The notes below the pieces were generated by a model. It was given only the letters and a program-made list of their open reading frames with translations. It searched no databases and had not been told where the DNA came from. Positions 1 through 64,000 of a stretch of 64,000 bases of DNA are shown here, one piece after another (position 1 is the first letter of the stretch; the number at the start of each line of letters is the position of its first letter). The DNA is taken from the NCBI GenBank assembly GCA_009914755.4, contig CP086569.2, forward strand, positions 19,552,001-19,616,000. Reading direction: 5' to 3'. The stretch comes from the human T2T-CHM13v2.0 reference genome, Homo sapiens. Both the position numbers and the translations under genes were made by a program.

Positions 1-1809
1 TCCTGTAACATGCCTGGCTTCTCTGTAAATTGATAAAAGCTTATATTTATATCCATATAGGCCTTTTCTTCCACATTGGACAGAGATGTCCTTGCTCACT
101 TTGTAAATTCTGTGCTACACATGCATAGGTATTACCATAAGCCTGTAGGTTGCATAAATCCTGGTTGCTCAGTTTTATTATGATTATGATTATTCTTCTT
201 TAACAAGGATGCATAGTGTCAGGTAATTCAAACCTAGCTTTGTTCTAACTTTGATGTAAATCAAAGTTTCTCGATTGTATACAGTTAGGAAGAATATTTC
301 CAATGTCTGCAAGAATACTCACATACCTTGGTTATTTTGCACACAAAGTAACCCGTGTGTTACAGAAACATTGGCCACTTGTTTCTTTATAAAACTGTAC
401 ATCTCTCCTAAAAGAATATTGAAAGCTGCTTGAAGGGAAATGCATTCTTTTTACCTTTATACCTGCTGTCTTTGACCGTCACTGAAAATCAACACAAGCT
501 TCCTGGCTGTATGCAAACTGAACTCTTTATTTCCTTGTCCTAGATTTAGAACTTTCTGATAAGTTCTGGGTTAATCCTACCAGGTCACTAATGTGAGCTT
601 CTTGTTTGTGAATGAACAGACACATATACACACATTTGAATTTTTAAAATTTTTGCATATGAATAAGAAAGCTTAGGAGCGATCTTCTGAATTCTAGTTT
701 TTTGGAACTGAGATGCTAAATTTAAATTTGTATGAACAATGGCCTTTCCTTTCTCTCAGATAGATGAAAGCTTTTGAGACATTTTTTGAGACATTTATCC
801 CTCTCCAACATATACATATATATATTTTTTGAGGCAGGGTCCCATTTTGTTACCCACTATATAAGTTCATGTCAATATAAAAATCCAAGTAGGTCAGTGT
901 TCCTATATTATATTTATGTATACATATATACATATGTGTCTGTGTGTACTTATGTATGTATGCAATGTAAAGAAGAATACTTACAGCTAACTTTACACAC
1001 TATATTCAATGTAGACATGCTAGGCTTTATAAATCACATAGATAAATGCTATATTCTTGGAATGAAAAGTGTGGTGTTTGTACCTACCAGTCATTTTCAT
1101 TACAAGTAGGAACACTTTCATAAGGCTAGGGCTTAATAGAACAAAAAAATTCATATTTAGGAATGAGAAGAAATGGTGCCAGAAAACAAAAATGGTACTC
1201 ACTATGGAAAAAGTATAATCAGCTGCACTGAAAAACCTCAAACACAAACAAAGAATTACAAAAATACATCAAAATATCAAAGAGGTAAGCTCATTTATCT
1301 TGCTCTTTTGGGACAGGGCAAGCTCATTTGTATTCAGGACAGTAGGACACAGGCTTTATGCAGTAAGGATCTTACACCCATGGCAACTAAAAAATTCACA
1401 GAAGAGCATACGGGTCTACAGCCAGAGCTCATATATATGTAACAATACTTTTTCAAACAAAGGATTGGATGTTTACTACAGAAATAAGATGTCAAAATTC
1501 AGTTTTTGCTACATAATTACTGATTACTTGACCTGATATGAGCATGCCCCATGCCTGTGTAAACTCTGCCTTCCACTTGTCATTAAGGTAAGTAAGCTGT
1601 AGCTTTCAAAGCTCAGACCTTCTTTGTATATGAGTGACATGCTTCAAACAACCCAAACACTCTTAACTTAATCAAAATCAAAAACAAAAACAACAACAAA
1701 AAAATTCTCCAGGTTTATATTTGAGAGTTTTTAACCTTAAAAATAAAAGTTAGTTCAGGTAATATGTCAGCAAGAAGGTCTTATTTATATCCCTACTCTC
1801 CTGTTATGA

Positions 1810-2660
1810 ATTATAATTGGCTGACCAAGTGGGCGAAGGATATGAACAGACACTTCTCAAAAGAAGACATTTATGCAGCCAAAAGACACATGAAAAAATG
1901 CTCATCATCACTGGCCCTCAGAGAAATGCAAATACAAACCACAATGAGATACCATCTCATACCAGTTAGAATGGTGATCATTAAAAAGTCAGGAAACAAC
2001 AGGTGCTGGAGAGGATGTGGAGTAATAGGAACACTTTTACAGTGTTGGTGGGACTGTAACCTAGTTCCAACATTGTGGAAGTCAGTGTGGTGATTCTTCG
2101 GGGATCTAGAATTAGAAACACCATTTGACCCAGCAATCATATTACTGGGTATATACCCAAAGGATTATAAATCATGCTTGTATAAGGAAACATGCACATG
2201 TATGTTTATTGTGGCACTATTCACAATAGGAAAGACTTGGAACCAACCCAAATGTCAAACAATGGTAGACTGGATGAAGAAAATGTGGCACATATACACC
2301 ATGGAATACTATGCAGCTGTAAAAAATGATGAGTTCATGTCCTTTGTAGGGACATGGATGAAGCTGGAAACCATAATTCTCAGCAAACTATCACAAGGAC
2401 AAAAACCACACACTGCATGTTCTCACTCATAGGCGGGAATTGAACAATGAGAACAAATGGACACAGGAAGGGGAACTTCACATACCGGGGCCTGTTGTGG
2501 GGTTGGGAGAGTGGGAAGGGATAGCATTTGGAGATATACCTAATGTTAAATGATGAGTTACTGGGTTCAGCACACCAACGTGGCACATGTATACATATGT
2601 AACTAACCTGCATGTTGTGCACATGTACCCTAAAACTTAAAGTATAATAATAAAAAAATT
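1810..2660 (+). mobile_element. L1 (LINE-1) 3' end: ORF2 C-terminal coding part plus 3' UTR, ending in an A-rich tail
   Basis: ORF 1764-2093 translates to [76 protein letters not shown], the canonical L1 ORF2 C-terminus. Downstream sequence matches the L1PA 3' UTR and ends aataataaaaaaa at ~2657. Confidence 0.9.
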
Positions 2661-3226
2661 GCTGACCTCATAATTGAAAAAGAATCTTTTGTTGAATACC
2701 TAGTGAGATCTCTGATTATGTAATCTTAGCTGTATTTCTGGCATTTTTGATAACTTTCTCATGCTAAATACCTGGCTTTTAAAATTTCAAACTTCATCAA
2801 CTTAGATAGGGATAAGAACTTCCTGGCTTTACATAAGCTTGATGGCTTTCTTGGGGTGGATCTGTGGTCATGGGCTGTATGTGGTCTTCCTGGCTTTGCC
2901 AATCTTCACACTTCTCCTTGATTTAAAAGATAACTGTCAGAGCTGTACAAACAATAGACTGCTATTTTATTGAATATTGAATTCTACTTTCTGATTGAGA
3001 AACCCTGGACCCTCTATTTTAAAGATATAAATATAACAATTGAGATTTATAAATTATAGACTAGCTTTTTGGATAGGAGCATGTCTATGCTTTTATCTCT
3101 TTCCTGTGGACATAGATTGACCATTTAAATACAACCCAAACTCTTCCTTTTTGATAAAGAAGTATTATCTGTAAATATACAGAAAGTGCAGTTCTGGACT
3201 ATGGATGCAACTTCCGATCTGTGTAA

Positions 3227-3601
<375 letters not shown>

Positions 3602-4144
3602 TCTGTAACAGCCTATTATAAAATGTGGTGTTGGGTTTATCCAAAGCTGTGTGTTCTTTTTGGCCTGGATATAGCTACAACATTTCCAGCTCTCTAAACT
3701 CTAACCTCCCTTACATGCTCTTTAAAGTATAAATATTGCTATATCAGAAGCAGGCAAACTGTGATCTCTTAACCGTCTTTAACCAACTGTGGTGGGGGCT
3801 TACTATGAGCAGAGAGAGACTTATCATAGAGTAACAGTTCAGAGCAAGAGCTTTGGCGTCAGACTTGGGCTTGAGTGCAAGCTTCACAGTCAACTGTGAC
3901 CTGAGAAGGGAGAAGAGTGAGCCCTTCCCAGTTGTTTTAGATGATATTGCTAGTATGGTAGCCTGCATATGGCTAAATGCTCAGCCATGTAAACAAAAGT
4001 CTTATTATTAAGTTTTCCCTGGGGCTATATATTTTACTTCAGCTAAATGCTGATATTCATAGAATCGTGTAGAAGAATAGGTAGGTATAAAGAAATGCAA
4101 TGGTGCATTTATATTTTACAGAGTTCTTGAGGCTCTTGAGATTA

Positions 4145-4761
4145 ATGGTGGCAGTAAATTCATCACTTTTTAAAGTAATTCTCCTTGGAGATGGTGAATT
4201 GGGAGGTGAAGTTGGGAGAAATTCACTTATAAATAGATTTTTAACTAATAAGTTTGATATAGAGCTATTTAAGACAATAGATGTGAAATTTTTAAATAAG
4301 ATTTGGAAGTGGATAAACATTTTGGTGCCACGCAGATTTGGGACATGTCAGGTCAGGAGTGATTCTAAAGCCTGAGGACATCATTTTACAGAGATTCTGT
4401 CTGCCGCCTGCTTACTTTTGTTATCGATGATTCACAAAGCTTCCAGAACTTTAGTAACTGGAAGAAAGAATTCATATATTATACAAATGTGGAAGAACAA
4501 GAGAGCTTTCCTTCTGTGGTTCTGAATAACAAGACTGACATAAACAAACAGCAGGTGTCTGCAAAATAAACCCAAGCTTGTGCATGGATGACGGCTATTA
4601 TTTTTACTTTGAAACAAGTGCAAAAGGTGCCACAAGTGCAGCAGCAGCCTTTGAGGAGGCGGTTTGAAGAGTTCCTGTGAACAAGGTTTGTTGGATCAGT
4701 TGACACACACAGACACAGTCAATCTTCATTGAAAGCCCAGGACTAGCTCATCTTGCCGTGA
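4145..4761 (+). pseudogene. RAB9A-like pseudogene (single-exon coding region, disrupted): homolog of the RAB9A small GTPase
   Basis: Translation MVAVNSSLFKVILLGDG..NKFDIELFKTIDVKFLNK.. then DLEVDKHFGATQIWDMSGQE* then ..DSQSFQNFSNWKKEFIYY..SFPSVVLNNK..AQAWCMDDGYYFYFETSAK..AAAFEEAV..TEDRSDHLIQTDTVNLHRKP matches RAB9A along its whole length. There is a 12-nt insertion in the P-loop, a frameshift after FLNK, TGA at the position of the RAB9A Arg in DTAGQERF, and further stops. It ends at TGA 4759-4761, aligned to the ...SSSCC* terminus. Confidence 0.85.
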
Positions 4762-5379
4762 ATTTTTAGAGGTTGTTGATGCATTCTAATCAACTCACAG
4801 GTATACACAAAATCACCATGGGGATAAAAAAAGAATTAGCGTTTGCAGCAGTGTATCATCTACTAATAAAATTCAAAGAATAGATTGTCCTTCTATATTA
4901 GCTGGTGGGAGAAGGGACACAGCCACTCATGGAAGAACATATTTTCTCAATAATGACACTTTACATCTATAAAGTTGTATTAAAATTGTAATGTTTTCAA
5001 GAACATTTCTTTGATTTACATATATAGATTACAGATCTCAGAAATGAGATAACCAAGACTAATTATAATTAAAATAAGAAACTTGACTACTCTAGAAGTT
5101 ATACCTGAATTTTTTTCTTGGGAAAATGTAGTACTACTTTTTACATATACAAGATTTTATGCAATTAGCATTGCATTCTTGGTTCAAGGAAATAATTTCC
5201 TAAAGCAAAAATGTTAGATATTGAAGACTAAAATCTAATGTATTTTCAGTAGATTGTTACTTCATTTACTTCATCACTCTCTTCAAAATTACTTAACCTT
5301 CCCTATTTTTATTCTACATTTCATTAGAATTACTCTCACTAGTAATTACGTAACACTTCTGTGCCATGAATGCACCTCT

Positions 5380-5700
5380 ACCCCCATAGATCATGTTCCA
5401 CAGCTCCAGGAGAAGGGTGGGCCCCCAGTGTACAAGAGTTGCTTCATACATTTAGTCATACATCCAGCTAAACTTGGGCTATCCATGAGTGGAAATCATT
5501 TCCATAGACACAGTTCAGTTTTAAGAAAAAAGCTAACTACTGAACTTAGAGAACAGACAAGCGTGCATTTGATAACTGATGTACCAATTACAATGTGCTG
5601 TGTGGAGGATACAAAATTACACTTCCACTAATGGACTAGTTAATATTTATGTTGCTTTCTTTAACCTTAGGGAAAGCCTCCTAGTTGCAGTTAAACTATT
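5380..5700. repeat. Diverged direct repeat, copy A (pairs with 6290-6620)
   Basis: ~320 bp alignable at ~75% with 6290-6620 (ccatagat..gggtgg..catacatccagc..gctaactactgaact..gagaacagacaa..ggtacaaaatt..aatggact..cttagggaga..cctagttg.agttaaa). Same orientation, ~910 bp spacing. Confidence 0.6.
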
Positions 5701-6289
5701 GTTTTTTAACATAAGACACAGGCTAACCTTATGTCTCCCGAGAAAATACTAAGGATTGTACTTTGTCAGAAGGTACATAAAGACAACTTTATTCAGCTGT
5801 GTATTTACTTAGTATCTTATCTATCACTGAACATTGTTTAGTTATTTATCTCAGGAATTTTTGTTGTTGTTGTTCTTCCAAAGAGACTCGCTCCAATGAT
5901 CATACTTGTTGAAGCAAATTGTGGTCTTTCATAGATGAAGTTCATATGCTGTGCAGTTGGTGACTCTCTGATTCTACGGAGGCTAACTGAAGCCTAGCCT
6001 AAGTGTGAATGAGACCCTCAACTGGGGAATGATGGGGATATCAAAGAACACTCTGGGTGAGGGCAGCTGGCTGTCATATAGGGAAAGGGTTTTTAAAAAA
6101 TTACATTGAAACATTTCTCTTCTTGGCTCCACCCACTGGGAATCAATGTAAAAACATTCTGGTAAGCTAAGTTTTTTAAAGTCTAATATCCTAAAATAAG
6201 GGTCGAATTTGCCATCTGAAAACATTTTATGGAAAATACAATAGAAGTTTGCTGGAGAACAAAGCAGGCGGTGAGTGTGCAGCTGGAGT

Positions 6290-6620
6290 GGAGATAAGCT
6301 GCTGCAGAGCCTCTCTAGACAAAAGAGCCATAGATTGTCCTCCATACTTTGATGAAAGGGTGGAGCCCTGTGATACAGGAGTTGCTCCATACGGTCTGTC
6401 ATACATCCAGCGAGGTTCGAGCTATGAATGAAAGCTTTTCCCTTGAGAGAGATTAGGATTTTTTTTTAAGGCTAACTACTGAACTTTGAGAACAGACAAA
6501 TGAGCTTTGCATTATTGATGCAACGTGCTGTTCAGAGGGTACAAAATTCCAAATTCATTAATGGACTAAATATTTTTGTTACTTTTCTTCCTTAGGGAGA
6601 GATTCCTAGTTGAAGTTAAA
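6290..6620. repeat. Diverged direct repeat, copy B (pairs with 5380-5700)
   Basis: See copy A. Possibly LTR-like ends of an old element or an ancient local duplication in the TRAPPC2-like 3' region. Confidence 0.6.
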
Positions 6621-7699
6621 ACATTCCTACTCTTTCTTGTCTTAGAGAAAACCTTCTTATGTTTCTGTACAAACTAAATTTTCACTTTCATATTATGACA
6701 ACACCATGTTAGTTGTGTCACAGTATCCATGTATTGCAGAGTAGTAAAGTGTTAAGCAGAAAAATGCACCAGTGTGGTACCCACAGAAAGATGGTGTCTG
6801 GACACTCGGTAGTTTCTGGAACTCAGAACTGACAGACAGGGAATGCTGAAGTGACTGAAAGTTTGAAGAGTGCAGGGACAGCATGGGCAGAACAGAAATT
6901 GATAGTGTCTATGTCCACGCCAAAGAAGTATTCTAGGAATTTTCCAGCTATAGCAAGAGCACAAACCTCGATGTGTGCATATTATCTGGATTATTTTTGG
7001 AGCAGGAAAGTAGATAACCAACTTAGTGCTAACATAGATGTGCTCAGGGGAACCAAATTACAAAACTGATCTCACCCTATTCCTCTTGCATTAAATAACC
7101 TTCCAGAGATATCACTTACAAGATCCAAGCTTTTTCAACTTATCTTTCTTCATAATCTTCTCCTATCTATCAGCTCTCAGTTCTACACTTGTGCCCCAGT
7201 GCCCTTCTTCATGCCAGCACACCCGCAATGCTTTCCTCTGCAGCCCACGTTGGAAGTCCCACTCAATGCTCCACTTCCCTTCCAGCTCCTTCAAAGTACC
7301 AGTCACACAGAAAAATTGGCATTTAACTTTAATAATATACACATAGGAAGTGTATTACTAGTTTCTACGTCACATTCACCATCTTGAAGAAAAGGTTATT
7401 TTCAGCGTACCACTGTTGTTCAGCTGAGCCATGACTTCCCACTGTCAGTCATCCTACTGCTCTTGGCTGGCTTGCATCACAGCCCTCTGAATTATATGTT
7501 CACAGAGGCCAGAACCAACAATATTAAAAAATACATGTTTGCTGAAATTACTCTCAGATTTGTAGATGAGTATGTACCTTTTTCTGCTCCCAAAGCTCCG
7601 ACATTTAGTGTGAGTTAAGCTGAGTGCTGTATAACAGGTTAGGATATCATACAAATTTGCACACTACCAATAGAGAAAACAGGACAAAAACAGTTGTAG

Positions 7700-7996
7700 T
7701 GGGCAGCACTTTAAATAGTAGGTTGGAGGGCTGTTCGTGGGGGCTTATGCCAGTAATTGCAGGACTTTCAGAGGCCAAAGTGAGTAGATCATGAGGATAG
7801 GAGTTCCAGAACTGCCTGGGAAATGTGGTGAAACCATGTCTCTACTAAACACAAAAATTAGTCAGGCATTGTGGTGGGTACTTGTAACCCCAGCTACTTG
7901 GGAGCCTGAGGCAGAGAATTGCTTGGTCCCAGGAGGTGGAGGTTAAAGTGAGCCAAGATCACGCCACTGCACTCCAGCCTGGATGACAGAGAATAG
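7700..7996 (+). mobile_element. Alu element (diverged left arm, good right arm)
   Basis: ggagttccagaactgcctgggaaatgtggtgaaaccatgtctctactaaa...gccactgcactccagcctgg, followed directly by a microsatellite. Confidence 0.8.
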
Positions 7997-8074
<78 letters not shown>

Positions 8075-8190
8075 CTATATATACATAGATACATACATAT
8101 ACACACATTATGTTATATATTGTGTATATCTATATGGGGCACACACACACACATATATATAAACACACATACATACACACAAACACATAT
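7997..8190. repeat. Compound microsatellite (TA)n - (CA)n - (TATG/CA-rich)
   Basis: atatatatat... then cacacacacaca... seen directly. ORFs 7894-8106 and 8110-8359 are translations of this repeat. Confidence 0.95.
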
Positions 8191-8194
8191 ATTA

Positions 8195-8515
8195 GACCGA
8201 ATGCAGTGGCTCACACCTGTAATCCCAGGGGTCTGGGAGGCCAAAACTGGTGGACCACAAGGCCAAGAGTTCAATATCGGCCTGGACAATATGGTGAAAC
8301 ATTGTGTCTACTATAAAATGAAAGTTAGCCAGGTTTGGTGGCAGGCACCCATATTTTAAGCTACTTGGGAGTCTGAAGCAGGAGAATCACTTTTACTTGG
8401 GAGTCGGAGATTGCAGTGAGCTAAGATCATGACACTGCACTTCAGCCTGTGTGACAGAGTAAGACTCCATTACAAAACAAACAAGAAGGACAAAACAAAA
8501 CAAAAAAGAAGGACA
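8195..8515 (+). mobile_element. Alu element with A-rich tail
   Basis: gaccgaatgcagtggctcacacctgtaatcccagg...gattgcagtgagctaagatcatgacactgcacttcagcctg...acaaaacaaaacaaaaaag. Confidence 0.9.
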
Positions 8516-9204
8516 TCAAACTACCACAATCTTGAACAAACGTCTTTATTGAAGAAATCTAATAAATAAAGTAAAAATGATGGTAACAATTTAACACAAG
8601 GACACAAGAAAAAGCTTAGAATTATTTACTGAAAGGCAATTAAGATTGGAACTAAATCATTGAAGTTCTCATCAGTATCACAGATGGTATTACCTGCTTT
8701 TCAATGAACATTAATGAATTTATACTAAGATCTTATCCTGGGAAAAAAGAAATCATTCTCACCCTTTTCTGTTTTATTGTCTTATCCTCTCAAAGTGCTG
8801 ACATTACAAGCATGCCCAGGCATATTCCAAATGTTTTATAAAACTTCTGCCACTTCCTCCACCTTTTCTTCACCAAAAAAACAAGTATTACTTAGAATTT
8901 CAATATATAATACAAATAATACAACTGTCATAACTGAAGCACCTGTGTTGATATCAGTACGTACTCATGGTCTGGATTTTTTCAAAGATACTAAGCACTG
9001 AAGAAGTGTCTTTTTGGCTTCTTGAGTACTGCTGTGTATACTACTATACATTTTTATAGTATCTCTGCATGCATAAACATGTTAATATGAATATACATGC
9101 TATCATATTTTCTTCCCCACTGCAGAATAGTATTGTTTTGAATCTGTCTACCAAATCTACACTGACATTTATTTTTGGGTAGTTACATAAAGATAAACCT
9201 ATCT

Positions 9205-9535
9205 GGGATAGGCATGGTGGCTCATGTTTGTACTTCCAGAACTTTGGGAGGCTGAGGTAACTGAATCACTTGAGATCAGGAGTTGCAGACAAGCCTGACA
9301 GACTTGTAATAGATGTAGTAGGCTTAGGTCTCTAATAAAAATATAACAAAGTACAAAACTACCTGCCTACTAAAAATACAAAAATTAACCAGGAATGATG
9401 TTGGGCACTTGCAGTGCCAGCAAATCAGGAGACTGAGTTGGGAGAGTCTCAATGGTTGCAGTGAGCCAAGATTACAACCTTGAGCCTATGCGACAGATTG
9501 GAGACTCCGTCTCAAAAAAAAAAAAAAAAAAAAAG
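9205..9535 (+). mobile_element. Alu element (older copy with an internal insertion) ending in poly-A
   Basis: gggataggcatggtggctcatgtttgtacttccagaactttgggaggctgagg ... gcagtgagccaagattacaacc ... ctccgtctcaaaaaaaaaaaaaaaaaaa. Confidence 0.85.
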
Positions 9536-10416
9536 GAGTGGACCATCCGTCTTTAGTGACTATTTGGTCACAGAAAAATCAATTCCTGCCAGTTTATGAT
9601 CTTTGTTAACAGAACATTAACTTATTTGTAAAGTAGATGGAAACATCTTAGATTCAATTATGAAGTAGTTTTCCCTGATATAGGCTGCTTCCTTGGCCTC
9701 TTTAGGGTTCCCTAATAGTGTCAGCAATGAACACCAAAAGGGGAAGAATGAAAACAATTTATTTTCACAACCATTCATAATAACTACCATGAGTTGTGTT
9801 TCTAAATACCTATTCAACTGTCTGTGAAGACTCACTTGCCATAAGAGTTGCCAGAGATACCTCTGATATGGAAAAGTTTGTCTGAAAGGTAAACATACAG
9901 CCAAAGGAAATTATGTTGATAGGCCAGTTTCCTGACAAAGATCAAATTCATTTTGTAATTGTCAGATTTAAAAAATTATAGTAAATATCATACTTTTATA
10001 TGTAAATGATAAACACCAGCAAAGAAGTGCTTTATTTCATCTTCTTGCCTTATGTCATGAAGCATAATAAATCTCATATGTAACATAATTAAGGCAAAAT
10101 CTTTCACAAAAATAAAAAACAAAAAGAAATCAGTTCCTTGATGCAATAGTCTTCAAATTAGAAACACACAATATATTAGTGATGAAAGAATTGAATACAA
10201 AACTGGGTTTAAAATTAGCTTAGTTTTATCGTAAAGAGAAAATAAACTTTCAAAGTCAGAAAATAACTATAAAATAAAGTTAAATAACTTGTGATATGAT
10301 TCAGATAAACTTTTTTGTGGTATGAAACTTAGTTTTATAACTAGCTGTTTTACAATATGTCCCGTTCCCCAGTAAAATAAATGTAGCACCATAAATGATA
10401 ACTTTTACTTTTATAC

Positions 10417-10664
10417 CTGACTGCGAAGTCTGCAGACTTGGAGCATGGCATCTCTGTTCCATGTTCTTCTAGTTTGTGAACCCAAACTTTAGTTATCTTT
10501 ACTAAAAATGTCAGGATATGTCCTGCAGTGTTGAATGCTGACACAAATCCCTCATTGATCTTGTCCACAGTTTTCAAGTACATGTTGCTCAACAGCCACA
10601 TGTTCTCATCTATGAGGTTGACAGCAGCATGAACTACGAACTCGTTCAGATCATGATTATTGTC
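10417..10664 (-). pseudogene. TRAPPC2 (sedlin)-like internal coding exon. Both splice sites are retained but the frame is lost in the 3' half of the exon
   Basis: Minus-strand translation [49 protein letters not shown] matches TRAPPC2 [49 protein letters not shown]. It is flanked by the acceptor ..tcatctag|gac and the donor ..gtcag|gtataa. After TAGH the frame diverges from TRAPPC2 ([11 protein letters not shown]..), consistent with indels. Confidence 0.8.
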
Positions 10665-11339
10665 CTAGATGACAGTGTGAGAAACAATGGTTTAACATTT
10701 TCATATGGCATGAAGAATGCTGACATTACATTCTGTAAAGTGTGTAGGTTCTTTCTTTGTGGAGGAAAAAAACTGTTTGCTTTTTGTTTGTTGTTGTTTC
10801 AAGAGAAATATAAGAGATCTGTTTTCATGTTCTATTTTATTTTTAAATTTGATATCTAAATCTCAAAGAACAGAAACAGTCAACTAATAAACAAAACGTG
10901 TGTATAAGTATATATCCTGTGAAGAAAAGGTGCCATTTACAGCAGGTCTCAACATCTAGGAGGAAGCTAAGAAAGCCAGGCCTTTTGCAAAGTAGCACCA
11001 TGTAAGCAGTAGAGACAGTTGAAATGGCACTTGTAATGGCTACAAGAAGCTTCTTTCCAGTGCATGGAGCTTACATGCAAGTGGGTCCTGGGAGTAGCTG
11101 GAGATGATGCTAAGCCACAGCTGCAAGCAGTTGTGTTTGTCAACAGCAGGACACAGTTCTGTCAGAGCTGCTAGTGTCCTTTACCTTTGCTGAAATGGCT
11201 AAACTGAACAGAAGGTGGGACTGTCTGATTATCATGAAAAGAGGGTATTCACCACCTGGAACGCAATCTTACTCCAATGTAAGACTGAAATAAGAGTTTT
11301 TGAAGGACACCTCACTTATGGCTTGAAGTTTATCCTCTC

Positions 11340-11850
11340 AAAATGTTTTTGGTGAAGTCTTCAGTGACAGTACCTCAGAATGTGACCTCATTTGGAAAAA
11401 GGGTTGTTGTAGATGTGGTTACTGTGTTTACATTGCAGTAGGGTGAGTCTCTAATCCAACCACTGCTGTATTTAAAAAAGGGAAAATTTAGAGATGCACA
11501 CAAGAAGAAAAATGCCACATGAAGACTGGAGTTACATTGCCACAAGCCAAGGAACTTCCAAAAGCTGGGAGAGAGGCCAAACAGATCCCGGTCTTGCTGC
11601 ATGCATAGGGAACAGGGCTCCACTGACACCTTGATTTCAGACAGCGGCCCTCAGAAGTGAGATAACCAATTTCTGCTGTCCAAAGCCATTCCGTTGCTGG
11701 TACTGAGTTACAGAAGCCACAGGAAACCGGGACAGGCTCTTTGCTGAAGAGGTTGTTCCCATTCCTGGGGTGGATGAAGGTGGCTTGTTGCATTGAAATC
11801 CCCTGCACTATAAAATCATGTTTTACTTCACTCATGTTGCCATGAAAAAG
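11340..11850. repeat. Ancient mammalian interspersed repeat (family not assigned)
   Basis: The motif string tgacctcatttggaaaaagggt..gatgtggttact..ccaagccaaggaac..caccttgatttcagac..tctgctgtccaaagccat..gagttacagaagccacagg is the hallmark of a widespread old repeat. The overlapping minus-strand ORFs (11375-11629, 11488-11835) are its translation. Confidence 0.5.
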
Positions 11851-13018
11851 CTAAGGGGATCCTTAAAAGAATGCATTTTTCTCTTTCTGGCTCACAGCAG
11901 TGTTTTTCTTTACAATGATCATCAATCCTGAAGGATTAGGAGAAAACTGTGAAAATGCCTTAACAAGATGAGCTGTAGCAGGAGAAAGAACTAAAATCAA
12001 CTTATGCAACAAAGTATTTTTATGTGTGCTCCTTGTCCATCACAAGGCCAGTGGAGTGCACAGAAGCTATATATAAATAATGGCATCCCAGAAAGCAATA
12101 CTACTACAAGTATTCAAAACGAGTTTTAATGATTAGTGTCCTCAACTTAGGAGAAAATAATGTTGCAACAACATCTGGCAGATAATCCCAACTATCATAT
12201 TTTGGTGACAAGACCTAAAGAGTTGAAAAGTATGACACAGTGAACATTATACATTACAATTAACTTAAACCATTAACTCCTTGAAAGACATCAAAGAAAA
12301 TTTGGGGCATTGATAGAAACAGACCAACCGAGCCCACAAATTATTAGAAACATAAATAGGAAATGACTGCGTACTTCTCATGTGAAAACTCTAAAGTCTG
12401 TTTATTCTGAATGGCAACATGGTCTCTGACCAAGCCTGGTTTTTGAACCATTCTTGATGAGAAAGGTGAGTGTCATCACCTCTGGTGCTGCTTTTGAGCT
12501 TCCTGTGCATTGCCATGGTGTCGCTAGGGAGGGAAGCATGCATGCACAACCCATCCCGGAAGTGCTGCTGAAGGTAACTAAGGGTCTTTTTTTTTTTTTT
12601 TTTTTTTACCCAGTATTTCCTCATGAAAGACATATTCATGAAAACTGCCCGGACTTTCATGGCTGGCATTTCAAGGTAGCAACCCACTACAGGTGAACTA
12701 CATGTTTGAGTGCGTAAGCAGCAGCAATTCATAGTGTGTGACATATGAACTGAATATCATAGGAATGCCAGAGGTCATGCTAGTCTATGCTGAATTGAAG
12801 GATAAATAAAACAACTCCAAAGGTATTCCCTGGCTGGCTTCTATCCATCTGTGTGTGCTATAAATATAAATTTTTACAAATGCAAGAGACTATGATATGC
12901 CTCTTGAAACACCAATTTATAGACAGGAAGTTTTGTATTCTGGAAAAGATGGAAGAAATAATCCATAAGGAAATACAATCTGAGGCACTGGAGATTTTGC
13001 AATGAAGTTTAACAGATT

Positions 13019-13320
13019 GGGCCAGGTGTAGTGGCTCATGCCTGTAATAGCAGTGCTTTGAAGGGTGAGGCATATGGGCTGCCTTAGCCCAGGAGTTTGA
13101 GACCAGCCCAGACAGCAGGATGAAACAAGGAATACACCTATACAAAAAATACAAAAATTAGCAGAGCATGGTGGTATGTGCCTGTAGTCCCAGCTACTCT
13201 GGAGGCTGATGGCAGAGGATCCCCTGAGGCCAGTGGGGGTCCAGGTGGCAGTAAGCTCAGACACAACCACTGCACTCTGTCCTAAGGGACAGAATGAGAC
13301 CCTGTCTTGAAAAAAAATTC
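13019..13320 (+). mobile_element. Alu element
   Basis: gggccaggtgtagtggctcatgcctgtaatagcagtgctttgaagg...gcctgtagtcccagctactctggaggctga...ccactgcactctgtcc...gtcttgaaaaaaaa. Confidence 0.9.
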
Positions 13321-14487
13321 TAAAGACTGGCAAAAGAAATAGAACTATAAGAAACTGGGGAAAAATATAAGGTATTTCATGGTTTCTAGAACCGATAGTA
13401 ACTGAAATAGAGATGAATCATGGATGGGTAGGAGTGTGGATGGATATAGACCATGGTAACCCCAAAGTGTGTATTTTAACACAGGGGTTTTGTAGTCAAA
13501 CAACGTTAAGTTTAAGTCTAGCTCCTATACTTACTGGCAATTTGAGCACAAGCAGCCCTCAAACTCCTAATGTTGGTTTTCTCCTCTGTAAAATAGTGGT
13601 AACTTTGTAGCCCCTCATGGTGCATTTATGAAGGTTACACAATCTAATGTACATAAAGTAGATGACACAATTTCTGACTCAAAGTATGTGCTCAATTAAT
13701 GTTATCTAGAATAACCTGGAAGGCCATATGCACACTGGGATGTGGTGACTACTAACTTCTGAACATGGGGTGGAAACCGAATAAACCAGGACTTAGTCAA
13801 TATCCTGCAACTTACAATTGAGGTGTCTTAGAAGCCTAGACTCATCAAGATTCACTGGGCCTTCTCCTGATTCACATACACACAATGAAATCAGAAGAAA
13901 CCTGATACGTACTTGCTAATGAATGGCATATAATAATGTTATGAAAGAAATCAAGACACTGCTGGCACTTTTCACTTTAGAATTGGAAGGCTATACATGT
14001 GGAAGGAAAGGCAGATAGAAGAGTCTTGGTATGGTGAGGTAGGCTTAAAATACTATTTGAGGTGGGGGAATGTAGCCTTACACACTTTATTGCTACCATC
14101 TAAGGCTGCTTTCATTCTTCAATGGCGGAGTTAAGCACCTGCAACAGAGACCAGTTGTCCCACAAAGCCAACAATATTCACTATCTGATTCTCAAAAGAA
14201 AATATGTGAGGCTGTTTCAGGAGAAAATTGAGAAAGAAATTAAGATAGAAAACGTGGTTAACAAAGATGAGCAGAAATGACACAAAAGCTTTGCAAAACT
14301 AGATGAACTGGCCATAATTCTCCAGAGAAGGTAATGGAAGAAAGTATGGGGAGTTGAAATTTGAATAAAGTAGACAATGATATCATGAATTTTTGCTGCA
14401 TTAGATTTCAAAAATGAGGTGGTCAACAGAAGGGCTTGTTATTTTCTTCAACATTTAAGCAGCAGCAGCAAGAAAAAAAGCAAAAAG

Positions 14488-14562
14488 AAATGTGTGTGTG
14501 TCTCAGTTTCAGTGTGTGTGTGTTTGAGTGTGTGTGTGTGTGTGTGTGTGTGTGTTTACATT
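14488..14562. repeat. (GT)n microsatellite
   Basis: gtgtgtgtgtgt run seen directly. ORFs 14423-14611 and 14436-14621 are its translation. Confidence 0.95.
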
Positions 14563-15169
14563 TAAGGGAGATAACATGCATCTCTACACTCACTTCTATA
14601 GGGAAAGCCACAAATGGGTGAGAAGCATGATGCTAAGTCAGCAGGAAGACAGACAGAAAGGGAACCAAAAGGCTAATTGAGGGGGCTATTACCAACTACC
14701 CAGATGGCAGAAGATAAGACAGCACTTTGTTTATATACATCCTGTGCTTGAGTTGAGCTGCCAATTTGGTTTTGGTTTTGTAAACAGCTGAAGAAGCAAG
14801 AAGGGCTGTAATTTTTCATTTACTTCCACCAAGGAAAAACTGACACAGTGAGAGAATTGAAAACTCTAAGAGAAAAGGACCCAGTTGCCTTGGGAAGGGA
14901 ATAGCTGCAATCATGTACCAAATACTTGAAGGTGTCCGGAAAAGGTAAGACATACACTAGGATTCTGCACTGTCCAATCTGTGAGACTTTCTGCAAGGAT
15001 GCAAATGTTCTACACTTGTGCTGACCAATATGGGAGCCAGTGAGCATTATAAATGGGGCTAGTGTGACTGTAAAACTATTTTTTAATTTAATTTTAAATG
15101 AACAATAATAGCCACATATGGCTAGTAGTTATGGTACTAGACATCACAGTTCTAGATCAGTGATTCCAA

Positions 15170-15395
15170 GATGGTGGTATGATCTTTGCTTACTGCAACC
15201 TATACCCACTGGGTTCAGGAAATTATCCTGCCTCACCCTCCTGAGTAGCTGAAATTATAGGCATGCACCAAGAGGCAAGGCTATGTTTTGTATTTTCAGT
15301 AGAGACAGATTTCAAACTCCTGGCCTCAAGTGATCTGCAGAACTCAGCCTCCCAAAATGCTGAGATTACAGGCCTGAGCCACCGGGCCAAGCCCA
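15170..15395 (-). mobile_element. Alu fragment (minus orientation)
   Basis: cctgcctcaccctcctgagtagctgaaattataggcatgcacc ... gcctcccaaaatgctgagattacaggcctgagccaccgggcc. Confidence 0.85.
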
Positions 15396-17065
15396 ATTCC
15401 AAACATTTTATAAAGTTCTGTGACTTCCTCCACCTTCTTTTCACCCACAAAGCAAGTACTACTTAGAATACCAATATATAATACAAACAAAGCAATTGCC
15501 ATGACCCAAGTACCTGCATTGGCATGAGTGCATATTCATGGTCTGCTTGATTTTCCCATTGCCTTAAATAAGAGCATTTGAAGCCTCTCCAAGGAAGGGT
15601 TGGCCCAGAGATGTTGAGGAGAAAGCTACAGAGAATTTGAGAATAGGTTAATTTGAAAAATTGTGGACAAGAGAGGGGTCTAGGATAATTTCCAAATGCC
15701 TATCTGAAGGGAACAAACAGAATAGTGGTCCTTCTTCTAAGACATCCTCATCCAAATCTATGGAACTTGTGAGTATGTAAGGGCTCATGGCAAAGAGGAA
15801 TTAAAGTTGGTCAACAGCTGACCTTAAGATAGGAAGATTGCCCTGGACCATCCAGGTGGACCCAATGCTATTACAAAGGCCTTAAAAAAGAAGATGAAAG
15901 CAAAAAAAAGGAATGTCAGAGGAAAGTGATGGAAGAATGGTCAAAGCAATGTGATGTTGAAGGGTTTGAAAATGGACAAAGGGAGCACAACGAATGAATG
16001 CAGGAGCCCCCTAGAAACTGGAAAGCACAAAGAAACAGATTCTTCCCAAGAGCCTCCAAGGGGAACTCAGTGCTTTGGACACTTTGAATTTAGCCTATAA
16101 AAGGCCAGCATTGGATTCTTATGCTACAAAATTGTAAGATGATACGTTTTTCTTGTATTAAGCTACTGAATTTATAATAATTTGTTACAAGGGCAGTAGA
16201 AATCTAACATAGGACAAAGCACACACACAAGAAAACACACAGATATGGGAGAGAAGGAAGGAAATTTAAGGAAGCTTCAGCAAATGAGTAGAAGGCACAT
16301 TCCATGAAGAGACTGGATACAAAGGGAATTCATCTGCTGGGGCAATGGGTTTCAAGGCACTGTGGAAAAGGTGTGGTACAGAGTCAATAATGCATCAAGG
16401 TGAAAACATTTGGAGAAATTTGGGGATGAGAGTGTGAGAAAGAACATGGGCTGGGTCTTCTCCACTTCTCCACCTTCCAACCTCTAACACAGAAACTGAT
16501 ACACAGTAGGTGCTCAGTGCTTGCAGAATAGAACTGGAGTGTGGGGGAAGGGGCTTCAGGTTAGACAGTGTTGTCAGAGTATCCTGAAATTCAAGAGTGA
16601 CAGACATGGGGGGATTTCAGTGTTAAGTAGCCTCAACAGTGCAAAGAACCTTCTGAAAGTTTCAGTGCTGAGGCCTCAGTGGTTTCAAAGGCTCCATGAT
16701 GAAGTCTTGTTCAGGTGGTCAACATCACCTTTGTGAAAACATAATCGAGATTTTTTTAAGGTACTCATGAAGAAATCTTCCACGACAAGAAATTCATCTT
16801 GGTGACTGATTAGAGGGAGCCAGGAATCTCACTTACGGTGAAAAGAGCAACTCTCCGGTTGATTAGGGCAACCTCGTCTTTTAAGAGGGAAAATGCTAAA
16901 AAAATCCAGTTGGTGATAAAGAGAGCTCTCTGACTACCATAAATTTGAAGAGTCCACATACAAGATGTCAGAAGTAGGAAACTAGCTAATAATGAACATA
17001 AGCATAGGACCAGAAATCAGTGTGCCTATCATCAGAAAGGCAGAGACCTACAATGAGCTGAAGTG

Positions 17066-17066
17066 T

Positions 17067-17099
<33 letters not shown>

Positions 17100-17215
17100 C
17101 CATATATACCCATATGTGTATATATATCCATATTATCCATATATATATCGATATATATGCATATATATCCATATCTATCTATCTATATATATATATGTAA
17201 AAAAGAGGCTTCTTA
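17066..17215. repeat. Compound microsatellite (GT)n / (TATA)n / (ATCC-TATA) mix
   Basis: gtgtgtgtgtgtgtgtgtgtatatatatatccatatatacc... seen directly. Confidence 0.9.
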
Positions 17216-17544
17216 GGCTATGATAGGGAAAAATAAGAGCCAAGGATCAACTGCTTTGAGCACCTGGTACACACTGAAATAATAGAGGCTACCAATCTGC
17301 TTGATTTCTTCTTTCTCTGCTAGAAAATAAATAAAATAAAATAAAATAAAATAAAATGAATAAAAAATCAATATTTTTTTGTTCTGTATTGCATTAGTAA
17401 TCTAGGTACACACAAAAAAATGAAGTTACAGCATTTTGAATTTTATTAGTAGCCATAAATATTGAACTATATATGGAGAAACGAGTGATATATTTTTTAA
17501 AACACACTTGGGAGCCTTTAACATGTTTTTGTTCTTATTTTACT

Positions 17545-17985
17545 TAGAGTCCTGGGATACATGTGCCGAATGTCCAGTTTTGTTACATAGTAATACCTGT
17601 GCCATGGTGGTTTGCTGCACCTATGAACCCATCATCTATATTTTAATCCCCACATGCATTAGGTATTTATCCTAATGTTCTCCTTTCCCTTGCCTTCCAC
17701 ACCATGACAGGCCTCAGTGTGTGATGCTCCCCTCCCTGTGTCCATACGTTCTTATTGTTCAACTCCCACTTACTGGTGAAAACATAGAGTGTTTGGCTTA
17801 CTGTTTCTGTGGTAGTTTGCTGAGGATTATGGTTTCCATCTTTATCCATGCTCCTGCAAAGGACCTGAACTAATCCTTTTTATTGGTGCCTAGTATTCCA
17901 TGGCATATATGTGTCATGTTTTCTTTATCTAGTCTATCATTGATGGGTATTTGGGTTGATTTCAGTCTTTGTTATTTTAAATACT
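17545..17985 (-). mobile_element. L1 3'-end fragment in minus orientation (3' UTR / end of ORF2, reverse-complemented)
   Basis: cctgggatacatgtgccgaatgtccagttttgttacatag...ccatggtggtttgctgcacctatgaacccatcatc...gtttccatctttatccatgctcctgcaaaggacctgaac...tattccatggcatatatgtgtcatgttttctttatc is the reverse complement of the L1 3' region. Confidence 0.85.
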
Positions 17986-18480
17986 GCTGCAGAAAGTATC
18001 ATAATGGTGCACAGGCAACCTACAGAAAGGGAGAAAAAATTTGCAATCTATCCATCTGACAAAGGTCAGGATATACAAGGAATCTATCCAGAATCGACAA
18101 GGAACTTAAATTTACAAGGAAAAAGCAAACAGCCCCATCACAAAGTGGGCAAAGGATATGAACAGACACTTCTCAACAAAAGACATTTATGCTGCCAACA
18201 AACACGAGAAGCAGCTCATCATCACTGGCCAATAGAGAAATGCACATCAAAACCACAATGAAATACCATCTTAGCTCAGTTAGAATGGCAACCATTAAAA
18301 AGTCAGAAAACAACAGATGCTGGCAAGGATGTGTAGAAATAGGAAGGCTTTGACACTGTTGATGGCAGTGCAAAGTTTCTCAATCATTGTGGAAGAGAGT
18401 GTGGTGCTTGCTGAAAGATGTAGAACCAGAAATACCATTTGACACAGCAATGTCATTACTGAGTATACGCCCAAAGGATA
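17986..18480 (+). mobile_element. L1 ORF2 C-terminal fragment in plus orientation, abutting the inverted fragment
   Basis: ORF 17956-18261 reads ..[60 protein letters not shown].., followed by ..[36 protein letters not shown].., typical of the L1 ORF2 tail. Confidence 0.85.
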
Positions 18481-18944
18481 ATAATTGACTTTTCAAACAG
18501 CAAACATGGAAGAAACAAGGTCAAGCTGTCTGTGAACCTTGGGATATAGGTATATTAAAATATTTCAATAGACATTTAAATAAATCCATGGTGTCAGGTC
18601 CTGGTAAATCATATATTTTGGATGAACAAATGGGATTGCCTAACTTTGGGTCAGTGCTGTTTTAAAAATTGCAAGAAAACTGCCATATTATCTGCTAGGT
18701 TGAAAGCATTTCCTATTTTCAGAAAGAGGAAAAAACGCACATCTCCTTGGCTACAACAGGGTACAATCAGAGTGACCCAAAACAACAAGAGAAACATGTA
18801 TTAAATGCCTCTTTTCAGTCATATCCCATGCACTTTTATTATACACTGACTAATTTAATGTGAATCCTAAGATAAGAACAGATTATTATTCTTTCACATA
18901 CTCCTGGTTATACTGAGAACAAGAACAAGTCATGCCAAACTTAC

Positions 18945-19000
18945 CGCTTGTTTTTTCTTTCTTTTCTTTTTTCTTTCTTTCTTTTTTTTTTTTTTTTGAA
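18945..19000. repeat. (CTTT)n / poly-T simple repeat
   Basis: ttttttctttcttttcttttttctttctttcttttttttttttttttt. Confidence 0.9.
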
Positions 19001-20937
19001 GGGAGGTGTTGTAGGTAAACTGAAAAACCGAAATTCATTTTAAGAAATAGTTAGGTATCCTCCTATGGACAAACAGGAGACCTGGAGCCTCAGTGAAAAT
19101 TCAAAATATTGCTAGCATGATGTCTTCTGTTAGAGCAGATAAACCATTGGTGTCATTCACTGTGGTATCTCTACAGCTATAAGACTGACAGAAACTGAAA
19201 AATTACTCATAATTGCTGAATGAGTAATTGCTCATAGCTGACTTCAGGGTCAATACTCAGAGAACATTGGGTGTTCCATGTCACTGTATGGCACAGAGTT
19301 CCTAGGAAGGCTTTGAGGTTGAGCTTAACCCAATCTAGATCGCATTTAAATTAACTTGAAAGAAGACAAATTACAATATTCAAAGATAATACCAAGGGCT
19401 GCTAATTTATTAGAAGGCAGAAATTGGATTCAAAGTGATCTCCATGGCACAGAGACTTAGGTGACTCTAACAAGATTGAAGTTAGGAGAATAAGAAATGA
19501 AACCCTGGGCTTAAAATCAACCTTTCAACAATAGGACAAAGGAAACCTAGATTAGATACAGTTTATCTGTATCAACACAAAAGTGTGAACTTAATGCAAG
19601 CTCAGTAGAGCTAAAAGTCTGGTAGGTTTTTCAAGTAAGCTAATGCAATTCTGTTTGGTTTTAAGAGGAAAATCAAGGAGAATGGTGATTTTCTTTTTGA
19701 GGAGATCAATAAGTCTTTCCTGTGTGTGTTAAAGGGAAGAGGTGGGCAGCACTGAGGCTAGGGAATGCTATGCAAAAAAGACAAGAGCAACTGAAGGGAC
19801 TGAGGGTGTTTAAGTGTTTTTTGGGGACCTTTTTGTGGTGGAAAGGGAGTAGGGTACAGCACAGTACTTTCATTAAATACAATAAGCTGTCTAATGGGAA
19901 AAAAAAGAGAGAGATTTAGCTCAGGATGACAAATAAATTTCCTTCATGAGTGAATCCTAATCAACTGGTAGTGACTGCCAGGAACTGGTGCTCAGAAAGA
20001 TTCCAAAACTAAGTGGGATTGGTAGGAAAAAATGCTGTGATCAATTATCTATGTCTGCTATGAATCTGGGGAAGTGTAGTGCCTACATGAGGGCCAAGTA
20101 TTTGCTGACACTGAAGTAGAGAGACTTGTTCCAAACTGTTACATAGGTTAAGCCAAGGGCTGCTCATGTGGACTCACTGAAAACTATAATCTAAGGGGTG
20201 GCTGGAACACCACCAGTGCCAGAGTGAGGGGATGCTGAATGACCATGGAAGTCACTGTTATTATTTTAAGTTTCAGGTAAATGCACAATAAAACTCATGG
20301 ATTCCAGTGCCAAAGACATCCCTTTTTTGTAACAAGCCTCTTTGCAGCCTCTATAGGAGAGATTCTAGAAAAACTGCCCGGTGCTCCTGACAGCAGTAGT
20401 TTCAGTCGTTCCATAGACCTGGTTTCATGAGTCTAAACATGGTATAGCATGGGACACGTCTATTGCAAGGAGGAGGGGCAGGTTGACCTCTATTGATAGG
20501 TCTCTAATGCAACATTTTCCTATTAATATTATAAGCAATTCTCCCATTTTTAGAAGTTGTGCTAGTGTTTAGACAAAACTTTCTCTAATTATATTTCTGT
20601 ATTCAACTGTGGGATACAAAGTGTGGGGGAGGACAGGAGTGAGAGGGTTTTCAGTCACAGATTTATTTTTTGTTTTTAAATGGTGGACTGTTGATTCTAT
20701 CTAACACATTTACAACCTATAAACCTATTTTTAGAACACTGTTTTCATCATTTCATCATTCCACTCAAAAATATGGATGTGTGTCAGGTACAGGATCATG
20801 TATTGGTATTCAAAATGGACTCCCAAATTGAAAACACATTTTTTTCTTCAGCCCTATTATTCCATCTCTGCTAGAGTTGAGTTGTTTACTTATATTTTCC
20901 CCCAAGTTTATGTTAGTTGTATCCACTTCAGGGCTAC

Positions 20938-21521
20938 TGTGGGAAAGAGAGTTTCTGGTATGCCAGATAAGTTAGTCTCCCCTGTGTGAGATGCCCATAG
21001 GGAGCCATGGGTGACCTCTGAGGAGAAAAGTCTCCTTATTGCCTTCACGTCTTTATGTCCCAAGACCATAACAGTTCAGCGGCATGCCACAGGTTGCTTG
21101 GGGAACTAATACTCCCTTGAACAGTGGAGTACAGTCAAACATCTTGGCTTCTCCTGAAAACCACTCCCACCCATTTCAGATCTTCAGTTAAAGATCTTAA
21201 GTAGTTTAGAAACACACCTTTGCTCAAGGAAATTCACAGAAACTACCAGTGCTATACATCTTATTGGATGACTCACACATTCTCCTTCACCAATCAATCC
21301 TTTTCCTCATGTCTTCCTACCCCTCGCATCTTTCCTAAGAACAAAGAACTTGTAAACAAATAAGTTGGGAGGAGGCCGAGAGCTTGAGGTCACGAGCAAG
21401 CCTCCCAGGCTCCAGTCCCATCGATCCACCTTTTAAGCTATGATTCTGTCTCTTTCTAATTCCTTTGTCTCCTCTAGACTCAGGATATTTGCCAGATGGT
21501 GTGGGGATGGTTTCCCTATCA
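20938..21521 (+). repeat. Provirus 1, 5' LTR
   Basis: Alignable to 26257-26843 at roughly 85-88%. Starts TGTGGG, ends ...tttccctatca. Confidence 0.85.
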
Positions 21522-21523
21522 TC

Positions 21524-21541
21524 TGGCACCTAACACGGGGC
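21524..21541 (+). promoter_or_regulatory. Primer-binding site, tRNA-Lys-like (tggcacctaacacggggc)
   Basis: Lies 2 nt after the LTR end. It resembles the Lys1,2 PBS TGGCGCCCAACGTGGGGC (14/18 identical). Confidence 0.6.
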
Positions 21542-21690
21542 TCCCTCTAATCTCTACAAATAATCCAGTGAAGGAATGCCAGAATGTGGAAAGTGGAGGA
21601 GACTGACAAAGGAAGCCTGAGTACATTTTCACTTCAAGCTCTACAGGTAAGGAGGGAGCCCAGAGAAATCCAGAGTAACCTCAGGAAAAT

Positions 21691-23400
21691 GTGGGTCAGG
21701 CTGAGACTAAGTTTGCTAATTACTTAAGCCCAGTACGGCAGTTATTGCACTATGGAGGGTTAATTGTGAGTACCCGAAATCTCATGTCTTTGTTCCATCT
21801 CATAGAAAAGTGTTCTCCTTGGTTCCCAGAATATGGAACCATGAATGTAAAAGATTCAGACAAGGTTGGATCAGACTTGAGCACAACTAGAGGGCCATGA
21901 TATTCCCTTCCCCACTTGATCTGTGTGGTCAACAATTAAAACAGCACTGGAGCCTTTCCACACTGAGGAGCAGGAGAAGTTTCAGGATGACATAGGAAAG
22001 TTTAATAATCAGGAGTCTGATGATCAGCAAGTTGAACCATCACAGTCCAGTTTTAAAAAGGGGGATAAAAGGGAAGGTATATATGCTAACCTCCAAAAAC
22101 TTATGAAAGAAACTGTTCCACCTAATGCAGAAACAGGGACACCTACTGCACCTTTAGGGTAAGTTTGGAATGGCCACGCCCACCTCAGCCTTCTGAATGT
22201 TTGGAACAGGACCCTGAGCCGTGGCTTGCCACTCCCATTGTTGCACGCCCCACCATTAACTATGGCGAAGGGAAATTCAGGCTCGCCCAACAGCCAATTA
22301 CAGTGAGGGAGTGATCCAGGTTGGTCTGTCTGTTAATTATGGTAGAGGAATGCTGCCTGCCAGCCCAAATACAAATTATGGCATAGGGATGATCCAGGCA
22401 TCCATTTGCCAGGCATGAGAAATGGAGGATTTGGATGCATGGCAGTTTCCGGTAATTATTTTGCCAGCTGAGGAGCCCAGAGAACATGCTGAAGCACGCT
22501 GAGAGCCATTTCCTTTTAAAATATTGAAAGACTTAAAGTAAGCAATTGGACAATATGGGCCAGATTCTCCTCATGTTCATTCCTTGTTAAAATCTGTGGC
22601 TTATAACCGGTGTTTAATACCTATGGATTGGGAATCATTAGCCCAGTTCACCCTGTCCTTGTCTGAATTTCTCCAATTTAAAACTTGGTGGACTGGTGAA
22701 GAAACAAATCAGGCATGCAGAAATGCTCAACACCAACCTCCCGTTAATATCACATCTGATCAATTGCTTGGAATTGGAGAGACATGGGGAACTATAAATC
22801 AACAGATGGTAATGGGTCGATGAGGCTGTTGATCAGCTCAGAACTATATCCCTAAGAGCCTGGAAAAAAAATTCATGATCCTGGTACCACTTATCCTTCT
22901 TTTAACTCAGTTTGACAGGGTCCAAGGCAGTCTTATCCAGATATTATCTCCCATTTGCAAGATACTGCTCAAAAGGGTATTTCAGATTCTCATGGCAGGA
23001 AACTGCTCGTTCAGCTGCTTGCTTATGAAAATGCTAATACAGAATGTCAGGCAGCACTTAGATCTATTAAGGGAAAGGCAGATCTAAATGAGGAAATATC
23101 TGCAAATGAATGCATTAAAGCCTGTGATGGCATTGGGGGGCACTTACATAAGGCAAGCCTCCTTGTCCAGACAATTGCTGGGCTAAGAGTAACAAAAAAC
23201 ACACAAATGTTCCCTGGATCTTGGTATAATTTTGGACAGATAGGCCTATACAAAAAGAGAGTGTACAAAGAGCCAAATAAGACAAAACTCAGTACCAGGC
23301 CCTGATTCAAAATGGGGCATTCCCAATTTAGAATGGGACATCCCCAACTCCAAATGGAGTGTTCCCAGCCCAGTCTATCCCTGTACAAATGTATAGCAAT
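21691..23400 (+). pseudogene. gag: Provirus 1 gag (MA-CA-NC), decayed by frameshifts and stops
   Basis: The start MGQAETKFANYLSPVRQLL..LFHLIEKCSPWFPEYGT matches the HERV-K gag start MGQTKSK..LFQIIEQFCPWFPEQGT. The CA region reads FKTWW..NAQHQPPVNITSDQLLGIGETWGT and ..AYENANTECQAALRSIKGK..CDGIGG. The C-terminal QNGAFPI..NCPPPQLKV matches the HERV-K gag tail QTGAFPIQPF..NNCPPPQAAV. Confidence 0.85.
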
Positions 23401-24235
23401 TGTCCCCCTCCACAGCTAAAAGTGGGGCAGTAGATTTATGCTGTACAAAAGCTGTATCCCTCCTTCCTGGGGAGCCTCCTAGGAAGGTCCCAATGGGAGA
23501 TTACAGTCCATTGCCAAACGGCACGGTGGGACTTATACAGGGAAGGTCCAGCTTAAAACTAAAGGGAATTCAAGTACATACTGAAGTAGTGGACTCTGAT
23601 TGCCAGGGAGAAATTCAAATAGTTATCTCCCCCACTGTTCCCTGGAGTGCTAATCCAGGTGACAGAATAGCTCAACTGTTGCTTTTACTGTATGTTAAGC
23701 TAGGAGAAAGCTCAGAAAAAAGAACAGGAGGATTTGGAAGCACAAATACAGCAGGCAAGGCTGCCTATTGGGTAAATCAAGTCTCTGACAACAGACCTAT
23801 TTTTACGGTCACTATGCAAGGAAAACAATTTGAGGGTCTGGCTGACACAGGAGCAGATGTGTCGATAATAGTTCTTTATCAATGGGTGAAAACTGGCTCA
23901 AACAAAAGGCCCCAGTGGATCTTGTTGGGGTCAGGACTGCTTCAGAAGTTTTCCAGAGTACTATTATGGTACCATGTCTTGGTCCAGAAGAACAGGAAGG
24001 CACAATACAACCTCTAATTATACACACTCCTGTTAACTTATTGGGGAGAGGTCTGCTTCAACAATGGGGCACAGAAATTTCAATCCCTCCTCAACGGTAT
24101 GGTCAAGCTAGTCAAAAAATAATGTCAAACATGGGCTATGTTCACATAAAAGGCCTAGAAAAGGAGAAGGGCATTACTGAATCCATACACGTTACTGTAA
24201 AAAGTGACCGAAAAGGATTAGGTTACCATTTTTAG
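23400..24235 (+). pseudogene. pro: Provirus 1 pro region: dUTPase, aspartic protease, G-patch
   Basis: ORF 23400-24017 has the dUTPase-like segment ..TVGLIQGRSSLKLKGIQVHTEVVDSDCQGEIQIVIS..GDRIAQLLLL.. and the protease motif LADTGADVSII. ORF 23882-24235 ends in the G-patch [31 protein letters not shown]. Confidence 0.85.
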
Positions 24236-24239
24236 GGGC

Positions 24240-24960
24240 AGTCACTGTTGAGCCTCCAAGCCCTATTCCCTTAAAATGGAAGGCCCAAATTCCTGTTTGG
24301 GTCAAACAGCGCCTGTTTTTTCAGGAATAAAATGGGGACCATACAGGAATTAGTCAAAGAGCAATTAAACAAAGGAAATATTGAGCCCACATTTTCTCCA
24401 CGTAATTTGCCAGTGTTTGTAATAAAGAAAAAATCCGGCAGATGGCGCATGCTAACCGACTTATGAGCAGTCAGTGCAGTCATCCAGCCAATGAGGGTCC
24501 TGAAGCCAGGGCTTCCATCCCCAACCATGATTCCTAGAGTGTCTGTTAATAATTACAGATTTGAAGGATTGCTTTTTAAATATTCCTCTAGTGGAGTCTG
24601 ATTTTGAGAAATTTGCTTTTACTACTCATGCTATGAACAACAGGAACCAGCGGCCAGATATCATTGGAAAGTCCTGTCACAGGATATGTTGAATAGTCCT
24701 ATTATTGGTAAAATTTCTGTGAGGGAGGCTATTCAGCCTGTGAGAGATCAGTTTCCAGGTTCGTATATCATTTATTGTACAGATGATATACTGTGTGCGG
24801 CCGAAAATCGAGACCGACTTATCCATTGTTATTTATATATACAGGAGGTGATATATACAGGAGGTGGTAACCAATGCTGGATTGCTCATAGCACCAGATA
24901 AAATTCAAATGACTACTCCTTTCCAATATTTGGGAATGCAGGTTCAGGAAAGGGCAATTA
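24240..24960 (+). pseudogene. pol: Provirus 1 pol fragment (N-terminal reverse transcriptase only). The rest of pol is deleted
   Basis: RT-like ..[41 protein letters not shown].. and ..SYIIYCTDDILCAAENRDRL... The sequence then passes directly into the env C-terminal region. Confidence 0.7.
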
Positions 24961-25139
24961 AACCCCAAAAGGTTCAATTTTGAAAAGACTCTCTGGAAAC
25001 TTTAAATGATTTTCAAGAAGTATTAGGGGATGTCAATTGGATTCTACCTACTTTGGGAATCCCTACCTATACTCTGTCTAATCTGTTCTCTATTTTAAGA
25101 GGAGACCCTGCTCTCAATAGTAAATGAGAACTGACTCCT

Positions 25140-26245
25140 GAGGCTGACAAAGATGATCGATCCAATTATAAGTCCAGAACACCCAGAATTGTGGAAATTA
25201 ATGATGGCTCAAACCCCATTTCGGGTTTGGAAAGGATAATATAAAACAGACCCATAGTACAAAATTTTGATTTGTTGCAGCCATGACCTGTAATCGGATG
25301 GTCCCACTGCAGAGTTGTGTTAAATCTTTTATATTGGAAGTGAGAAAAATTAATATCCTACCTGACTCTCAAACCATATCATGCCTTAACTGTCACCTTT
25401 TTACCTGCATTATTTCTACCTTTAATAAAGATAACAGCATTTTTACTGGTTAGGGCCCAAGAAGGAGTTTGGATACTTGTTTCCCTCAATAGACCTTGGA
25501 AGGCCTCTCCCTCCATACATATTACCACCATTTAGTAGAAGTACTAAAAAGAATACTTAATAGATCAAGCAGATTCATATTTACTTTAATAGCTGTGCTC
25601 ATGGGCCTTACAGTTGTCACAGCTACTGCTGCTGTTGCTGCTGGTGTTGCCTCCCAGACTTCTATTCCACCTGCGGGCTTTCTGGCAGAAAAATACTTCT
25701 TAGCTTTGGAATTCCCAAAGCCAAATACATCAAAAATTGGCAAATTAAGTTAATAATCTCCATCAAACAGTAATTTGGATGGGACATCAGATTATGAGTT
25801 TGGAGCACAGAATTCAAATGCAATGTGAATGGAATATTTCTGATTTTTTTTATTACTCCTGGCTCTTATAATGCCACCGAACACCACTGGGACTTGATTA
25901 TATGTCACCTACAAGGAAAAGAAGATAATTTAACATTAGATATTGCTAAACTGAAAAAAAAAAAACCCAAAAACTATTTGAGGCATCTCAGGCTCATCTC
26001 AGCCTGTTGCCTGGAGCTGATATTCTTGCTGGAGACGTTGATGGCCTTTCTAATATCAACCACTTAAGGTGGATTAAAATCATAGGTGGATCAATAGTTG
26101 CAAATTTTATTTTGGTTTGTGTCTGTTTATGCTGTTTGTTTTTAGTTTACAGATGTAGATGGCACCTTGGGAGAGAAGCCAGACACTGTGAACTAGCTAT
26201 GATAGCAATGGTGGTTATTAATAAAAAAAAAATTAATAGAGACCA
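25140..26245 (+). pseudogene. env: Provirus 1 env remnant (SU C-terminus, furin site RSSR, fusion peptide, TM), degraded
   Basis: ..[32 protein letters not shown].. is the SU/TM cleavage site plus fusion peptide. The nucleotides are co-linear with provirus 2 env at 50680-51170. It is followed by the polypurine tract aaaagggggaca just before the 3' LTR. Confidence 0.8.
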
Positions 26246-26256
26246 AAAGGGGGACA

Positions 26257-26843
26257 TGTGGGAAAGAGAGTTTCTGGGATGCCAGATGAGCTGGTCTCCC
26301 CTATGTGAGACACCCATGGGGAGCCATGGACAGCCTCTGAGGAGAAAAGTCTCCTTATTGCCTTCATGTCCTTATGCCCCCTGAGCACAACAGCTCAGCA
26401 GCATGCCACAAGTTGCTTGGGGAAATAACACTCCCTTGAAGCAGTGGAGTATAATCAGAGATCTTGGCTTCTCCTGAAACCCACTCCCACCCATTTCAGT
26501 CCCAACAAGTTAAAGATCTTAAGTAGTTTAGACACATGCCTTTGCTCAAGGAAATTCACAGAATCCACCACTGCTATACATATTATTGAATGACTCACAA
26601 CTTCTCCTTCACTGATTAATACTTTCCCTCATGCTTCCTATGCCTCCCATCTGCCCTAAGAACAAAGAACTTGCAAACCAATAAATTAGGTTGAGATCGA
26701 GAGCTCAGGGCTGTGAGCAAGCCTCCAATGGCTCTGGTCCCCTGGACCTGCCTTTTAAACTCTTATTTTGTCTCTTTCTAATTCCTTTGTCTCCGCTGAA
26801 CTCGGGATAGCCTCCGGGTGAGGTGGGGCTGGTTTCTCCAACA
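26257..26843 (+). repeat. Provirus 1, 3' LTR
   Basis: Begins tgtgggaaagagagtttctgggatgcc immediately after the PPT and ends ..ggtttctccaaca, followed by the TSD gctac. Confidence 0.85.
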
Positions 26844-27749
26844 GCTACTATTATTTTTCTCATCATTACTGGAATGTTCTCCCTGATTCTGCCTGCAACA
26901 CCTCCTTATCCTTTAAAATCCAACTAGGTCTATCCTCCTTCTCAACTATTTCCAACAAAAACCTGTAGGTTCTCCACTTTCTAAGAAGCCCTATCACTCT
27001 TACTGCCTCTTAAAGAGTTTTTCACAGACACAGATTAAAACTCATTGTACACTTCTACAATGCTGTGTACAAAGCTGACACTGATCCAATCTGTCCTCAC
27101 AGGACTTAGATACTTTATCAGGCTTACTTCCCAGCACACAACACTGGACTCAGGGTAGATGCCTCACTGCCCCCAAGAAGGTTCTGAATTTTTGTTTGTT
27201 TTTTATTCCTTTGCTCATTTTCCCCTTCCAACAATGGTCTCCTTTTTGCCCACCACCCAAATCCTACCCAAGGCCTTGATGGAGTCACATATATTCCAAG
27301 AGATGATCTAGATCACTTCCATCTTCCACCACCTCCCCTTTACACTCCTTACTTAGTTTACCATGTTATTTTAATTCCTGCTCAATTCCCTGGCTGTAAT
27401 ATTTTCATTATCGATTCTGAGAGATTTGGTTTTTCTTCATTCTAATTATATTTAAGCATCATGAGGAAATGCTCACCTTCCCTCACAACACACAAGGGGT
27501 GGTACTCAAAAACGTTTACTTCTGTGGGTCTCAATCCAGATCCACCTTGCTTCCAAGAAAACATACGGCAATGTTTGGAGACATTTTTGGTTGTCACCAT
27601 TGGGGTCGAAGATGCTACCGACAAAATAGCGACCAAGGATACAGCTAAATCTACAATGCACACGACAGCCTCCCTAAAGAATCTTCTGGCTCCAAAAGGC
27701 AAAAGTGGCGCCGTTAAAATACCACGGATTAGCGGAATGACCCAGTAAA

Positions 27750-28520
27750 CCATGAAAGCAAAGCCCCCCAGAGGGCAGACACTTGCAGGTGGAAGTGCTG
27801 GCTGCATAATGAGCCGGTCAGGACCTCGCAGGTTACCCGGCTACCCCTGGGAGGGGTGGAGATACAGAACCAAACTCTTCCCTCACATAGGGCCTGAAAA
27901 GTCCCACAGGGACTCAAAACAGCTGCTCCCGACTCTTTCCATTCCCTACCTGCAGCGAGAGGCTGACAACGTATCAGTCCCGCCGCAGAGACTGAGCTCA
28001 GCAGCTTTACCGTTAATGCCCGCCCCAGGACGCACCACCCTGCCCCCCCCCACCCCCGCGCAGTTCTCCCAATACCCTGCAGACGTGCACTTGCGAGATG
28101 TGGGTGGAGCTTCCGGCGTGTGCTCAGCAACCAAGTACATTTGCCTTGTCTCTGCAGATCTGGAAGGCTGTACTTAGTAGGTCTCCAGGAGGGGCACGAT
28201 GGGATGTGAGGGTAATCAACTTCTAGTCCTGCCTCGCCTACTTCCATCTCTAGTCTCCGCGTCCTCGCCCTCCAGCAGCCTTTCAGCTGTGGCTGGAAGA
28301 GAGCAAGCTCACGTGTTTGGTAGAAAACCTAGTTGAAAGTGCAAGGCAGATAGCGTTCAGCACTCTTGTTCATCCCTCAGAACAGAGGCAGGGCTCTGAG
28401 AGCAGCAATGAGCCCTCATGTTGGTTCTGCAGCCCAGGTTGGGCACTCAACTTGGGACACAGGGGGGCAAGCGAGGCAGCTCGGGAGGAAGCTCAGGCTT
28501 GATGGTGGCTCAGGAAGACA
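27750..28520. promoter_or_regulatory. GC-rich, CpG-containing bidirectional promoter region between the TRAPPC2-like gene (minus) and the OFD1-like gene (plus)
   Basis: A local jump in G+C and CpG (..cccgccgcagagactgagctc..cccgccccaggacgcaccaccctgccccccccacccccgcgcag..ccggcgtgtgctc..ctccgcgtcctcgccc..). It sits exactly where OFD1 and TRAPPC2 share a head-to-head CpG promoter on the X. The long ORFs on both strands here (27442-27807, 27729-28247, 27752-28177) look like GC-content artefacts. Confidence 0.6.
28502..28513 (+). pseudogene. Candidate OFD1-like exon 1 start codon (ATG GTG GCT CAG = MVAQ, against OFD1 MMAQ). The downstream GT donor is not evident
   Basis: gcttgATGGTGGCTCAGgaagac lies 170 bp upstream of the OFD1-like exon 2 acceptor. 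OFD1 starts MMAQ then S with a very short exon 1. Here the expected GT after CAG is absent. Confidence 0.45.
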
Positions 28521-28685
28521 CACCTGTCCCTCCTTGGGGACAGGCAGAAATGAAGTTTGGTTGATGTCCCCTCAAACCCCTTTCCTGTTAGGCCTCTTAG
28601 GGCTTCCCAGGAGGCCACTGATCTGTTTTCAGTCATTCATGTTCTCTCTGCCCCCCAGGTAACCTGTAGCCATTTTGTCTTCTAG

Positions 28686-28784
28686 TCCAACATGCTTCCT
28701 CTGTCTGACGTGTTCAGTCAATGTGAGCTACGCAAAAAGCTACACAAGACCTTGAAGAGTCGGGGTGTACTGGACACATTCAAG
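28686..28784 (+). pseudogene. OFD1-like exon 2 (the N-terminal part of the LisH / FOP-dimerisation region of the centriolar protein OFD1)
   Basis: Acceptor ttgtcttctag|, then [33 protein letters not shown], then donor |gtatgg. OFD1 reads [33 protein letters not shown]. Confidence 0.85.
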
Positions 28785-29838
28785 GTATGGGATTTAGGCA
28801 TATTTGTGTCATAACTTTTACAAGTGCAACCTGTAACACGTAATTCACATTTAAATTCATCCAAAGTTTGGGTTTTAATAATAGTATGATATGTAGATTG
28901 TGTTTGTGAATTACATTTATATATTCCTGAATAACTCTGTCCTGAAAAACTACAGTCTCTTGAAAATACTTGAGAAAATGTTGAGTTTGAGTCAACTGAA
29001 AGGGGCATGTTCAAATAATTAATTAAAGTACCATTTTAGTAAGGTTAGGCTTGTTTTATAATTCTGGCTTACAGGTTCCTAAACATCATATAGAAAATAC
29101 TAGTGTACTATTTAATGATAGTTTCGGGAATGAACAATTTTATCCTTAAACCATATTGAAATGTCTGAATATTTAATTTGGGCAGCAAATATCTACTAAT
29201 ATACTTTGTATGTGAATTAACAGCCAGATATAGGTTTAGCTCAACTTCTTTTTATTGCAATATGCATTTCAAAAGCATATTTTACATTTAAAATATGTAG
29301 ATATATCCTGTGTATGTATCATTTTTTAATTTGAGTTATATTGAGTGAGCATTACCCTGTTTCCTTAAAGCTTTCTTGTAATCCTCATTTTCACTTTCAA
29401 CAGGCTTAAGTTTGGATATTTTTGTAATATACGTGGCAGTCCCTTGTTTTTGAATATTTTGATTACATTCTCCAACAATCCTGTGATAAACTGGTAGAAC
29501 TTTTTATATACTTCATATCCCAATCGTAAGCTGCTGAAATGGACTTCTAGGGAATTGAAATTAAGACTCTGCAAGTCGGTCTGACTAACCACCAGTTTCA
29601 CTTTGATTGTGCGGAAAGCCAGCTTTTTGCCAGAACCCACTGGACTGCTTCTCTCGTGGGATGAGACATGTGCAGGAGAAGTGTTCTAACTTCTGGTCAT
29701 GGATCTACAACAGTTATGAAAATAAAAGGAAGGTTTCCAATGAATGTAGCATATCTGTCTGTATCTCTACTCAGAAAATCCTGCTGAAATTTCATCCCCT
29801 TATCTTTGTATCTTTCTTTTCTCTTCTTTCTTTGTTAG

Positions 29839-30041
29839 ACACAACTTCAAAACCAGCTAATTCATGTGTTGATGCACCCTGTATTGAATGGAGAACTGCA
29901 TCCTCAGTTTATGTCAGTGGAAGGGAGCTACCTCCTACGAGGCACCTCTAACTCTTCAGTGGCTGATCACTCACAGAGATAGGGCTATGACTATCCACTT
30001 TTACTTCTTTTTTTCCAGAAAGTAGCTGAGCCAAAGAAAGG
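29839..30041 (+). pseudogene. OFD1-like exon 3 with an in-frame premature stop (TAG at 29980-29982 replaces the OFD1 Cys codon) and a 1-2 nt indel near the 3' end
   Basis: Acceptor tctttctttgttag|, then [67 protein letters not shown], then donor |gtaaag. OFD1 reads [67 protein letters not shown]. Length 203 nt against the 201-nt OFD1 exon 3. Confidence 0.85.
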
Positions 30042-30961
30042 GTAAAGTATTTTCTTATCTTTTTTTGGATTATTTATTAAGAGTTTCTTCCTCCACTGAC
30101 TGTAAAATGCTGAATTATAGTTAAGTGTTTATAGACTAGGTCTGTTTCTCCCTCTTTGAATTCATATTGTACCTGCACTAAATATATTTGTTATATACCA
30201 AGTGGGTACTAAATTTGAAAAAAAAAATTTGGCTTCTCATTTAGTCTTTTGTAAAATTGTGATATAGAATCTCGAACTGTTTCAGAGCAAAAATTGATCT
30301 ATCTATCCTTTATGTTGTCTAATAAGACTCTGTCAGTCAGGAACTAGAGTCTGGAGCAGTGAATCAAGTAACTTTTAAGTGACAATGCAGGGCAATAAAC
30401 CTAGTTTTCTAAAACGTGCTCTTCTTTTTTCTGCCCTAGCGTTTTCAGATGTTTCTCTTCTTTGTAATTATATAAGTGAGAAATACATAATTTTAAATAA
30501 TTCTGTAAAGTTCTCAAATATTCAGACTTTCCTTTAATTTTTAGATTTCAATTGTTTTCATTTCTTCAGTATTACTGTTGAACATTAGTCCTACTTTATT
30601 ATTTTAAAGCCAGATGCAGCAAACATTCCCTGTGAATATGTGTATGTGTGTGTGTTTAGTAGACTTTATTTTTTAGAGCAGTTATGAGTTCACAGCAAAG
30701 TTGAGTGAGAAATGCAGAGCACTCCCATACACCTGCTGTTTCTACACATGCACAACCCACCCCAAAGTCAGCATCTTGCATCAAAGTGGTATATTTTCTA
30801 CATTGAAAATCCTACCCTGACATGTTATTATCACTCAGACTCCATAGATTATGTTAGATTTCACTTTTGGTGTTGTTCATATGTTTTTTATTTTCTTTAA
30901 TTTGTCTGTAACTATCCCAAGGTTTTATGTTTCAAAGTTTTAAGGACACTAGAGGCTTAGC

Positions 30962-31272
30962 ACAGTATTTTGTTTTGTTTTGTTTTGCTTTTGAGATGGA
31001 GTTTCTCTCTGTCACCCAAGCATTGAGTGCAGTGACATAATCTCGGCTCACTGCAACCTCTGCCTCCTGGGTTCAAACAATCTCTGCCTCAGCCTCTGGA
31101 GTAGTTTGACTACAGGTGAACTCCCCAGTGCCTGGCAAACATTTTGTATTTTTGGCAGAGACGGGGTTTTACTCTGTTGATCAGGATGCTCTTGAACTCC
31201 TGACCTCAGGGGATCCACCTGTCTCGATCTGTTAAATTGGCAGGTTCATAAGTGTGAGCCACCACACCAGGC
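30962..31272 (-). mobile_element. Alu element (minus)
   Basis: (tttg)n tail, then gagatggagtttctctctgtcacccaag..gcagtgacataatctcggctcactgcaacctctgcctcctgggttcaaac ... gtgagccaccacaccaggcc. Confidence 0.9.
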
Positions 31273-31375
31273 CTTGATTCCTTAAACATGTTTGTTTAAG
31301 ATTGTGGTAGCTTAATATCTACTTTCAAAGTGCTGCCTACTACAACTGTTTTTGGCCTCTTTCCCCTATTGGTAG

Positions 31376-31546
31376 TTTGGGATTACAGGCACCCACCCCC
31401 ACACCTAGACAATTTTTGTAATTTTAGTGGAGTCAGTGTTTCACCATGTTGGCCAGGTTAGTCTTAAACTCCTGACCTCAAGCGATTCATTCGCATTGGC
31501 CTCACAAAGTGCTGGGATTTCAGGCATGAGCCACTGCACCCAGCCT
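31376..31546 (-). mobile_element. Alu fragment (minus)
   Basis: ttgggattacaggcacccacc...caccatgttggccaggttagtcttaaactcctgacctcaagcgatt...gctgggatttcaggcatgagccactgcacccagcc. Confidence 0.85.
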
Positions 31547-31574
31547 TAGAACCATATTGGAATAAAAACATTGT

Positions 31575-31810
31575 TTGTTTTATACTTTCAGTTCTGGGAT
31601 ACATAGGCAGAATATGCAGGTTTGTTACATAGGTATACACCTGCCATTGTGGTTTGCTGTACCCATCAACTCCTCATGTACATTAGGCATTTCACCTAAC
31701 GCTATCCCTCCTGTAGCTCTCCATCACCCAACAGAGCCCCGTGTGTGCTGCTTCCTTCCCTGTTTCCTTGGGTTATTGTTCAGCTACAACTTAGGGTGAG
31801 AAAATGCAGA
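31575..31810 (-). mobile_element. L1 3'-end fragment (minus orientation)
   Basis: ttctgggatacataggcagaatatgcaggtttgttacataggtatacacctgccattgtggtttgctgtacccatcaactcctcatgtacattaggcatttcacctaacgctatccctcc is the reverse complement of the L1 3' region, the same segment type as 17545-17900. Confidence 0.85.
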
Positions 31811-31904
31811 GTTCGGTTTCCTGATCTTGTGTTAGATATGCTGGCTTTCTTCATAAGCAACCAAATTTTATTTATCAACATTAGGAATGTATTTATTTAC
31901 TAAT

Positions 31905-32194
31905 TTATTTTTTAGGGACAGGGTCTGGCTCTGTCACCCTGACTGCAGTGCAAAGGCATGATCTTGGCTCACTGCGAGCACTGCCTTTGGGGTTCAATCA
32001 ATTATCCTGCTTCAGCCTCTGCAGTAGCTGTGATTACAGTCATACACCATCAAACCTGGCTAATTTTTGTTATTTGTTGAGATAGGGTTTCACTGTGTTT
32101 GCCAGGTTTGGCTCCAATCCTAACCCCAGGATATCTGCCCACCTCGGCCTCGTAAAGTACTGGGATTACAGCTGTGAGCCACTGTGCTTGGCCT
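31905..32194 (-). mobile_element. Alu element (minus)
   Basis: ttttttagggacagggtctggctctgtcaccctgactgcagtgcaaaggcatgatcttggctcactgcgagc...gtactgggattacagctgtgagccactgtgcttggcc. Confidence 0.9.
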
Positions 32195-32910
32195 GGAATT
32201 CATTTTTGATACATATTTCTCTAAACTTTTAACCACTTTATACCTTTGCATATTGTGTAATATTTATAATTATTATAGCAGAAACTCATCTCTTCTCATT
32301 CATACACCTTAACATTTTCTACTAATATGAAGTGCCCATGCAGAATATTTTATTTAAGGGAAATCCAGTTGAAAACAAATATTGGTGTTACCAGGGTAAA
32401 CATAATAAATGATATATATGGTAGTAGAAATAGATATTAAAAGCTACCTAAAATGTCTCTTTAACAATATTTTAAGTACACGAAAGTCATGATTGTAAAG
32501 ACAGTAAAGATTTAGTTTATTTACATTTTTAACAATGAATACTCAGGAAATTAATTGAGTGACCCAGTAACTCTGTCATGTATTCATTGGTTCGTCAGAT
32601 ATTTTAGTGTCATTTGTAAGGCAGTAAACATTCCTGTCATTTCTGTTAGACATATTATTATTTATTTCAAGTACTTAGAGGTTAATTACATGATCAAGAA
32701 AGATATCTTATTCATATGAACATTTTAATAATCTTCATTGTAATTTATCTAACAGTGTAAGAAAGGGCTTAGTTTGCATTTTTACCATAACTATAATCTT
32801 ATTTATTCTGAAGGATGTTTCTTAATCTCACATTCAGAAACATGTTATAATGTGTCATTCAAATACTGCTGTAAAACTATGTGTAATTAGTAAACTTTTA
32901 TTTCCTTAAG

Positions 32911-32979
32911 GAATTTGCTATGCAGCATGTATTACACCTCATTAAAATCAACTCTACTTCCAGTCTCTACAAATCACTG
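32911..32979 (+). pseudogene. OFD1-like exon 4; the donor GT appears lost (cactg|tttag)
   Basis: Acceptor tttccttaag|, then [23 protein letters not shown]. OFD1 reads [23 protein letters not shown]. The exon is 69 nt against the ~70-nt OFD1 exon 4. Confidence 0.8.
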
Positions 32980-33063
32980 TTTAGATTGCTTAGTTTCTAT
33001 AATCTGTTTTGGTTTGTTAGTTATATTTAAATAGCTGAATAAAGGCAAAATGTTTTCTCACAG

Positions 33064-33097
33064 CAGGTTTCAGGATCTGATAAAGAAAACCAAAAAG
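33064..33097 (+). pseudogene. OFD1-like exon 5 (30-34 nt micro-exon) with strong splice sites
   Basis: ttctcacag|caggtttcaggatctgataaagaaaaccaaaaag|gtaagag encodes (Q)VSGSDKENQK. OFD1 reads LVSGSDKENQKG. Confidence 0.85.
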
Positions 33098-33166
33098 GTA
33101 AGAGCCTACATCTTTGTAAATTATGGCCAGATTTTTCTATGTAATTTTTCTTATAAAAGAATGAAG

Positions 33167-33474
<308 letters not shown>

Positions 33475-34665
33475 TTAGGAGAAGAGTAAGAAATTTAATT
33501 TGCTTTAAATTATTTGATTTTCCTCATTGACCACACGTTACCTATTAAACAACATTTCACTACTTCTGCAGGTTATTTTTTCCATATTTCCATTTTTGTA
33601 ATAATTTTTAGATACTCAAATTAGAGAACTGCAGACAGTATCAAGGCCCTAGAGACATGCTAAAGATACTATTCTTAAAAATATTCACTGTTCAGAACAT
33701 TTCTGAAAAAAATAAAAAAAATCTCAAAAGTCTGATTTTAAGGCCAAGTGTCTTTGCATACAAAATATCCCTCTCAAGTAGACTAGACTGAAGTACTCAA
33801 CTACAATTGATAGAATATTAAATGTATTAATATGTCCTTAAAGAATGCGATATGGTTCAGCAATGTGTTGTGTAACTTTTGTTCTTAAATGTTTATACAG
33901 ACTTGATCAATTGCCTTAGTTTTAGCCTTGGTAATAACCTTTCATAGAGTTCATTAGTACTGAATGTTGCAGATCATTGGTTATACGTGATGATGGGTTT
34001 TGTAACATAAACATAAGCTGGCAACTTGTTTTTGATGTATACTTATTCTTTAGGTCTTTCAAAATAATTTGTGAACTATTAATGTTTTTTTGTTTTGGTA
34101 CAACTTTGGGTTTTGTCCATTGCCTGTGTTGCTATCATACCCACAGGGACATTCATTTATTAATTCATTCATTCATCCATTCACACATCAATTCATGCAG
34201 GACTAAATCATTTGAGTACTTACTTTTTGCCAGAATTTAAGTAAATCTGTAAGTTAATTGTGAAGGCTTTTGGTAGGATCATTAGCATATGGTAAACAAT
34301 TTGGATCAGAAGACATTTTGGGCAGCCTGCAATCTAGATCATTCCCACTAAAATTTCAGGATTGTAAATGTTCCTACATTGTGTGCTGTTAAGCACCATC
34401 CAGTATGACTCGCTGTGAAAATTGAAATGTTTGTATCTATGTTGTTGACTGTGGTAGGTACTAGCCTCATGTGGCTATTGAGCACTTGAAATTTGGCTAG
34501 TGTGACTGAATAACTGAATTTTTAATCTATGCTTAATAAACTACATGTGCATAATGACTACCATACAGGGTAGCATAATTCTAAGGTACATGGCTGGTAT
34601 CTGTTGCTTAACTCTTACTACCAAAGGAAATTTCTGGCTTGAAGGGATATTAAGAAACAATCTAC

Positions 34666-34960
34666 GGGCCACGCATGATGGTCCTTGCCAGTAATCCCAG
34701 CAATTTGGAAGGCTAAAGTGGGTATATCACTTAAGATAAGGAGTTTGAGATCAGCCTGGACAACATAATGAAAACCTTTATTTACTAAAAATACAAAAAC
34801 TTGCCAGGTCTGTTGACAAGTGCATGTAATCCCAGCTACTTGGGAGGCTGAGGCAGGGTAATTGTTTGAACCTGAAATGTAAAGGGTGTCATGAACTGAA
34901 ATGATGGCACTGCAATCCAGCATGGGTGACAGAGCTAGACACCATGCCAAACAACAACAA
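34666..34960 (+). mobile_element. Alu element
   Basis: gggccacgcatgatggtccttgccagtaatcccagcaatttggaaggctaaagtgggtatatcacttaagataaggagtttgagatcagcctggacaacataatgaaaacc... Confidence 0.85.
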
Positions 34961-35102
34961 AGAAAAGAAATGAAATTCAGAAAGGAAGGAAGGAAGGAGA
35001 AAGAAAGTAAAAAAGAAAGAAAGAGAAAAAGAGAAAAAGAAAGAAAGAGAAGAAAGAGAAAGAGGAAAGAGAAAGAAAGGAAGGAAGGAAGGAAGGAAGG
35101 GA

Positions 35103-35166
<64 letters not shown>

Positions 35167-35185
35167 GAAAAAGAAAGGAGGACTA
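34961..35185. repeat. (GAAA)n / (GGAA)n purine-rich microsatellite
   Basis: gaaagaaagaaagaaag... seen directly. ORF 34901-35203 (KERKKERKKERKK...) is its translation. Confidence 0.95.
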
Positions 35186-36819
35186 TGTAATTGGAATAGA
35201 TAGATTATTTTTTAAAATATTTTTATTACCTTTACAGTTTTTTTAAATGCCGCCATTTCAGAAAGAAATCTGGTCAGCAGCCCTTACCAGCTTTACCTAG
35301 CATCCCAATAAAGTTTCTAGAAGTGAGAGAACATTGAGTAGCGGGCATGGCAGATAGCACAGTGACAAAATTTGGGTAGAACTTTAGCTCACAATAAAAT
35401 AGCTCCTGGCAAAATAAAATTATTTTAAAAATTGTTGGCTTCCAATTAACCAACAGAGAATCTGTAGGAAGTTATGTTGTACCTAACTGTTGTCTGTAAC
35501 CCTGACTCAGAAACCTATGTTCTTATCGTATCTGACTATATCTATGCTCAGGTGCTTCTAAGTTGTTGAATGTCCAGGGTACATTTCCCCCTAGATTCTA
35601 GTCACCTATTTTTTCTACTCCTAATAATTGCTTTTAGAGATAAGGATACTTGAGAAAATGATGCACACAGAACTTGAATTAGGGAAGAAAATTTGGACAT
35701 TGGTCTTTTGCTTTTTGGAAGCTCATATTCTTATCTGCATTTTGCAAACAAATAGGCACATACATCAATGGGGCCAGACTTAGAAAGTTCAGAAATTGAT
35801 TAATAAAAATATGGTCAATTGATTTCTTGTTTTCTACCAAGTTGCAAAAGGATTTCAATAAAGGAAAGATAGTCTTTTCAACAAGTGGTGCTGGAACAAT
35901 TGGATAATCATGTGCGCAGAAATGAACTCTAGATCTAAATGTGAAATGCAAAACTATAAAACACCCAGATGAAAACAGGAGAAAGTCTATGTGATCTTGG
36001 GTTTCATGATGAGCTGTAACACCAAAAGCGAGACATATCAAATGAAAAAGTAGATGAGTTAGACTTTATTGCAATTAAAAACATTTCTGTGGAAGACACT
36101 GTTAAGAGAATGAAAACACCCAATGTCAAAGCCCATAGAGTTTACATCACCAAGAGTGAACGTTAATGTTTGCAAATTTAGGTCAAGTGATCCCAGGAGG
36201 AAATGCAGACTGTGATAGAACAATCTAACTGTAATCCCCTCACTGAAAGGAGTTCATGATTATTTTTAAAAGAACGTATTTAACCCCCTATTGATGGAGA
36301 GTTAGGTGTTTCATTGTTTGCTTTTGGCCATTAGAAGCAACCTTCGTGCAGTGTGCACCCTTTGTGACCTTGTGAAAGTACAGCTGTGTAAATTTCTAGA
36401 AGTGGAATGAGCGCATTAAAGGGCACCTGCACGTTGAATATATATAAGCATTGACAAATTTCTTTCCAAAGTAAATGAGTGTACCCATACAGCCACTCCC
36501 TTGACAACATTAGCATTATCAAAGCTTTAATCTAGTGGTGTTATAGGGGAAAGAATGGCTTCACTGCTGTATTAATTTGCATTTATAATTTTGTTCTTGT
36601 TTATTCAGCATATAAAAATTTTGTTCATCTTTGTTTAACATTTTGTTCATCTTTGTTTGACATTTTGTTTTTTGCTGCAAACTATCTATTTTTTTCCCAT
36701 TTTTTCTTTTTTTACCTGATTTTTAAGGGCTCGTTGAAATTATGAAAATGTCTTTACTTTAGTATTGATTATGATATGGCTCTGAAGAATGGAGGAACAC
36801 CATGGCTTTTGTCTCATGC

Positions 36820-37389
36820 GAATTGGAAAAAATGACATGAACACACGTGGAGTTTTAAGGAAGAGAGCATAATAGACAATAAAGAAGGAAGAAGCTCCCT
36901 TGTACTGAGACAAAGGGAGAGGGACTCCAAAGCTGACTGAGGAAACTGCAAGTGCTGGGGAAATCAACCAGTTATAGGAGAAGGCTGGAGGAGACGATGT
37001 CTGATTTGCCTAGTCTCAGGGGAATGGTTTGACCAGGCATGTCACTCACATAGCCTCTGAAAAACCTGGCTCTCCCACCCTAGCCTTTCAATATGAAAAT
37101 GCAGGGCACCATTCTACACATGTGGGGATGTATGAGGGTGGCCATGCTGCCAGGGACATGTGAAGGCAAGGTTAAAGAGAAGAAGGCAGGAATTGCGACG
37201 CTTGGGTGGGCCCATTTTCTTCTGGCCAGCATTTGCATATCAAAGTTTGCTTTCTGGATCTAAGATCTGGGGCTTTCCTGTGAAACAAGAAACATTTCTG
37301 GAGCTGCTTTAAAAGAGAAAAAATTTCCAAGGGCCTCTTTTCTTCTCTATCTGCTTAAAATAATTTCTTAATAACTCCTTTAACATTCC
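36820..37389 (+). repeat. LTR-like interspersed repeat, copy 1 of 3 (other copies 44640-45228 and 59400-59970). It contains an octamer ATTTGCAT and a TATA-like TTTAAAAG
   Basis: ~570 bp alignable at ~75% to the other two copies. All three end ...ctgcttaaaat(a/g)atttcttaataactc. They share ..gcctagtctcaggggaatggtttgaccagg..gaaaatgcagggcacc..gcatttgcatatcaaa.tttgc..ttctggagctgctttaaa.gag.. Confidence 0.55.
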
Positions 37390-40300
37390 ATCTCTCCCCG
37401 TCTGCAGAAGTCACCTTAACTGATGTTAGAGGGTTTGGGGCGATGACTCTTTCTGGATGCTTCATGCTAAAAGGGCACAGCAAATGGGGAACAGCAGGGA
37501 GGGTTCCTTCTGGGGTTCACCTAGGGGTCCTCAGAAGAGCAGTGTGTCCATGTGTGGTTCAGTTTGCAGCACTATGTAGGTTTGATGGCTTCGACAGGAG
37601 AAAAAAAAATTGAGTTACAGTTTTGAGTATACAAAATTCAAATATTAGCACAAGACATATAAGCAAGAGAGGGCTTATTACAGGGATTAGCCAATTTTAT
37701 AAAGAATACTGGAATTCATTAAAGAGGGACTGTAGCTACCAGGGGCTGAAAGTTGCATTTTTCCTGAGCTTGTCAATAATTTTAATTTGATTTTTAATTG
37801 CCCGTAGATTTTTCTCTGCTTGAGTAGAGGTGTTTATCTAAGATACAGAATCTCCCTTTTGGGATCTATGAAGTTATTTACTTTTATTTTCCCAAACAAA
37901 GAAAGCTCTGAGTTATGGGCATTGCACTCAATTTTATTACCTGGCAGAATTTGCAGGATAATGTCCCAGAAATAGATCCAGATATTTACACTACCTATCC
38001 TTTTTTTTTTTTTCCTCCCAAGCTGTAGGAGATTACCACTTGACTCTCAGGATTAAGCACGCTTAGTCTAAAAGGTAGACAAAAGGCTTACAATCTATTA
38101 AGTGGACTAAGATTTAATGACAAGTGTATGATAAGCTTTGGAGCACAATTTCTTCAGGCCTCATTTTTTGTTTAAAAAAAGGCAAATTATAGAACCCTGT
38201 GTCTTTTTTGTAGAATAAACTTTAGTCTTATACTTGGACTGATAATTGCATTAAGTGCAGCTAGAATGGTTATTTTTTATATCAGCCTATTGGATTAGCT
38301 TTGATGAAACTCTGCTCTGGAAAGAATTTGAGATAAAACTTTTAAAGCTGAGACTAGCCATGGTTCCTATTCTCAAATGCCTGTAATTTGGTAAGTTGGG
38401 TGATCCTCTGTTCTTGAGGTCCCAGATAAATTTGGAGCTCCAAGGTCTTGTAGAAAGTGCAATTCTTTACTGACCACAGGTGAGGAACACTGTGCAGGGA
38501 CTGGCTTGACAAGGTATGAGGCCAGTTCTCCCTAATGGGCTTTTATCAGCTCTGAGTGCCAAGCTTGATTCCTTAAAAGGAAACACATTCTTTCGGTCAA
38601 TGCCTTGGTCAATTAACCAGTTTTTCCAACTGTGTTCTTTAAAAAAGTAAATGATTCTTATTGCACTCATGGAGACAACAGTCTTGCCATAAGTTAAGAG
38701 TACTTACAGTTTAAAACAAACATGGTCCAAATTTTGTTGACAGGAGAATGTCTTACTGAATTTGCAAGGGCTGCAAATACTTCAAAGTAAGTTTTCTTGA
38801 CTCTGAAAATCAAAACAAGGATCATTAATATTCCAAACTAAGTTAAAAATGCTGCTTTAACTTTCTGAGCGCAGTGCAGTTAGTTAACTCTTCTTTCGCT
38901 TGATATTTGTGAACATGTCAGACCTTTATGAGTGTCGTACATTCTGTCTTTATCCCAACGTTACAGTCATCAAAACTATTAAAAACCTGCATTTGAGAAC
39001 ACCTATTAAAGTCTTTAATATAGCATGATTAAAAACCCTCTTTTCAGAAGGAACCCTAAACAAGACCATTGTCTGCAAATGACAAAATTTCCAGGATAGT
39101 TACAGTTAAAACTATGACTGAGAGAGAAGTTTATTTGTCTCCATGGTTTATAAGAACTTTTCCCTTAATTATGATTGAGAGCATATACTCAGACCTTAGA
39201 ACTTAGAAATGCCACAAAATTTTGGAAAATCTATTAGTATTATTCACCAAATTATAACTTAAAGAAAATTGGACATCATTTTGGCAATCTCTTGTGACTA
39301 AATGTGTCTGTATATGTCTTTTCTGAATGTTTTGGAAGCCCTCTAAACGACTCAGAAAGCCAGGCATTAGGAAGGACAATTTTGAAACTTGAATTATGCT
39401 TTTAGGATGCCTGTTACATTTTAGAGGTTTGGAACACTCGATTTTATGAAATAGCAATCCAGATTGCTATAAATTACTTGTTTTGCCGAAAGGATGGCTC
39501 AAAAGGCAAAAACCATTTTTATTAGTTTTTATTATTACATGACACGTCATTTGGCTCTGAGATCCTGTTCAAAGCCAAATTTTACCCTTGTATTAATTTG
39601 TTAATGTCAACCCCAATTTGATTAAATAAAACCTTATGGATCATTTCACTTAATCTCAACCAATTTGACCATGACGTGAAATATTTACAAACCTTTTAAA
39701 ACGCTTTTACCAAAGGGCAGATTAGTTTCTTAAGAACTCCTTGGTGTGCTTTTATTTCAGTACTCAAGTTATTTAAAAAATACAGTAACTTTTTGAATTT
39801 AATGTTCACTGTTGACATTTAGCAACTTTCTTTTTCAGTGAAAACCCTGGTTAATAAGCAACTTTACTATATACAAGGTGTGGATCCTAGCACCCAGACA
39901 GAAGTGCAGATAAAGTGTGAGTTTTCAGCTTCTATCTCCATGTATCCAAGGTTTTACAAACCTGTAAAGCAGGCAGGAAAAAAACCTTGGAATGTTTAGC
40001 AAACCTGGTGTCCAAATTGTATGATTCAGATGACCTATTTTCATTCTCACAACACTTACATTTTCCCAATAATCCTTAAGACTACATTTCTTAAACTCAC
40101 AGGAACTAAAAAAAAAATTTGATTTAAGTGCTTACTTCTCTTTAAGACAATTAATTAGAGCTTGTTTTTATAGATATTACACACACCACATATATAACAA
40201 CACAAACAGAAGATTCAGAGTTATTTTGTGTGCCAGTTTCTTAATTGGATTATTGGTTTCAAGTTGTAGCCCTTGGAGAAACAGTGTCATTAGCATACAT

Positions 40301-40825
40301 TTTTAGGGTCTAGTAAGTAGATGCAGCTGAAGGCAATTAGCCCATCCCCCTTGGTACTCTTTTTCTTCGTGGAGGAGTGGGGGGTCAGGATGTTTCTCTA
40401 TGTTTTAGGCAGACAAGAGCATGCTTCACTAATTTATAACTACTACTAGCCATTTCATACAGTGCATTTTCTACCTAGTTATTACACACCAAAGCTCTCC
40501 CATAATGTGAAGTAACTTGATATCAGCAAGAGCCACAAAGGGTAAATAACACAATACATAAGAATACAGAGGCTTTGCTTTTCAGAGGAAACTATCTGCT
40601 TTCAATTTTGGGGGTTTCATGAGGAAAACATGGGTGTTTTGTTTTGCTATCTGTGTGTGTGTGTGTGTTTCCCCATATGGGGATTTTGGTACCTACTCTG
40701 TTTTTCCCCAGGAGTCTTATGCTATCAGAAGGTACCTTATTAGGACCTTTCAGGCATGCAATAAGAGTGGTAAGACAGAAAATGATGGAGAAAAATAATT
40801 CAGTCGACTGAGAACAAAAGAGCCT

Positions 40826-41134
40826 TTTTTTTCAATTTTTTTTTTTTTTTTTTTAAACAGATTCTCACTGTTTTGCCCAGGCTGGAGTGCAGTGGTGATA
40901 TCTCGACCCACTGCAAGCCCCGCCTCCTGGGTTCACACCATTCTCCTGCCACAACCTCCTGAGTAGCTGGGACTACAGGCACCTGCCACCACGCCCAGCT
41001 AATTTTTTGTATTTTTAGTAGAGACAGGATTTCACCATGTTAGCCAGTATGGTCTCGATCTCCTGACCTCATGATTTGCCCACCTCGGCCTCCCAAAGTG
41101 CTGGGATTACAGGCATGAGCCACTGCGCCCGGCC
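40826..41134 (-). mobile_element. Alu element (minus) present only in duplication unit 1
   Basis: Poly-T, then gattctcactgttttgcccaggctggagtgcagtggtgatatctcg...caaagtgctgggattacaggcatgagccactgcgcccggcc. The orthologous position in unit 2 (~55890) has no Alu. Confidence 0.9.
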
Positions 41135-42895
41135 CCCCAAAATTTTTTAAATATATCAACAACTAGAACACCTACTTTTAATTAACCTGAACACGTTTTA
41201 AGAAAATTCTTTAAAAAATTTTTTATTACTTGACTTTAGCCCTGCCAAGCAGTTAAGAATTTTGGCTTTTGAACTTTACAAAATATAATCTCATAGATAA
41301 AACCAACTCATGTTATGACTTAAAAGCTAGTGTCCAAGGTATTTTCAGAGGAATAATAGTCAGCTTTTGAATCTTTCATTGCAAAATTTTGATGGAGACA
41401 GTGAAAGAGCATTGACCTAAACAAATCTGTTTCATTTGTTGCCCTCAAGCTGTCTTTGCCAATCCCTGGGCTTAGGCTGAGCCAACTTTAGGAGGAGCCT
41501 GGTTTACAGTCTACAGTCTAAAACAAAGATGATAACAGCTGCTTCCCAAGATATCCTTTCCTCTTGACTGGAGCCCAGAATGAGAAGCTAACCACAAGGT
41601 TAGGGGCCATGGCTTAGGTGTCAGGGAGGTGGAGGCTACAAGGTTTTGACCTTCCCTAAACTGCTTTCAAGATCAGTGCTTAAGATATTGTATAAACCCT
41701 GCCCTTGGTGGATCAGCTGGGACCACCCAGATTGAAAAACTGGCTTATCGGATTTTGTGGCCCTCACCCATGAACTGACTTAGCAGAAGAAGAAAGCCAC
41801 CTTTGTAAAATGGCAGAGACTAAAACCAATTATTGCCACATAGTTACAGGTTATGTTCCCAAGGACATGGAACAAGATGTAGGACTGTAACCCAGTTTGT
41901 TACTGACCATTTAGTTGCTCTGGCTTGCACAGAAGGCTTATGGGGTCTTGGGCCTTCACCCTGACTTAAGATACCCTTTTGTTGACAGAAAGATACAGAA
42001 GGACATGCAAAGCACACAAATAGTCTACAACTTAAGATCAACCTCATAAATCTTTTTTCGTTATTTATAAATTTACCTAGAATATAAACAATAATCCTTA
42101 TTTTCTTTTTTACCCATTTACTAAGGGAGAGAGAAGCCAAAGACCAACTGGTAAGAAATTTTTACCCTTTTGCCAGCATATCAGGCTTCTACATTTCCTT
42201 TCTTCTAGCTCAACTCTAAGCCAAGCATTTTAAGGTTTGGAAATTAACTTTTCCAAGATTGGATGAACAGTATGAAAGATATAGAAGCCATATTAAATCA
42301 CAAAAAAAAAAAAAATGAAAAACACTATAGAAAGAAGTTCCAGTTAAAATTTTCAAGAGGTATTGCCCCTTTTCCTATAGGGAATGGTATTTCCCCTATT
42401 TCTTTACCTAGGGAAAGTTTCTCTTTTCCCTTTTAGCCTACTATAGAAGACATGTTGCTCATCTCCACAATTTTCTTTTGCTTGCAGAGCTGCCTCTTTT
42501 AGCTGAAGTTAGACTTTGGCTTAGGAGCAGAAAAACATTCCTTCAAAAGAGATGAAATACCTAAGTTAAATTTTGGAAAGCGCCTATGTGTCTATCAGGA
42601 TCATCAGAAATTTGGCATGACCTCCCTTTATTTTCCAAAGTTCCTCCAATGAGAAGAGAGAACTTGAAGGGGCCCCAAATAAGGGAATCCTCAGATGGTT
42701 CCCCTGAAACTTGCTTCTCTAATTTTGGGTAATTTTTCTCTTTGGGACTGCCTGATAGGATTGCTAAATGCGCTGGGTTATTCTGCAACACTTACAAAGC
42801 TGTAGTAAGAAGGCCATGCCATTGTGCAAAAGTAAATAAACTATTTCTTCAAAGTTTCAGGGTTGAAGGAATCCAAGCACTTTAAAATACACTCA

Positions 42896-43185
42896 GCCAG
42901 GTGCGGTGGTTCACGCCTGTAATCCCAGCACTCTGGGAGGCTGTGGCGTGCAGATTATGAGGTCAGGAGTTTGAGACTAGGCTGACCAACATGGTGAAAC
43001 CGCATCGCTACTAAAAATACTAAAACTAGCCAGGTGTGTTGGTGCGTGCCAGTAGTTCCAGCTGCTCATGAGGCTGAGGCACAAGAATCCCTTGACCCCA
43101 AGAGGCAGAGTTTCCAGTGAGCCAAGACCTCACCAATGCACTCCAGCATGGGTGACAGAGTAAGATTCTGTCTCACACACAGGCA
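42896..43185 (+). mobile_element. Alu element (shared by both duplication units; unit-2 copy at 57668-57955), followed by a (TG)n/(TA)n microsatellite at 43186-43312
   Basis: cagccaggtgcggtggttcacgcctgtaatcccagcactctgggaggctgtggcgtgcagattatgaggtcaggagtttgagac... Confidence 0.9.
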
Positions 43186-44639
43186 TATAAATAAATATAC
43201 ATATGTGTGTGTGTGTGTGTGTGGTGTGTGTGTGTGTGTATACGTATATATACATATATACATATATGCATATACGAATATGTATATATATATATATATA
43301 TATATATTCCAAGGGAATGGATGTTAAAGACTATCTGTTACCAATCTAGAAAGAGAGGTAAGAATAAAAGCACCTTTTTACTCTCCTTCCTTTCAGTATG
43401 TGATTCCGAAAGGAGATTAGTACATTAGGGGGTGTTCTGTAACTGTAGTTTTTCTTTGCTCCTGAAATTCAGCTCCCATTTAAATGTGACACCCATGACT
43501 GCAGTCATGACATTTTAAGCCATGTTACCAGAGAAACTAAACTTTTGGGTAATGGTATTGCCTTCCACAAGCAGTCTTATTCCTCTTTCCTTTATTTTCC
43601 TTTTATTTCTTAGACTTGTGTTGCCTGCATGCCTTTCTTAAAAAATGGATTTCAGGAAAAACAATGCAATTAGGCAAGACCCCTTTAAGAGAAGTGTCTG
43701 CTAGATTGAACTCTATGTTCTGCCATTGTGGCCAGTAGTAAAGCATGTACCCATAGTGAAATGGTTCCCATTAACTTCTGGACTTAAAGTCCTCTTACTA
43801 ATTAAATACCGTCTTAATAGGAGAGATAATAGAAGCTTTAAAGGAACATAGGAACCAAATGGAGGATTATTTTCCTGCCAGTGGGACACTATGGAGGCTA
43901 AAATTTGTCTACAGAAAACATCTTACTCCTAATTGCTAAAGGCAGAAACTGTCGATCTCAGAAGAGGCCTAGAGCCTGATTTCTAACAGTGTGAAAGAAA
44001 GCTTTGGACTTGCACTGAAAAAAACAGGAACAAAGTGTGCTTCTTAGAGGATTTCCATTTTCACTAGGTGGTGGTGTTGGCTGAGAAATGCTATGTGCTC
44101 ACCAGAGAAGTGGCAACAAGTAAACTCACCACAGAGGAAAAGGGGAAAACTCTGTTCCTAGACTGTAACAATCCCTGCCCATTTCATGCAGAGAAGGATT
44201 AAGAGGCTGGAGATGGAGAAGAAGAGTTTTGCAAAAGGATAGTTAAGGATTCTCTGCAAACACCCTAAATGGGCTGTCGGAGGCTGCGTCCAGGTCATTG
44301 GCCTCTGAATCATGCCAGCATGTGCCCCGGTCAGAAATTCAATACCCATTTGTAATGTGGTGTTCTCCATGTTCTCCCCAGCTAGCCTCACATCCATGTT
44401 TTTATTACGGCAGTTAACGCTAACAGTAGGTACTAGGCTGATGGATTTCCATTGATTTATTGGATTTATTTTAATATAGAGGCTAACTGCACCTCAGAGT
44501 GATAGAACAGGTTTTAAGCTTGCTTCCATACTCACCACTCTGAGGAAGACTGTACCTTGGATTCCCATGCAATGCACCAAAATGACTCAGCTCTGACGAG
44601 TGGAGAAACACTAGGGCTTTTGTATCCTGCTAATTGGGT

Positions 44640-45228
44640 AGAATAACACAGACACACGTGAAGTGGTTTTAAGGAGCAGAGCATTTAATAGGCAGAAAGA
44701 AGGAAGAAGAAAGAAGGAAGAAGCCTCTCTGTACAAAGAGAGAGGGAAGGAGGGGCTCCAAACCCGAGAAAGGAAAGCCTAAGTGAGGCAGAAACCAGCC
44801 AGCTGCATAAGGAGGCTGGAGGAGGTGGTGCCTGATTTCTATAGGCTCAGGGGATTGGTTTGACCAGTCTCCTCACTCATGTAGCCCCTAAAATACTGGC
44901 CCTCCCCCCGCTCCGCCCAGACTTTTAGAATGCAGATGCAGGGTACCAGGATGTTCTGCATACCTGGGGATATGTGGGGGAGGCCATGTGGCCAGGCATT
45001 TGTGGGGGCAAGGTCAAGGAGAAGAGAGCAGGAAGCCATGTTTGGGTGGACTCAGTTTCTGACGGCGGACATTTGCATATCAAAATTTGCCTGCCCGACT
45101 CCAAGAGCCAGGCCTTTCCGGCTAGACAGGAAACTTTTCTGGAGCTGCTTTAAATGAGACAAAAACGTTCCAAGGACACCAGGTTTTCTCTATCTGCTTA
45201 AAATGATTTCTTAATAACTCCTATACAC
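44640..45228 (+). repeat. LTR-like interspersed repeat, copy 2 of 3
   Basis: See 36820-37389. It lies inside duplication unit 1. Confidence 0.55.
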
Positions 45229-45390
45229 TTATGACTCCATATTATTGCAGTGTGCTTTGTTTATTTTATATCATATGTAAATTTTTCAAGTTTTAAGTCA
45301 TTAAATTCATAAATATTTATCATTATTTATGCCACATTTTGTAGCATGCTTGGAAAGGTCTTTCCTCAGATTTATTCTTAGAAGCTGTGA

Positions 45391-45685
45391 CTGGGCACAG
45401 TGGCTCATGCTTGTGATCTCAGCACTTTACGAGGCCCAGGCAGTAGGATCGCTTGAGGTCATGGGTTTGAGAGCAGCCTGCGCAACATAGGAAGACCCTG
45501 TCTGCACAAAAAATTAAAATTAGCTTTACGTGGCAGGTGGTGGTAGTTGCCTCTAGTCACAGTTACTTGGGAGGCTAAAGTGCGAGGACTGCTTGAGCTC
45601 AGGAGTTCGAGGCTGTAGCGAGCCATGATTACACCGCTGCACTCCAGCATTTGTGACAGAGCAAGATTCTGTCTCTACAAAAAAG
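45391..45685 (+). mobile_element. Alu element (shared by both units; unit-2 copy 60130-60425)
   Basis: ctgggcacagtggctcatgcttgtgatctcagcactttacgaggcccaggcagtaggatcgcttgaggtcatgggtttgagagcagcctg... Confidence 0.9.
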
Positions 45686-45797
45686 AAACATACACGATGT
45701 ATAAAATGATACTGTCATAAAACGAAGATTGTGTAAACAGTGTCTGAGCAGTGGCTGAAAGCTCTGAGGAAAAAAAACTGAATGCATTTTTTTTTAG

Positions 45798-45901
45798 GTT
45801 TTTGTATGCATTTATTAAAATAATTAGCAGAATATCATCAAGCTAAAAAGAGTTGTAACATGGAAACACAGACAACTTTGCCATTTATCAGAGATTCTCT
45901 A
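45798..45901 (+). pseudogene. OFD1-like exon 6, frameshifted (..[20 protein letters not shown] against OFD1 [35 protein letters not shown])
   Basis: Acceptor tttttttttag|ggtttttgtatgcatttattaaaataattagcagaatatcatcaagctaaaaagagttgtaacatggaaacacagacaactttgccatttatcagagattctct.., then the donor region ag|gtaatt. The nucleotides are co-linear with the OFD1 cDNA, with indels. Confidence 0.8.
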
Positions 45902-47718
45902 GGTAATTACAGTCTTCTTTCTTAATTTCAATTCTGTTGTTTCCATTTTGAATGAAGGAAGCTACCTGATTTACCAAGTTGTGTGGTTGCTTCTTGAACA
46001 AGAGGGATGCAGCCTGCAGGGAAAAGGGGAATTTACTTTTTCTGGAATCATCCTGGGGGCCCAGCAAGTGCTCTCCAATGTCATTTCCTGGCCTCATGCA
46101 TGCCAGGGCTACATTGGCCAAAGCATGCAAGGATTCAAAGGCCCAAAATCTTCCCTGTTTGTTGAGTTTTACCTCTCTTAACTGGGAGGTCCTTCCTCGT
46201 GTCTTGTCTTAAGTTTACAGCAACCAAGGTAGAAGATTATGGACTATTTGTTTTGCAGAGAACTAGAGAAGTAATTGGCTCATCGCTTCAATTTACAGTG
46301 GAGGAAATCGAGGTCCTCAGAGGGAGGGCAAATTGAAAACGTTCAATCTGCCTCAGAGCAGCTAGTGATGTCCGAATTCTCCCATCCATGATCTAGATTT
46401 TGTGTACTACGCAGCGGGTCGACAATACCATCTTGCCCTTCAGTTTTGCACTCAGTAGAGATGGGAGACAGCTGTTTAAAATGATGTGCTTAATGGATTT
46501 TTGGGCCTTCCTTATTCTTAAATAGTAACAATAACATGTTAGAAGATAAATTCAAAATTTGTATTATCTGACTATGCCTTTAATTAAGTGTAGGTTTAAT
46601 TCCATTAGAAACATTTTACTTGATAATTATCAAGCAGTGCTGTCCAATAGGTGAGCCACATACATAATGTTCAGTTTTCTAGTAGCCACATTGAAAACAG
46701 TAAAAAGAAATAGATAAAATTAGCTTTAACAATATATTTAATCCAATACATCCAAAATATGATTTCAACATGTGTTCAATATAAAAATATGAATGAGATA
46801 TTTCACTTTCTTTTTGCTTTGTTTTTGCACTAAGTTTTGAAATCTCATGTGTTTTTTACATTTAAGGCACATCTCAGTTCAGACTGGTCGCCTTTCCAGT
46901 GTCAATGGCTGTATGTGGCTGGAGGGTCTTGTGTAGGACAGCATTTGAAAAATACAGAAAAGTAGATGAAAAAACATGTCTAAAGTCATGCCTACCAGGG
47001 ACAAACACTATCAATGTTATCGTCTACTTCTGCCAGCCTTTTTCCCACTGGGCATACTTTTTTGGTGTGTTACACATGCTCAAGATTGTACCCTGGGTTC
47101 AGATTTGCACTCTGCTGTGTGGTTGATTTTAGTCCATAGTTGGTTTGAGGCCCACTTGACTAATGGAAGAAAGAGTCAGTCGGTCTCATTTTAGTCCTGG
47201 CTATGCTGTTATTTAATCACTTTTTCAGCTATATTGGTATGTGTTCTTTATCTGCAAAGTGGAGGCATTGAAGTAACATGACCTTTGATTCCTTTACAGT
47301 TATTGTTTTGAATCTGAAGTCAATTTTAACAAAAGTCCGATAAAGAGCTCTCTTCCTTAGCATTTAGTTAATAGGAAGAGACAGCAGTATTTTCTGACTT
47401 TAACTGTACTCTTCAATTTCTATTTCCTCCAACATTTTATGATGAACATTTTGAAACATATAGAAAAGTAGAAAGAATTCTATCAAACACTTATAAACCT
47501 CCCACCTAAATTCCATTATTACATTGGCATTATATATGCTTCATTACTTTTATCTGTTTATCCACACATCCATCTTTCTTTTTTTGTGTATTTTGAAGTA
47601 AATCGCAGACACCCATGCTTTCCCCTAAGTATACTCTTTACCTTTGAAAAAGAAAACTGGCCTCTTACACACCTGACCATGCTTCTATGTCCTCTTTTGA
47701 CATGTTATTTTTTAATAC

Positions 47719-47855
47719 CTGGGAAGTTTCAGCTTATTGATGATCAGTTTGCAGATGCTTACTCTCAGCATATCAAGGGTGAGTCTTTAGAAATAAAGCT
47801 AAATGAATATGAGAGAGAAATAAAAGAGCAAGTTCAGGCAGAAATGTGTCAAAAT
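47719..47855 (+). pseudogene. OFD1-like exon 7. The reading frame is intact but the acceptor AG is mutated to AC (ttaatac|ctggg). It lies 51 bp upstream of provirus 2
   Basis: ..[41 protein letters not shown], then |gtaagc. OFD1 reads [41 protein letters not shown]. Confidence 0.85.
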
Positions 47856-48678
47856 GTAAGCTTTACCTTGTTATTGTTAACAAGAGTGACATTTTTGTTT
47901 GTCTTCTGTGAGAAAAAGTGTATCTGGGTTGCCAGTTGAGTTTGTCTCCCCTGTGTGAGACACCCATGGCGAGCCATGAGTGGCCTCTGAGGAGAAAAGT
48001 CTCCTTATTGCCTTCATGTCTTTATGCCCTGAGAGCGTAACCACTCAGAGAGCATATCCACTCAGTGGCATTCTACAGGTTCCTCGGGGAGATAACACTC
48101 CCTGGAAAGAGTGGAGTGTAATCAAACGTCTTGGCTCCTCCTGAAACCTGCTCCCACCTGCTTCAGTCCCAATATGTTAAATATCTTAAGTAGTTTAAAC
48201 ACACACCTTTACTCAAGAAAATTCACAGAAACTGCCACTGCTACACATCTTATTGAATGACTCATGACTTCTCCTTCATTGATTAATCCTTTTCTTCATC
48301 CCTTCCTCCCCCCTCCCATCTGACATAAGAACAAAGAGCTTGTAAACCAACAAATTGGGTGGAGCCTAAGAACTCTGGGCCATGAACAAGCCTTTGACAC
48401 TGCAGTTCCCTTAACCCACCTTTTAAACACTGATTCTATCTCTTTCTAACTCCTTTGTCTGCACGGGACTCAGGGGACCCACTGGGTGGTGAGGGGATGG
48501 TTTCCCCATGTGGCACACAACACAGTGCTCCAAGTAATCTCTACAAATAATCTGGTAAAGAAATGACAGAGAGTGGAAAGTGGAGGACGCCTGATGAAGG
48601 AGGCCCGAGTACATTTTCACTTCAAGCTCCGTGGGTAAGTAGGGCACTCAGAGAATTCCAGGGTAACCTCAAGAAAAT

Positions 48679-50060
48679 ATAGGTCAGACTGAAAGTAAGT
48701 TTGCCAATTATTTAGCCTGCTGCAGCAGTTATTGTGCCTCAGAGGGATAATTGTGAGTACCCAAAATCTCACTTCTTTGTTCCATAACCTAGAAAAGTTT
48801 TCTCCTTGGTTCCTGGAATATGGAACCATGAATGTAGAAGATTGGGATAAAGTTGGATGAGACTTAAAACAAGCACAGCAAGAGGGCCATGATATTCCCT
48901 TCTCTGCTTGGTCTGTGTGGTCAGCAATTAAAACTGCACTGGAGCCCTTCCACCCAGAGGATGAGGAGGAGTTTCAGGGTGACATAGAAAAGTTTAATAA
49001 CCATGAGTCTGACGATCAGCAAAGTGAACCATCACAGTCTAGTTTTAAATAAGGGGAAGAAACCAGAAGCTCTATATGCTAACCCCCAAAAAACTTATGA
49101 AAGAAAGAGTTCCACCTACAGCAGAAACAGTGCCAACTACTGCGCCTTTATGGGAACGTCTGGAACGGCCAGCTCCGCCTTAGCCTTATGAATTGTTGTT
49201 AAAGGAGCCTGTGACTTGGCTTGCCGCTCCCATTGTTGCACACCCAGCCATTAACTATGGCAAAAGGAAGCTTCAGGCTAACCCAACAGCCAGTTACAGT
49301 GAGGGAATGATCCAGGCTTGTCCACCTGTTAATTGTGGTAAAGGAATGCTTTCATCCAGCCCAAATACAAATTATGGCACAGAGACAATCAAGGCATCTA
49401 CTCGCCAGGCACGAGAAATGGGGGATTTGGATGCTTGGCCGTATCCAGTAATTATTTTTCCTGCTGAGGAGCCTGGAGAACATCCTGAGGCACTCTGGGA
49501 GCCATTTACTTTTAAAATATTAGAAGACTTAAAGCAAGCAATTGGAAAATAGGGGCCAAATTTTCCTTATGTTCATTCCTTGTTACAATCTGTGGCTTAT
49601 AACTGGCATTTAACCTATGGAATCTCTCCAATTTAAACCCTGGTGGATGGATGAAGCAACAAATACGGCACACAGAAATGCTCAAGCTCAACCTGCCATT
49701 GATATCACATCTGATCAATTGCTTGGAATCGGACAGGCATGGGGTACTGTAAATGAACCCATGGTAATGGGTGATGAGGCTGTTGGTCAGTTCAGAACTC
49801 TATGCCTAAGAACCTGGGAAAACATTCATGACCCTGGTACTACTTATCCTTCTTTTAACTCATTTCAACAGTGTCCAAGGGAGACTTATCCAGATTTTAT
49901 CGCCTGTTTCCAAGACGCGGCTCAAAAGACTGTTTCAGATTCTCATGCCAGGAAAGTGATTATTCAGCTGCTTGCTTATGAAAATGCTAATACAGAATGT
50001 CAGGCAGCAATTAGACTTAGTAAGGGAGAGGCAGATCAAAATTACACTTACTGGGTCTAC
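48679..50060 (+). pseudogene. gag: Provirus 2 gag (start codon lost; CA region largely open)
   Basis: Reads ..NYLACCSSYCASEG..EKFSPWFLEYGTMNVED.. (the gag N-terminus). ORF 49193-49552 is the p15-like middle, and ORF 49617-50129 (170 aa) contains the CA major-homology region. Confidence 0.8.
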
Positions 50061-50099
50061 ATTCCATTCCCACTACTGATTAGGCCTGTTGCGTGGTTA

Positions 50100-51760
50100 G
50101 ACCCTCCTGGTGGATGGACCAACAGATAAGCAAGGTCCTACTCATCTAGAGCAGGCGGGAATGTTGGTGAATGTTTCCATTGATTATCGCTTTCCTCCCA
50201 TCTGCCTGGGGCTGGCAGCAGGATGTTTAAATTATGATAAAGTGGGACATAAATGTCCCTACACAAAATGCATCAAAAGCCTCTATTCATGCAATCAATG
50301 AAGCAACATTTTAATCTTTGGACACTATTAAATACTTGAGCACGGCTATGTTATGACACGTTGCCAGATTACTGAATTTAAACCTAATATGAATCCCTGC
50401 CCTAGGCAGGCCACTAAATGGCCTGAAAAGTTAGAGGTGCTAACTTGGGAAGATTGTATTGCAAACAGTGCTGCGCTACTGTAAAATAATTCCTATAACA
50501 TCGCCATTGATTGGGTCCCTAGGGGACACTTTGCAGTAAATTTTACTGGCCAGCGCAAAGATTGTAGAGGGACTCCTGCAAATGACTACCCAGATAATGC
50601 ACCAAAATTATGTAGAAGAATTGAAACAAATTACCCTATTAAGTGGGAGGAGAATGGTATGGCTCCTCCAAGCCCAAAAATGATCGATCCAGTTATGAGA
50701 CCAGAACATCCAGAACTGTGGAAATTAATGATGGCTCAAACCCCAGTTTGGATTTGGATAGGAGAATATAAAACAGAGACTCATAGTAAAAAACTTTCAT
50801 TTGCTGTAGCCATGACCTCTAATCAGACGGTCCCATTGCAGAGTTTTGTTAAACCTCCTTTTATGTTGGCAGCCGGGAAAATTAATTTCCTACCTGACTC
50901 CGAAACCATACCCTGCCTTAACTGTCACCTTTTTACCTGCATTAATTCTACCTTTAATAAAGATAATAGCATTTTTACTGGTTAGGGCCTGAGAAGGAAT
51001 TCAGATACTTGTTTCCCTCAATAGACCTTGGGAGGACTCTCCCTCCATACATATTATCACTGAAGTACTAAAAGGAATATTTAATAGATCAAAGAGATTC
51101 ATATTTACTTTAATAGCTGTGGTCATGGGCCTTATAGCTGTCACAGCTACTGCTTCTGCACTGTTGCTGCTTTGCACTCTTCTATTCAAACTGCGGGCTT
51201 TGTGGATAGTTGGCAGAAAAATTCTTCTAAGCTTTGGAATTCCCAAAGCCAAGTAGATCAAAAATTGGCAAATCAAATTAATGATCTCTGTCAGACAGTA
51301 ATTTGGATGGGGGATTGGACTACTGGCTTGGAGTGTAGAAGTCAAATGCAATGTGATTGGAATACTTTGGATTTTTGTGTTTCTCCTAGCCCTATAATGT
51401 CACTGAACATCATTGAGAGATGATTAGACATCACCCACAAGGAAAAGAACATAGTTTAACACTAGATATTGCCAAACTGAAAAAACAAGTTTTTGAGTCA
51501 TCTCAGGCTCATCTTATCCTGTTGCCTGGAGCTGATATTCTTGCTGGAGCCACTGATGGCTTTTCTAATACCATTCCTTTAAAGTAGATTAAAACCATAG
51601 GTGGATCAACAATTGCAAATTTTATTTTGGTTTGTGTCTGCTTATGCTATTTGTTTTTAGTCAACAGATGCAGACAGCCCCTTGGGTGAGAGGCCAGACA
51701 CCAGCCATGATAGCAATGGCAGTTATTAATCAAAAAATTAATAAAGACAAAAAAGAGAGA
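50100..51760 (+). pseudogene. env: Provirus 2 env (SU and TM; multiple stops and frameshifts)
   Basis: The gag sequence passes directly into env, so pro and pol are absent. The TM hallmarks match HERV-K env: RFIFTLIAV fusion peptide, ..[19 protein letters not shown].., CDWNT.DFC, EHHWD-like, and the membrane-spanning tail ..AMIAMAVINQK. Confidence 0.8.
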
Positions 51761-52637
51761 CATGTGGAAAGGAGAGTTTCTGTGGTGCCAGTTGAGTTGT
51801 TCTCCCCTATGTGAGACATCCATGGGGAGCCATGGGTGGCTGCTGAGGAGAAAAGTCTCCTTATTGCCTCCATGTCTTTATGCCCCCAGAGCATAAGCAC
51901 TCAGCGGCATTCCTCAGGTTGCTCAGGGAGATAACACTCCCTTGAAGCGGTGGAGTATAATCAAACATCTTGGCTCCTCCTGAAAGCTGCTCTCACCCAT
52001 TTCAGTTCTGATAAGTTAAAGATCTTAAGTAGTTTAGACACATGCCTTTGGCTCAAGGAAATTCACAGAAACTGCCACTACTATGTAGCTTATTGAAAGA
52101 CTCACGAGTTCCTCTACACTGATTAATCCTTTTCCTCATCCCTTCCTTCTGCTCCCATCTGTCCTAAGATCAAAATGCTTGTAAACCAACAAATTGGGTG
52201 GAGCCCAGGAACTCTGAACGGTGAGCAAGCCTCCGATGCTTTGGTCCTCTGGAACAGCCTTTTAAATACTGATTCTATCTCTTTCTAACCCTTTGTCTCC
52301 ACCAGACTCAGGGTACGTGCTAGGTGGTGTGGGGCTGGTTGTCTCAACAGCCTTCTAAAGTCTTAATCTAAGGTATAGAAAAAAAAAAAAACTAGGAATT
52401 TTAATAAAGAATGGGATACTCCACTATTGTGCACATTACTTTTATTTCTGTTGACATTTGTTTATGCCTTTTGAGTGAATCCTACAAATATAGTGAGTGA
52501 GATAAAACTAAAGATGAACTAAATGTAATATATTTGGACAGAGCATTAATGTTGAGCCTGGATGTGAAGACAATATTTGTTACTCTTCTTAGAGTATAAT
52601 AGTTAAAATTTTTAATTTTTTTGTGATCAATTTGCAG

Positions 52638-52809
52638 ATAAACTTCTGTTAAGCTGCTGAGATAGCAAAAATTAAAATAAAGCAAAAGGAAAGTATGGGA
52701 AAAATTAACTGTGTTCAGGAAAGATTTTGAGAAGGCTTGTCAGTCGGAGCCTGAAGCCATCATTTTTTGGGAAAAGAGTATCCTTGAGAGAATTCAAAAG
52801 CATCAAGAA
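52638..52809 (+). pseudogene. OFD1-like exon 8/9, corresponding to OFD1 ..[58 protein letters not shown]. Its 5' half is frameshifted
   Basis: Acceptor tcaatttgcag|. ..gctgctgagatagcaaaaattaaaataaagcaaaaggaaagtatgggaaaaattaactgtgttcag is co-linear with OFD1 ..gatactgagatagcaaaaattaaaatggaagcaaaaaagaaatatgaaaaagaattaaccatgtttcag. Then MFRKDFEKACQSEPEAIIFWEKSILERIQKHQE, then donor |gtggta. Confidence 0.8.
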
Positions 52810-54065
52810 GTGGTATTTACAAATATTTTACTGTGTAACTATTTCCTGCAGCTATTAGCAGGTTGGTTCAAGATCCAGGAAAGAGATCACACAATTGGGA
52901 TGACAAGGTCCCAGGAGAGCAATAGGAATTGTGGTAAAGAGTGCAAAGAAAAAGAAGGGTGGCCCTTGAAATATATACACAGATTTGCTTCCTCTGGGAC
53001 AAGTGGAAAAGGAAGAGTGTCAGAGGTGAACAGTCAAGTTGGGATTAAGAGAAACACACCCTAAATAAGCTCCCATCTTCTCAGGCAGATTAGAGCATTA
53101 GATCATGGGTTTTAGGAGCAGCTTAGAGGTGCAGAGTAGCTCATGGGAGTAACAGAAGAACAGCTGTTTAAAGCAGACAGGACTGATCACTTGTATTGAG
53201 GGCCCAGCTGTAGTTGGGGGAGGCTGAAATTAAATGAGACCAAACCATGTGCTTGTAGGTGAGTTTATTTTTTATTTTTATTTTTTGGCAGGTCTGGGGA
53301 GGAATTGTAAGCATCTGTCTCTTCTGCACTTTTCCGTGAGGTTGAAAAGATGGAGATGTTGAAGGACTGGAGCTTTGCAGAGCCTAACTTATTTGATGTG
53401 AGAATGGCAGCCCATTTAACTGCAGATTCTGGGCTTATCTTGCATAGTGAAGGGAAGCAGAGGAGAGGGCAAGTGACTGCTACACCAGGAGGAATGTGAG
53501 TGTTAAGTAGCCGTCTCAGGGATCAAAGACTAGATCCAAAGAGACTGGCAGGTGGAATTATAACAATTGTCCAAGAGTAGAGAATTGCAGGATTAGGTTT
53601 CAGGTGGAAACTGGAAACAAAAATGCACTGTGCTGTCATTGGATGGAGCCATGGAAATGAGGAGAGTTCAAGGTCTCTGGGGTAAAGGAGTCATCAGGGC
53701 TGCAAATGTCATCCATGTGGTCTTTTGAGCTGGTCATCCCGGGAGTAAACGGACAAGAGAGGGTGAGGATGAGCAGTGGCAGGGATTCTATGTTGGCAAG
53801 TGGGAGTGAATCTCTTTTTTCTTAAGAAAGCATATTCTGTTTCTGAGGGCATGTCTTAGACCACACTGGATTTACAGCAGTATTTTTGGCCTGCATCGCA
53901 AACTGCAGCTGCCAGATGTTAAAAGTAGCAAGGCTTTACCCTAGCGTCAAGTCTTGCTTGGGGCTTCTCAATGATACCCAGTTGTTTAATGCTAAGGGCA
54001 CACCCTCTGCAAATTTATATAACATTCCTGGGAATTGGCCTTGCTCCAGCTGTAAAAATGATGTA

Positions 54066-54212
54066 CTGGATGTGAAGAGAGTATTTGTTGCTCTTCTTAT
54101 AGCATAATAGTTAAAATTTTTAAGTTTTTGTGATCAATTTGCAGGTAAAGTTTTGTAAAGCTCCTGAGATAGTAAAAAATAAAAATAACATAAAGCAAAA
54201 AGAAAGTATGGG
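54066..54212 (+). repeat. Junction insert of the tandem duplication: a ~147-bp copy of 52557-52703. It includes the acceptor and 5' half of the OFD1-like exon 8/9 (at 54150-54212)
   Basis: ctggatgtgaagagagtatttgttgctcttcttatagcataatagttaaaatttttaagtttttgtgatcaatttgcaggtaaagttttgtaaagctcctgagatagtaaaaaataaaaataacataaagcaaaaagaaagtatgggaa aligns to 52557-52703. Unit-1 homology to unit 2 ends at 54061 and unit-2 homology to the start of unit 1 (39125) begins at ~54215. Confidence 0.75.
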
Positions 54213-57200
54213 AAGAAATTAGAAATTTCTTGTTTCCATAGTTTACGACAAATTTACCCTTAATTATGGTGCATAGTGTACACTTAGACGTTAGAATTTT
54301 AGAAATCCAACACAATTTTGGAACATCTGTTACTATTATTCACTAAAATTTAACTTAAAGGAAATTGGACATCATTTTGGCAATACCATGTGACTAAACA
54401 AGCCCTGTATATGTCTTTTCTTAATGTTTCAGAAGTCCTCTCACCACCCAGAAAGCCAGGCATTAGGAAGGACAATTTTGCAACTTGAATTATGGTTTTA
54501 GGATGCCTGTTAAATGTTAGAGGTTTAGTACACTCGGTTTTATATAGGAATCCAGATTTCCACAAATTACTTGTTTTGCCAAAATGATGGCTCAAAGGGT
54601 AAAAATCATTTATTAGTGTTTATTATGATGTGACTTGTCATTTGAGTATGACATCCTGCTCAAAGCCAAATTTTACCCTTTCATCAGTTTGTTAATGTTA
54701 ACCTCAATTTGCTTAAATTAAATCTTATAGATCCTTTCATTTAACCTCAACCAATTTGACCATGAGGTGAAATATTTACAAACCTTTCAAAACTCTTTTA
54801 CTAAATGGCAGATTCGTTTCTTAAGATCTCATTGGTATTCCTTTATTTCAATGCTAAGGTTATAAAAAAGACCATACAATAACCTTTTGAGTTTAGTTAA
54901 TGTTCACTGTGAACATTTAGCAACTTTCATTTTTGATGAACACCCTGGTTAATAGGCCATTTTACTTACATACATGGTGTGGATCCTAGAACTCAGACAG
55001 AAGTGCAGATAAAGTGTGAGGTTTCAGCCTCTCACTCCATGTATCCCAGGTTTTACCAACCTGTAAAGCAGGTGAGAAACAACCTTGGAACATTTAGCAA
55101 ATCTGGTGTCTAAATTGAATCATTTAAATGACCTATTTTCATTTTGACAACACTTGCATCTTACCAGTAATTCTCAAGACTATATTACTTAAACTCACGT
55201 GAACTAAAACATATTCAAGTGCTTACTTCTCTTTAAGACAATTAATTAGAGTTTGCTTTTATAGGCATTACACACACCACATATATAGCGACACAAACGG
55301 AAAATTCAGAGATTTTTTTTATGTGCCAGTTTCTTAACTGGATTACTGGCTTCAGGTTGTAGCCCTTGGAGGAATAGGATCATTAATTTGCAGTTTTTAG
55401 GGAGTAATAAGCAGACACAGCAGAAGGCAATTAATCCATCCCCTTTGGGAGTCTTGTTTCTTAGTGGAGGGAGCGGGGGTGAGGATGTTTCTCTATGTTT
55501 TAGGTAGACAAGAGCATGCTTCTCTGATTTATAACTACTATTAGCCATTTCATACAGGGCATTTTCTACCTAGTTATTACACACCAAAGAGGTCTCATAA
55601 TGTGAAGGAACTTGATATCCTCAATACTCACAAAGGTAAATAACACAATGCATAACAGTACGGAGCCTTTGGTATTGGGAGGGAAACATCTGCTTTCAAT
55701 TTGGGGGGTTTCATGAGCAAAACATGTGTGTTTGGTTTTGTTTTGTTTGCGTGTGTGTTTTCTCATATGGAGAATTTGGCACCTACTCTGTTTTTCCCCA
55801 GGAGTCCCGTGCTATCAGAAGTTACGTTAGGGCCTCTCAGGCGTGCATTAAGAGGGTGAAGACAAAAAATGGGGAAAAATAATTCAGTCTACTGAGAAGA
55901 AAAGACCATTTTTTTCAGAAAAAAATTTTAAATGTATCAATAACTTGAATATCTACTTTTAATTAAGCTGAACATTTTTAAGAAAATTCTTAAAAAATTT
56001 CTTATTACTTAACTTTAGCCATGTCAAGTAGTTAAGATTTTTGGTTTTCGAACTTTAGAAAATGTAACCTCACAGATAAAACCAATCTAGGCTATGACTT
56101 AACCGCAAGTGTCCAAGGTATTTTCAGAGGAATGATAGCTTTTGAATCTTTCATTGCAAAACTGTGAGGGAGACAGTGAAAGAGAGTTGACCTAAACAAA
56201 TCTATTTCACTTCCCACCCTCAAGCTGTCTTTGCCCATCTTTGGGTTAGGCTGAGCCAACTTTAGGAGGAGCCTTGTATACCGTCTGTAGTCTAAAACAA
56301 AGAGGATAACAGCTGCTTCCCAAGATATACTTTCCTCTTGCCTGGAAACCAGAACAATAAGCTAGCCACAAGGTTAGGGACCATGGCTTAGGTGTCAGGG
56401 AGGCAGAGGCTACAAGATTTTGACCTTCCCTAAACTGCTTTCAACATCAGTGCTTGAGATATTTTGTAAACCCTGTGTTTGACAGATCGGCTGGGACCAC
56501 CCGGATTGAAAAACTGGCTTATCAGATTTTGTGGCCCTCTTCTATGAACTGACTTATGGGAAGAAAAAACCACCTTTCTAAAATGGCAGAGACTAAAACA
56601 AAGTATTGCCACATGGTTACAGGTTATGTTCCCGAGGACATGGAACAAGATGTAGGACTGTAGCCCAGTTTGTTACTGGCCATTAAGTTGGTCTGGCTTG
56701 AACAGCAGGCTCATGGGGTCCTGGGCCTTCACCCCACTTAAGATACCCTTTTATTGATAGAACCGTACAGAAGGACACGCAAAGCACACAAATTGTCTAC
56801 AACTTAAGACCAAACTCACAAATCTTTTTTTGTTATTTATAAATTTACCTAGAATATAAACAATAATACTCTTTTTTCTTTGTTACCAGTTTGCTCAGTG
56901 AGAGAGAAGCCAAAAGCCAAATGGGTAAGAAATTTTTCCCTTTTGCCAGCATATCAGGCTTCTAAGTTTCCTTTCTTCTAGCTCAACTGTCAGCCAAGCA
57001 TTTTAAGGTTTGGAAAATTAACTTTTCCCAAGTTGGACAAACATTATGAAAGAGACAGATGCCATTTTAAATCACACACACAAAAAATGAAAAACACTAT
57101 AGAAAGGAGTTCCAGTTAAGCTTTTCAAGAGGTATTGCCCCTTTTCCTATTTGGAATAGTACTTCCCCTATTTATTTGCCTACCCTAGTTGCTCTTTTCC

Positions 57201-57667
57201 CTTTTCACCTACTATAGAAGACATATTGCTCATTTCCACAATTTTCTTTTGCTTGCACAGCTGCCTCTTTTAGCTGAAGTTAAGGTTTAGCTTAGGAGGA
57301 TAAAAACATTCCTTCATAAGAGGTCAAATACCTAAGTTAAATTTTGGAAAGCTTCTATATGCCTATCAGGATCATCAGAAATTTGGCGTAAGCCTCCCTT
57401 TACTTTCCAAATTTCCTCCAATGAGAAGAAAACTTGAAGGGGCCCCAAATAAGGGAATACTCAGATGGTTCCCCTGAAACTTGCTTCTCTAATTTTGAGA
57501 AATTTTTCTCTTTGGGCTTGCCTGATATGATCGCTAAATGGACTTGGTTATTTTGCAACACTTACAAAGGTGTAGTAAGAAGGCCATTCCATTGTGCAAA
57601 AGTAAATAAGAAATTTTCCTTCAAAGTTTCAGGGCTGAATGAGTCCAGTTGCTTTAAAATACTCCCA

Positions 57668-57942
57668 GCCAGGTACAGTGGTTCACGCCCGTAATCCCAG
57701 CACTTTGGGAGGCTGTGGTGGGCAGATTTTGAGGTCAGGAGTTTGAGACTAGACTGAGCAACATGGTGAAACTGCATCTCTACTAAAAATACTAAAACTA
57801 GCCAGGTGTGGTGGTGTGCGCCAGTAGTTCCAGCTTCTCATGAGGCTGAGGCAGAAGAATCACTTGACCTCAATAGGTGGAATTTCCAGTGAGTTGAGAT
57901 CTCACCAATGCACTCCAGCATGGGTGAAACAGTGAGATTCTG

Positions 57943-57955
<13 letters not shown>
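57668..57955 (+). mobile_element. Alu element (paralog of 42896-43185), followed by a (CA)n/(TA)n microsatellite at 57950-58100
   Basis: cagccaggtacagtggttcacgcccgtaatcccagcactttgggaggctgtggtgggcagattttgaggtcaggagtttgagac... Confidence 0.9.
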
Positions 57956-57985
<30 letters not shown>

Positions 57986-59399
57986 ATGTATATTTATACT
58001 TATATGTATTTATACATCTATATATACACATTTATACATATATAAAAGTGTGTGTGTGTGTGTGTGTGTGTGTATGTATATATATATATATATATATGTT
58101 CCAAGGGAATGGATGCTAAAGATGATCTGTTAGCAATCTAGAAAGAGACATAAGGATAAAAACATCCTTTTAGTCTCCTTCTTTTCAGTATATGATCCGG
58201 AATGGAGACTAGTATTGTAGGGGGCATTCTGTAACTATTTTTCTTTCTTTGCTCCTGAATTTCAGCTCCCATTTAAAAGTGACACCCATGACTGCAGTCA
58301 TGACACTTTAAGCCATGGCACCAGAGAAACTAAATTTTATGTCTTATTTATGCCGTCCACAGCAGTGTATTCCTCTGTCTTTTATTTCCCTTTTAATTCT
58401 TAGAGTGGTGTTGCCTGTATGACTTTCTTAAAAAATGGATTTCTGGAAAAACCATGCAATTAGGCAAGACCCCTTTAGAGATGTGTCTGCTAGATTGAAC
58501 TCTATATTCTGCTATTGTGGCCAGTACTAAAGCTTTCACCCATAGTGAAATGGTTCCCATTAACTTCTGGACTTAAAGTCCTCTTACTAATTAAATCCTA
58601 TCTTAATAGGAGAGATAATAGATGCTTTAAAGGAATATAGAAACCTAATTGAGGATTATTTTCCTGCCAGTGGGACACTATAGAGACTAAAATTGGTCTT
58701 CAGAAAACATCTTACTCCTAATTGCTAAAGGTAGAAAGTGCCCATCTCAGAAGAGGGCACTTAATGCTAACAGTGTAAAAGAAAGCTTTGGAGATGTATT
58801 GGAAAAACAGGAACAAAGTGTGCTTCTTAGAGGATTTCCACTCTCAGTAGGTGGCAATGTTGGCTTAGAAATGCTATGTCCTCACCAGAGAAGTGGTAGC
58901 AAGTAATCTCACCACAGATGAAAAGGGGAAATCTCTTTTCCTAGGCTGTAATAATCCCTGCCCATTTCATGCAGAGAAGGAGCGAGAGGCTGGAGATGGA
59001 GAAGAAGACTTTTGCAAAAGGATAGTTAATTATTCTCTGCAAACACCCTGAATGGGCTGTTGGAGGCTGCATCCAGACCATAGGCCTCTGAATTATGCCA
59101 GGGTGTGCCCTGGCCAGAAATTCAATGCCCATGTGTAATGTAGTTTTTCTGCATGTTCTCTCCAGCAAGTCTCACATACAAGTTTTTTTTATGGCAGTCA
59201 GCGCTAACTGTATGTACTAGGCTGATGGATTCCCATTGATTTATTGGATTTATTTTAATATAGAAGCTCAGAGAACCTCAGAATGATAGAACAGGTTTTA
59301 ATCTTGCTTGCATACTCACCACCCGGACAAAGACTGTACCTTGGATTCCCGGCCAATGCACCAAAATGATTCAGCTCTGATGAGTGGAGAAAGAGTAGG

Positions 59400-59970
59400 G
59401 CTTTTGTATGCTGCTAATTGGGTCAAACAACACAGACACACTTGGAATAGTTTTAAGAAGCAGAGAGTTTAATAGGCGAGAAAGAAGGAAGAAGAAAGTA
59501 GGAAGAAGCTTCCCTATACAGCTGAGAGAGGAAACCCCAAGTGAGGCAGGAAACCAGCCAGTTACATGAGGAGACTGGAGGAGGTGGTGCCTGACTTGCA
59601 TAGGCTCAGGGGATTGGTTTGATCAGGAATGTCACTCACACAGCCCCTAAAAAACTGGCCCTCCCACATTACATTTGTAATATGAAGATGCAGGGTGCCA
59701 TGATGTTCTGCATACATGAGGATATGTGGGGGCAGCCATGTGGCCAGGCACATGAGGGGGTAAGTCAAGGAAAGAGGGTAGGAAGCCATGTTTTGGTGGA
59801 CCCAGTTTCTAATGGCGGGCAATTGCATATCAAATTTTGCCTGCCAGACTCCAAGAGCCAGGGCTTTGCTGCTAGACAAGAAACTTTTCTGGAGCTGCTT
59901 TAAATGAGACAAAAACGTTCCAAGAATGCTAGGTTTTCTCTATCTGCTTAAAATGATTTCTTAATAACTC
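59400..59970 (+). repeat. LTR-like interspersed repeat, copy 3 of 3 (paralog of 44640-45228 via the tandem duplication)
   Basis: See 36820-37389. Confidence 0.55.
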
Positions 59971-60129
59971 GTATGACTCCATATTATTGCAGTGAATTTT
60001 TAAATTTTATACCATATGTAAATATTCAACTTTTATATAGTTAAATTGATAAATACTTATGATTATTCCTGTCATGTTTTGTAGCATATTTGGACTGGCC
60101 TTTCCTCAGATTTATTCTTAGAAGCTATG

Positions 60130-60425
60130 ACTGGACACAGTGGCTCATGCTTGTGATCCCAGCATTTTGTGAGGCCCAGGCAGTAGCATCACTTGAGGTC
60201 ATGCGTTTGAGACAAACCTGCACAACATAGAAAGACCCTGTCTCTATAAAAACTAAAATTAGCTTTATGTGGTGGGTGGTGGTAGGTGCCTCTAGTCCAG
60301 CTACTTGGAAGGCTGAAGTGAGAGGATTGCTTGAGCTCAGCAGTTTGAGGCTTTCATGAGCCATGATTACACCGCTGCACTCCAGCCTTCGTGAGAGAGC
60401 AAGATTCTGTCTCTACAAAAAGGAA
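60130..60425 (+). mobile_element. Alu element (paralog of 45391-45685)
   Basis: ctggacacagtggctcatgcttgtgatcccagcattttgtgaggcccaggcagtagcatcacttgaggtcatgcgtttgagac... Confidence 0.9.
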
Positions 60426-60538
60426 CGATATATGATGTATAAAATGATATTTTCATATAACTAAGATTGTGTATACAGTGACTGCACAGTGGCTGAAAGC
60501 TCTGAGGAAAAAAAAAACCTGAATGCATTTTTTTTTAG

Positions 60539-60681
60539 GTTTCTATAAACCTAAATCATCAACAAGCTAAAATATCATCAAGTTAAAAATAGTTGTAAAA
60601 AATTGGCAGATTATCATCAAGCTAAGAAGAGTTGTAACATGGAAATGCAGACAAGTTCGACATTTATGAGAGATTCTCTAG
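60539..60681 (+). pseudogene. Duplicate OFD1-like exon 6 in unit 2. It is lengthened by a ~40-nt internal tandem duplication (atcatcaagctaa / agttgtaa motifs repeated)
   Basis: Acceptor ttttttttttag|gtttctataaacc, then ..agctaagaagagttgtaacatggaaatgcagacaagttcgacatttatgagagattctctag|gtaatt (..[16 protein letters not shown]). Confidence 0.75.
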
Positions 60682-61477
60682 GTAATTATACTCTTCCTTT
60701 CTTAATTTCAATTCTGTTGTTTTCATTTTGAATGAAGGAAGTTACCTGATTTACCAAATTGTGTGGTTCCTTCTTGAACTAGGGGGACGCAACCTGCAAG
60801 CAACAAGGGAATTTACTTTTTCTGGAATCATCCTGGGAGGCCAGGAAGTGCTCTCCAGTGTCATTTCCTGGCCTCTTGCATGCCAGGGCTACATTGGCCA
60901 AAGCATGCAGCCATTCAAAGGCCCTGTTTGTTGAGTTTTACCTCTCTTAACTGGAAGGTCCTTCCTCATGTCTTGTTTTAACTTTATAGCCACCAAGGTA
61001 CAAGATTATAGACTATTTTTTTTCAGAGCAGTAGAGAAGTCATTGACTCATTGCTTCATATTCTACTTGAGGAAATCAAGGTCCTCAGAGGGAGAGCAAA
61101 TTGAAAACATTCAGTCTGCCTCAGAGTAGCCAGTGAAGTCCAATTTCTACCATCCATTCTCTAGAGCTTTTTGTACTAGAAGGCCGGTCGAAAATACCAT
61201 CCTGCCTTTTGGTTTCATGCTCAATAGAGACGGGAGAAAGTTGTTTAAACTGATGTGCTTAATTAATGTTTGACCTTCCTTATTCTAAAATAGTAATGGT
61301 AACATGTTAGAAGATAAATTGAAATTTGTATTACATGACTAGGCCTTAAATTAAGTGTGGGTTTAATTCCATTAGAAACATATTACTGATAATTATGAAG
61401 CAGTGCGGTCCAACAGTTGAACCATATATATAATGTTCAGTTTTCTAGTAGTCACACTGAAAACAGTAAAAAGAATT

Positions 61478-61950
61478 AGGTAAAATTAGCTGTAAGATAT
61501 TTAATCCCATACATCTAAAATATGATTTCAACATGTGTTTAATAAAAAAAAAAAATACGAATGAGATAATTCACTTTCCTTTTTTTTTTCACTTAGTTTT
61601 GAAATCTCTTTGTTTTTTTTTTTTTTTTTTTTTCATTTAAGGCACATCTCAGTTCAGACTGGTCACCTTTCCACTGTCAATGGATGCATGTGGCTGGAGA
61701 GTCCTTCTTTACTTAAAGAAGTAGGTAAAATTAGCTTTAAGATATTTAATCCCATACATCTAAAATATGATTTCGACATGTGTTTAATAAAAAAAAGTAC
61801 GAATGAGATAATTCACTTTCTTTTTTTTTTTTTTTTTTTTTCAGTTAGTTTTGAAATCTCTTTGTTTTTTTTCATTTAAGGCATATCTCAGTTCAGACTG
61901 ACCACCTTTCCAGTGTCAATGGCTGCATGTGGCTGGAGAGTCCTTTATTG
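61478..61950 (+). repeat. Local tandem duplication (two ~230-bp copies, 61478-61710 and 61727-61950) present only in unit 2. Unit 1 has a single copy at ~46700-46930
   Basis: gtaaaattagct.taagatatttaatcccatacatctaaaatatgatttc.acatgtgtttaataaaaaaaa..tacgaatgagataattcactttc(t)n..agttttgaaatctctttg(t)n catttaaggca.atctcagttcagactg..cacctttcca.tgtcaatgg.tgcatgtggctggagagtcc occurs twice in tandem. Confidence 0.8.
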
Positions 61951-62045
61951 GAAAGCATTTGAAAAATACAGAAAAGTAGATGGAAAAATATGTCTAAAGT
62001 CATACCTACCAGGGAGAAACACTATCAATGTTATCGTCTACTTCT

Positions 62046-62184
62046 GGGCCATGAGGAAGCCTCCAATACTCCAGTCCCCCGGACCTGCCTTTTCAACACT
62101 TATTCGGTCTCTCTCTTTCTATCAGCTTTGTCGCCGCTAGACTCAGGGTACCTGCTGGGTGGTGTGGGGGTGGTTTCCCCAACA
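62046..62184 (+). repeat. 139-bp HERV-K LTR 3'-terminal remnant in unit 2, followed by the intact flank/TSD gtcttc. This is the footprint of provirus 2 after a ~5.2-kb deletion
   Basis: ctgggccatgaggaagcctccaatactccagtcccccggacctgccttttcaacacttattcggtctctctctttctatcagctttgtcgccgctagactcagggtacctgctgggtggtgtgggggtggtttccccaaca aligns to the last ~140 bp of the provirus-2 LTRs. Upstream homology to unit 1 stops at ctacttctg (unit 1 47024-47032). Confidence 0.8.
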
Positions 62185-62464
62185 GTCTTCTAAAGTCTTA
62201 ATCTTTGGTATATCAAAAACAACCTAGAAATTTTAATAATGGGATACTCTACCATTCTGCACATTATTTTTATTTATGTTGACATTTGTTTATGACTTTT
62301 GAGTGAGTCCTACAAATACAGTGAGTGAGATAAAACTAAAGATGAAGTAAATGTAATGTACTTGGACAGAGCATTAATGTTGAGCCTGGATGTGAAGAGA
62401 GTATTTGTTACACTTATTGGAGTGTAATAGTTAAAATTTTTAAATTTTTGTGATCAATTTGCAG

Positions 62465-62636
62465 GTAAACTTTTGTTAAGCTGCTGAGATAGCAAAAATT
62501 AAAATAGAGCAAAAAGAAAGTATGGAAAGAATGTAGCTGTGTTCAGGAAATATTTTGAGAAGGCTTGTCAATCAGCGGCTGAAGCCATCATTTTTTGGGA
62601 AAAGAGTATCCTTGAGAGAATTCAAAACACCAAGAG
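62465..62636 (+). pseudogene. Duplicate OFD1-like exon 8/9 in unit 2
   Basis: tgatcaatttgcag|gtaaacttttgttaagctgctgagatagcaaaaattaaaatagagcaaaaagaaagtatggaaagaatgtagctgtgttcaggaaatattttgagaaggcttgtcaatcagcggctgaagccatcattttttgggaaaagagtatccttgagagaattcaaaacaccaagag|gtggta. Confidence 0.75.
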
Positions 62637-64000
62637 GTGGTATTTACAAATATTTTACTGTGTAACTATTTCCTGCAGCTATTAGTAGGTTGGTTCAAGA
62701 TCCAGGAATGAGATGATACAATTGAGCTAACAAGGTCCCAGAAAAGCAATAGGAATTGTGGTAAAGAGTGCAAAGAAAAAGAAGGGTGGCCCTTGAAATA
62801 TGTACACAGATTTGCTTCCTCTGGGACAAGTGGAAAAGGAAGAGTGTCAGAGGTGAACAGTCAAGTTGGGATTAAGAGAAACACACCCTAAATAAGCTCC
62901 CATCTTCTCAGGCAGATTAGAGCATTAGATCATGGGTTTTAGGAGCAGCTTAGAGGTACAGAGTAGCTCATGGGAGTAACAGAAGAACAGCTCTTTAAAA
63001 CAGAGAGGACTGATCACTTGTATTGAGGGCCCAGCTGTAGTTGAGGGAGCCTGAAATTAAATGAGACCAAACCATGTGCTTGTAGGTGAGTTTATTTTTT
63101 ATTTTTATTTTTTGGCAGGTCTGGGGAGAAATTGTAAGCATCTGTCTCTTCTGCACTTTTCAGTGAGGCTGGAAAGATGGAGATGTTGAAGGACTGGAGC
63201 TTTGCAGAGCCTAACTTACTTGATGTGAGAATGGCAGCCTATTTAACTGCAGATTCTGGGCTTATCTTGCATGGTGAAGGGAAGCAGAGGAGAGGGCAAG
63301 TAACTGCTACACCATGGAGAAAGTGAGGGTTAAGTAGCTGTCTCAGGGATCAAGAACTAGATCCAAAGAGACTGGCAGGTGGAATTATAACAATTGTCCA
63401 AGAGTAGAGAATTGCAGGACTAGGTTTCAGGTGGAAACTGGAAACAAAATGCACTGTGCTGCCATTGGATGGAGCCATGGAAATGAGGAGAGTTCAAGGT
63501 CTCTGGGGTAAAGGAGTCATCAGGGCTGCAATTGTCATCCATGTGGCCTTTTGATCTGGTCATCCCGGGAGTAAACGGACAAGAGAAGGTGAGGATGAGC
63601 AGTGGCAGGGATTCTATGTTGGCAAGTGGGAGTGAATCTTTTTTTTCTTAAGAAAGCATATTCTGTTTCTGAGGGTATGTCTTAGACCACACTGGATTTA
63701 CAGCAGTATTTTTGGCCTACATCGTGAACTGCTTCTCCCAGATGTCAAAAGTAGCAAGGCTTTACCCTAGCATCAAGTCTTGCTTGGGGCTTCTCAATGA
63801 GACCTAGTCATTTAATGCAAGGGCGCACCCTCTACAAATCTGTATAACATTCCTGGGAATTGGGCTTGCTCCAGCTATAAAAATGAGTTTTGGAAGCACA
63901 GTTTTTTGAGATGTTTGGATTGTGTTTAGACTAATAAATTCATCTGCAAGATAGGTGACTGACTAGATTCCTGTTTATTTAACTGTGAGTATCTGAAGGC

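What the first reader, a model, noticed from the sequence alone, without database searches (positions are those of the whole stretch)
20938..26843. Old HERV-K-type provirus 1 with precise boundaries: 5-bp TSD GCTAC, Lys-like PBS, PPT, dUTPase-protease-G-patch, and an internal pol-to-env deletion
The LTRs (20938-21521 and 26257-26843) begin TGTGGG and end ..CA. They are flanked by gctac on both sides. A tRNA-Lys-like PBS follows the 5' LTR and a purine tract (aaaagggggaca) precedes the 3' LTR. gag begins MGQAETKFANYLS..CSPWFPEYGT, the HERV-K signature. pro encodes dUTPase, the DTGADVSII protease and a G-patch. pol stops after the N-terminal RT and the sequence resumes in the env SU C-terminus. 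LTR-LTR divergence is roughly 12%, implying an insertion tens of millions of years old. LTR length (~585 bp) and sequence do not match the HML-2 LTR5 family, so this is an older HML group that I cannot assign by eye.
Basis: partly seen in the sequence, partly recalled or inferred. Interest (0 to 1): 0.55.

Follow-up and report, generated by a model that had tools for sequence, protein, structure and literature searches.

The report
Dead HERV-K (HML-9) provirus on Y
This is an ordinary, long-dead endogenous retrovirus of the known HERV-K(HML-9)/HERVK14C-LTR14C family on the human Y chromosome, with its ends intact and about 2.5 kb missing from the middle; it is a routine genomic fossil and not a new kind of element.

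Summary
The two LTRs (20938-21521 and 26257-26843, TG...CA) are flanked by an exact 5-bp duplication GCTAC. A degenerate Lys-type PBS and a PPT are present. The interior reads gag (MA, CA), dUTPase, protease, G-patch, RT through the thumb, then the C-terminal part of env SU plus TM.

Corrections:
- LTR-LTR divergence is 16.8% (K2P 0.194), not about 12%.
- The gag start codon is mutated to GTG.
- A second deletion of about 134 bp removes the second NC zinc knuckle.

- The env remnant scores far best against the HML9 Env consensus.
- The whole element is collinear at 85-88% identity with the full-length HML-9 provirus at 16p12.3. It lacks that reference's nt 4336-6889.

A second, independently inserted HML-9 provirus (47907-52345) matches the published Yq11.222 copy (chrY:18622534-18626952) in every string tested, so the window is human Y. 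Provirus 1 is not in that published catalogue, which is a minor curation gap.

The nominal age of 42-48 Myr is probably inflated by the fast Y-chromosome clock; 25-45 Myr is more realistic. No ORF exceeds 205 aa. The kind is already known and interest is low.

The parts
20933..20937 (+). 5' target-site duplication GCTAC
   Evidence: Read directly. Identical to 26844-26848.
20938..21521 (+). 5' LTR (LTR14C type, 584 bp, TGTGGG...ATCA)
   Evidence: Direct repeat with 26257-26843. About 85% identical to the 16p12.3 HML-9 5' LTR as part of the 85.5% block. The AATAAA signal has mutated.
21524..21541 (+). Primer-binding site TGGCACCTAACACGGGGC (degenerate tRNA-Lys type)
   Evidence: It matches the HML-9 consensus PBS of Jia 2022 Table S5 at 15/18 positions, and all differences are transitions.
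21691..23350 (+). gag remnant (MA/p10, CA/p24 N and C, first NC knuckle). The start codon is mutated to GTG. The 3' limit is approximate.
   Evidence: Pfam Gag_p10 3.5e-12, Gag_p24 5.9e-27, Gag_p24_C 1.1e-18. Collinear with HML-9 ref 1-2359 at 85.5%.
23292..23298 (+). Junction of a deletion of about 134 bp (HML-9 ref 2360-2493) that removes the second NC zinc knuckle
   Evidence: There is no zf-CCHC Pfam hit.
23398..24235 (+). pro remnant: dUTPase (about 23398-23745), aspartic protease with DTGADVSII (about 23787-24080), G-patch (about 24110-24230), stop TAG at 24233-24235
   Evidence: Pfam dUTPase 8.7e-15, RVP 1.4e-6 and 1.8e-8, G-patch 9e-7. The best PDB hit is entry group 2d4l, which I recall to be M-PMV dUTPase, at 8e-18. 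The longest ORF in the element is 23400-24017 (205 aa).
24211..25147 (+). pol remnant: RT fingers/palm and thumb only, about 35% of pol. The start is approximate.
   Evidence: Pfam RVT_1 and RVT_thumb 6.6e-24, ending at about 25152. Collinear with HML-9 ref 2494-4335 at 88.2%.
25143..25153 (+). pol/env deletion junction (HML-9 ref 4336-6889, 2554 bp missing) with imperfect microhomology CAAAGA/CAAAAA
25148..25573 (+). env SU C-terminal remnant, resuming at about residue 294 of the HML9a Env consensus (..KMIDPIISPEHPELW..) and running up to the RSSR cleavage-site remnant
   Evidence: tblastn against the Vargiu 2016 Env consensuses. Sequence and translation read directly.
25574..26255 (+). env TM remnant (fusion peptide FIFTLIAV.., [23 protein letters not shown] motif, membrane anchor)
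   Evidence: HML9a 543 bits against 386 for the next best, HML10a. Weak Pfam GP41.
26245..26254 (+). Polypurine tract AAAAGGGGGA
26257..26843 (+). 3' LTR (LTR14C type, 587 bp). AATAAA is retained at 26680.
26844..26848 (+). 3' target-site duplication GCTAC

Best explanation
Window 20938-26843 is one germline integration of a HERV-K(HML-9) betaretrovirus (Repbase/Dfam HERVK14C-int flanked by LTR14C) on the human Y chromosome at Yq11.222.

Shown:
- Two LTRs are bounded by a 5-bp target-site duplication.
- A tRNA-Lys-derived PBS and a PPT are in the correct places.
- The interior is collinear with a full-length HML-9 provirus, apart from two deletions: about 134 bp in gag NC, and 2554 bp running from just after the RT thumb to the middle of env SU.

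Inferred:
- The LTRs were identical when made by reverse transcription, and integrase created the GCTAC duplication.
- The element then decayed neutrally. The start codon is lost, all frames carry many stops and frameshifts, and the longest ORF is 205 aa.
- The large deletion has an imperfect 6-nt microhomology at its junction. It arose either by RT template switching before integration or by microhomology-mediated deletion afterwards. The data cannot tell which.

The element has no coding capacity. Any present-day activity could only be LTR-driven transcription or regulation.

The nominal age from LTR divergence is 42-48 Myr. The Y-linked copies evolve about twice as fast as the autosomal HML-9 copy, so 25-45 Myr is the realistic range.
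For: - LTR pair and TSD.
- Domain order by Pfam.
- Betaretroviral affinity: dUTPase and PR best match PDB entries 2d4l and 1nso/3sqf, which I recall to be M-PMV, at 8e-18 against about 1e-8 for the next dUTPases (1f7d, 1dut), which I recall to be lentiviral.
- HML-9 assignment:
  - The env remnant scores 543 bits and 59.7% identity against HML9a, compared with 386 bits for HML10a and 77 bits or less for HML6b, with no reported HML5a hit for provirus 1.
  - The HML9a consensus C-terminus '..kkgdmwer' reads into the same LTR start.
  - The element is collinear at 85.5, 88.2 and 85.9% identity with the 16p12.3 HML-9 provirus over ref 1-2359, 2494-4335 and 6890-8571.
  - LTR14C is 587 bp in the reference, against 584 and 587 bp here.
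  - The PBS is 3 transitions from the HML-9 consensus.
- Locus: the neighbouring provirus matches the published Yq11.222 HML-9 record in the 18-nt PBS and in three 40-mers.
- Independent insertion: the TSDs differ, the flanks are unrelated and the deletions differ.
- Dating: and Table 4 of PMC9178832.
Against: - Provirus 1 is not among the 23 proviruses or 47 solo LTRs of the dedicated human HML-9 catalogue. Eight 40-mers are absent and no table row has matching coordinates or anatomy.
- No RepeatMasker/Dfam run was possible, so the family name rests on comparison with published HML-9 sequences and consensuses, not on the Dfam models themselves.
- The TSD is 5 bp. The neighbouring HML-9 copy has 6 bp (GTCTTC/GCCTTC), and 6 bp is usual for betaretroviruses (my own knowledge).
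- No nucleotide references for HML-1 or HML-10 were available. They are excluded on Env protein scores only.
Confidence: 0.95

Rival explanations
1. The provirus belongs to one of the two oldest HML groups, HML-5 (HERVK22/LTR22) or HML-6 (HERVK3/LTR3), as its high LTR divergence might suggest.
For: LTR divergence of 17-19% falls in the 8-23% range that Vargiu 2016 gives for HML5 and HML6, the oldest groups.
Against: The env remnant gives no reported hit to the HML5a consensus and only 77 bits at 21% identity to HML6b. For provirus 2 the figures are 68 bits (25%) for HML5a and 63 bits (23%) for HML6b. The TM motif is of the LANQIN type, not LLLQ... (HML5) or LKNKLN/LQNKIN (HML6). The whole element aligns at 85-88% with an HML-9 provirus.
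Confidence: 0.01
2. It is a member of a sister LTR14-type group, HML-1 (HERVK14/LTR14A,B) or HML-10 (HERVKC4/LTR14), or a mosaic of such a group with HML-9.
For: These groups have related env genes and LTR names. Vargiu 2016 stresses that mosaic forms are common (title).
Against: HML9a Env beats HML10a (543 against 386 bits) and HML1a (352) for provirus 1, and by 921 against 495 and 453 for provirus 2. Identity to the HML-9 16p12.3 copy is uniform across LTR-gag, pro-RT and env-LTR (85.5, 88.2, 85.9%), so there is no sign of a mosaic breakpoint. LTR length matches the 587 bp of LTR14C.
Confidence: 0.03
3. Proviruses 1 and 2 are two copies of a single insertion, made by a segmental duplication on the Y chromosome, not by separate integrations.
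For: They belong to the same family, have the same orientation and lie 21 kb apart. The window contains other local duplications, and Y-linked HERV-K14C copies are reported to occur in duplicated pairs.
Against: The TSDs differ: GCTAC against GTCTTC/GCCTTC. The flanks share only Alu-type repeats. The internal deletions have different junctions. Each provirus's own two LTRs are closer to each other than to most LTRs of the other provirus.
Confidence: 0.01
4. On timing: provirus 1 really is about 45 Myr old. That would make it, with provirus 2, part of an early HML-9 wave at or before the catarrhine/platyrrhine split, and its divergence would not be inflated by Y linkage.
For: K2P of 0.194 gives 48.5 Myr with the formula used for the family. 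The branch ratio of the Y copies to 16p12.3 is 1.9-2.6. That reaches or exceeds the factor of about 2 that male-biased mutation alone can give (my own knowledge), so some real age excess is likely.
Against: All Y-linked HML-9 proviruses in the catalogue have higher LTR divergence (0.141-0.194) than the autosomal ones (0.070-0.110). Each copy's terminal branch is about half its own LTR-LTR distance, which implies a nearly identical progenitor for Y and autosomal copies. HML-9 is reported to have entered after the Old World/New World monkey split about 39 Mya (Flockerzi 2005, as cited in PMC11209481).
Confidence: 0.25

Closest known systems
HERV-K(HML-9) = HERVK14C-int / LTR14C, e.g. the full-length provirus at 16p12.3, chr16:19393581-19402152 (Jia et al. 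2022, PMC9178832)
   Same: Same LTR type and length (about 587 bp), the same TGTGGGAAAGAG... LTR start, and the same PBS family. gag-pro-pol-env is collinear at 85-88% nucleotide identity, and the Env consensus is the best match.
   Different: Provirus 1 lacks ref 2360-2493 and ref 4336-6889, is about twice as diverged, is Y-linked, and is not listed in that catalogue.
HML-9 provirus Yq11.222, chrY:18622534-18626952 (= provirus 2 of this window, 47907-52345)
   Same: Same family, chromosome and orientation. LTR-LTR divergence is similar: 0.194 in the paper, and p 0.179 / K2P 0.208 here, against K2P 0.194 for provirus 1.
   Different: It is an independent insertion with a 6-bp TSD. Its deletion runs from gag CA to env SU residue ~66 through a 9-15-nt microhomology. 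It keeps about 630 bp of env SU that provirus 1 lacks.
The recurrent pro-to-pol deleted HML-9 variant (6p12.3, 19q13.2 and several Y copies; pro ~64%, pol ~6%, env ~99%)
   Same: An internally deleted HML-9 provirus of about 5-6 kb. One Y copy is 5905 bp long, nearly the same length as provirus 1.
   Different: The deletion is different. Provirus 1 keeps all of pro and about 35% of pol and loses about 45% of env. Its deletion is private, not the shared variant.
HERV-K(HML-2) / LTR5
   Same: Betaretrovirus-like gene order with dUTPase and G-patch in pro, a Lys-type PBS, and the gag CSPWFPE motif.
   Different: Env matches the HML2a consensus at only about 46% identity and 373 bits. Provirus 1 is far older and fully degenerate.

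Membership tests
HERV-K(HML-9) (HERVK14C-int / LTR14C) | LTRs of the LTR14C type, about 587 bp, TG...CA | tested here: met
   LTRs are 584 and 587 bp, against 587 bp in the Dfam reference quoted in PMC9178832. Identity to the 16p12.3 LTRs is 81-85%. The first 21 nt are identical to several catalogued LTR14C copies.
HERV-K(HML-9) (HERVK14C-int / LTR14C) | Internal sequence homologous and collinear with HERVK14C | tested here: met
   85.5, 88.2 and 85.9% identity over ref 1-2359, 2494-4335 and 6890-8571 of the 16p12.3 provirus.
HERV-K(HML-9) (HERVK14C-int / LTR14C) | Env closest to the HML9 consensus among HML1-10 | tested here: met
   HML9a scores 543 bits at 59.7% identity. The next best is HML10a at 386 bits.
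HERV-K(HML-9) (HERVK14C-int / LTR14C) | PBS of the HML-9 type (consensus tggcgcccaacgcggggc, derived from tRNA-Lys) | tested here: met
   15/18 positions match, and the three differences are all transitions, two at CpG sites. By the paper's strict criterion it would be typed '-', as are most catalogued copies.
HERV-K(HML-9) (HERVK14C-int / LTR14C) | RepeatMasker/Dfam model assignment to LTR14C / HERVK14C-int | not testable with these tools
   No Dfam or RepeatMasker is available. Published HML-9 sequences served as a proxy.
Betaretrovirus-like (class II) ERV / HERV-K supergroup | Gag_p10-type matrix, dUTPase upstream of the protease in pro, and a G-patch at the protease C-terminus | tested here: met
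   Pfam hits in that order. The best PDB matches are 2d4l for the dUTPase part and 1nso/3sqf for the protease part, which I recall to be M-PMV entries.
Betaretrovirus-like (class II) ERV / HERV-K supergroup | 6-bp target-site duplication | tested here: inconclusive
   Provirus 1 has exactly 5 bp (GCTAC). A 6-bp GCTACT with loss of one T at the 5' junction cannot be excluded. Provirus 2 has 6 bp with one mismatch.
HERV-K(HML-2) / LTR5 | LTR5-type LTR and HML-2 env | tested here: not met
   The LTR aligns to LTR14C copies. HML2a Env scores 373 bits against 543 for HML9a.
HERV-K(HML-5) and HERV-K(HML-6) | Group-specific TM motif (LLLQ... or LKNKLN/LQNKIN) and env similarity | tested here: not met
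   The motif here is [23 protein letters not shown]. Env identity is only about 21-25%.

The most novel reading that the evidence does not exclude
Provirus 1 is a two-LTR HML-9 provirus missing from the only dedicated human HML-9 catalogue; it would be the 24th provirus and the 8th on Y. Together with its neighbour it may represent the earliest HML-9 germline integrations, at a nominal 42-48 Myr. That would be at or before the catarrhine/platyrrhine split and would push back the family's entry date.
Probability: 0.15. Interest if true: 0.25.

Novelty: already known. Interest (0 to 1): 0.1.

Why it matters
It matters little. The finding adds one correctly delimited, dated and classified copy to a well-described ERV family whose enrichment on the Y chromosome is already published.

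Two practical points follow:
1. The BLAT-based human HML-9 catalogue (PMC9178832) misses a 5.9-kb two-LTR provirus about 21 kb from one it does list, so its counts are lower bounds.
2. LTR-divergence ages of Y-linked proviruses computed with the autosomal rate are systematically too old. Here the Y copies carry about 2-2.6 times the change of an autosomal copy descended from nearly the same progenitor.

Tried and rejected
- Rfam scan of the whole window found nothing.
- Lavie 2004 on HML-5 is not held in the library.
- The exact PBS strings were not found in the Vargiu 2016 supplements. Table S1 there is truncated, so this is uninformative.
- Forward-strand 40-mers against Jia 2022 Dataset S1 gave no hits at first. 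The file stores minus-strand loci as reverse complements. Reverse-complemented provirus 2 strings then matched and provirus 1 strings still did not.
- HML-5/HML-6 assignment, suggested by the high divergence, was rejected on env.
- A segmental-duplication origin for the two proviruses was rejected on TSDs, flanks and junctions.
- A splicing origin for the deletions was considered and rejected. The missing segments do not begin with GT, and the junctions show microhomology.
- The shared pro-pol deletion variant of HML-9 was rejected, because pro and RT are present.
- ORFs in the GC-rich block downstream of provirus 1 have no Pfam match.


Full report
**1. The observation**

Reading 20800-27000 and the repeat finder confirm a direct-repeat pair at exactly the stated coordinates. 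The 5' LTR is 20938-21521 (584 bp) and the 3' LTR is 26257-26843 (587 bp). Both start TGTGGG and end CA. The pentamer GCTAC lies immediately outside both, at 20933-20937 and 26844-26848. Two nucleotides after the 5' LTR comes TGGCACCTAACACGGGGC (21524-21541). The purine run AAAAGGGGGA (26245-26254) precedes the 3' LTR.

Pairwise and four-way alignments give 98 differences in 583 aligned sites: p = 0.168, K2P = 0.194, and 0.182 without CpG sites.

**2. Coding content**

Three-frame translation and Pfam give the following, in order:
- Gag_p10 (3.5e-12), Gag_p24 (5.9e-27), Gag_p24_C (1.1e-18)
- dUTPase (8.7e-15), RVP (two fragments), G-patch (9e-7)
- RVT_1, RVT_thumb (6.6e-24, ending at about nt 25152), and a weak GP41

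There is no RNase H, no integrase and no N-terminal SU. The hits are spread over all three frames, and the longest ORF is 205 aa (23400-24017, with a TTG start).

The gag reading VGQAETKFANYLS starts at GTG 21691. The HML-9 reference has ATG there, so the start codon is mutated, and the ATG at 21689 is out of frame.

The 205-aa dUTPase-protease ORF best matches PDB entry group 2d4l at 8e-18, and its protease part matches 1nso and 3sqf. From my own knowledge these are Mason-Pfizer monkey virus proteins. The next dUTPase entries, 1f7d and 1dut, score about 1e-8; I recall these to be lentiviral. This is independent support for betaretroviral affinity.

**3. Context**

BLAST of the element against the window revealed a second provirus of the same family at 47907-52345, plus a 140-bp LTR fragment near 62.1 kb. 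At least 15 Alus show that the window is primate.

The two proviruses are independent insertions:
- Provirus 2 has its own TSD, GTCTTC/GCCTTC.
- The flanks share only Alu-type repeats.
- The internal deletions differ.

Provirus 2 carries about 630 bp of env SU immediately upstream of the point where provirus 1's env resumes. This pins provirus 1's pol/env junction to 25143-25153.

**4. Family assignment**

Vargiu et al. 2016 (PMC4724089) supply Env consensus sequences for HML1-10. Their supplement notes that HML5 and HML6 have aberrant TM motifs (LLLQ..., LKNKLN) while the other groups have LANQIN. Provirus 1 reads [23 protein letters not shown].

tblastn of all the consensuses gave these results:

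| Provirus | HML9a | HML10a | HML1a | HML5a / HML6b |
|---|---|---|---|---|
| 1 | 543 bits, 59.7% identity | 386 bits | 352 bits | 77 bits or less |
| 2 | 921 bits, 71.7% identity | 495 bits | 453 bits | 68 bits or less |

The HML9a consensus even ends '...kkgdmwer', which is the read-through into the TGTGGGAAAGAG start of the LTR seen here.

Jia et al. 2022 (PMC9178832) give the HML-9 reference as LTR14C-HERVK14C-LTR14C, 8608 bp long with 587-bp LTRs. From their Dataset S1 I took the near-full-length 16p12.3 provirus and aligned it. Provirus 1 is collinear with it in three blocks:
- ref 1-2359 at 85.5% identity
- ref 2494-4335 at 88.2%
- ref 6890-8571 at 85.9%

The uniform identity argues against a mosaic. 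The missing pieces are ref 2360-2493 (the second NC zinc knuckle) and ref 4336-6889 (2554 bp: RT connection, RNase H, integrase and the first ~293 residues of Env).

The large junction shows the imperfect microhomology CAAAGA/CAAAAA. Provirus 2's junction shows 9-15 nt of homology, AGGCAGATC.... Neither deleted segment begins with GT, so splicing is not the cause.

The PBS differs from the HML-9 consensus tggcgcccaacgcggggc by three transitions. From my own knowledge, that consensus is one base from the tRNA-Lys(CUU) complement TGGCGCCCAACGTGGGGC.

**5. Locus**

Provirus 2's PBS tggcacacaacacagtgc is identical to the entry for the Yq11.222 provirus in Jia's Table S5. Three reverse-complemented internal 40-mers from provirus 2 occur exactly in the Dataset S1 record, at the position expected for chrY:18622534-18626952. 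Its anatomy also agrees with the table: gag about 75%, no pro or pol, env about 85%, 4.4 kb. The window is therefore human Yq11.222.

By extrapolation, provirus 1 lies at about chrY:18,648,035-18,653,940 on the minus strand. This is an inference.

Provirus 1 is not in the catalogue. No Table 1 row is near those coordinates or has its anatomy. Eight of its 40-mers, tried in the relevant orientations, are absent from Datasets S1 and S2.

HERV-K14C enrichment on the Y chromosome is already published: 146 copies genome-wide with 29 on Y (Sin et al. 2010, as summarised in PMC9816444). Seven of the 23 catalogued proviruses are on Y.

**6. Age**

With the family paper's formula T = D/0.2/2, provirus 1 is 42 Myr old from p and 48.5 Myr from K2P. 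That equals the published value for provirus 2, the oldest in the catalogue.

Three points argue that this is too old:
- All Y-linked copies in that table are more diverged (0.141-0.194) than the autosomal ones (0.070-0.110).
- A three-taxon comparison on shared columns gives branch lengths of 0.092-0.101 for provirus 1, 0.084-0.096 for provirus 2, and 0.035-0.050 for 16p12.3.
- Each branch is about half that copy's own LTR-LTR distance. Almost all the divergence is therefore post-integration, and the progenitors were nearly identical.

The Y copies have accumulated 1.9-2.6 times more change. Male-biased mutation, which is established knowledge, makes the Y clock roughly 1.5-2 times the autosomal one. 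That gives 24-32 Myr. Because the ratio reaches or exceeds 2, some real extra age is plausible.

HML-9 is reported to post-date the Old World/New World monkey split at about 39 Mya (Flockerzi 2005, as cited in PMC11209481). This also argues that 48 Myr is an overestimate. I give 25-45 Myr.

**7. Mechanism and verdict**

This is a standard retroviral integration relic. Reverse transcription was primed at a Lys-type PBS and at the PPT and produced identical LTRs. Integrase produced the TSD. Neutral decay and microhomology-associated deletions then removed all coding capacity. Whether the 2.5-kb deletion arose before integration (RT template switch) or after it is unresolved; it is private to this copy.

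At the family level, HERVK14C is a known target of KAP1 repression (PMC6172469 abstract). Nothing here indicates a function specific to this copy.

It is an ordinary member of a known family. Interest is low. The only mildly new points are its absence from the published catalogue and the bias that the Y clock introduces into its dating.

Noticed in passing
window 47907-52345 (+): A second HML-9 provirus, which matches the published Yq11.222 copy chrY:18622534-18626952 in every string tested. Its TSD is GTCTTC/GCCTTC. Its own deletion runs from gag CA (ref 2157) to env SU (ref 6218) through a 9-15-nt microhomology. LTR-LTR K2P is 0.208.
   Followed up: yes
window 49617-50129 (+): Provirus 2 carries a 170-aa ATG-initiated ORF that fuses gag CA (Pfam Gag_p24 and Gag_p24_C) across the deletion junction to the start of env SU (..QNYTYWVYIPFP..). 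It is probably a chance survival. Expression was not tested.
   Followed up: partly
window 52222-54061 and 62052-63886: The last ~125 bp of provirus 2's 3' LTR plus 1.7 kb of its downstream flank are duplicated about 9.8 kb further on, at 92.5% identity. This is a post-integration local duplication with a breakpoint inside the LTR, and it explains the lone LTR14C 3'-end fragment at 62043-62184.
   Followed up: partly
window 39125-46928 and 54221-61703: A block of about 7.6 kb is repeated in direct orientation at 84-85.5% identity. The first copy is interrupted by an AluY-like insertion at 40857-41134. It could be an older part of the same duplication or two copies of one long interspersed repeat. 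This was not resolved.
   Followed up: no
window ~27600-28750: A GC-rich block (50-59% GC against 39% for the window) lies about 0.8 kb downstream of provirus 1. It has overlapping ORFs of 172 and 141 aa on opposite strands, and neither has a Pfam match. It could be a CpG-island-like sequence or another repeat.
   Followed up: partly
literature: PMC9178832 Tables 1 and 3 and Datasets S1/S2: The published human HML-9 catalogue (23 proviruses, 47 solo LTRs) does not contain provirus 1, although it lists the neighbour 21 kb away. Its Dataset S1 stores minus-strand loci as reverse complements padded with dashes.
   Followed up: yes

What the first reader, a model, noticed from the sequence alone, without database searches (positions are those of the whole stretch)
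47907..52349. Second provirus of the same HERV-K family inside OFD1-like intron 7, with a complementary (gag + env only) deletion and a start-codon-dead gag
Provirus 2 has the same LTR type, a PBS (tggcacacaacacag) and a near-duplicate TSD (gtcttc/gccttc). It sits 51 bp downstream of OFD1-like exon 7 and ~290 bp upstream of exon 8/9. gag passes directly into env around 50060-50110, so pro/pol are missing. Provirus 1 keeps pro and the pol N-terminus but has lost most of env SU. The gag start is ATAGGTCAG. The CA-domain ORF (49617-50129, 170 aa) and long env TM stretches are still recognisable. Two same-family, same-orientation proviruses 21 kb apart, each of which could in principle complement the other's deletion, is an unusual local configuration. 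It is also a substrate for provirus-provirus ectopic recombination.
Basis: seen in the sequence. Interest (0 to 1): 0.55.

Follow-up and report, generated by a model that had tools for sequence, protein, structure and literature searches.

The report
Known dead HERV-K(HML-9) provirus on Y
This is a long-dead, internally deleted endogenous retrovirus (HERV-K group HML-9) inside an intron of a Y-linked OFD1 pseudogene; it is already catalogued in the human genome literature and is an ordinary genomic fossil.

Summary
Window 47907-52349 is a 4,443-bp provirus: two ~590-bp LTRs (18% diverged), a 6-bp target-site duplication, a Lys-like primer binding site, gag (MA + most of CA) fused directly to env (mature SU + TM), and no pro or pol.

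It is not new. 3,549 nt of it (all of the published record I retrieved) are 100% identical to the HERV-K(HML-9)/HERVK14C provirus "Yq11.222", chrY:18,622,534-18,626,952 in GRCh38 (Jia et al. 2022, PMC9178832). That paper reports the same structure, the same PBS and an LTR age of about 48 My. The host "OFD1-like" gene is one of the intron-containing OFD1 pseudogenes on the Y.

The four LTRs pair by provirus (98.8% bootstrap), so proviruses 1 and 2 are independent insertions. "Complementation" is not supported. Neither copy has RNase H, integrase or the env signal peptide. Both are full of stops and frameshifts, and their longest shared exact tract is 47 bp.

Small additions:
- The gag/env deletion junction lies in a 15-nt gag/env homology and was in frame.
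- A paralogous segmental-duplication copy keeps a 137-bp LTR stub followed by a perfect GTCTTC, which confirms the original duplication.
- Provirus 1 is absent from that published catalogue.

Interest is low.

The parts
47901..47906 (+). 5' target-site duplication, GTCTTC
   Evidence: Sequence. The same hexamer follows the LTR stub in the paralogous copy at 62184-62189.
47907..48509 (+). 5' LTR (LTR14C type, 603 bp), with a private 17-bp tandem duplication at 48032-48065
   Evidence: Alignments. The reverse complement of the 17-bp insert occurs in the published record.
48511..48528 (+). Primer binding site, TGGCACACAACACAGTGC (a decayed tRNA-Lys-like PBS)
   Evidence: Identical to the PBS listed for Yq11.222 in Table S5 of PMC9178832.
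48679..50042 (+). Truncated gag. The start codon is mutated to ATA (48679-48681). MA (Gag_p10) lies at 48708-48945 and CA (Gag_p24 and p24_C) at 49496-50028. NC is absent. At least 3 frameshifts and several stops.
   Evidence: Pfam; PDB HERV-K CA, E = 1.5e-48; tblastn against HML-2 Gag residues 27-499; 88% identity to full-length HML-9 gag.
50028..50042 (+). Deletion junction. The 15 nt GAGGCAGATCAAAAT are shared between gag (…GGCAGATCtAAAT…) and env (…GAGGCAGATCAAAAT…), and the fusion is in frame (…GEAD|QNYTYW…). About 4.2 kb is missing: NC, pro, pol and the env signal-peptide region.
   Evidence: Comparison with full-length HML-9 gag and env from Dataset S1 of PMC9178832. Table 3 of that paper gives gag 75%, pro 0, pol 0, env 85%.
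49617..50129 (+). 170-aa ORF. It is a chimeric remnant: the C-terminal part of CA fused to the first ~30 residues of mature SU.
   Evidence: the ORF listing; translation; PDB hits.
50043..51740 (+). env without its signal peptide. SU starts at NYTYW (50040-50054). The furin-like site RSKR is at 51086-51097. TM covers fusion peptide to membrane anchor (about 51098-51690). At least 11 stops and at least 2 frameshifts.
   Evidence: Pfam HERV-K_env_2 and GP41; PDB HERV-K SU/TM 9mla, E = 1e-65; tblastn; motif coordinates.
51749..51760 (+). Polypurine tract, AAAAAAGAGAGA
   Evidence: Sequence. Provirus 1 has AAAAGGGGGA at the equivalent place.
51763..52349 (+). 3' LTR (587 bp)
   Evidence: An exact reverse-complement match to the start of the published record.
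52350..52355 (+). 3' target-site duplication, GCCTTC (one T>C change from GTCTTC)
   Evidence: Sequence. The ancestral state is given by the paralogous copy.
62047..62189 (+). Paralogous remnant in the second unit of a tandem segmental duplication: the last 137 bp of the same LTR (62047-62183) followed by a perfect GTCTTC (62184-62189). The rest of the provirus and exon 7 were removed by a ~5.2-kb deletion with TCTG microhomology.
   Evidence: Self-BLAST; sequence; alignments; three-way site counts 15/15/10.
20938..26843 (+). Provirus 1, same family and orientation: LTR, gag, dUTPase-PR-G-patch, RT to the thumb, then the C-terminal 55% of env, then LTR. Its own TSD is GCTAC.
47724..47855 (+). 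OFD1 pseudogene exon 7, 51 bp upstream of the provirus
   Evidence: tblastn with human OFD1 (query sequence recalled from memory; the match validates itself): 77% identity over residues 175-221.

Best explanation
Window 47907-52349 is the human endogenous retrovirus locus HERV-K(HML-9)/HERVK14C "Yq11.222" (GRCh38 chrY:18,622,534-18,626,952, minus strand).

A betaretrovirus-like HML-9 element integrated in sense orientation into intron 7 of the Y-linked OFD1 copy, in an ancestral catarrhine, some tens of millions of years ago. The integration made a 6-bp GTCTTC target duplication.

The provirus lacks about 4.2 kb: NC, pro, pol and the env signal peptide. The deletion joined gag and env in frame across a 15-nt stretch that the two genes share (GAGGCAGATCAAAAT). 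It therefore arose by short-homology recombination. Either reverse transcriptase switched template before integration, or a microhomology-mediated deletion occurred afterwards. Which of the two is not resolved.

Soon after integration the surrounding OFD1Y segment, about 13-15 kb, was tandemly duplicated. The second unit later lost exon 7 and almost all of the provirus through a 5.2-kb deletion with TCTG microhomology. That left a 137-bp LTR stub and the intact target duplication.

Since then the element has decayed neutrally: dead start codon, many stops and frameshifts, CpG depletion. It has no coding capacity and no demonstrated function. Provirus 1, 21 kb upstream, is an independent insertion of the same family from about the same period.

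Shown here: identity with the published locus, the anatomy, the junction homology, independence of the two insertions, and the paralogous stub. Inferred: timing, the mechanism of the deletion, and absence of function.
For: Identity with the published locus:
- 3,549 nt of the published Dataset S1 record chrY_18622534_18626952 are an exact reverse-complement match to window 48793-52341.
- The Yq11.222 PBS in Table S5 equals window 48511-48528.
- Four strings specific to provirus 2 each occur once in that record.
- Published structure: gag 75.21%, pro 0, pol 0, env 84.75%, both LTRs present. Published LTR divergence 0.194, giving 48.5 My. My values are gag about 76%, env about 84%, and LTR p-distance 0.180 / K2P 0.209.

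Family:
- LTR length matches the 587-bp LTR14C reference.
- 88% identity to a full-length HML-9 gag and 82% to a full-length HML-9 env.
- CA and SU/TM match solved HERV-K structures.

Junction and independence:
- Junction homology is shown.
- LTR quartet: 20, 9 and 5 informative sites; 98.8% bootstrap for pairing by provirus.
- The two proviruses have different TSDs and non-homologous flanks.

Paralogous stub: perfect TSD and star-like three-way site counts of 15/15/10.

Host gene: an intron-containing OFD1 pseudogene with internal stops, consistent with the 18 OFD1Y pseudogenes reported on the human Y (PMC3193505).
Against: - LTR-based ages of 45-52 My at 0.2%/My exceed the ~39 My entry date for HML-9 quoted in PMC11209481. 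The faster male-driven Y mutation rate and CpG decay probably inflate the estimate, but I did not test this.
- The duplicated block downstream of the stub is only 6% diverged, against 22% for the stub itself and 13% for the upstream block. The simple "one old duplication" history therefore needs a later gene-conversion or re-duplication step.
- Absence of function is inferred from decay only. No expression data were available.
Confidence: 0.93

Rival explanations
1. Proviruses 1 and 2 are not independent insertions. They would be products of duplication, gene conversion or recombination of a single provirus, so the LTRs would not pair by provirus.
For: - The two are the same family and orientation, only 21 kb apart, in a region rich in segmental duplications.
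- 9 informative sites group 5' with 5' and 3' with 3'.
- The 3'-3' LTR distance (K2P 0.214) is close to the within-provirus distances of 0.194 and 0.209.
Against: - 20 informative sites and 98.8% of bootstrap replicates pair the LTRs by provirus.
- Several of the 9 conflicting sites are alternative decay products (CA versus TG) of ancestral CpGs.
- The TSDs differ (GCTAC versus GTCTTC) and there is no flank homology.
- The internal deletions have different breakpoints.
Confidence: 0.03
2. The pair is a functionally meaningful complementing set, or was one. Provirus 2 would supply Gag and Env and provirus 1 would supply Pro and Pol, allowing particle formation or retrotransposition in trans.
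For: The deletions overlap only partly. P2 retains the SU region that P1 lacks, and P1 retains NC (in part), dUTPase, PR and RT, which P2 lacks. The original P2 fusion was in frame.
Against: - No RNase H or integrase domain is detectable in either provirus.
- The env signal peptide is absent from both.
- Both gag start codons are mutated: ATA in P2 and GTG in P1.
- There are at least 11 stops in P2 env and at least 13 in P1 env HSPs, plus several frameshifts.
- P2 Gag lacks NC and so could not package RNA (established retrovirology).
Confidence: 0.02
3. The 4.2-kb gag-env deletion was already present in the RNA or cDNA that integrated. Provirus 2 would then be a non-autonomous HML-9 variant made by RT template switching and mobilised in trans, not a full-length provirus deleted later in the genome.
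For: - The junction lies in a 15-nt gag/env homology and preserves the reading frame. This is typical of RT template switches.
- Other HML-9 copies share a different internal deletion (pro 64% / pol 6%) at unlinked loci: 6p12.3, 19q13.2 and the Y. Deleted HML-9 variants were therefore mobilised, or at least spread.
Against: - No other human HML-9 copy in the published table has the gag 75% / pro 0 / pol 0 / env 85% pattern.
- Microhomology-mediated genomic deletion gives the same junction.
- The stub in the paralogous copy carries no information on this point.

This is a sub-question of the best explanation rather than a competitor to it.
Confidence: 0.4

Closest known systems
HERV-K(HML-9) provirus 'Yq11.222', GRCh38 chrY:18,622,534-18,626,952 (Jia et al. 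2022, Retrovirology 19:11, PMC9178832)
   Same: It is the same locus. There is a 100% match over 3,549 nt, with the same PBS, the same gag/env-only structure and comparable LTR divergence.
   Different: The paper calls the locus intergenic. It does not mention the OFD1 pseudogene intron, the TSD, the homology at the deletion junction, the paralogous LTR stub or the neighbouring provirus 1.
The common pol-deleted HML-9 variant (pro ~64%, pol ~6%, env ~99%) at 6p12.3, 19q13.2 and several Y loci
   Same: Same family, internally deleted, and enriched on the Y.
   Different: The breakpoints differ. That variant keeps NC, part of pro and the whole of env. Provirus 2 loses NC through the env signal peptide. 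Provirus 1 keeps RT and loses the N-terminal 45% of env. Neither matches the common variant.
HERV-K(HML-2) (LTR5/HERVK), the best-studied HERV-K group
   Same: Betaretrovirus-like organisation. CA and SU/TM are clearly homologous: PDB 6ssj/32yy at E ~1e-48 and 9mla at E ~1e-65. Both make a 6-bp TSD, and both are known to have deletion variants (type 1 / type 2).
   Different: Only ~40-53% amino-acid identity to an HML-2 Gag/Env query recalled from memory. LTRs are ~590 bp, against ~970 bp for HML-2 (the HML-2 figure is from memory). The element is far older and has no intact ORFs.
HERV-K14C LTR-mediated deletions on the Y (TTTY13 / AZFb), as cited in PMC11209481 (Sin et al. 2010, 2011)
   Same: Same family, same chromosome, and the same idea that provirus or LTR copies can mediate ectopic recombination.
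   Different: No rearrangement between proviruses 1 and 2 is seen here. The two are only ~80% identical, with a longest exact tract of 47 bp.

Membership tests
HERV-K(HML-9) / HERVK14C-LTR14C | LTR of LTR14C type, about 587 bp | tested here: met
   The LTRs are 603 bp (including a 17-bp private duplication) and 587 bp. The reference LTR is 587 bp. The 3' LTR is an exact match to the published HML-9 record.
HERV-K(HML-9) / HERVK14C-LTR14C | Internal sequence homologous to HERVK14C gag and env | tested here: met
   88% nucleotide identity to a full-length HML-9 gag segment and 82% to a full-length HML-9 env segment from Dataset S1. Provirus 1 is 87.5% identical to the same gag segment.
HERV-K(HML-9) / HERVK14C-LTR14C | Listed member of the published group (locus identity) | tested here: met
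   Exact reverse-complement match of 3,549 nt to record chrY_18622534_18626952, and an identical PBS in Table S5. Provirus 1 is not listed.
HERV-K supergroup (class II, betaretrovirus-like) | tRNA-Lys primer binding site | tested here: inconclusive
   TGGCACACAACACAGTGC matches 12 of 18 positions of the tRNA-Lys(CTT) PBS TGGCGCCCAACGTGGGGC, which I recalled from memory. Some of the mismatches (two CG>CA) are CpG decay. The published analysis typed only 2 of 11 HML-9 PBSs as Lys and left Yq11.222 untyped.
HERV-K supergroup (class II, betaretrovirus-like) | Betaretroviral Gag_p10 matrix, HERV-K-type Env, and dUTPase plus G-patch in the pro frame | tested here: met
   P2 has Gag_p10 (E = 2e-21) and HERV-K_env_2 (E = 1e-28). 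The dUTPase, RVP and G-patch are present in P1 and deleted in P2.
HERV-K supergroup (class II, betaretrovirus-like) | 6-bp target-site duplication | tested here: met
   GTCTTC and GCCTTC flank P2. The paralogous stub is followed by a perfect GTCTTC.
HERV-K(HML-2) | High identity to HML-2 Gag and Env, with an LTR5-type ~970-bp LTR | tested here: not met
   CA is ~53% and Env ~40-53% identical in amino acids to an HML-2 query recalled from memory. The LTRs are ~590 bp.
Coding-competent or mutually complementing provirus pair | Between them, intact gag, pro, pol (RT, RNase H, IN) and env with a signal peptide | tested here: not met
   No RNase H or integrase domain in either provirus. The env signal peptide is missing from both. 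Both start codons are dead, and there are many stops and frameshifts.
OFD1Y pseudogene family (intron-containing Y-linked OFD1 copies) | OFD1 exon order with introns retained, disabled reading frame, Y-linked | tested here: met
   Exons 2 to 8 lie in order on the + strand, with internal stops and frameshifts. Y linkage follows from the identity with chrY:18.62 Mb. The family is described in PMC3193505.

The most novel reading that the evidence does not exclude
The only mildly new reading concerns the locus history, not the provirus itself.

The 137-bp LTR stub with an intact TSD lies in the second unit of the tandem duplication. It is equidistant from both LTRs of provirus 2 (site counts 15/15/10). 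This would time-stamp the first amplification step of this OFD1Y segment to shortly after the HML-9 integration, in an early catarrhine. The much higher identity downstream (94-100%) would then record later Y-Y gene conversion.

In addition, provirus 1 would be an HML-9 provirus missed by the published human catalogue. By extrapolation it lies at about chrY:18,648,032-18,653,937.
Probability: 0.45. Interest if true: 0.2.

Novelty: already known. Interest (0 to 1): 0.1.

Why it matters
It matters little. The element is a neutral fossil that is already annotated and published.

Its modest uses are threefold:
- It is a clean worked example of an ERV internal deletion at a gag/env short homology.
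- It is a dated marker for the order of events (integration, then segmental duplication, then deletion, then gene conversion) in a Y-chromosome region near HSFY.
- It shows that BLAT-based HERV catalogues can miss equally old neighbours such as provirus 1.

Nothing suggests a biological activity of the provirus pair.

Tried and rejected
- Pfam scans given as DNA references failed because of stop codons. I re-ran them on frame translations with stops masked as X.
- I considered that P1 and P2 derive from one provirus by duplication or conversion. I rejected this on the LTR quartet and bootstrap, the different TSDs and the non-homologous flanks.
- I considered functional complementation. I rejected it because RNase H, IN and the signal peptide are missing from both and both ORF sets are destroyed.
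- I considered HML-2 membership and rejected it.
- I tried to read Flockerzi et al. 2005 (PMC548434) on the HERV-K14 families, but it is not held.
- A literature search linking HERV-K14C, OFD1 and TTTY gave nothing specific to this locus.
- I looked for provirus 1 and for the LTR stub in the published HML-9 datasets. Provirus 1 strings were absent in both orientations. The stub's terminal 27-mer occurs only in another provirus record, where it reads as a consensus-like LTR end.
- I did not use the large protein-database, structure-prediction, Rfam or bacterial/phage collection tools. They could not add to an exact literature match for a primate ERV.
Full report
**1. What is there**

The window is primate DNA: canonical Alu elements are present, for example at 33169-33462. 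A self-comparison of the window finds four copies of one ~590-bp repeat. They bound two elements, 20938-26843 (provirus 1, P1) and 47907-52349 (provirus 2, P2).

P2 has all the hallmarks of a retroviral provirus.
- The LTRs are 603 and 587 bp. Both begin TGTG; the 3' LTR ends in CA, while the 5' LTR end is slightly eroded. They are 82% identical.
- The flanking hexamers are GTCTTC (47901-47906) and GCCTTC (52350-52355).
- A TGG-initiated primer binding site lies 2 bp after the 5' LTR (48511-48528).
- A purine tract lies just before the 3' LTR (51749-51760).

Pfam scans of the three forward frames, with stops masked, give these domains in order:
- Gag_p10 (48708-48945)
- Gag_p24 (49496-49836)
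- Gag_p24_C (49839-50028)
- HERV-K_env_2 (50104-50566)
- GP41 (51166-51397)

No protease, reverse transcriptase, RNase H or integrase is found.

The CA segment matches solved HERV-K capsid structures (E = 1.5e-48). The env segment matches the solved HERV-K surface and transmembrane proteins (E = 1e-65 and 1e-31), starting at residue 4 of the mature SU construct, NYTYW.

- The gag start is ATA GGT CAG at 48679-48687.
- The 170-aa ORF at 49617-50129 exists.
- The OFD1 exon ends 51 bp upstream of the provirus.
- The next exon starts 289 bp downstream.

**2. The neighbour and the host gene**

P1 carries Gag_p10, p24, p24_C, dUTPase, RVP, G-patch, RVT_1 and RVT_thumb. At 25148 it jumps into the C-terminal ~55% of env.

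A tblastn with human OFD1 places exons 2 to 8 in order on the + strand, at 28686, 29839, 32914-33135, 45797, 47724 and 52681. I recalled the OFD1 query from memory, but the matches validate themselves. The exons contain internal stops and frameshifts.

This is therefore an intron-containing OFD1 pseudogene. It is of the kind known in 18 copies on the human Y (PMC3193505). Both proviruses lie in sense orientation relative to it.

**3. Identity with a published locus**

LTR length and organisation pointed to the LTR14-type HERV-K groups. The human HML-9 survey (Jia et al. 2022, PMC9178832) lists provirus #14, 'Yq11.222', chrY:18,622,534-18,626,952, minus strand, 4,419 bp. Its reported coverage is 5' LTR 96.8%, gag 75.2%, pro 0%, pol 0%, env 84.8%, 3' LTR 98.5%. 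That is exactly the P2 architecture.

The match is exact at sequence level.
- Their Table S5 gives the Yq11.222 PBS as tggcacacaacacagtgc, identical to window 48511-48528.
- Four P2-specific strings (PBS, gag/env junction, 17-bp LTR insert, an env segment) each occur once, as reverse complements, in their Dataset S1 record.
- The 3,549 nt of that record that I retrieved are an exact reverse-complement match to window 48793-52341.

The window is therefore human GRCh38 chrY. Position x maps to 18,622,534 + (52,341 - x). Extrapolating this beyond the record is an assumption.

The published LTR divergence for this locus is 0.194, giving 48.5 My, the oldest in the group. I obtain p = 0.180 and K2P = 0.209.

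Both P1 and P2 are 87-88% identical to a full-length HML-9 gag segment, so the 'same family' claim is correct. P1-specific strings are absent from the published provirus and solo-LTR datasets.

**4. The deletion**

I compared P2 with full-length HML-9 gag and env taken from the same dataset.
- P2 follows gag up to 50042 and env from 50028.
- The 15 nt in between (GAGGCAGATCAAAAT) are present in both genes. In gag the sequence reads …AAGGCAGATCtAAATGAGG… (K-A-D-L-N-E). In env it reads …GAGGCAGATCAAAATTAC… (E-A-D-Q-N-Y, the end of the signal peptide).
- The homology is in the same codon phase, so the fusion was originally in frame: MA, then most of CA, then mature SU, then TM.
- About 4.2 kb is missing: the C-terminal end of CA, NC, pro, pol and the env leader.

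A junction of this kind indicates short-homology recombination. The mechanism was either RT template switching before integration or a microhomology-mediated genomic deletion afterwards.

No other human HML-9 copy in the published table shares this pattern, so the two cannot be distinguished here.

**5.

In a four-LTR alignment the parsimony-informative sites split as follows:
- 20 sites group the LTRs by provirus.
- 9 sites group 5' with 5' and 3' with 3'.
- 5 sites support the third topology.

Several of the 9 conflicting sites are CA/TG alternatives, the two decay products of an ancestral CpG. A four-point bootstrap gives 98.8% for pairing by provirus.

Within-provirus K2P distances are 0.194 for P1 and 0.209 for P2. 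Between-provirus distances are 0.214-0.249.

The TSDs differ and the flanks are not homologous. P1 and P2 are therefore independent insertions of closely related elements, made at about the same time.

**6. Why the 'complementing pair' reading fails**

- P1's pol ends after the RT thumb and P2 has no pol. RNase H and integrase are therefore missing from both.
- P2's env begins at HML-2 residue ~96 and P1's at ~326. Neither has a signal peptide.
- P2's Gag lacks NC.
- Both start codons are mutated: ATA in P2 and GTG in P1.
- P2 env has at least 11 stops and at least 2 frameshifts. P2 gag has at least 3 frameshifts.
- The two proviruses are ~80% identical, with a longest exact tract of 47 bp. 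That makes them poor substrates for present-day homologous recombination.
- LTR-mediated deletions are documented for this family on the Y (cited in PMC11209481). No such rearrangement is seen here.

A rough estimate (my calculation) asks how many pairs would fall within 27 kb if about 70 HML-9 insertions were spread uniformly over the genome. The expected number is about 0.04. The proximity is therefore mildly unusual. ERV retention on the non-recombining Y (7 of 23 human HML-9 proviruses are Y-linked) makes it unremarkable.

**7. An extra witness: a paralogous LTR stub**

The self-comparison shows a tandem segmental duplication.
- 39125-47032 matches 54221-62046 (87% identity).
- 52222-54061 matches 62052-63886.
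- The second unit repeats OFD1 exon 6 (60498-60683) and exon 8 (62509-62649).
- It lacks the equivalent of 47033-52221, which is exon 7 plus almost all of P2.

At the junction, the flank …CTACTTCTG is joined to the last 137 bp of the LTR (62047-62183). This is followed by a perfect GTCTTC and the same downstream flank. The breakpoints share TCTG.

This has two consequences. First, it confirms that the original target duplication was a perfect GTCTTC, and that the 3' copy next to P2 mutated T>C. Second, it shows that the duplication came after the integration.

Over the 132 alignable sites, the three-way counts are:
- the stub agrees with the 5' LTR against the 3' LTR at 15 sites
- the stub agrees with the 3' LTR against the 5' LTR at 15 sites
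- the stub differs from both at 10 sites

This is a star pattern, so the duplication followed integration closely.

The block immediately downstream is much more similar between the two units. Identity runs from 72% in the stub through 85% and 92% to 96-100%. That suggests later gene conversion or re-duplication. A third copy of the 5' part of exon 8 sits at the unit boundary (54066-54221).

**8. Verdict**

The structural interpretation is right. The functional and 'unusual' interpretation is not supported.

The element is an already catalogued, neutral, ~35-50-My-old HERV-K(HML-9) fossil in an OFD1Y pseudogene intron.

The additions from this analysis are minor:
- the junction homology and the in-frame fusion
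- the paralogous stub and the order of events it implies
- the OFD1 pseudogene context
- the absence of P1 from the published catalogue

Noticed in passing
window 39125-47032 vs 54221-62046; 52222-54061 vs 62052-63886: A tandem segmental duplication of the OFD1 pseudogene segment from exon 6 to exon 8. The upstream block is 13% diverged and the downstream block only 6%. The second unit lacks exon 7 and the provirus, apart from a 137-bp LTR stub.
   Followed up: yes
window 52212-54061 vs 62042-63886: Identity between the two duplication units rises along the block: 72% in the LTR stub, then 85%, then 92%, then 96-100% over ~1 kb. It then stops abruptly at 54061/63886. This looks like a later gene-conversion or re-duplication tract laid over an old duplication.
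   Followed up: partly
window 54066-54221: A third, 86%-identical copy of the intron 7 / exon 8 boundary piece (matching 52558-52707 and 62386-62531). It sits exactly at the boundary between the two duplication units and is probably the original duplication junction.
   Followed up: partly
window 20938-26843: Provirus 1 is HML-9-like: 87.5% identical to a full-length HML-9 gag, with the same LTR type. None of its diagnostic strings occur in the published human HML-9 provirus or solo-LTR datasets, so it seems to have been missed by that BLAT-based catalogue. It has a GTG in place of the gag ATG, a ~127-bp gap in the NC region (23292/23295) and a pol(RT thumb)-to-env deletion at 25148.
   Followed up: partly
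window 48032-48065: A 17-bp tandem duplication (AGAGCGTAACCACTCAG / AGAGCATATCCACTCAG) private to the 5' LTR of provirus 2. It accounts for the 603 vs 587 bp length difference between the LTRs.
   Followed up: yes
window 61470-61706 vs 61715-61945: A local ~235-bp tandem duplication (85% identity) inside the second duplication unit, just upstream of the deletion junction. It corresponds to a single copy at 46704-46928 in the first unit.
   Followed up: no
window 1824-2658 vs 17527-18484; 36771-37377 vs 44590-45225 and 59366-59970: Other dispersed repeats at 73-80% identity, some of them inverted. They are presumably older interspersed elements and were not classified.
   Followed up: no
window 28686-33135, 45797-45904, 47724-47864, 52681-52812: The OFD1 pseudogene exons carry in-frame stops and frameshifts. 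Both HML-9 proviruses lie in sense orientation relative to the gene, which is unusual for ERVs in functional genes. This is consistent with the host copy already being, or then becoming, non-functional.
   Followed up: partly

What the first reader, a model, noticed from the sequence alone, without database searches (positions are those of the whole stretch)
61990..62190. Unit 2 carries a 139-bp LTR stub where unit 1 has the whole provirus. Order of events: integration, then duplication, then microhomology-mediated deletion
In unit 2 the homology with unit 1 runs to ..cgtctacttctg (unit 1 47024-47032) and then jumps to ggccatgaggaagcctcc.., which aligns to the last ~140 bp of the provirus-2 LTRs. 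It ends ..ccccaaca followed by the same flank/TSD (gtcttctaaagtc) as downstream of provirus 2. So the unit-2 ancestor already contained the provirus and the duplication post-dates integration. Unit 2 later lost ~5.2 kb, namely 870 bp of 5' flank (including OFD1-like exon 7), the 5' LTR, all internal sequence and three quarters of the 3' LTR. The breakpoint shares ctg(g) microhomology (cttctg|ggccatga against LTR ..aactctgggccatga..), pointing to a non-homologous/microhomology deletion and not LTR-LTR recombination. This gives a relative chronology for three events within one locus.
Basis: seen in the sequence. Interest (0 to 1): 0.65.

Follow-up and report, generated by a model that had tools for sequence, protein, structure and literature searches.

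The report
Truncated retroviral LTR in duplicated pseudogene
A 138-base leftover of an ancient endogenous retrovirus (HERV-K14C) sits in the second copy of a duplicated piece of a dead OFD1 gene on the human Y chromosome, showing that the virus inserted before the duplication and was later mostly deleted; this is correct but ordinary genome archaeology.

Summary
Window 39125-54061 (unit 1) and 54221-63886 (unit 2) are a tandem duplication. Their homology stops at 47032|62046 and resumes at 52217|62047. Unit 2 positions 62047-62184 are the last 138 nt of an LTR, and the TSD GTCTTC follows at 62185-62190. The same hexamer lies 5' of the unit-1 provirus at 47901-47906. The junction has 4 nt of microhomology (TCTG).

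The LTR is LTR14C, so the provirus is HERV-K14C (HML-9). A 127-nt string from published element chrY:18622534-18626952 matches the window exactly. The window is therefore human Yq11.222, inside an unprocessed OFD1 pseudogene next to a sedlin relic.

The order integration, then duplication, is well supported by structure. The final junction is non-homologous, and unit 2 lacks exon 7. Three caveats remain:
- A solo-LTR intermediate cannot be excluded.
- The deletion may have arisen within the duplication event itself, whose junction carries a 155-bp templated insert.
- The downstream flank was later partly homogenised (3% divergence against 13% elsewhere).

Amplification of HERV-K14C together with its flanks on the Y chromosome is already published. 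Interest is low.

The parts
62043..62046 (+). Junction microhomology TCTG, shared by the unit-1 flank (47029-47032) and the LTR (..CTCTG|GGCC, 52212-52216 and 48373-48377)
62047..62184 (+). 138-nt 3'-terminal remnant of an LTR14C (HERV-K14C/HML-9) 3' LTR. It corresponds to roughly LTR positions 451-588, the part downstream of the AATAAA signal (approximately U5).
62185..62190 (+). Target-site duplication copy GTCTTC retained in unit 2
47901..47906 (+). 5' target-site duplication GTCTTC of provirus 2 (unit 1)
47907..48510 (+). 5' LTR of provirus 2 (LTR14C), followed by a decayed Lys-type PBS TGGCACACAACACAGTGC
48511..51762 (+). Internal region of provirus 2. It is heavily deleted: gag remnant and env/TM, no pro-pol.
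   Evidence: PMC9178832 table
51763..52349 (+). 3' LTR of provirus 2 (587 nt). Positions 52215-52341 are an exact reverse-complement match to published chrY_18622534_18626952.
52350..52355 (+). 3' target-site duplication in unit 1, now GCCTTC (one T>C change)
47033..52216 (+). Interval of unit 1 with no counterpart in unit 2 (5,184 bp): 874 bp of intron/exon 7/intron, the 5' LTR, the interior and about 450 nt of the 3' LTR
47724..47856 (+). OFD1-like exon 7 (..[42 protein letters not shown]|gtaagc), present only in unit 1
39125..54061 (+). Unit 1 of the intragenic tandem duplication (OFD1-like exons 6-8 with provirus 2)
54066..54221 (+). Templated filler at the duplication junction: a copy of 52558-52712 (intron 7 / start of exon 8), 89% identical to both the unit-1 and unit-2 versions
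54221..63886 (+). Unit 2 of the tandem duplication (exon 6', stub, exon 8'). Unrelated sequence follows from 63887.

Best explanation
A HERV-K14C (HML-9) provirus integrated in sense orientation into intron 7 of a Y-linked, unprocessed OFD1 pseudogene. It lies 45 bp downstream of exon 7 and made the 6-bp target-site duplication GTCTTC.

A ~15-kb intragenic segment (intron 5 to intron 8, provirus included) was then duplicated in tandem, with a 155-bp templated filler at the junction.

In copy 2, a 5.2-kb interval was removed by a non-homologous end-joining or template-switch event that used 4 nt of microhomology (TCTG). The interval ran from unique intron sequence 874 bp upstream of the provirus to position ~450 of the 3' LTR. 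What remains is the last 138 nt of the LTR (roughly U5, with no promoter and no poly(A) signal), the 3' TSD copy and the downstream flank.

Shown directly: the structures, the junction, the family assignment and the order integration before duplication. Inferred: that the deletion was a single event, that it came after rather than during the duplication, and the enzymatic pathway.

Later events were a unit-1-specific Alu insertion, a 237-bp local tandem duplication in unit 2, and patchy gene conversion between the two downstream flanks.
For: - **Duplication blocks and breakpoints:**
- **Junction sequence and microhomology:**
- **Identical LTR end, TSD and flank in both units, with GTCTTC 5' of the unit-1 provirus:**
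- **No trace of the missing 5.2 kb in unit 2:**
- **Stub aligns to nt ~451-588 of published LTR14C copies** (E 2e-38), and all four LTRs in the window align full length at 82-89%.
- **Betaretrovirus-type domains in the sister provirus 1** (Gag_p10, Gag_p24, dUTPase, RVP, G-patch, RVT, GP41).
- **Provirus 1 capsid is closest to HERV-K Gag structures** (E 9e-70).
- **The stub was not delivered by recent conversion.** Stub against unit-1 3' LTR gives p = 0.22-0.24. The 5' against the 3' LTR over the same bases gives 0.27.
- **Divergence is compatible with integration first.** Whole-LTR non-CpG divergence is 0.162, against 0.104-0.138 for the upstream duplicated sequence.
- **Exon map shows 6, 7, 8 in unit 1 and 6', 8' in unit 2:**
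- **Published context.** HML-9 proviruses on the Y chromosome share deletions and flanks, i.e. they were amplified with their surroundings (PMC11209481). OFD1Y pseudogenes that keep their introns sit in SEDL-OFD1Y clusters on the Y chromosome (PMC3193505). A Sedlin_N relic lies at 9994-10664 on the minus strand.
Against: - Nothing contradicts the order integration before duplication.
- The 138 nt give a star-like tree with no shared derived sites joining the stub to the 3' LTR. Divergence therefore does not independently confirm the order.
- Divergence between the units is very uneven: stub 0.24, upstream block 0.11-0.15, downstream flank 0.03-0.09. A single clean duplication with no later exchange is thus not the whole story.
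- One event versus two in unit 2, and deletion during versus after the duplication, cannot be told apart from this one sequence.
- Four nt of microhomology has roughly a 1-2% chance expectation at a random blunt join (my estimate). That is suggestive of the mechanism, not proof.
Confidence: 0.8

Rival explanations
1. Two steps in unit 2. First, LTR-LTR homologous recombination reduced the provirus to a solo LTR. A later ~1.3-kb microhomology-mediated deletion then removed the 874-bp flank, the 5' TSD and the first ~450 nt of the solo LTR.
For: Solo-LTR formation is the commonest fate of proviruses (established knowledge). The present junction would be identical under this path. The stub shows no diagnostic 5'/3' LTR sites that could exclude it.
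Against: It needs one more event than the single deletion. There is no positive evidence for it.
Confidence: 0.12
2. The 5.2-kb gap was never a separate deletion. It arose in the same replication-based complex rearrangement (serial template switching, FoSTeS/MMBIR type) that made the tandem duplication. While copying unit 2, the polymerase jumped from 47032 to 52217 on TCTG microhomology.
For: The duplication junction contains a 155-bp templated insertion copied from 52558-52712. Its divergence of 0.113 from both flanks is about as old as the duplication. That is a hallmark of template switching. The gap junction has microhomology and no filler.
Against: There is no way to date the gap itself. 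The nearby 237-bp local duplication in unit 2 is younger than the main duplication, because its copies are 91.5% alike against 84-88% to unit 1. Rearrangements therefore continued at this spot after the duplication.
Confidence: 0.15
3. The duplication came first and the provirus integrated only into unit 1. The LTR end plus flank was later copied into unit 2 by ectopic gene conversion or break repair.
For: Sequence exchange between the two downstream flanks did occur. The core 52919-53889 is only 3.2% diverged, against ~13% for the upstream block.
Against: The stub and the first 100 bp after it are the most diverged part of the whole duplication, at 22-24% and 13%. They were therefore not part of a recent transfer. 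A conversion tract would also need homology on its left side, and there is none.
Confidence: 0.02

Closest known systems
HERV-K14C (HML-9) proviruses with LTR14C on the human and chimpanzee Y chromosome, amplified together with flanking DNA (PMC9178832, PMC11209481; Flockerzi 2005 and Sin 2010 as cited there)
   Same: The LTR sequence, 587-nt length, TG..CA ends and 6-bp TSD all agree. Provirus 2 is the catalogued element chrY:18622534-18626952, confirmed by an exact 127-nt match. The published LTR divergence of 0.194 matches the 80.6% BLAST identity.
   Different: The catalogue lists proviruses and near-complete solo LTRs. The 138-nt stub in the neighbouring duplicate, and its use as a marker for the order of events, are not mentioned in the parts of those papers that I read.
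Solo LTRs formed by LTR-LTR homologous recombination
   Same: Both are remnants of a provirus that keep the 3' LTR end and the 3' TSD.
   Different: A solo LTR is complete and flanked by both TSD copies. Here 77% of the LTR, the 5' TSD and 874 bp of host flank are missing, and the junction is non-homologous.
Illegitimate (microhomology-mediated) deletions that truncate LTR elements, and MMEJ or FoSTeS/MMBIR junctions in human structural variants (established knowledge)
   Same: A few nt of microhomology are present at both parental breakpoints and one copy is kept. There is no long homology. The deletion spans element and flank.
   Different: Nothing unusual. The pathway cannot be assigned from sequence alone.
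OFD1Y pseudogene family in SEDL-OFD1Y clusters of the primate Y ampliconic region (PMC3193505)
   Same: The exon-intron structure is retained and there are stop codons in exons. A sedlin relic lies upstream on the opposite strand. The location is Yq11.222.
   Different: This copy additionally carries an internal tandem duplication of exons 6-8 in which the second copy lacks exon 7.

Membership tests
HERV-K14C / HML-9 (LTR14C) | LTR sequence similarity to LTR14C over its full length (~587 nt), with TG...CA termini | tested here: met
   All four LTRs align end to end with three published human LTR14C solo LTRs at 82-89% identity. The stub aligns to nt ~451-588 at 80-85%, E 2e-38. The 3' LTR is 587 nt long, starting TGTGG and ending CAACA.
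HERV-K14C / HML-9 (LTR14C) | Betaretrovirus-like coding content (gag p10/p24, dUTPase and G-patch in pro, RT, TM) | tested here: met
   Pfam hits on provirus 1 in three frames. The capsid is closest to HERV-K Gag structures 6SSJ and 32YY, E ~9e-70. This was not tested directly on provirus 2, which aligns to provirus 1 at 81-85%.
HERV-K14C / HML-9 (LTR14C) | Lys-type primer binding site just after the 5' LTR | tested here: inconclusive
   TGGCACCTAACACGGGGC (provirus 1) and TGGCACACAACACAGTGC (provirus 2) resemble the recalled tRNA-Lys PBS TGGCGCCCAACGTGGGGC but have 4-6 changes. PMC9178832 reports that only 2 of 11 HML-9 PBS sequences still type as Lys.
HERV-K14C / HML-9 (LTR14C) | Identity with a catalogued element | tested here: met
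   A 127-nt string of chrY_18622534_18626952 is the exact reverse complement of window 52215-52341.
Solo LTR from LTR-LTR recombination | Complete LTR flanked by both copies of the target-site duplication | tested here: not met
   Only the last 138 nt are present. There is no GTCTTC upstream of the stub. The upstream sequence is homologous to 46704-47032, which lies 874 bp away from the integration site.
Microhomology-mediated deletion or template-switch junction | Short identical sequence at both parental breakpoints with one copy retained, no extended homology and no inserted bases | tested here: met
   TCTG occurs at 47029-47032 and at the LTR breakpoint in both provirus-2 LTRs and two of the three LTR14C copies compared. 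It occurs once in unit 2, at 62043-62046, and the neighbouring bases are unrelated.
Microhomology-mediated deletion or template-switch junction | Dependence on a specific repair pathway (Pol theta MMEJ, or replicative switching) | not testable with these tools
   An ancient germline event. Only the junction sequence is available.
Tandem segmental duplication | Two adjacent colinear copies in the same orientation, with unrelated sequence outside both ends | tested here: met
   Blocks. Left edge at 39125|54221 and right edge at 54061|63886, followed by unrelated sequence.
Primate Y-linked OFD1 pseudogene (SEDL-OFD1Y cluster) | OFD1 exons in genomic (intron-containing) arrangement with disabling mutations, and a sedlin relic adjacent | tested here: met
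   There are colinear tblastn hits to exons 2-8 (six exon blocks, E down to 2e-18) with in-frame stops. The query was the human OFD1 sequence recalled from memory, so the name is a lead and not a database result. Sedlin_N Pfam hit, E 1.3e-18, on the minus strand at 9994-10664. Family described in PMC3193505.

The most novel reading that the evidence does not exclude
The intragenic duplication, its 155-bp templated junction insert and the 5.2-kb gap in copy 2 may be products of one ancient replication-based complex rearrangement (serial microhomology-mediated template switches) on the ancestral catarrhine Y chromosome. They would then not be three separate events. If so, the stub would mark a polymerase jump rather than a later deletion.
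Probability: 0.15. Interest if true: 0.3.

Novelty: already known. Interest (0 to 1): 0.13.

Why it matters
It matters little beyond this locus. The stub is a clean internal marker showing that a catalogued HERV-K14C provirus was already in place when exons 6-8 of this OFD1Y pseudogene were duplicated. That fits the published picture of HERV-K14C copies being amplified with their flanks on the Y chromosome. It could serve as a presence/absence character for dating steps in the build-up of the Yq11.222 ampliconic region across catarrhine Y assemblies. It reveals no new mechanism or element type.

Tried and rejected
1. **Divergence as a test of the order of events.** The 133 alignable stub positions give a star tree: 17 sites specific to the 5' LTR, 15 to the 3' LTR and 10 to the stub, with no unambiguous shared derived sites. 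I dropped this as independent evidence.
2. **A later second duplication delivering stub plus flank.** The downstream block is 92.5% identical against 85% upstream, which suggested this. I rejected it for three reasons. The stub and the adjacent 100 bp are the most diverged part. The low-divergence block is internal, at 52919-53889. No third unit or second junction follows 63886.
3. **The 237-bp local tandem duplication (61470-61945) arising in the same event as the main duplication.** Rejected. Its copies share derived changes and are 91.5% alike.
4. **Finding other copies or an empty site in public data.**
   - The junction 20-mer has 0 hits in metagenome contigs.
   - An exon-7 24-mer gave one host-derived contig, L003, that does not reach the integration site.
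5. **Naming OFD1 from databases.**
   - The protein search returned two unnamed ENA fragments.
   - PDB gave nothing.
   - Pfam gave nothing for the OFD1 parts.
   - The name therefore rests on a recalled sequence plus the sedlin neighbour and the literature.
6. **Rfam scan of the whole window.** No hits.
7. **Flockerzi et al. 2005 (PMC548434).** Not held in the library.

Full report
**Observation.** A self-comparison of the window shows a tandem duplication. Unit 1 spans 39125-54061 and unit 2 spans 54221-63886. The units are colinear in five blocks. Unit 1 additionally carries an Alu at 40835-41138 and a 4.4-kb LTR element at 47907-52349.

Homology upstream of the element ends exactly at 47032|62046. 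Unit 1 reads ..ATCGTCTACTTCTG|CCAGCC and unit 2 reads ..ATCGTCTACTTCTG|GGCCATGAGG. Homology resumes at 52217|62047, inside the 3' LTR.

Unit 2 positions 62043-62184 align to the 3' ends of three of the four LTRs in the window (E 1e-12 to 5e-17 for the two separate LTR hits). They also align to nt ~451-588 of published human LTR14C solo LTRs at 80-85% identity (E 2e-38).

The stub ends ..CCCCAACA and is followed by GTCTTC|TAAAGTCTTAATCT. The unit-1 3' LTR is followed by GCCTTC|TAAAGTCTTAATCT. The unit-1 5' LTR is preceded by GTCTTC at 47901-47906.

A word-7 BLAST of the 5,184-bp interval 47033-52216 against unit 2 finds only the 5' LTR tail matching the stub.

**What the element and the locus are.** Provirus 1 (20938-26845) belongs to the same family and has its own TSD, GCTAC. 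It encodes remnants of Gag_p10, Gag_p24, dUTPase, RVP, G-patch, RVT_1/RVT_thumb and GP41. Its capsid is closest to HERV-K Gag structures (E ~9e-70).

All four LTRs align full length to LTR14C sequences taken from the supplement of PMC9178832. The family is therefore HERV-K14C, also called HML-9.

A 127-nt string of the catalogued element chrY_18622534_18626952 is the exact reverse complement of window 52215-52341. That element is listed at Yq11.222, 4,419 bp, with LTR divergence 0.194 and an estimated age of 48.5 My. The window is therefore human Y chromosome. If the window and hg38 are colinear, the stub lies near chrY:18,612,691-18,612,828.

The host sequence is an intron-containing OFD1 pseudogene. 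Exons 2-8 give colinear tblastn hits with in-frame stops. Unit 1 holds exons 6, 7 and 8, while unit 2 holds 6' and 8' only. The query for this search was recalled from memory, so the gene name is a lead rather than a database result. A Pfam-confirmed sedlin relic lies upstream on the opposite strand. This matches the SEDL-OFD1Y clusters described for the primate Y chromosome (PMC3193505).

The provirus sits 45 bp downstream of exon 7, in sense orientation.

**Order of events.** Integration before duplication follows from structure. The same LTR terminus, TSD and flank occur in both units.

Recent transfer of the stub from unit 1 is excluded by its divergence from the unit-1 3' LTR, which is 22-24%. 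That is close to the 5'-3' LTR divergence over the same bases (27%).

The stub carries no useful phylogenetic signal. There are 17 changes specific to the 5' LTR, 15 specific to the 3' LTR and 10 specific to the stub, with no clear shared derived sites.

Whole-LTR non-CpG divergence is 0.162. The upstream duplicated block shows 0.104-0.138. These values are compatible with duplication somewhat after integration.

The Alu present only in unit 1 has an empty site in unit 2, so it inserted after the duplication. From recalled consensus sequences it looks AluY-like.

**The junction.** TCTG is present at the end of the unit-1 flank (47029-47032). It is also present at the LTR breakpoint (..CTCTG|GGCC) in both provirus-2 LTRs and in two of the three independent LTR14C copies compared. 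It occurs once in unit 2. Surrounding bases are unrelated.

This is a non-homologous, microhomology-type junction, not LTR-LTR recombination. The breakpoint lies about 23 nt downstream of the LTR's AATAAA. The remnant is therefore roughly U5 and lacks promoter and poly(A) signals (inference).

**What remains open.**
1. A solo-LTR intermediate followed by a 1.3-kb deletion would leave the same junction.
2. The duplication junction holds a 155-bp templated copy of 52558-52712, which is typical of replicative template switching. The 5.2-kb gap could therefore belong to the same event.
3. Divergence between the units is heterogeneous.
   - Upstream block: 0.11-0.15.
   - First ~570 bp of downstream flank: 0.088.
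   - Core 52919-53889: 0.032.
   - The likelihood-ratio statistic for a low-divergence block is 26.

The third point is best explained by later gene conversion between the flanks. It does not touch the stub.

**Assessment.** It is nevertheless an ordinary case of provirus decay inside a Y-chromosomal segmental duplication. The provirus is already catalogued. Amplification of HERV-K14C with its flanks on the Y chromosome is published (PMC11209481). Microhomology deletions of LTR elements are textbook. Interest is low.

Noticed in passing
window 52919-53889 versus 62749-63715: The core of the downstream duplicated flank is only 3.2% diverged, against ~13% for the upstream block and 22-24% for the stub. 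The pattern is patchy and suggests later gene conversion between the two units.
   Followed up: partly
window 54066-54221: The duplication junction contains a 155-bp same-orientation copy of 52558-52712 (end of intron 7 and start of OFD1-like exon 8). It is 11% diverged from both the unit-1 and unit-2 versions. This is a templated insertion typical of template switching.
   Followed up: partly
window 61470-61706 and 61715-61945: A 237-bp local tandem duplication lies in unit 2, 100 bp upstream of the deletion junction. The copies are 91.5% alike and share derived changes relative to unit 1 (46704-46928), so it is younger than the main duplication.
   Followed up: partly
window 40835-41138: An Alu in minus orientation (poly-T on the left) is present in unit 1 only, and unit 2 has the empty site at 55917-55920. 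By recalled consensus it looks AluY-like (GAGATCGAGACCAT). It inserted after the duplication.
   Followed up: partly
window 20938-26845: A second HERV-K14C provirus (5.9 kb, TSD GCTAC, LTRs 84% alike) lies upstream of OFD1-like exon 2, presumably in intron 1, and carries gag, dUTPase-PR-G-patch, partial RT and TM. Six of its 15-mers, searched in both orientations, are absent from the published catalogue of 23 human HML-9 proviruses. It may have been missed there.
   Followed up: partly
window 9994-10664, minus strand: Sedlin (TRAPPC2/SEDL) relic exons give a Pfam Sedlin_N hit with E 1.3e-18. They lie head-to-head with the OFD1 pseudogene, as in the X-linked gene pair and the Y clusters.
   Followed up: yes
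L003 (ERZ781269 contig, 1778 bp), also L001 and L002: These are host-derived contigs in metagenome assemblies. L003 is 99% identical to window 47181-47854 (intron 6 and exon 7). It then continues into spliced OFD1 exons 8-11 that are only 81% like the window's exon 8. It is either an assembly chimera between paralogues or a partly processed copy. L001 joins exon 6 directly to exon 7.
   Followed up: partly
window 34959-35177: An (AAAG)n microsatellite of about 54 copies lies in the OFD1-like intron 5.
   Followed up: no
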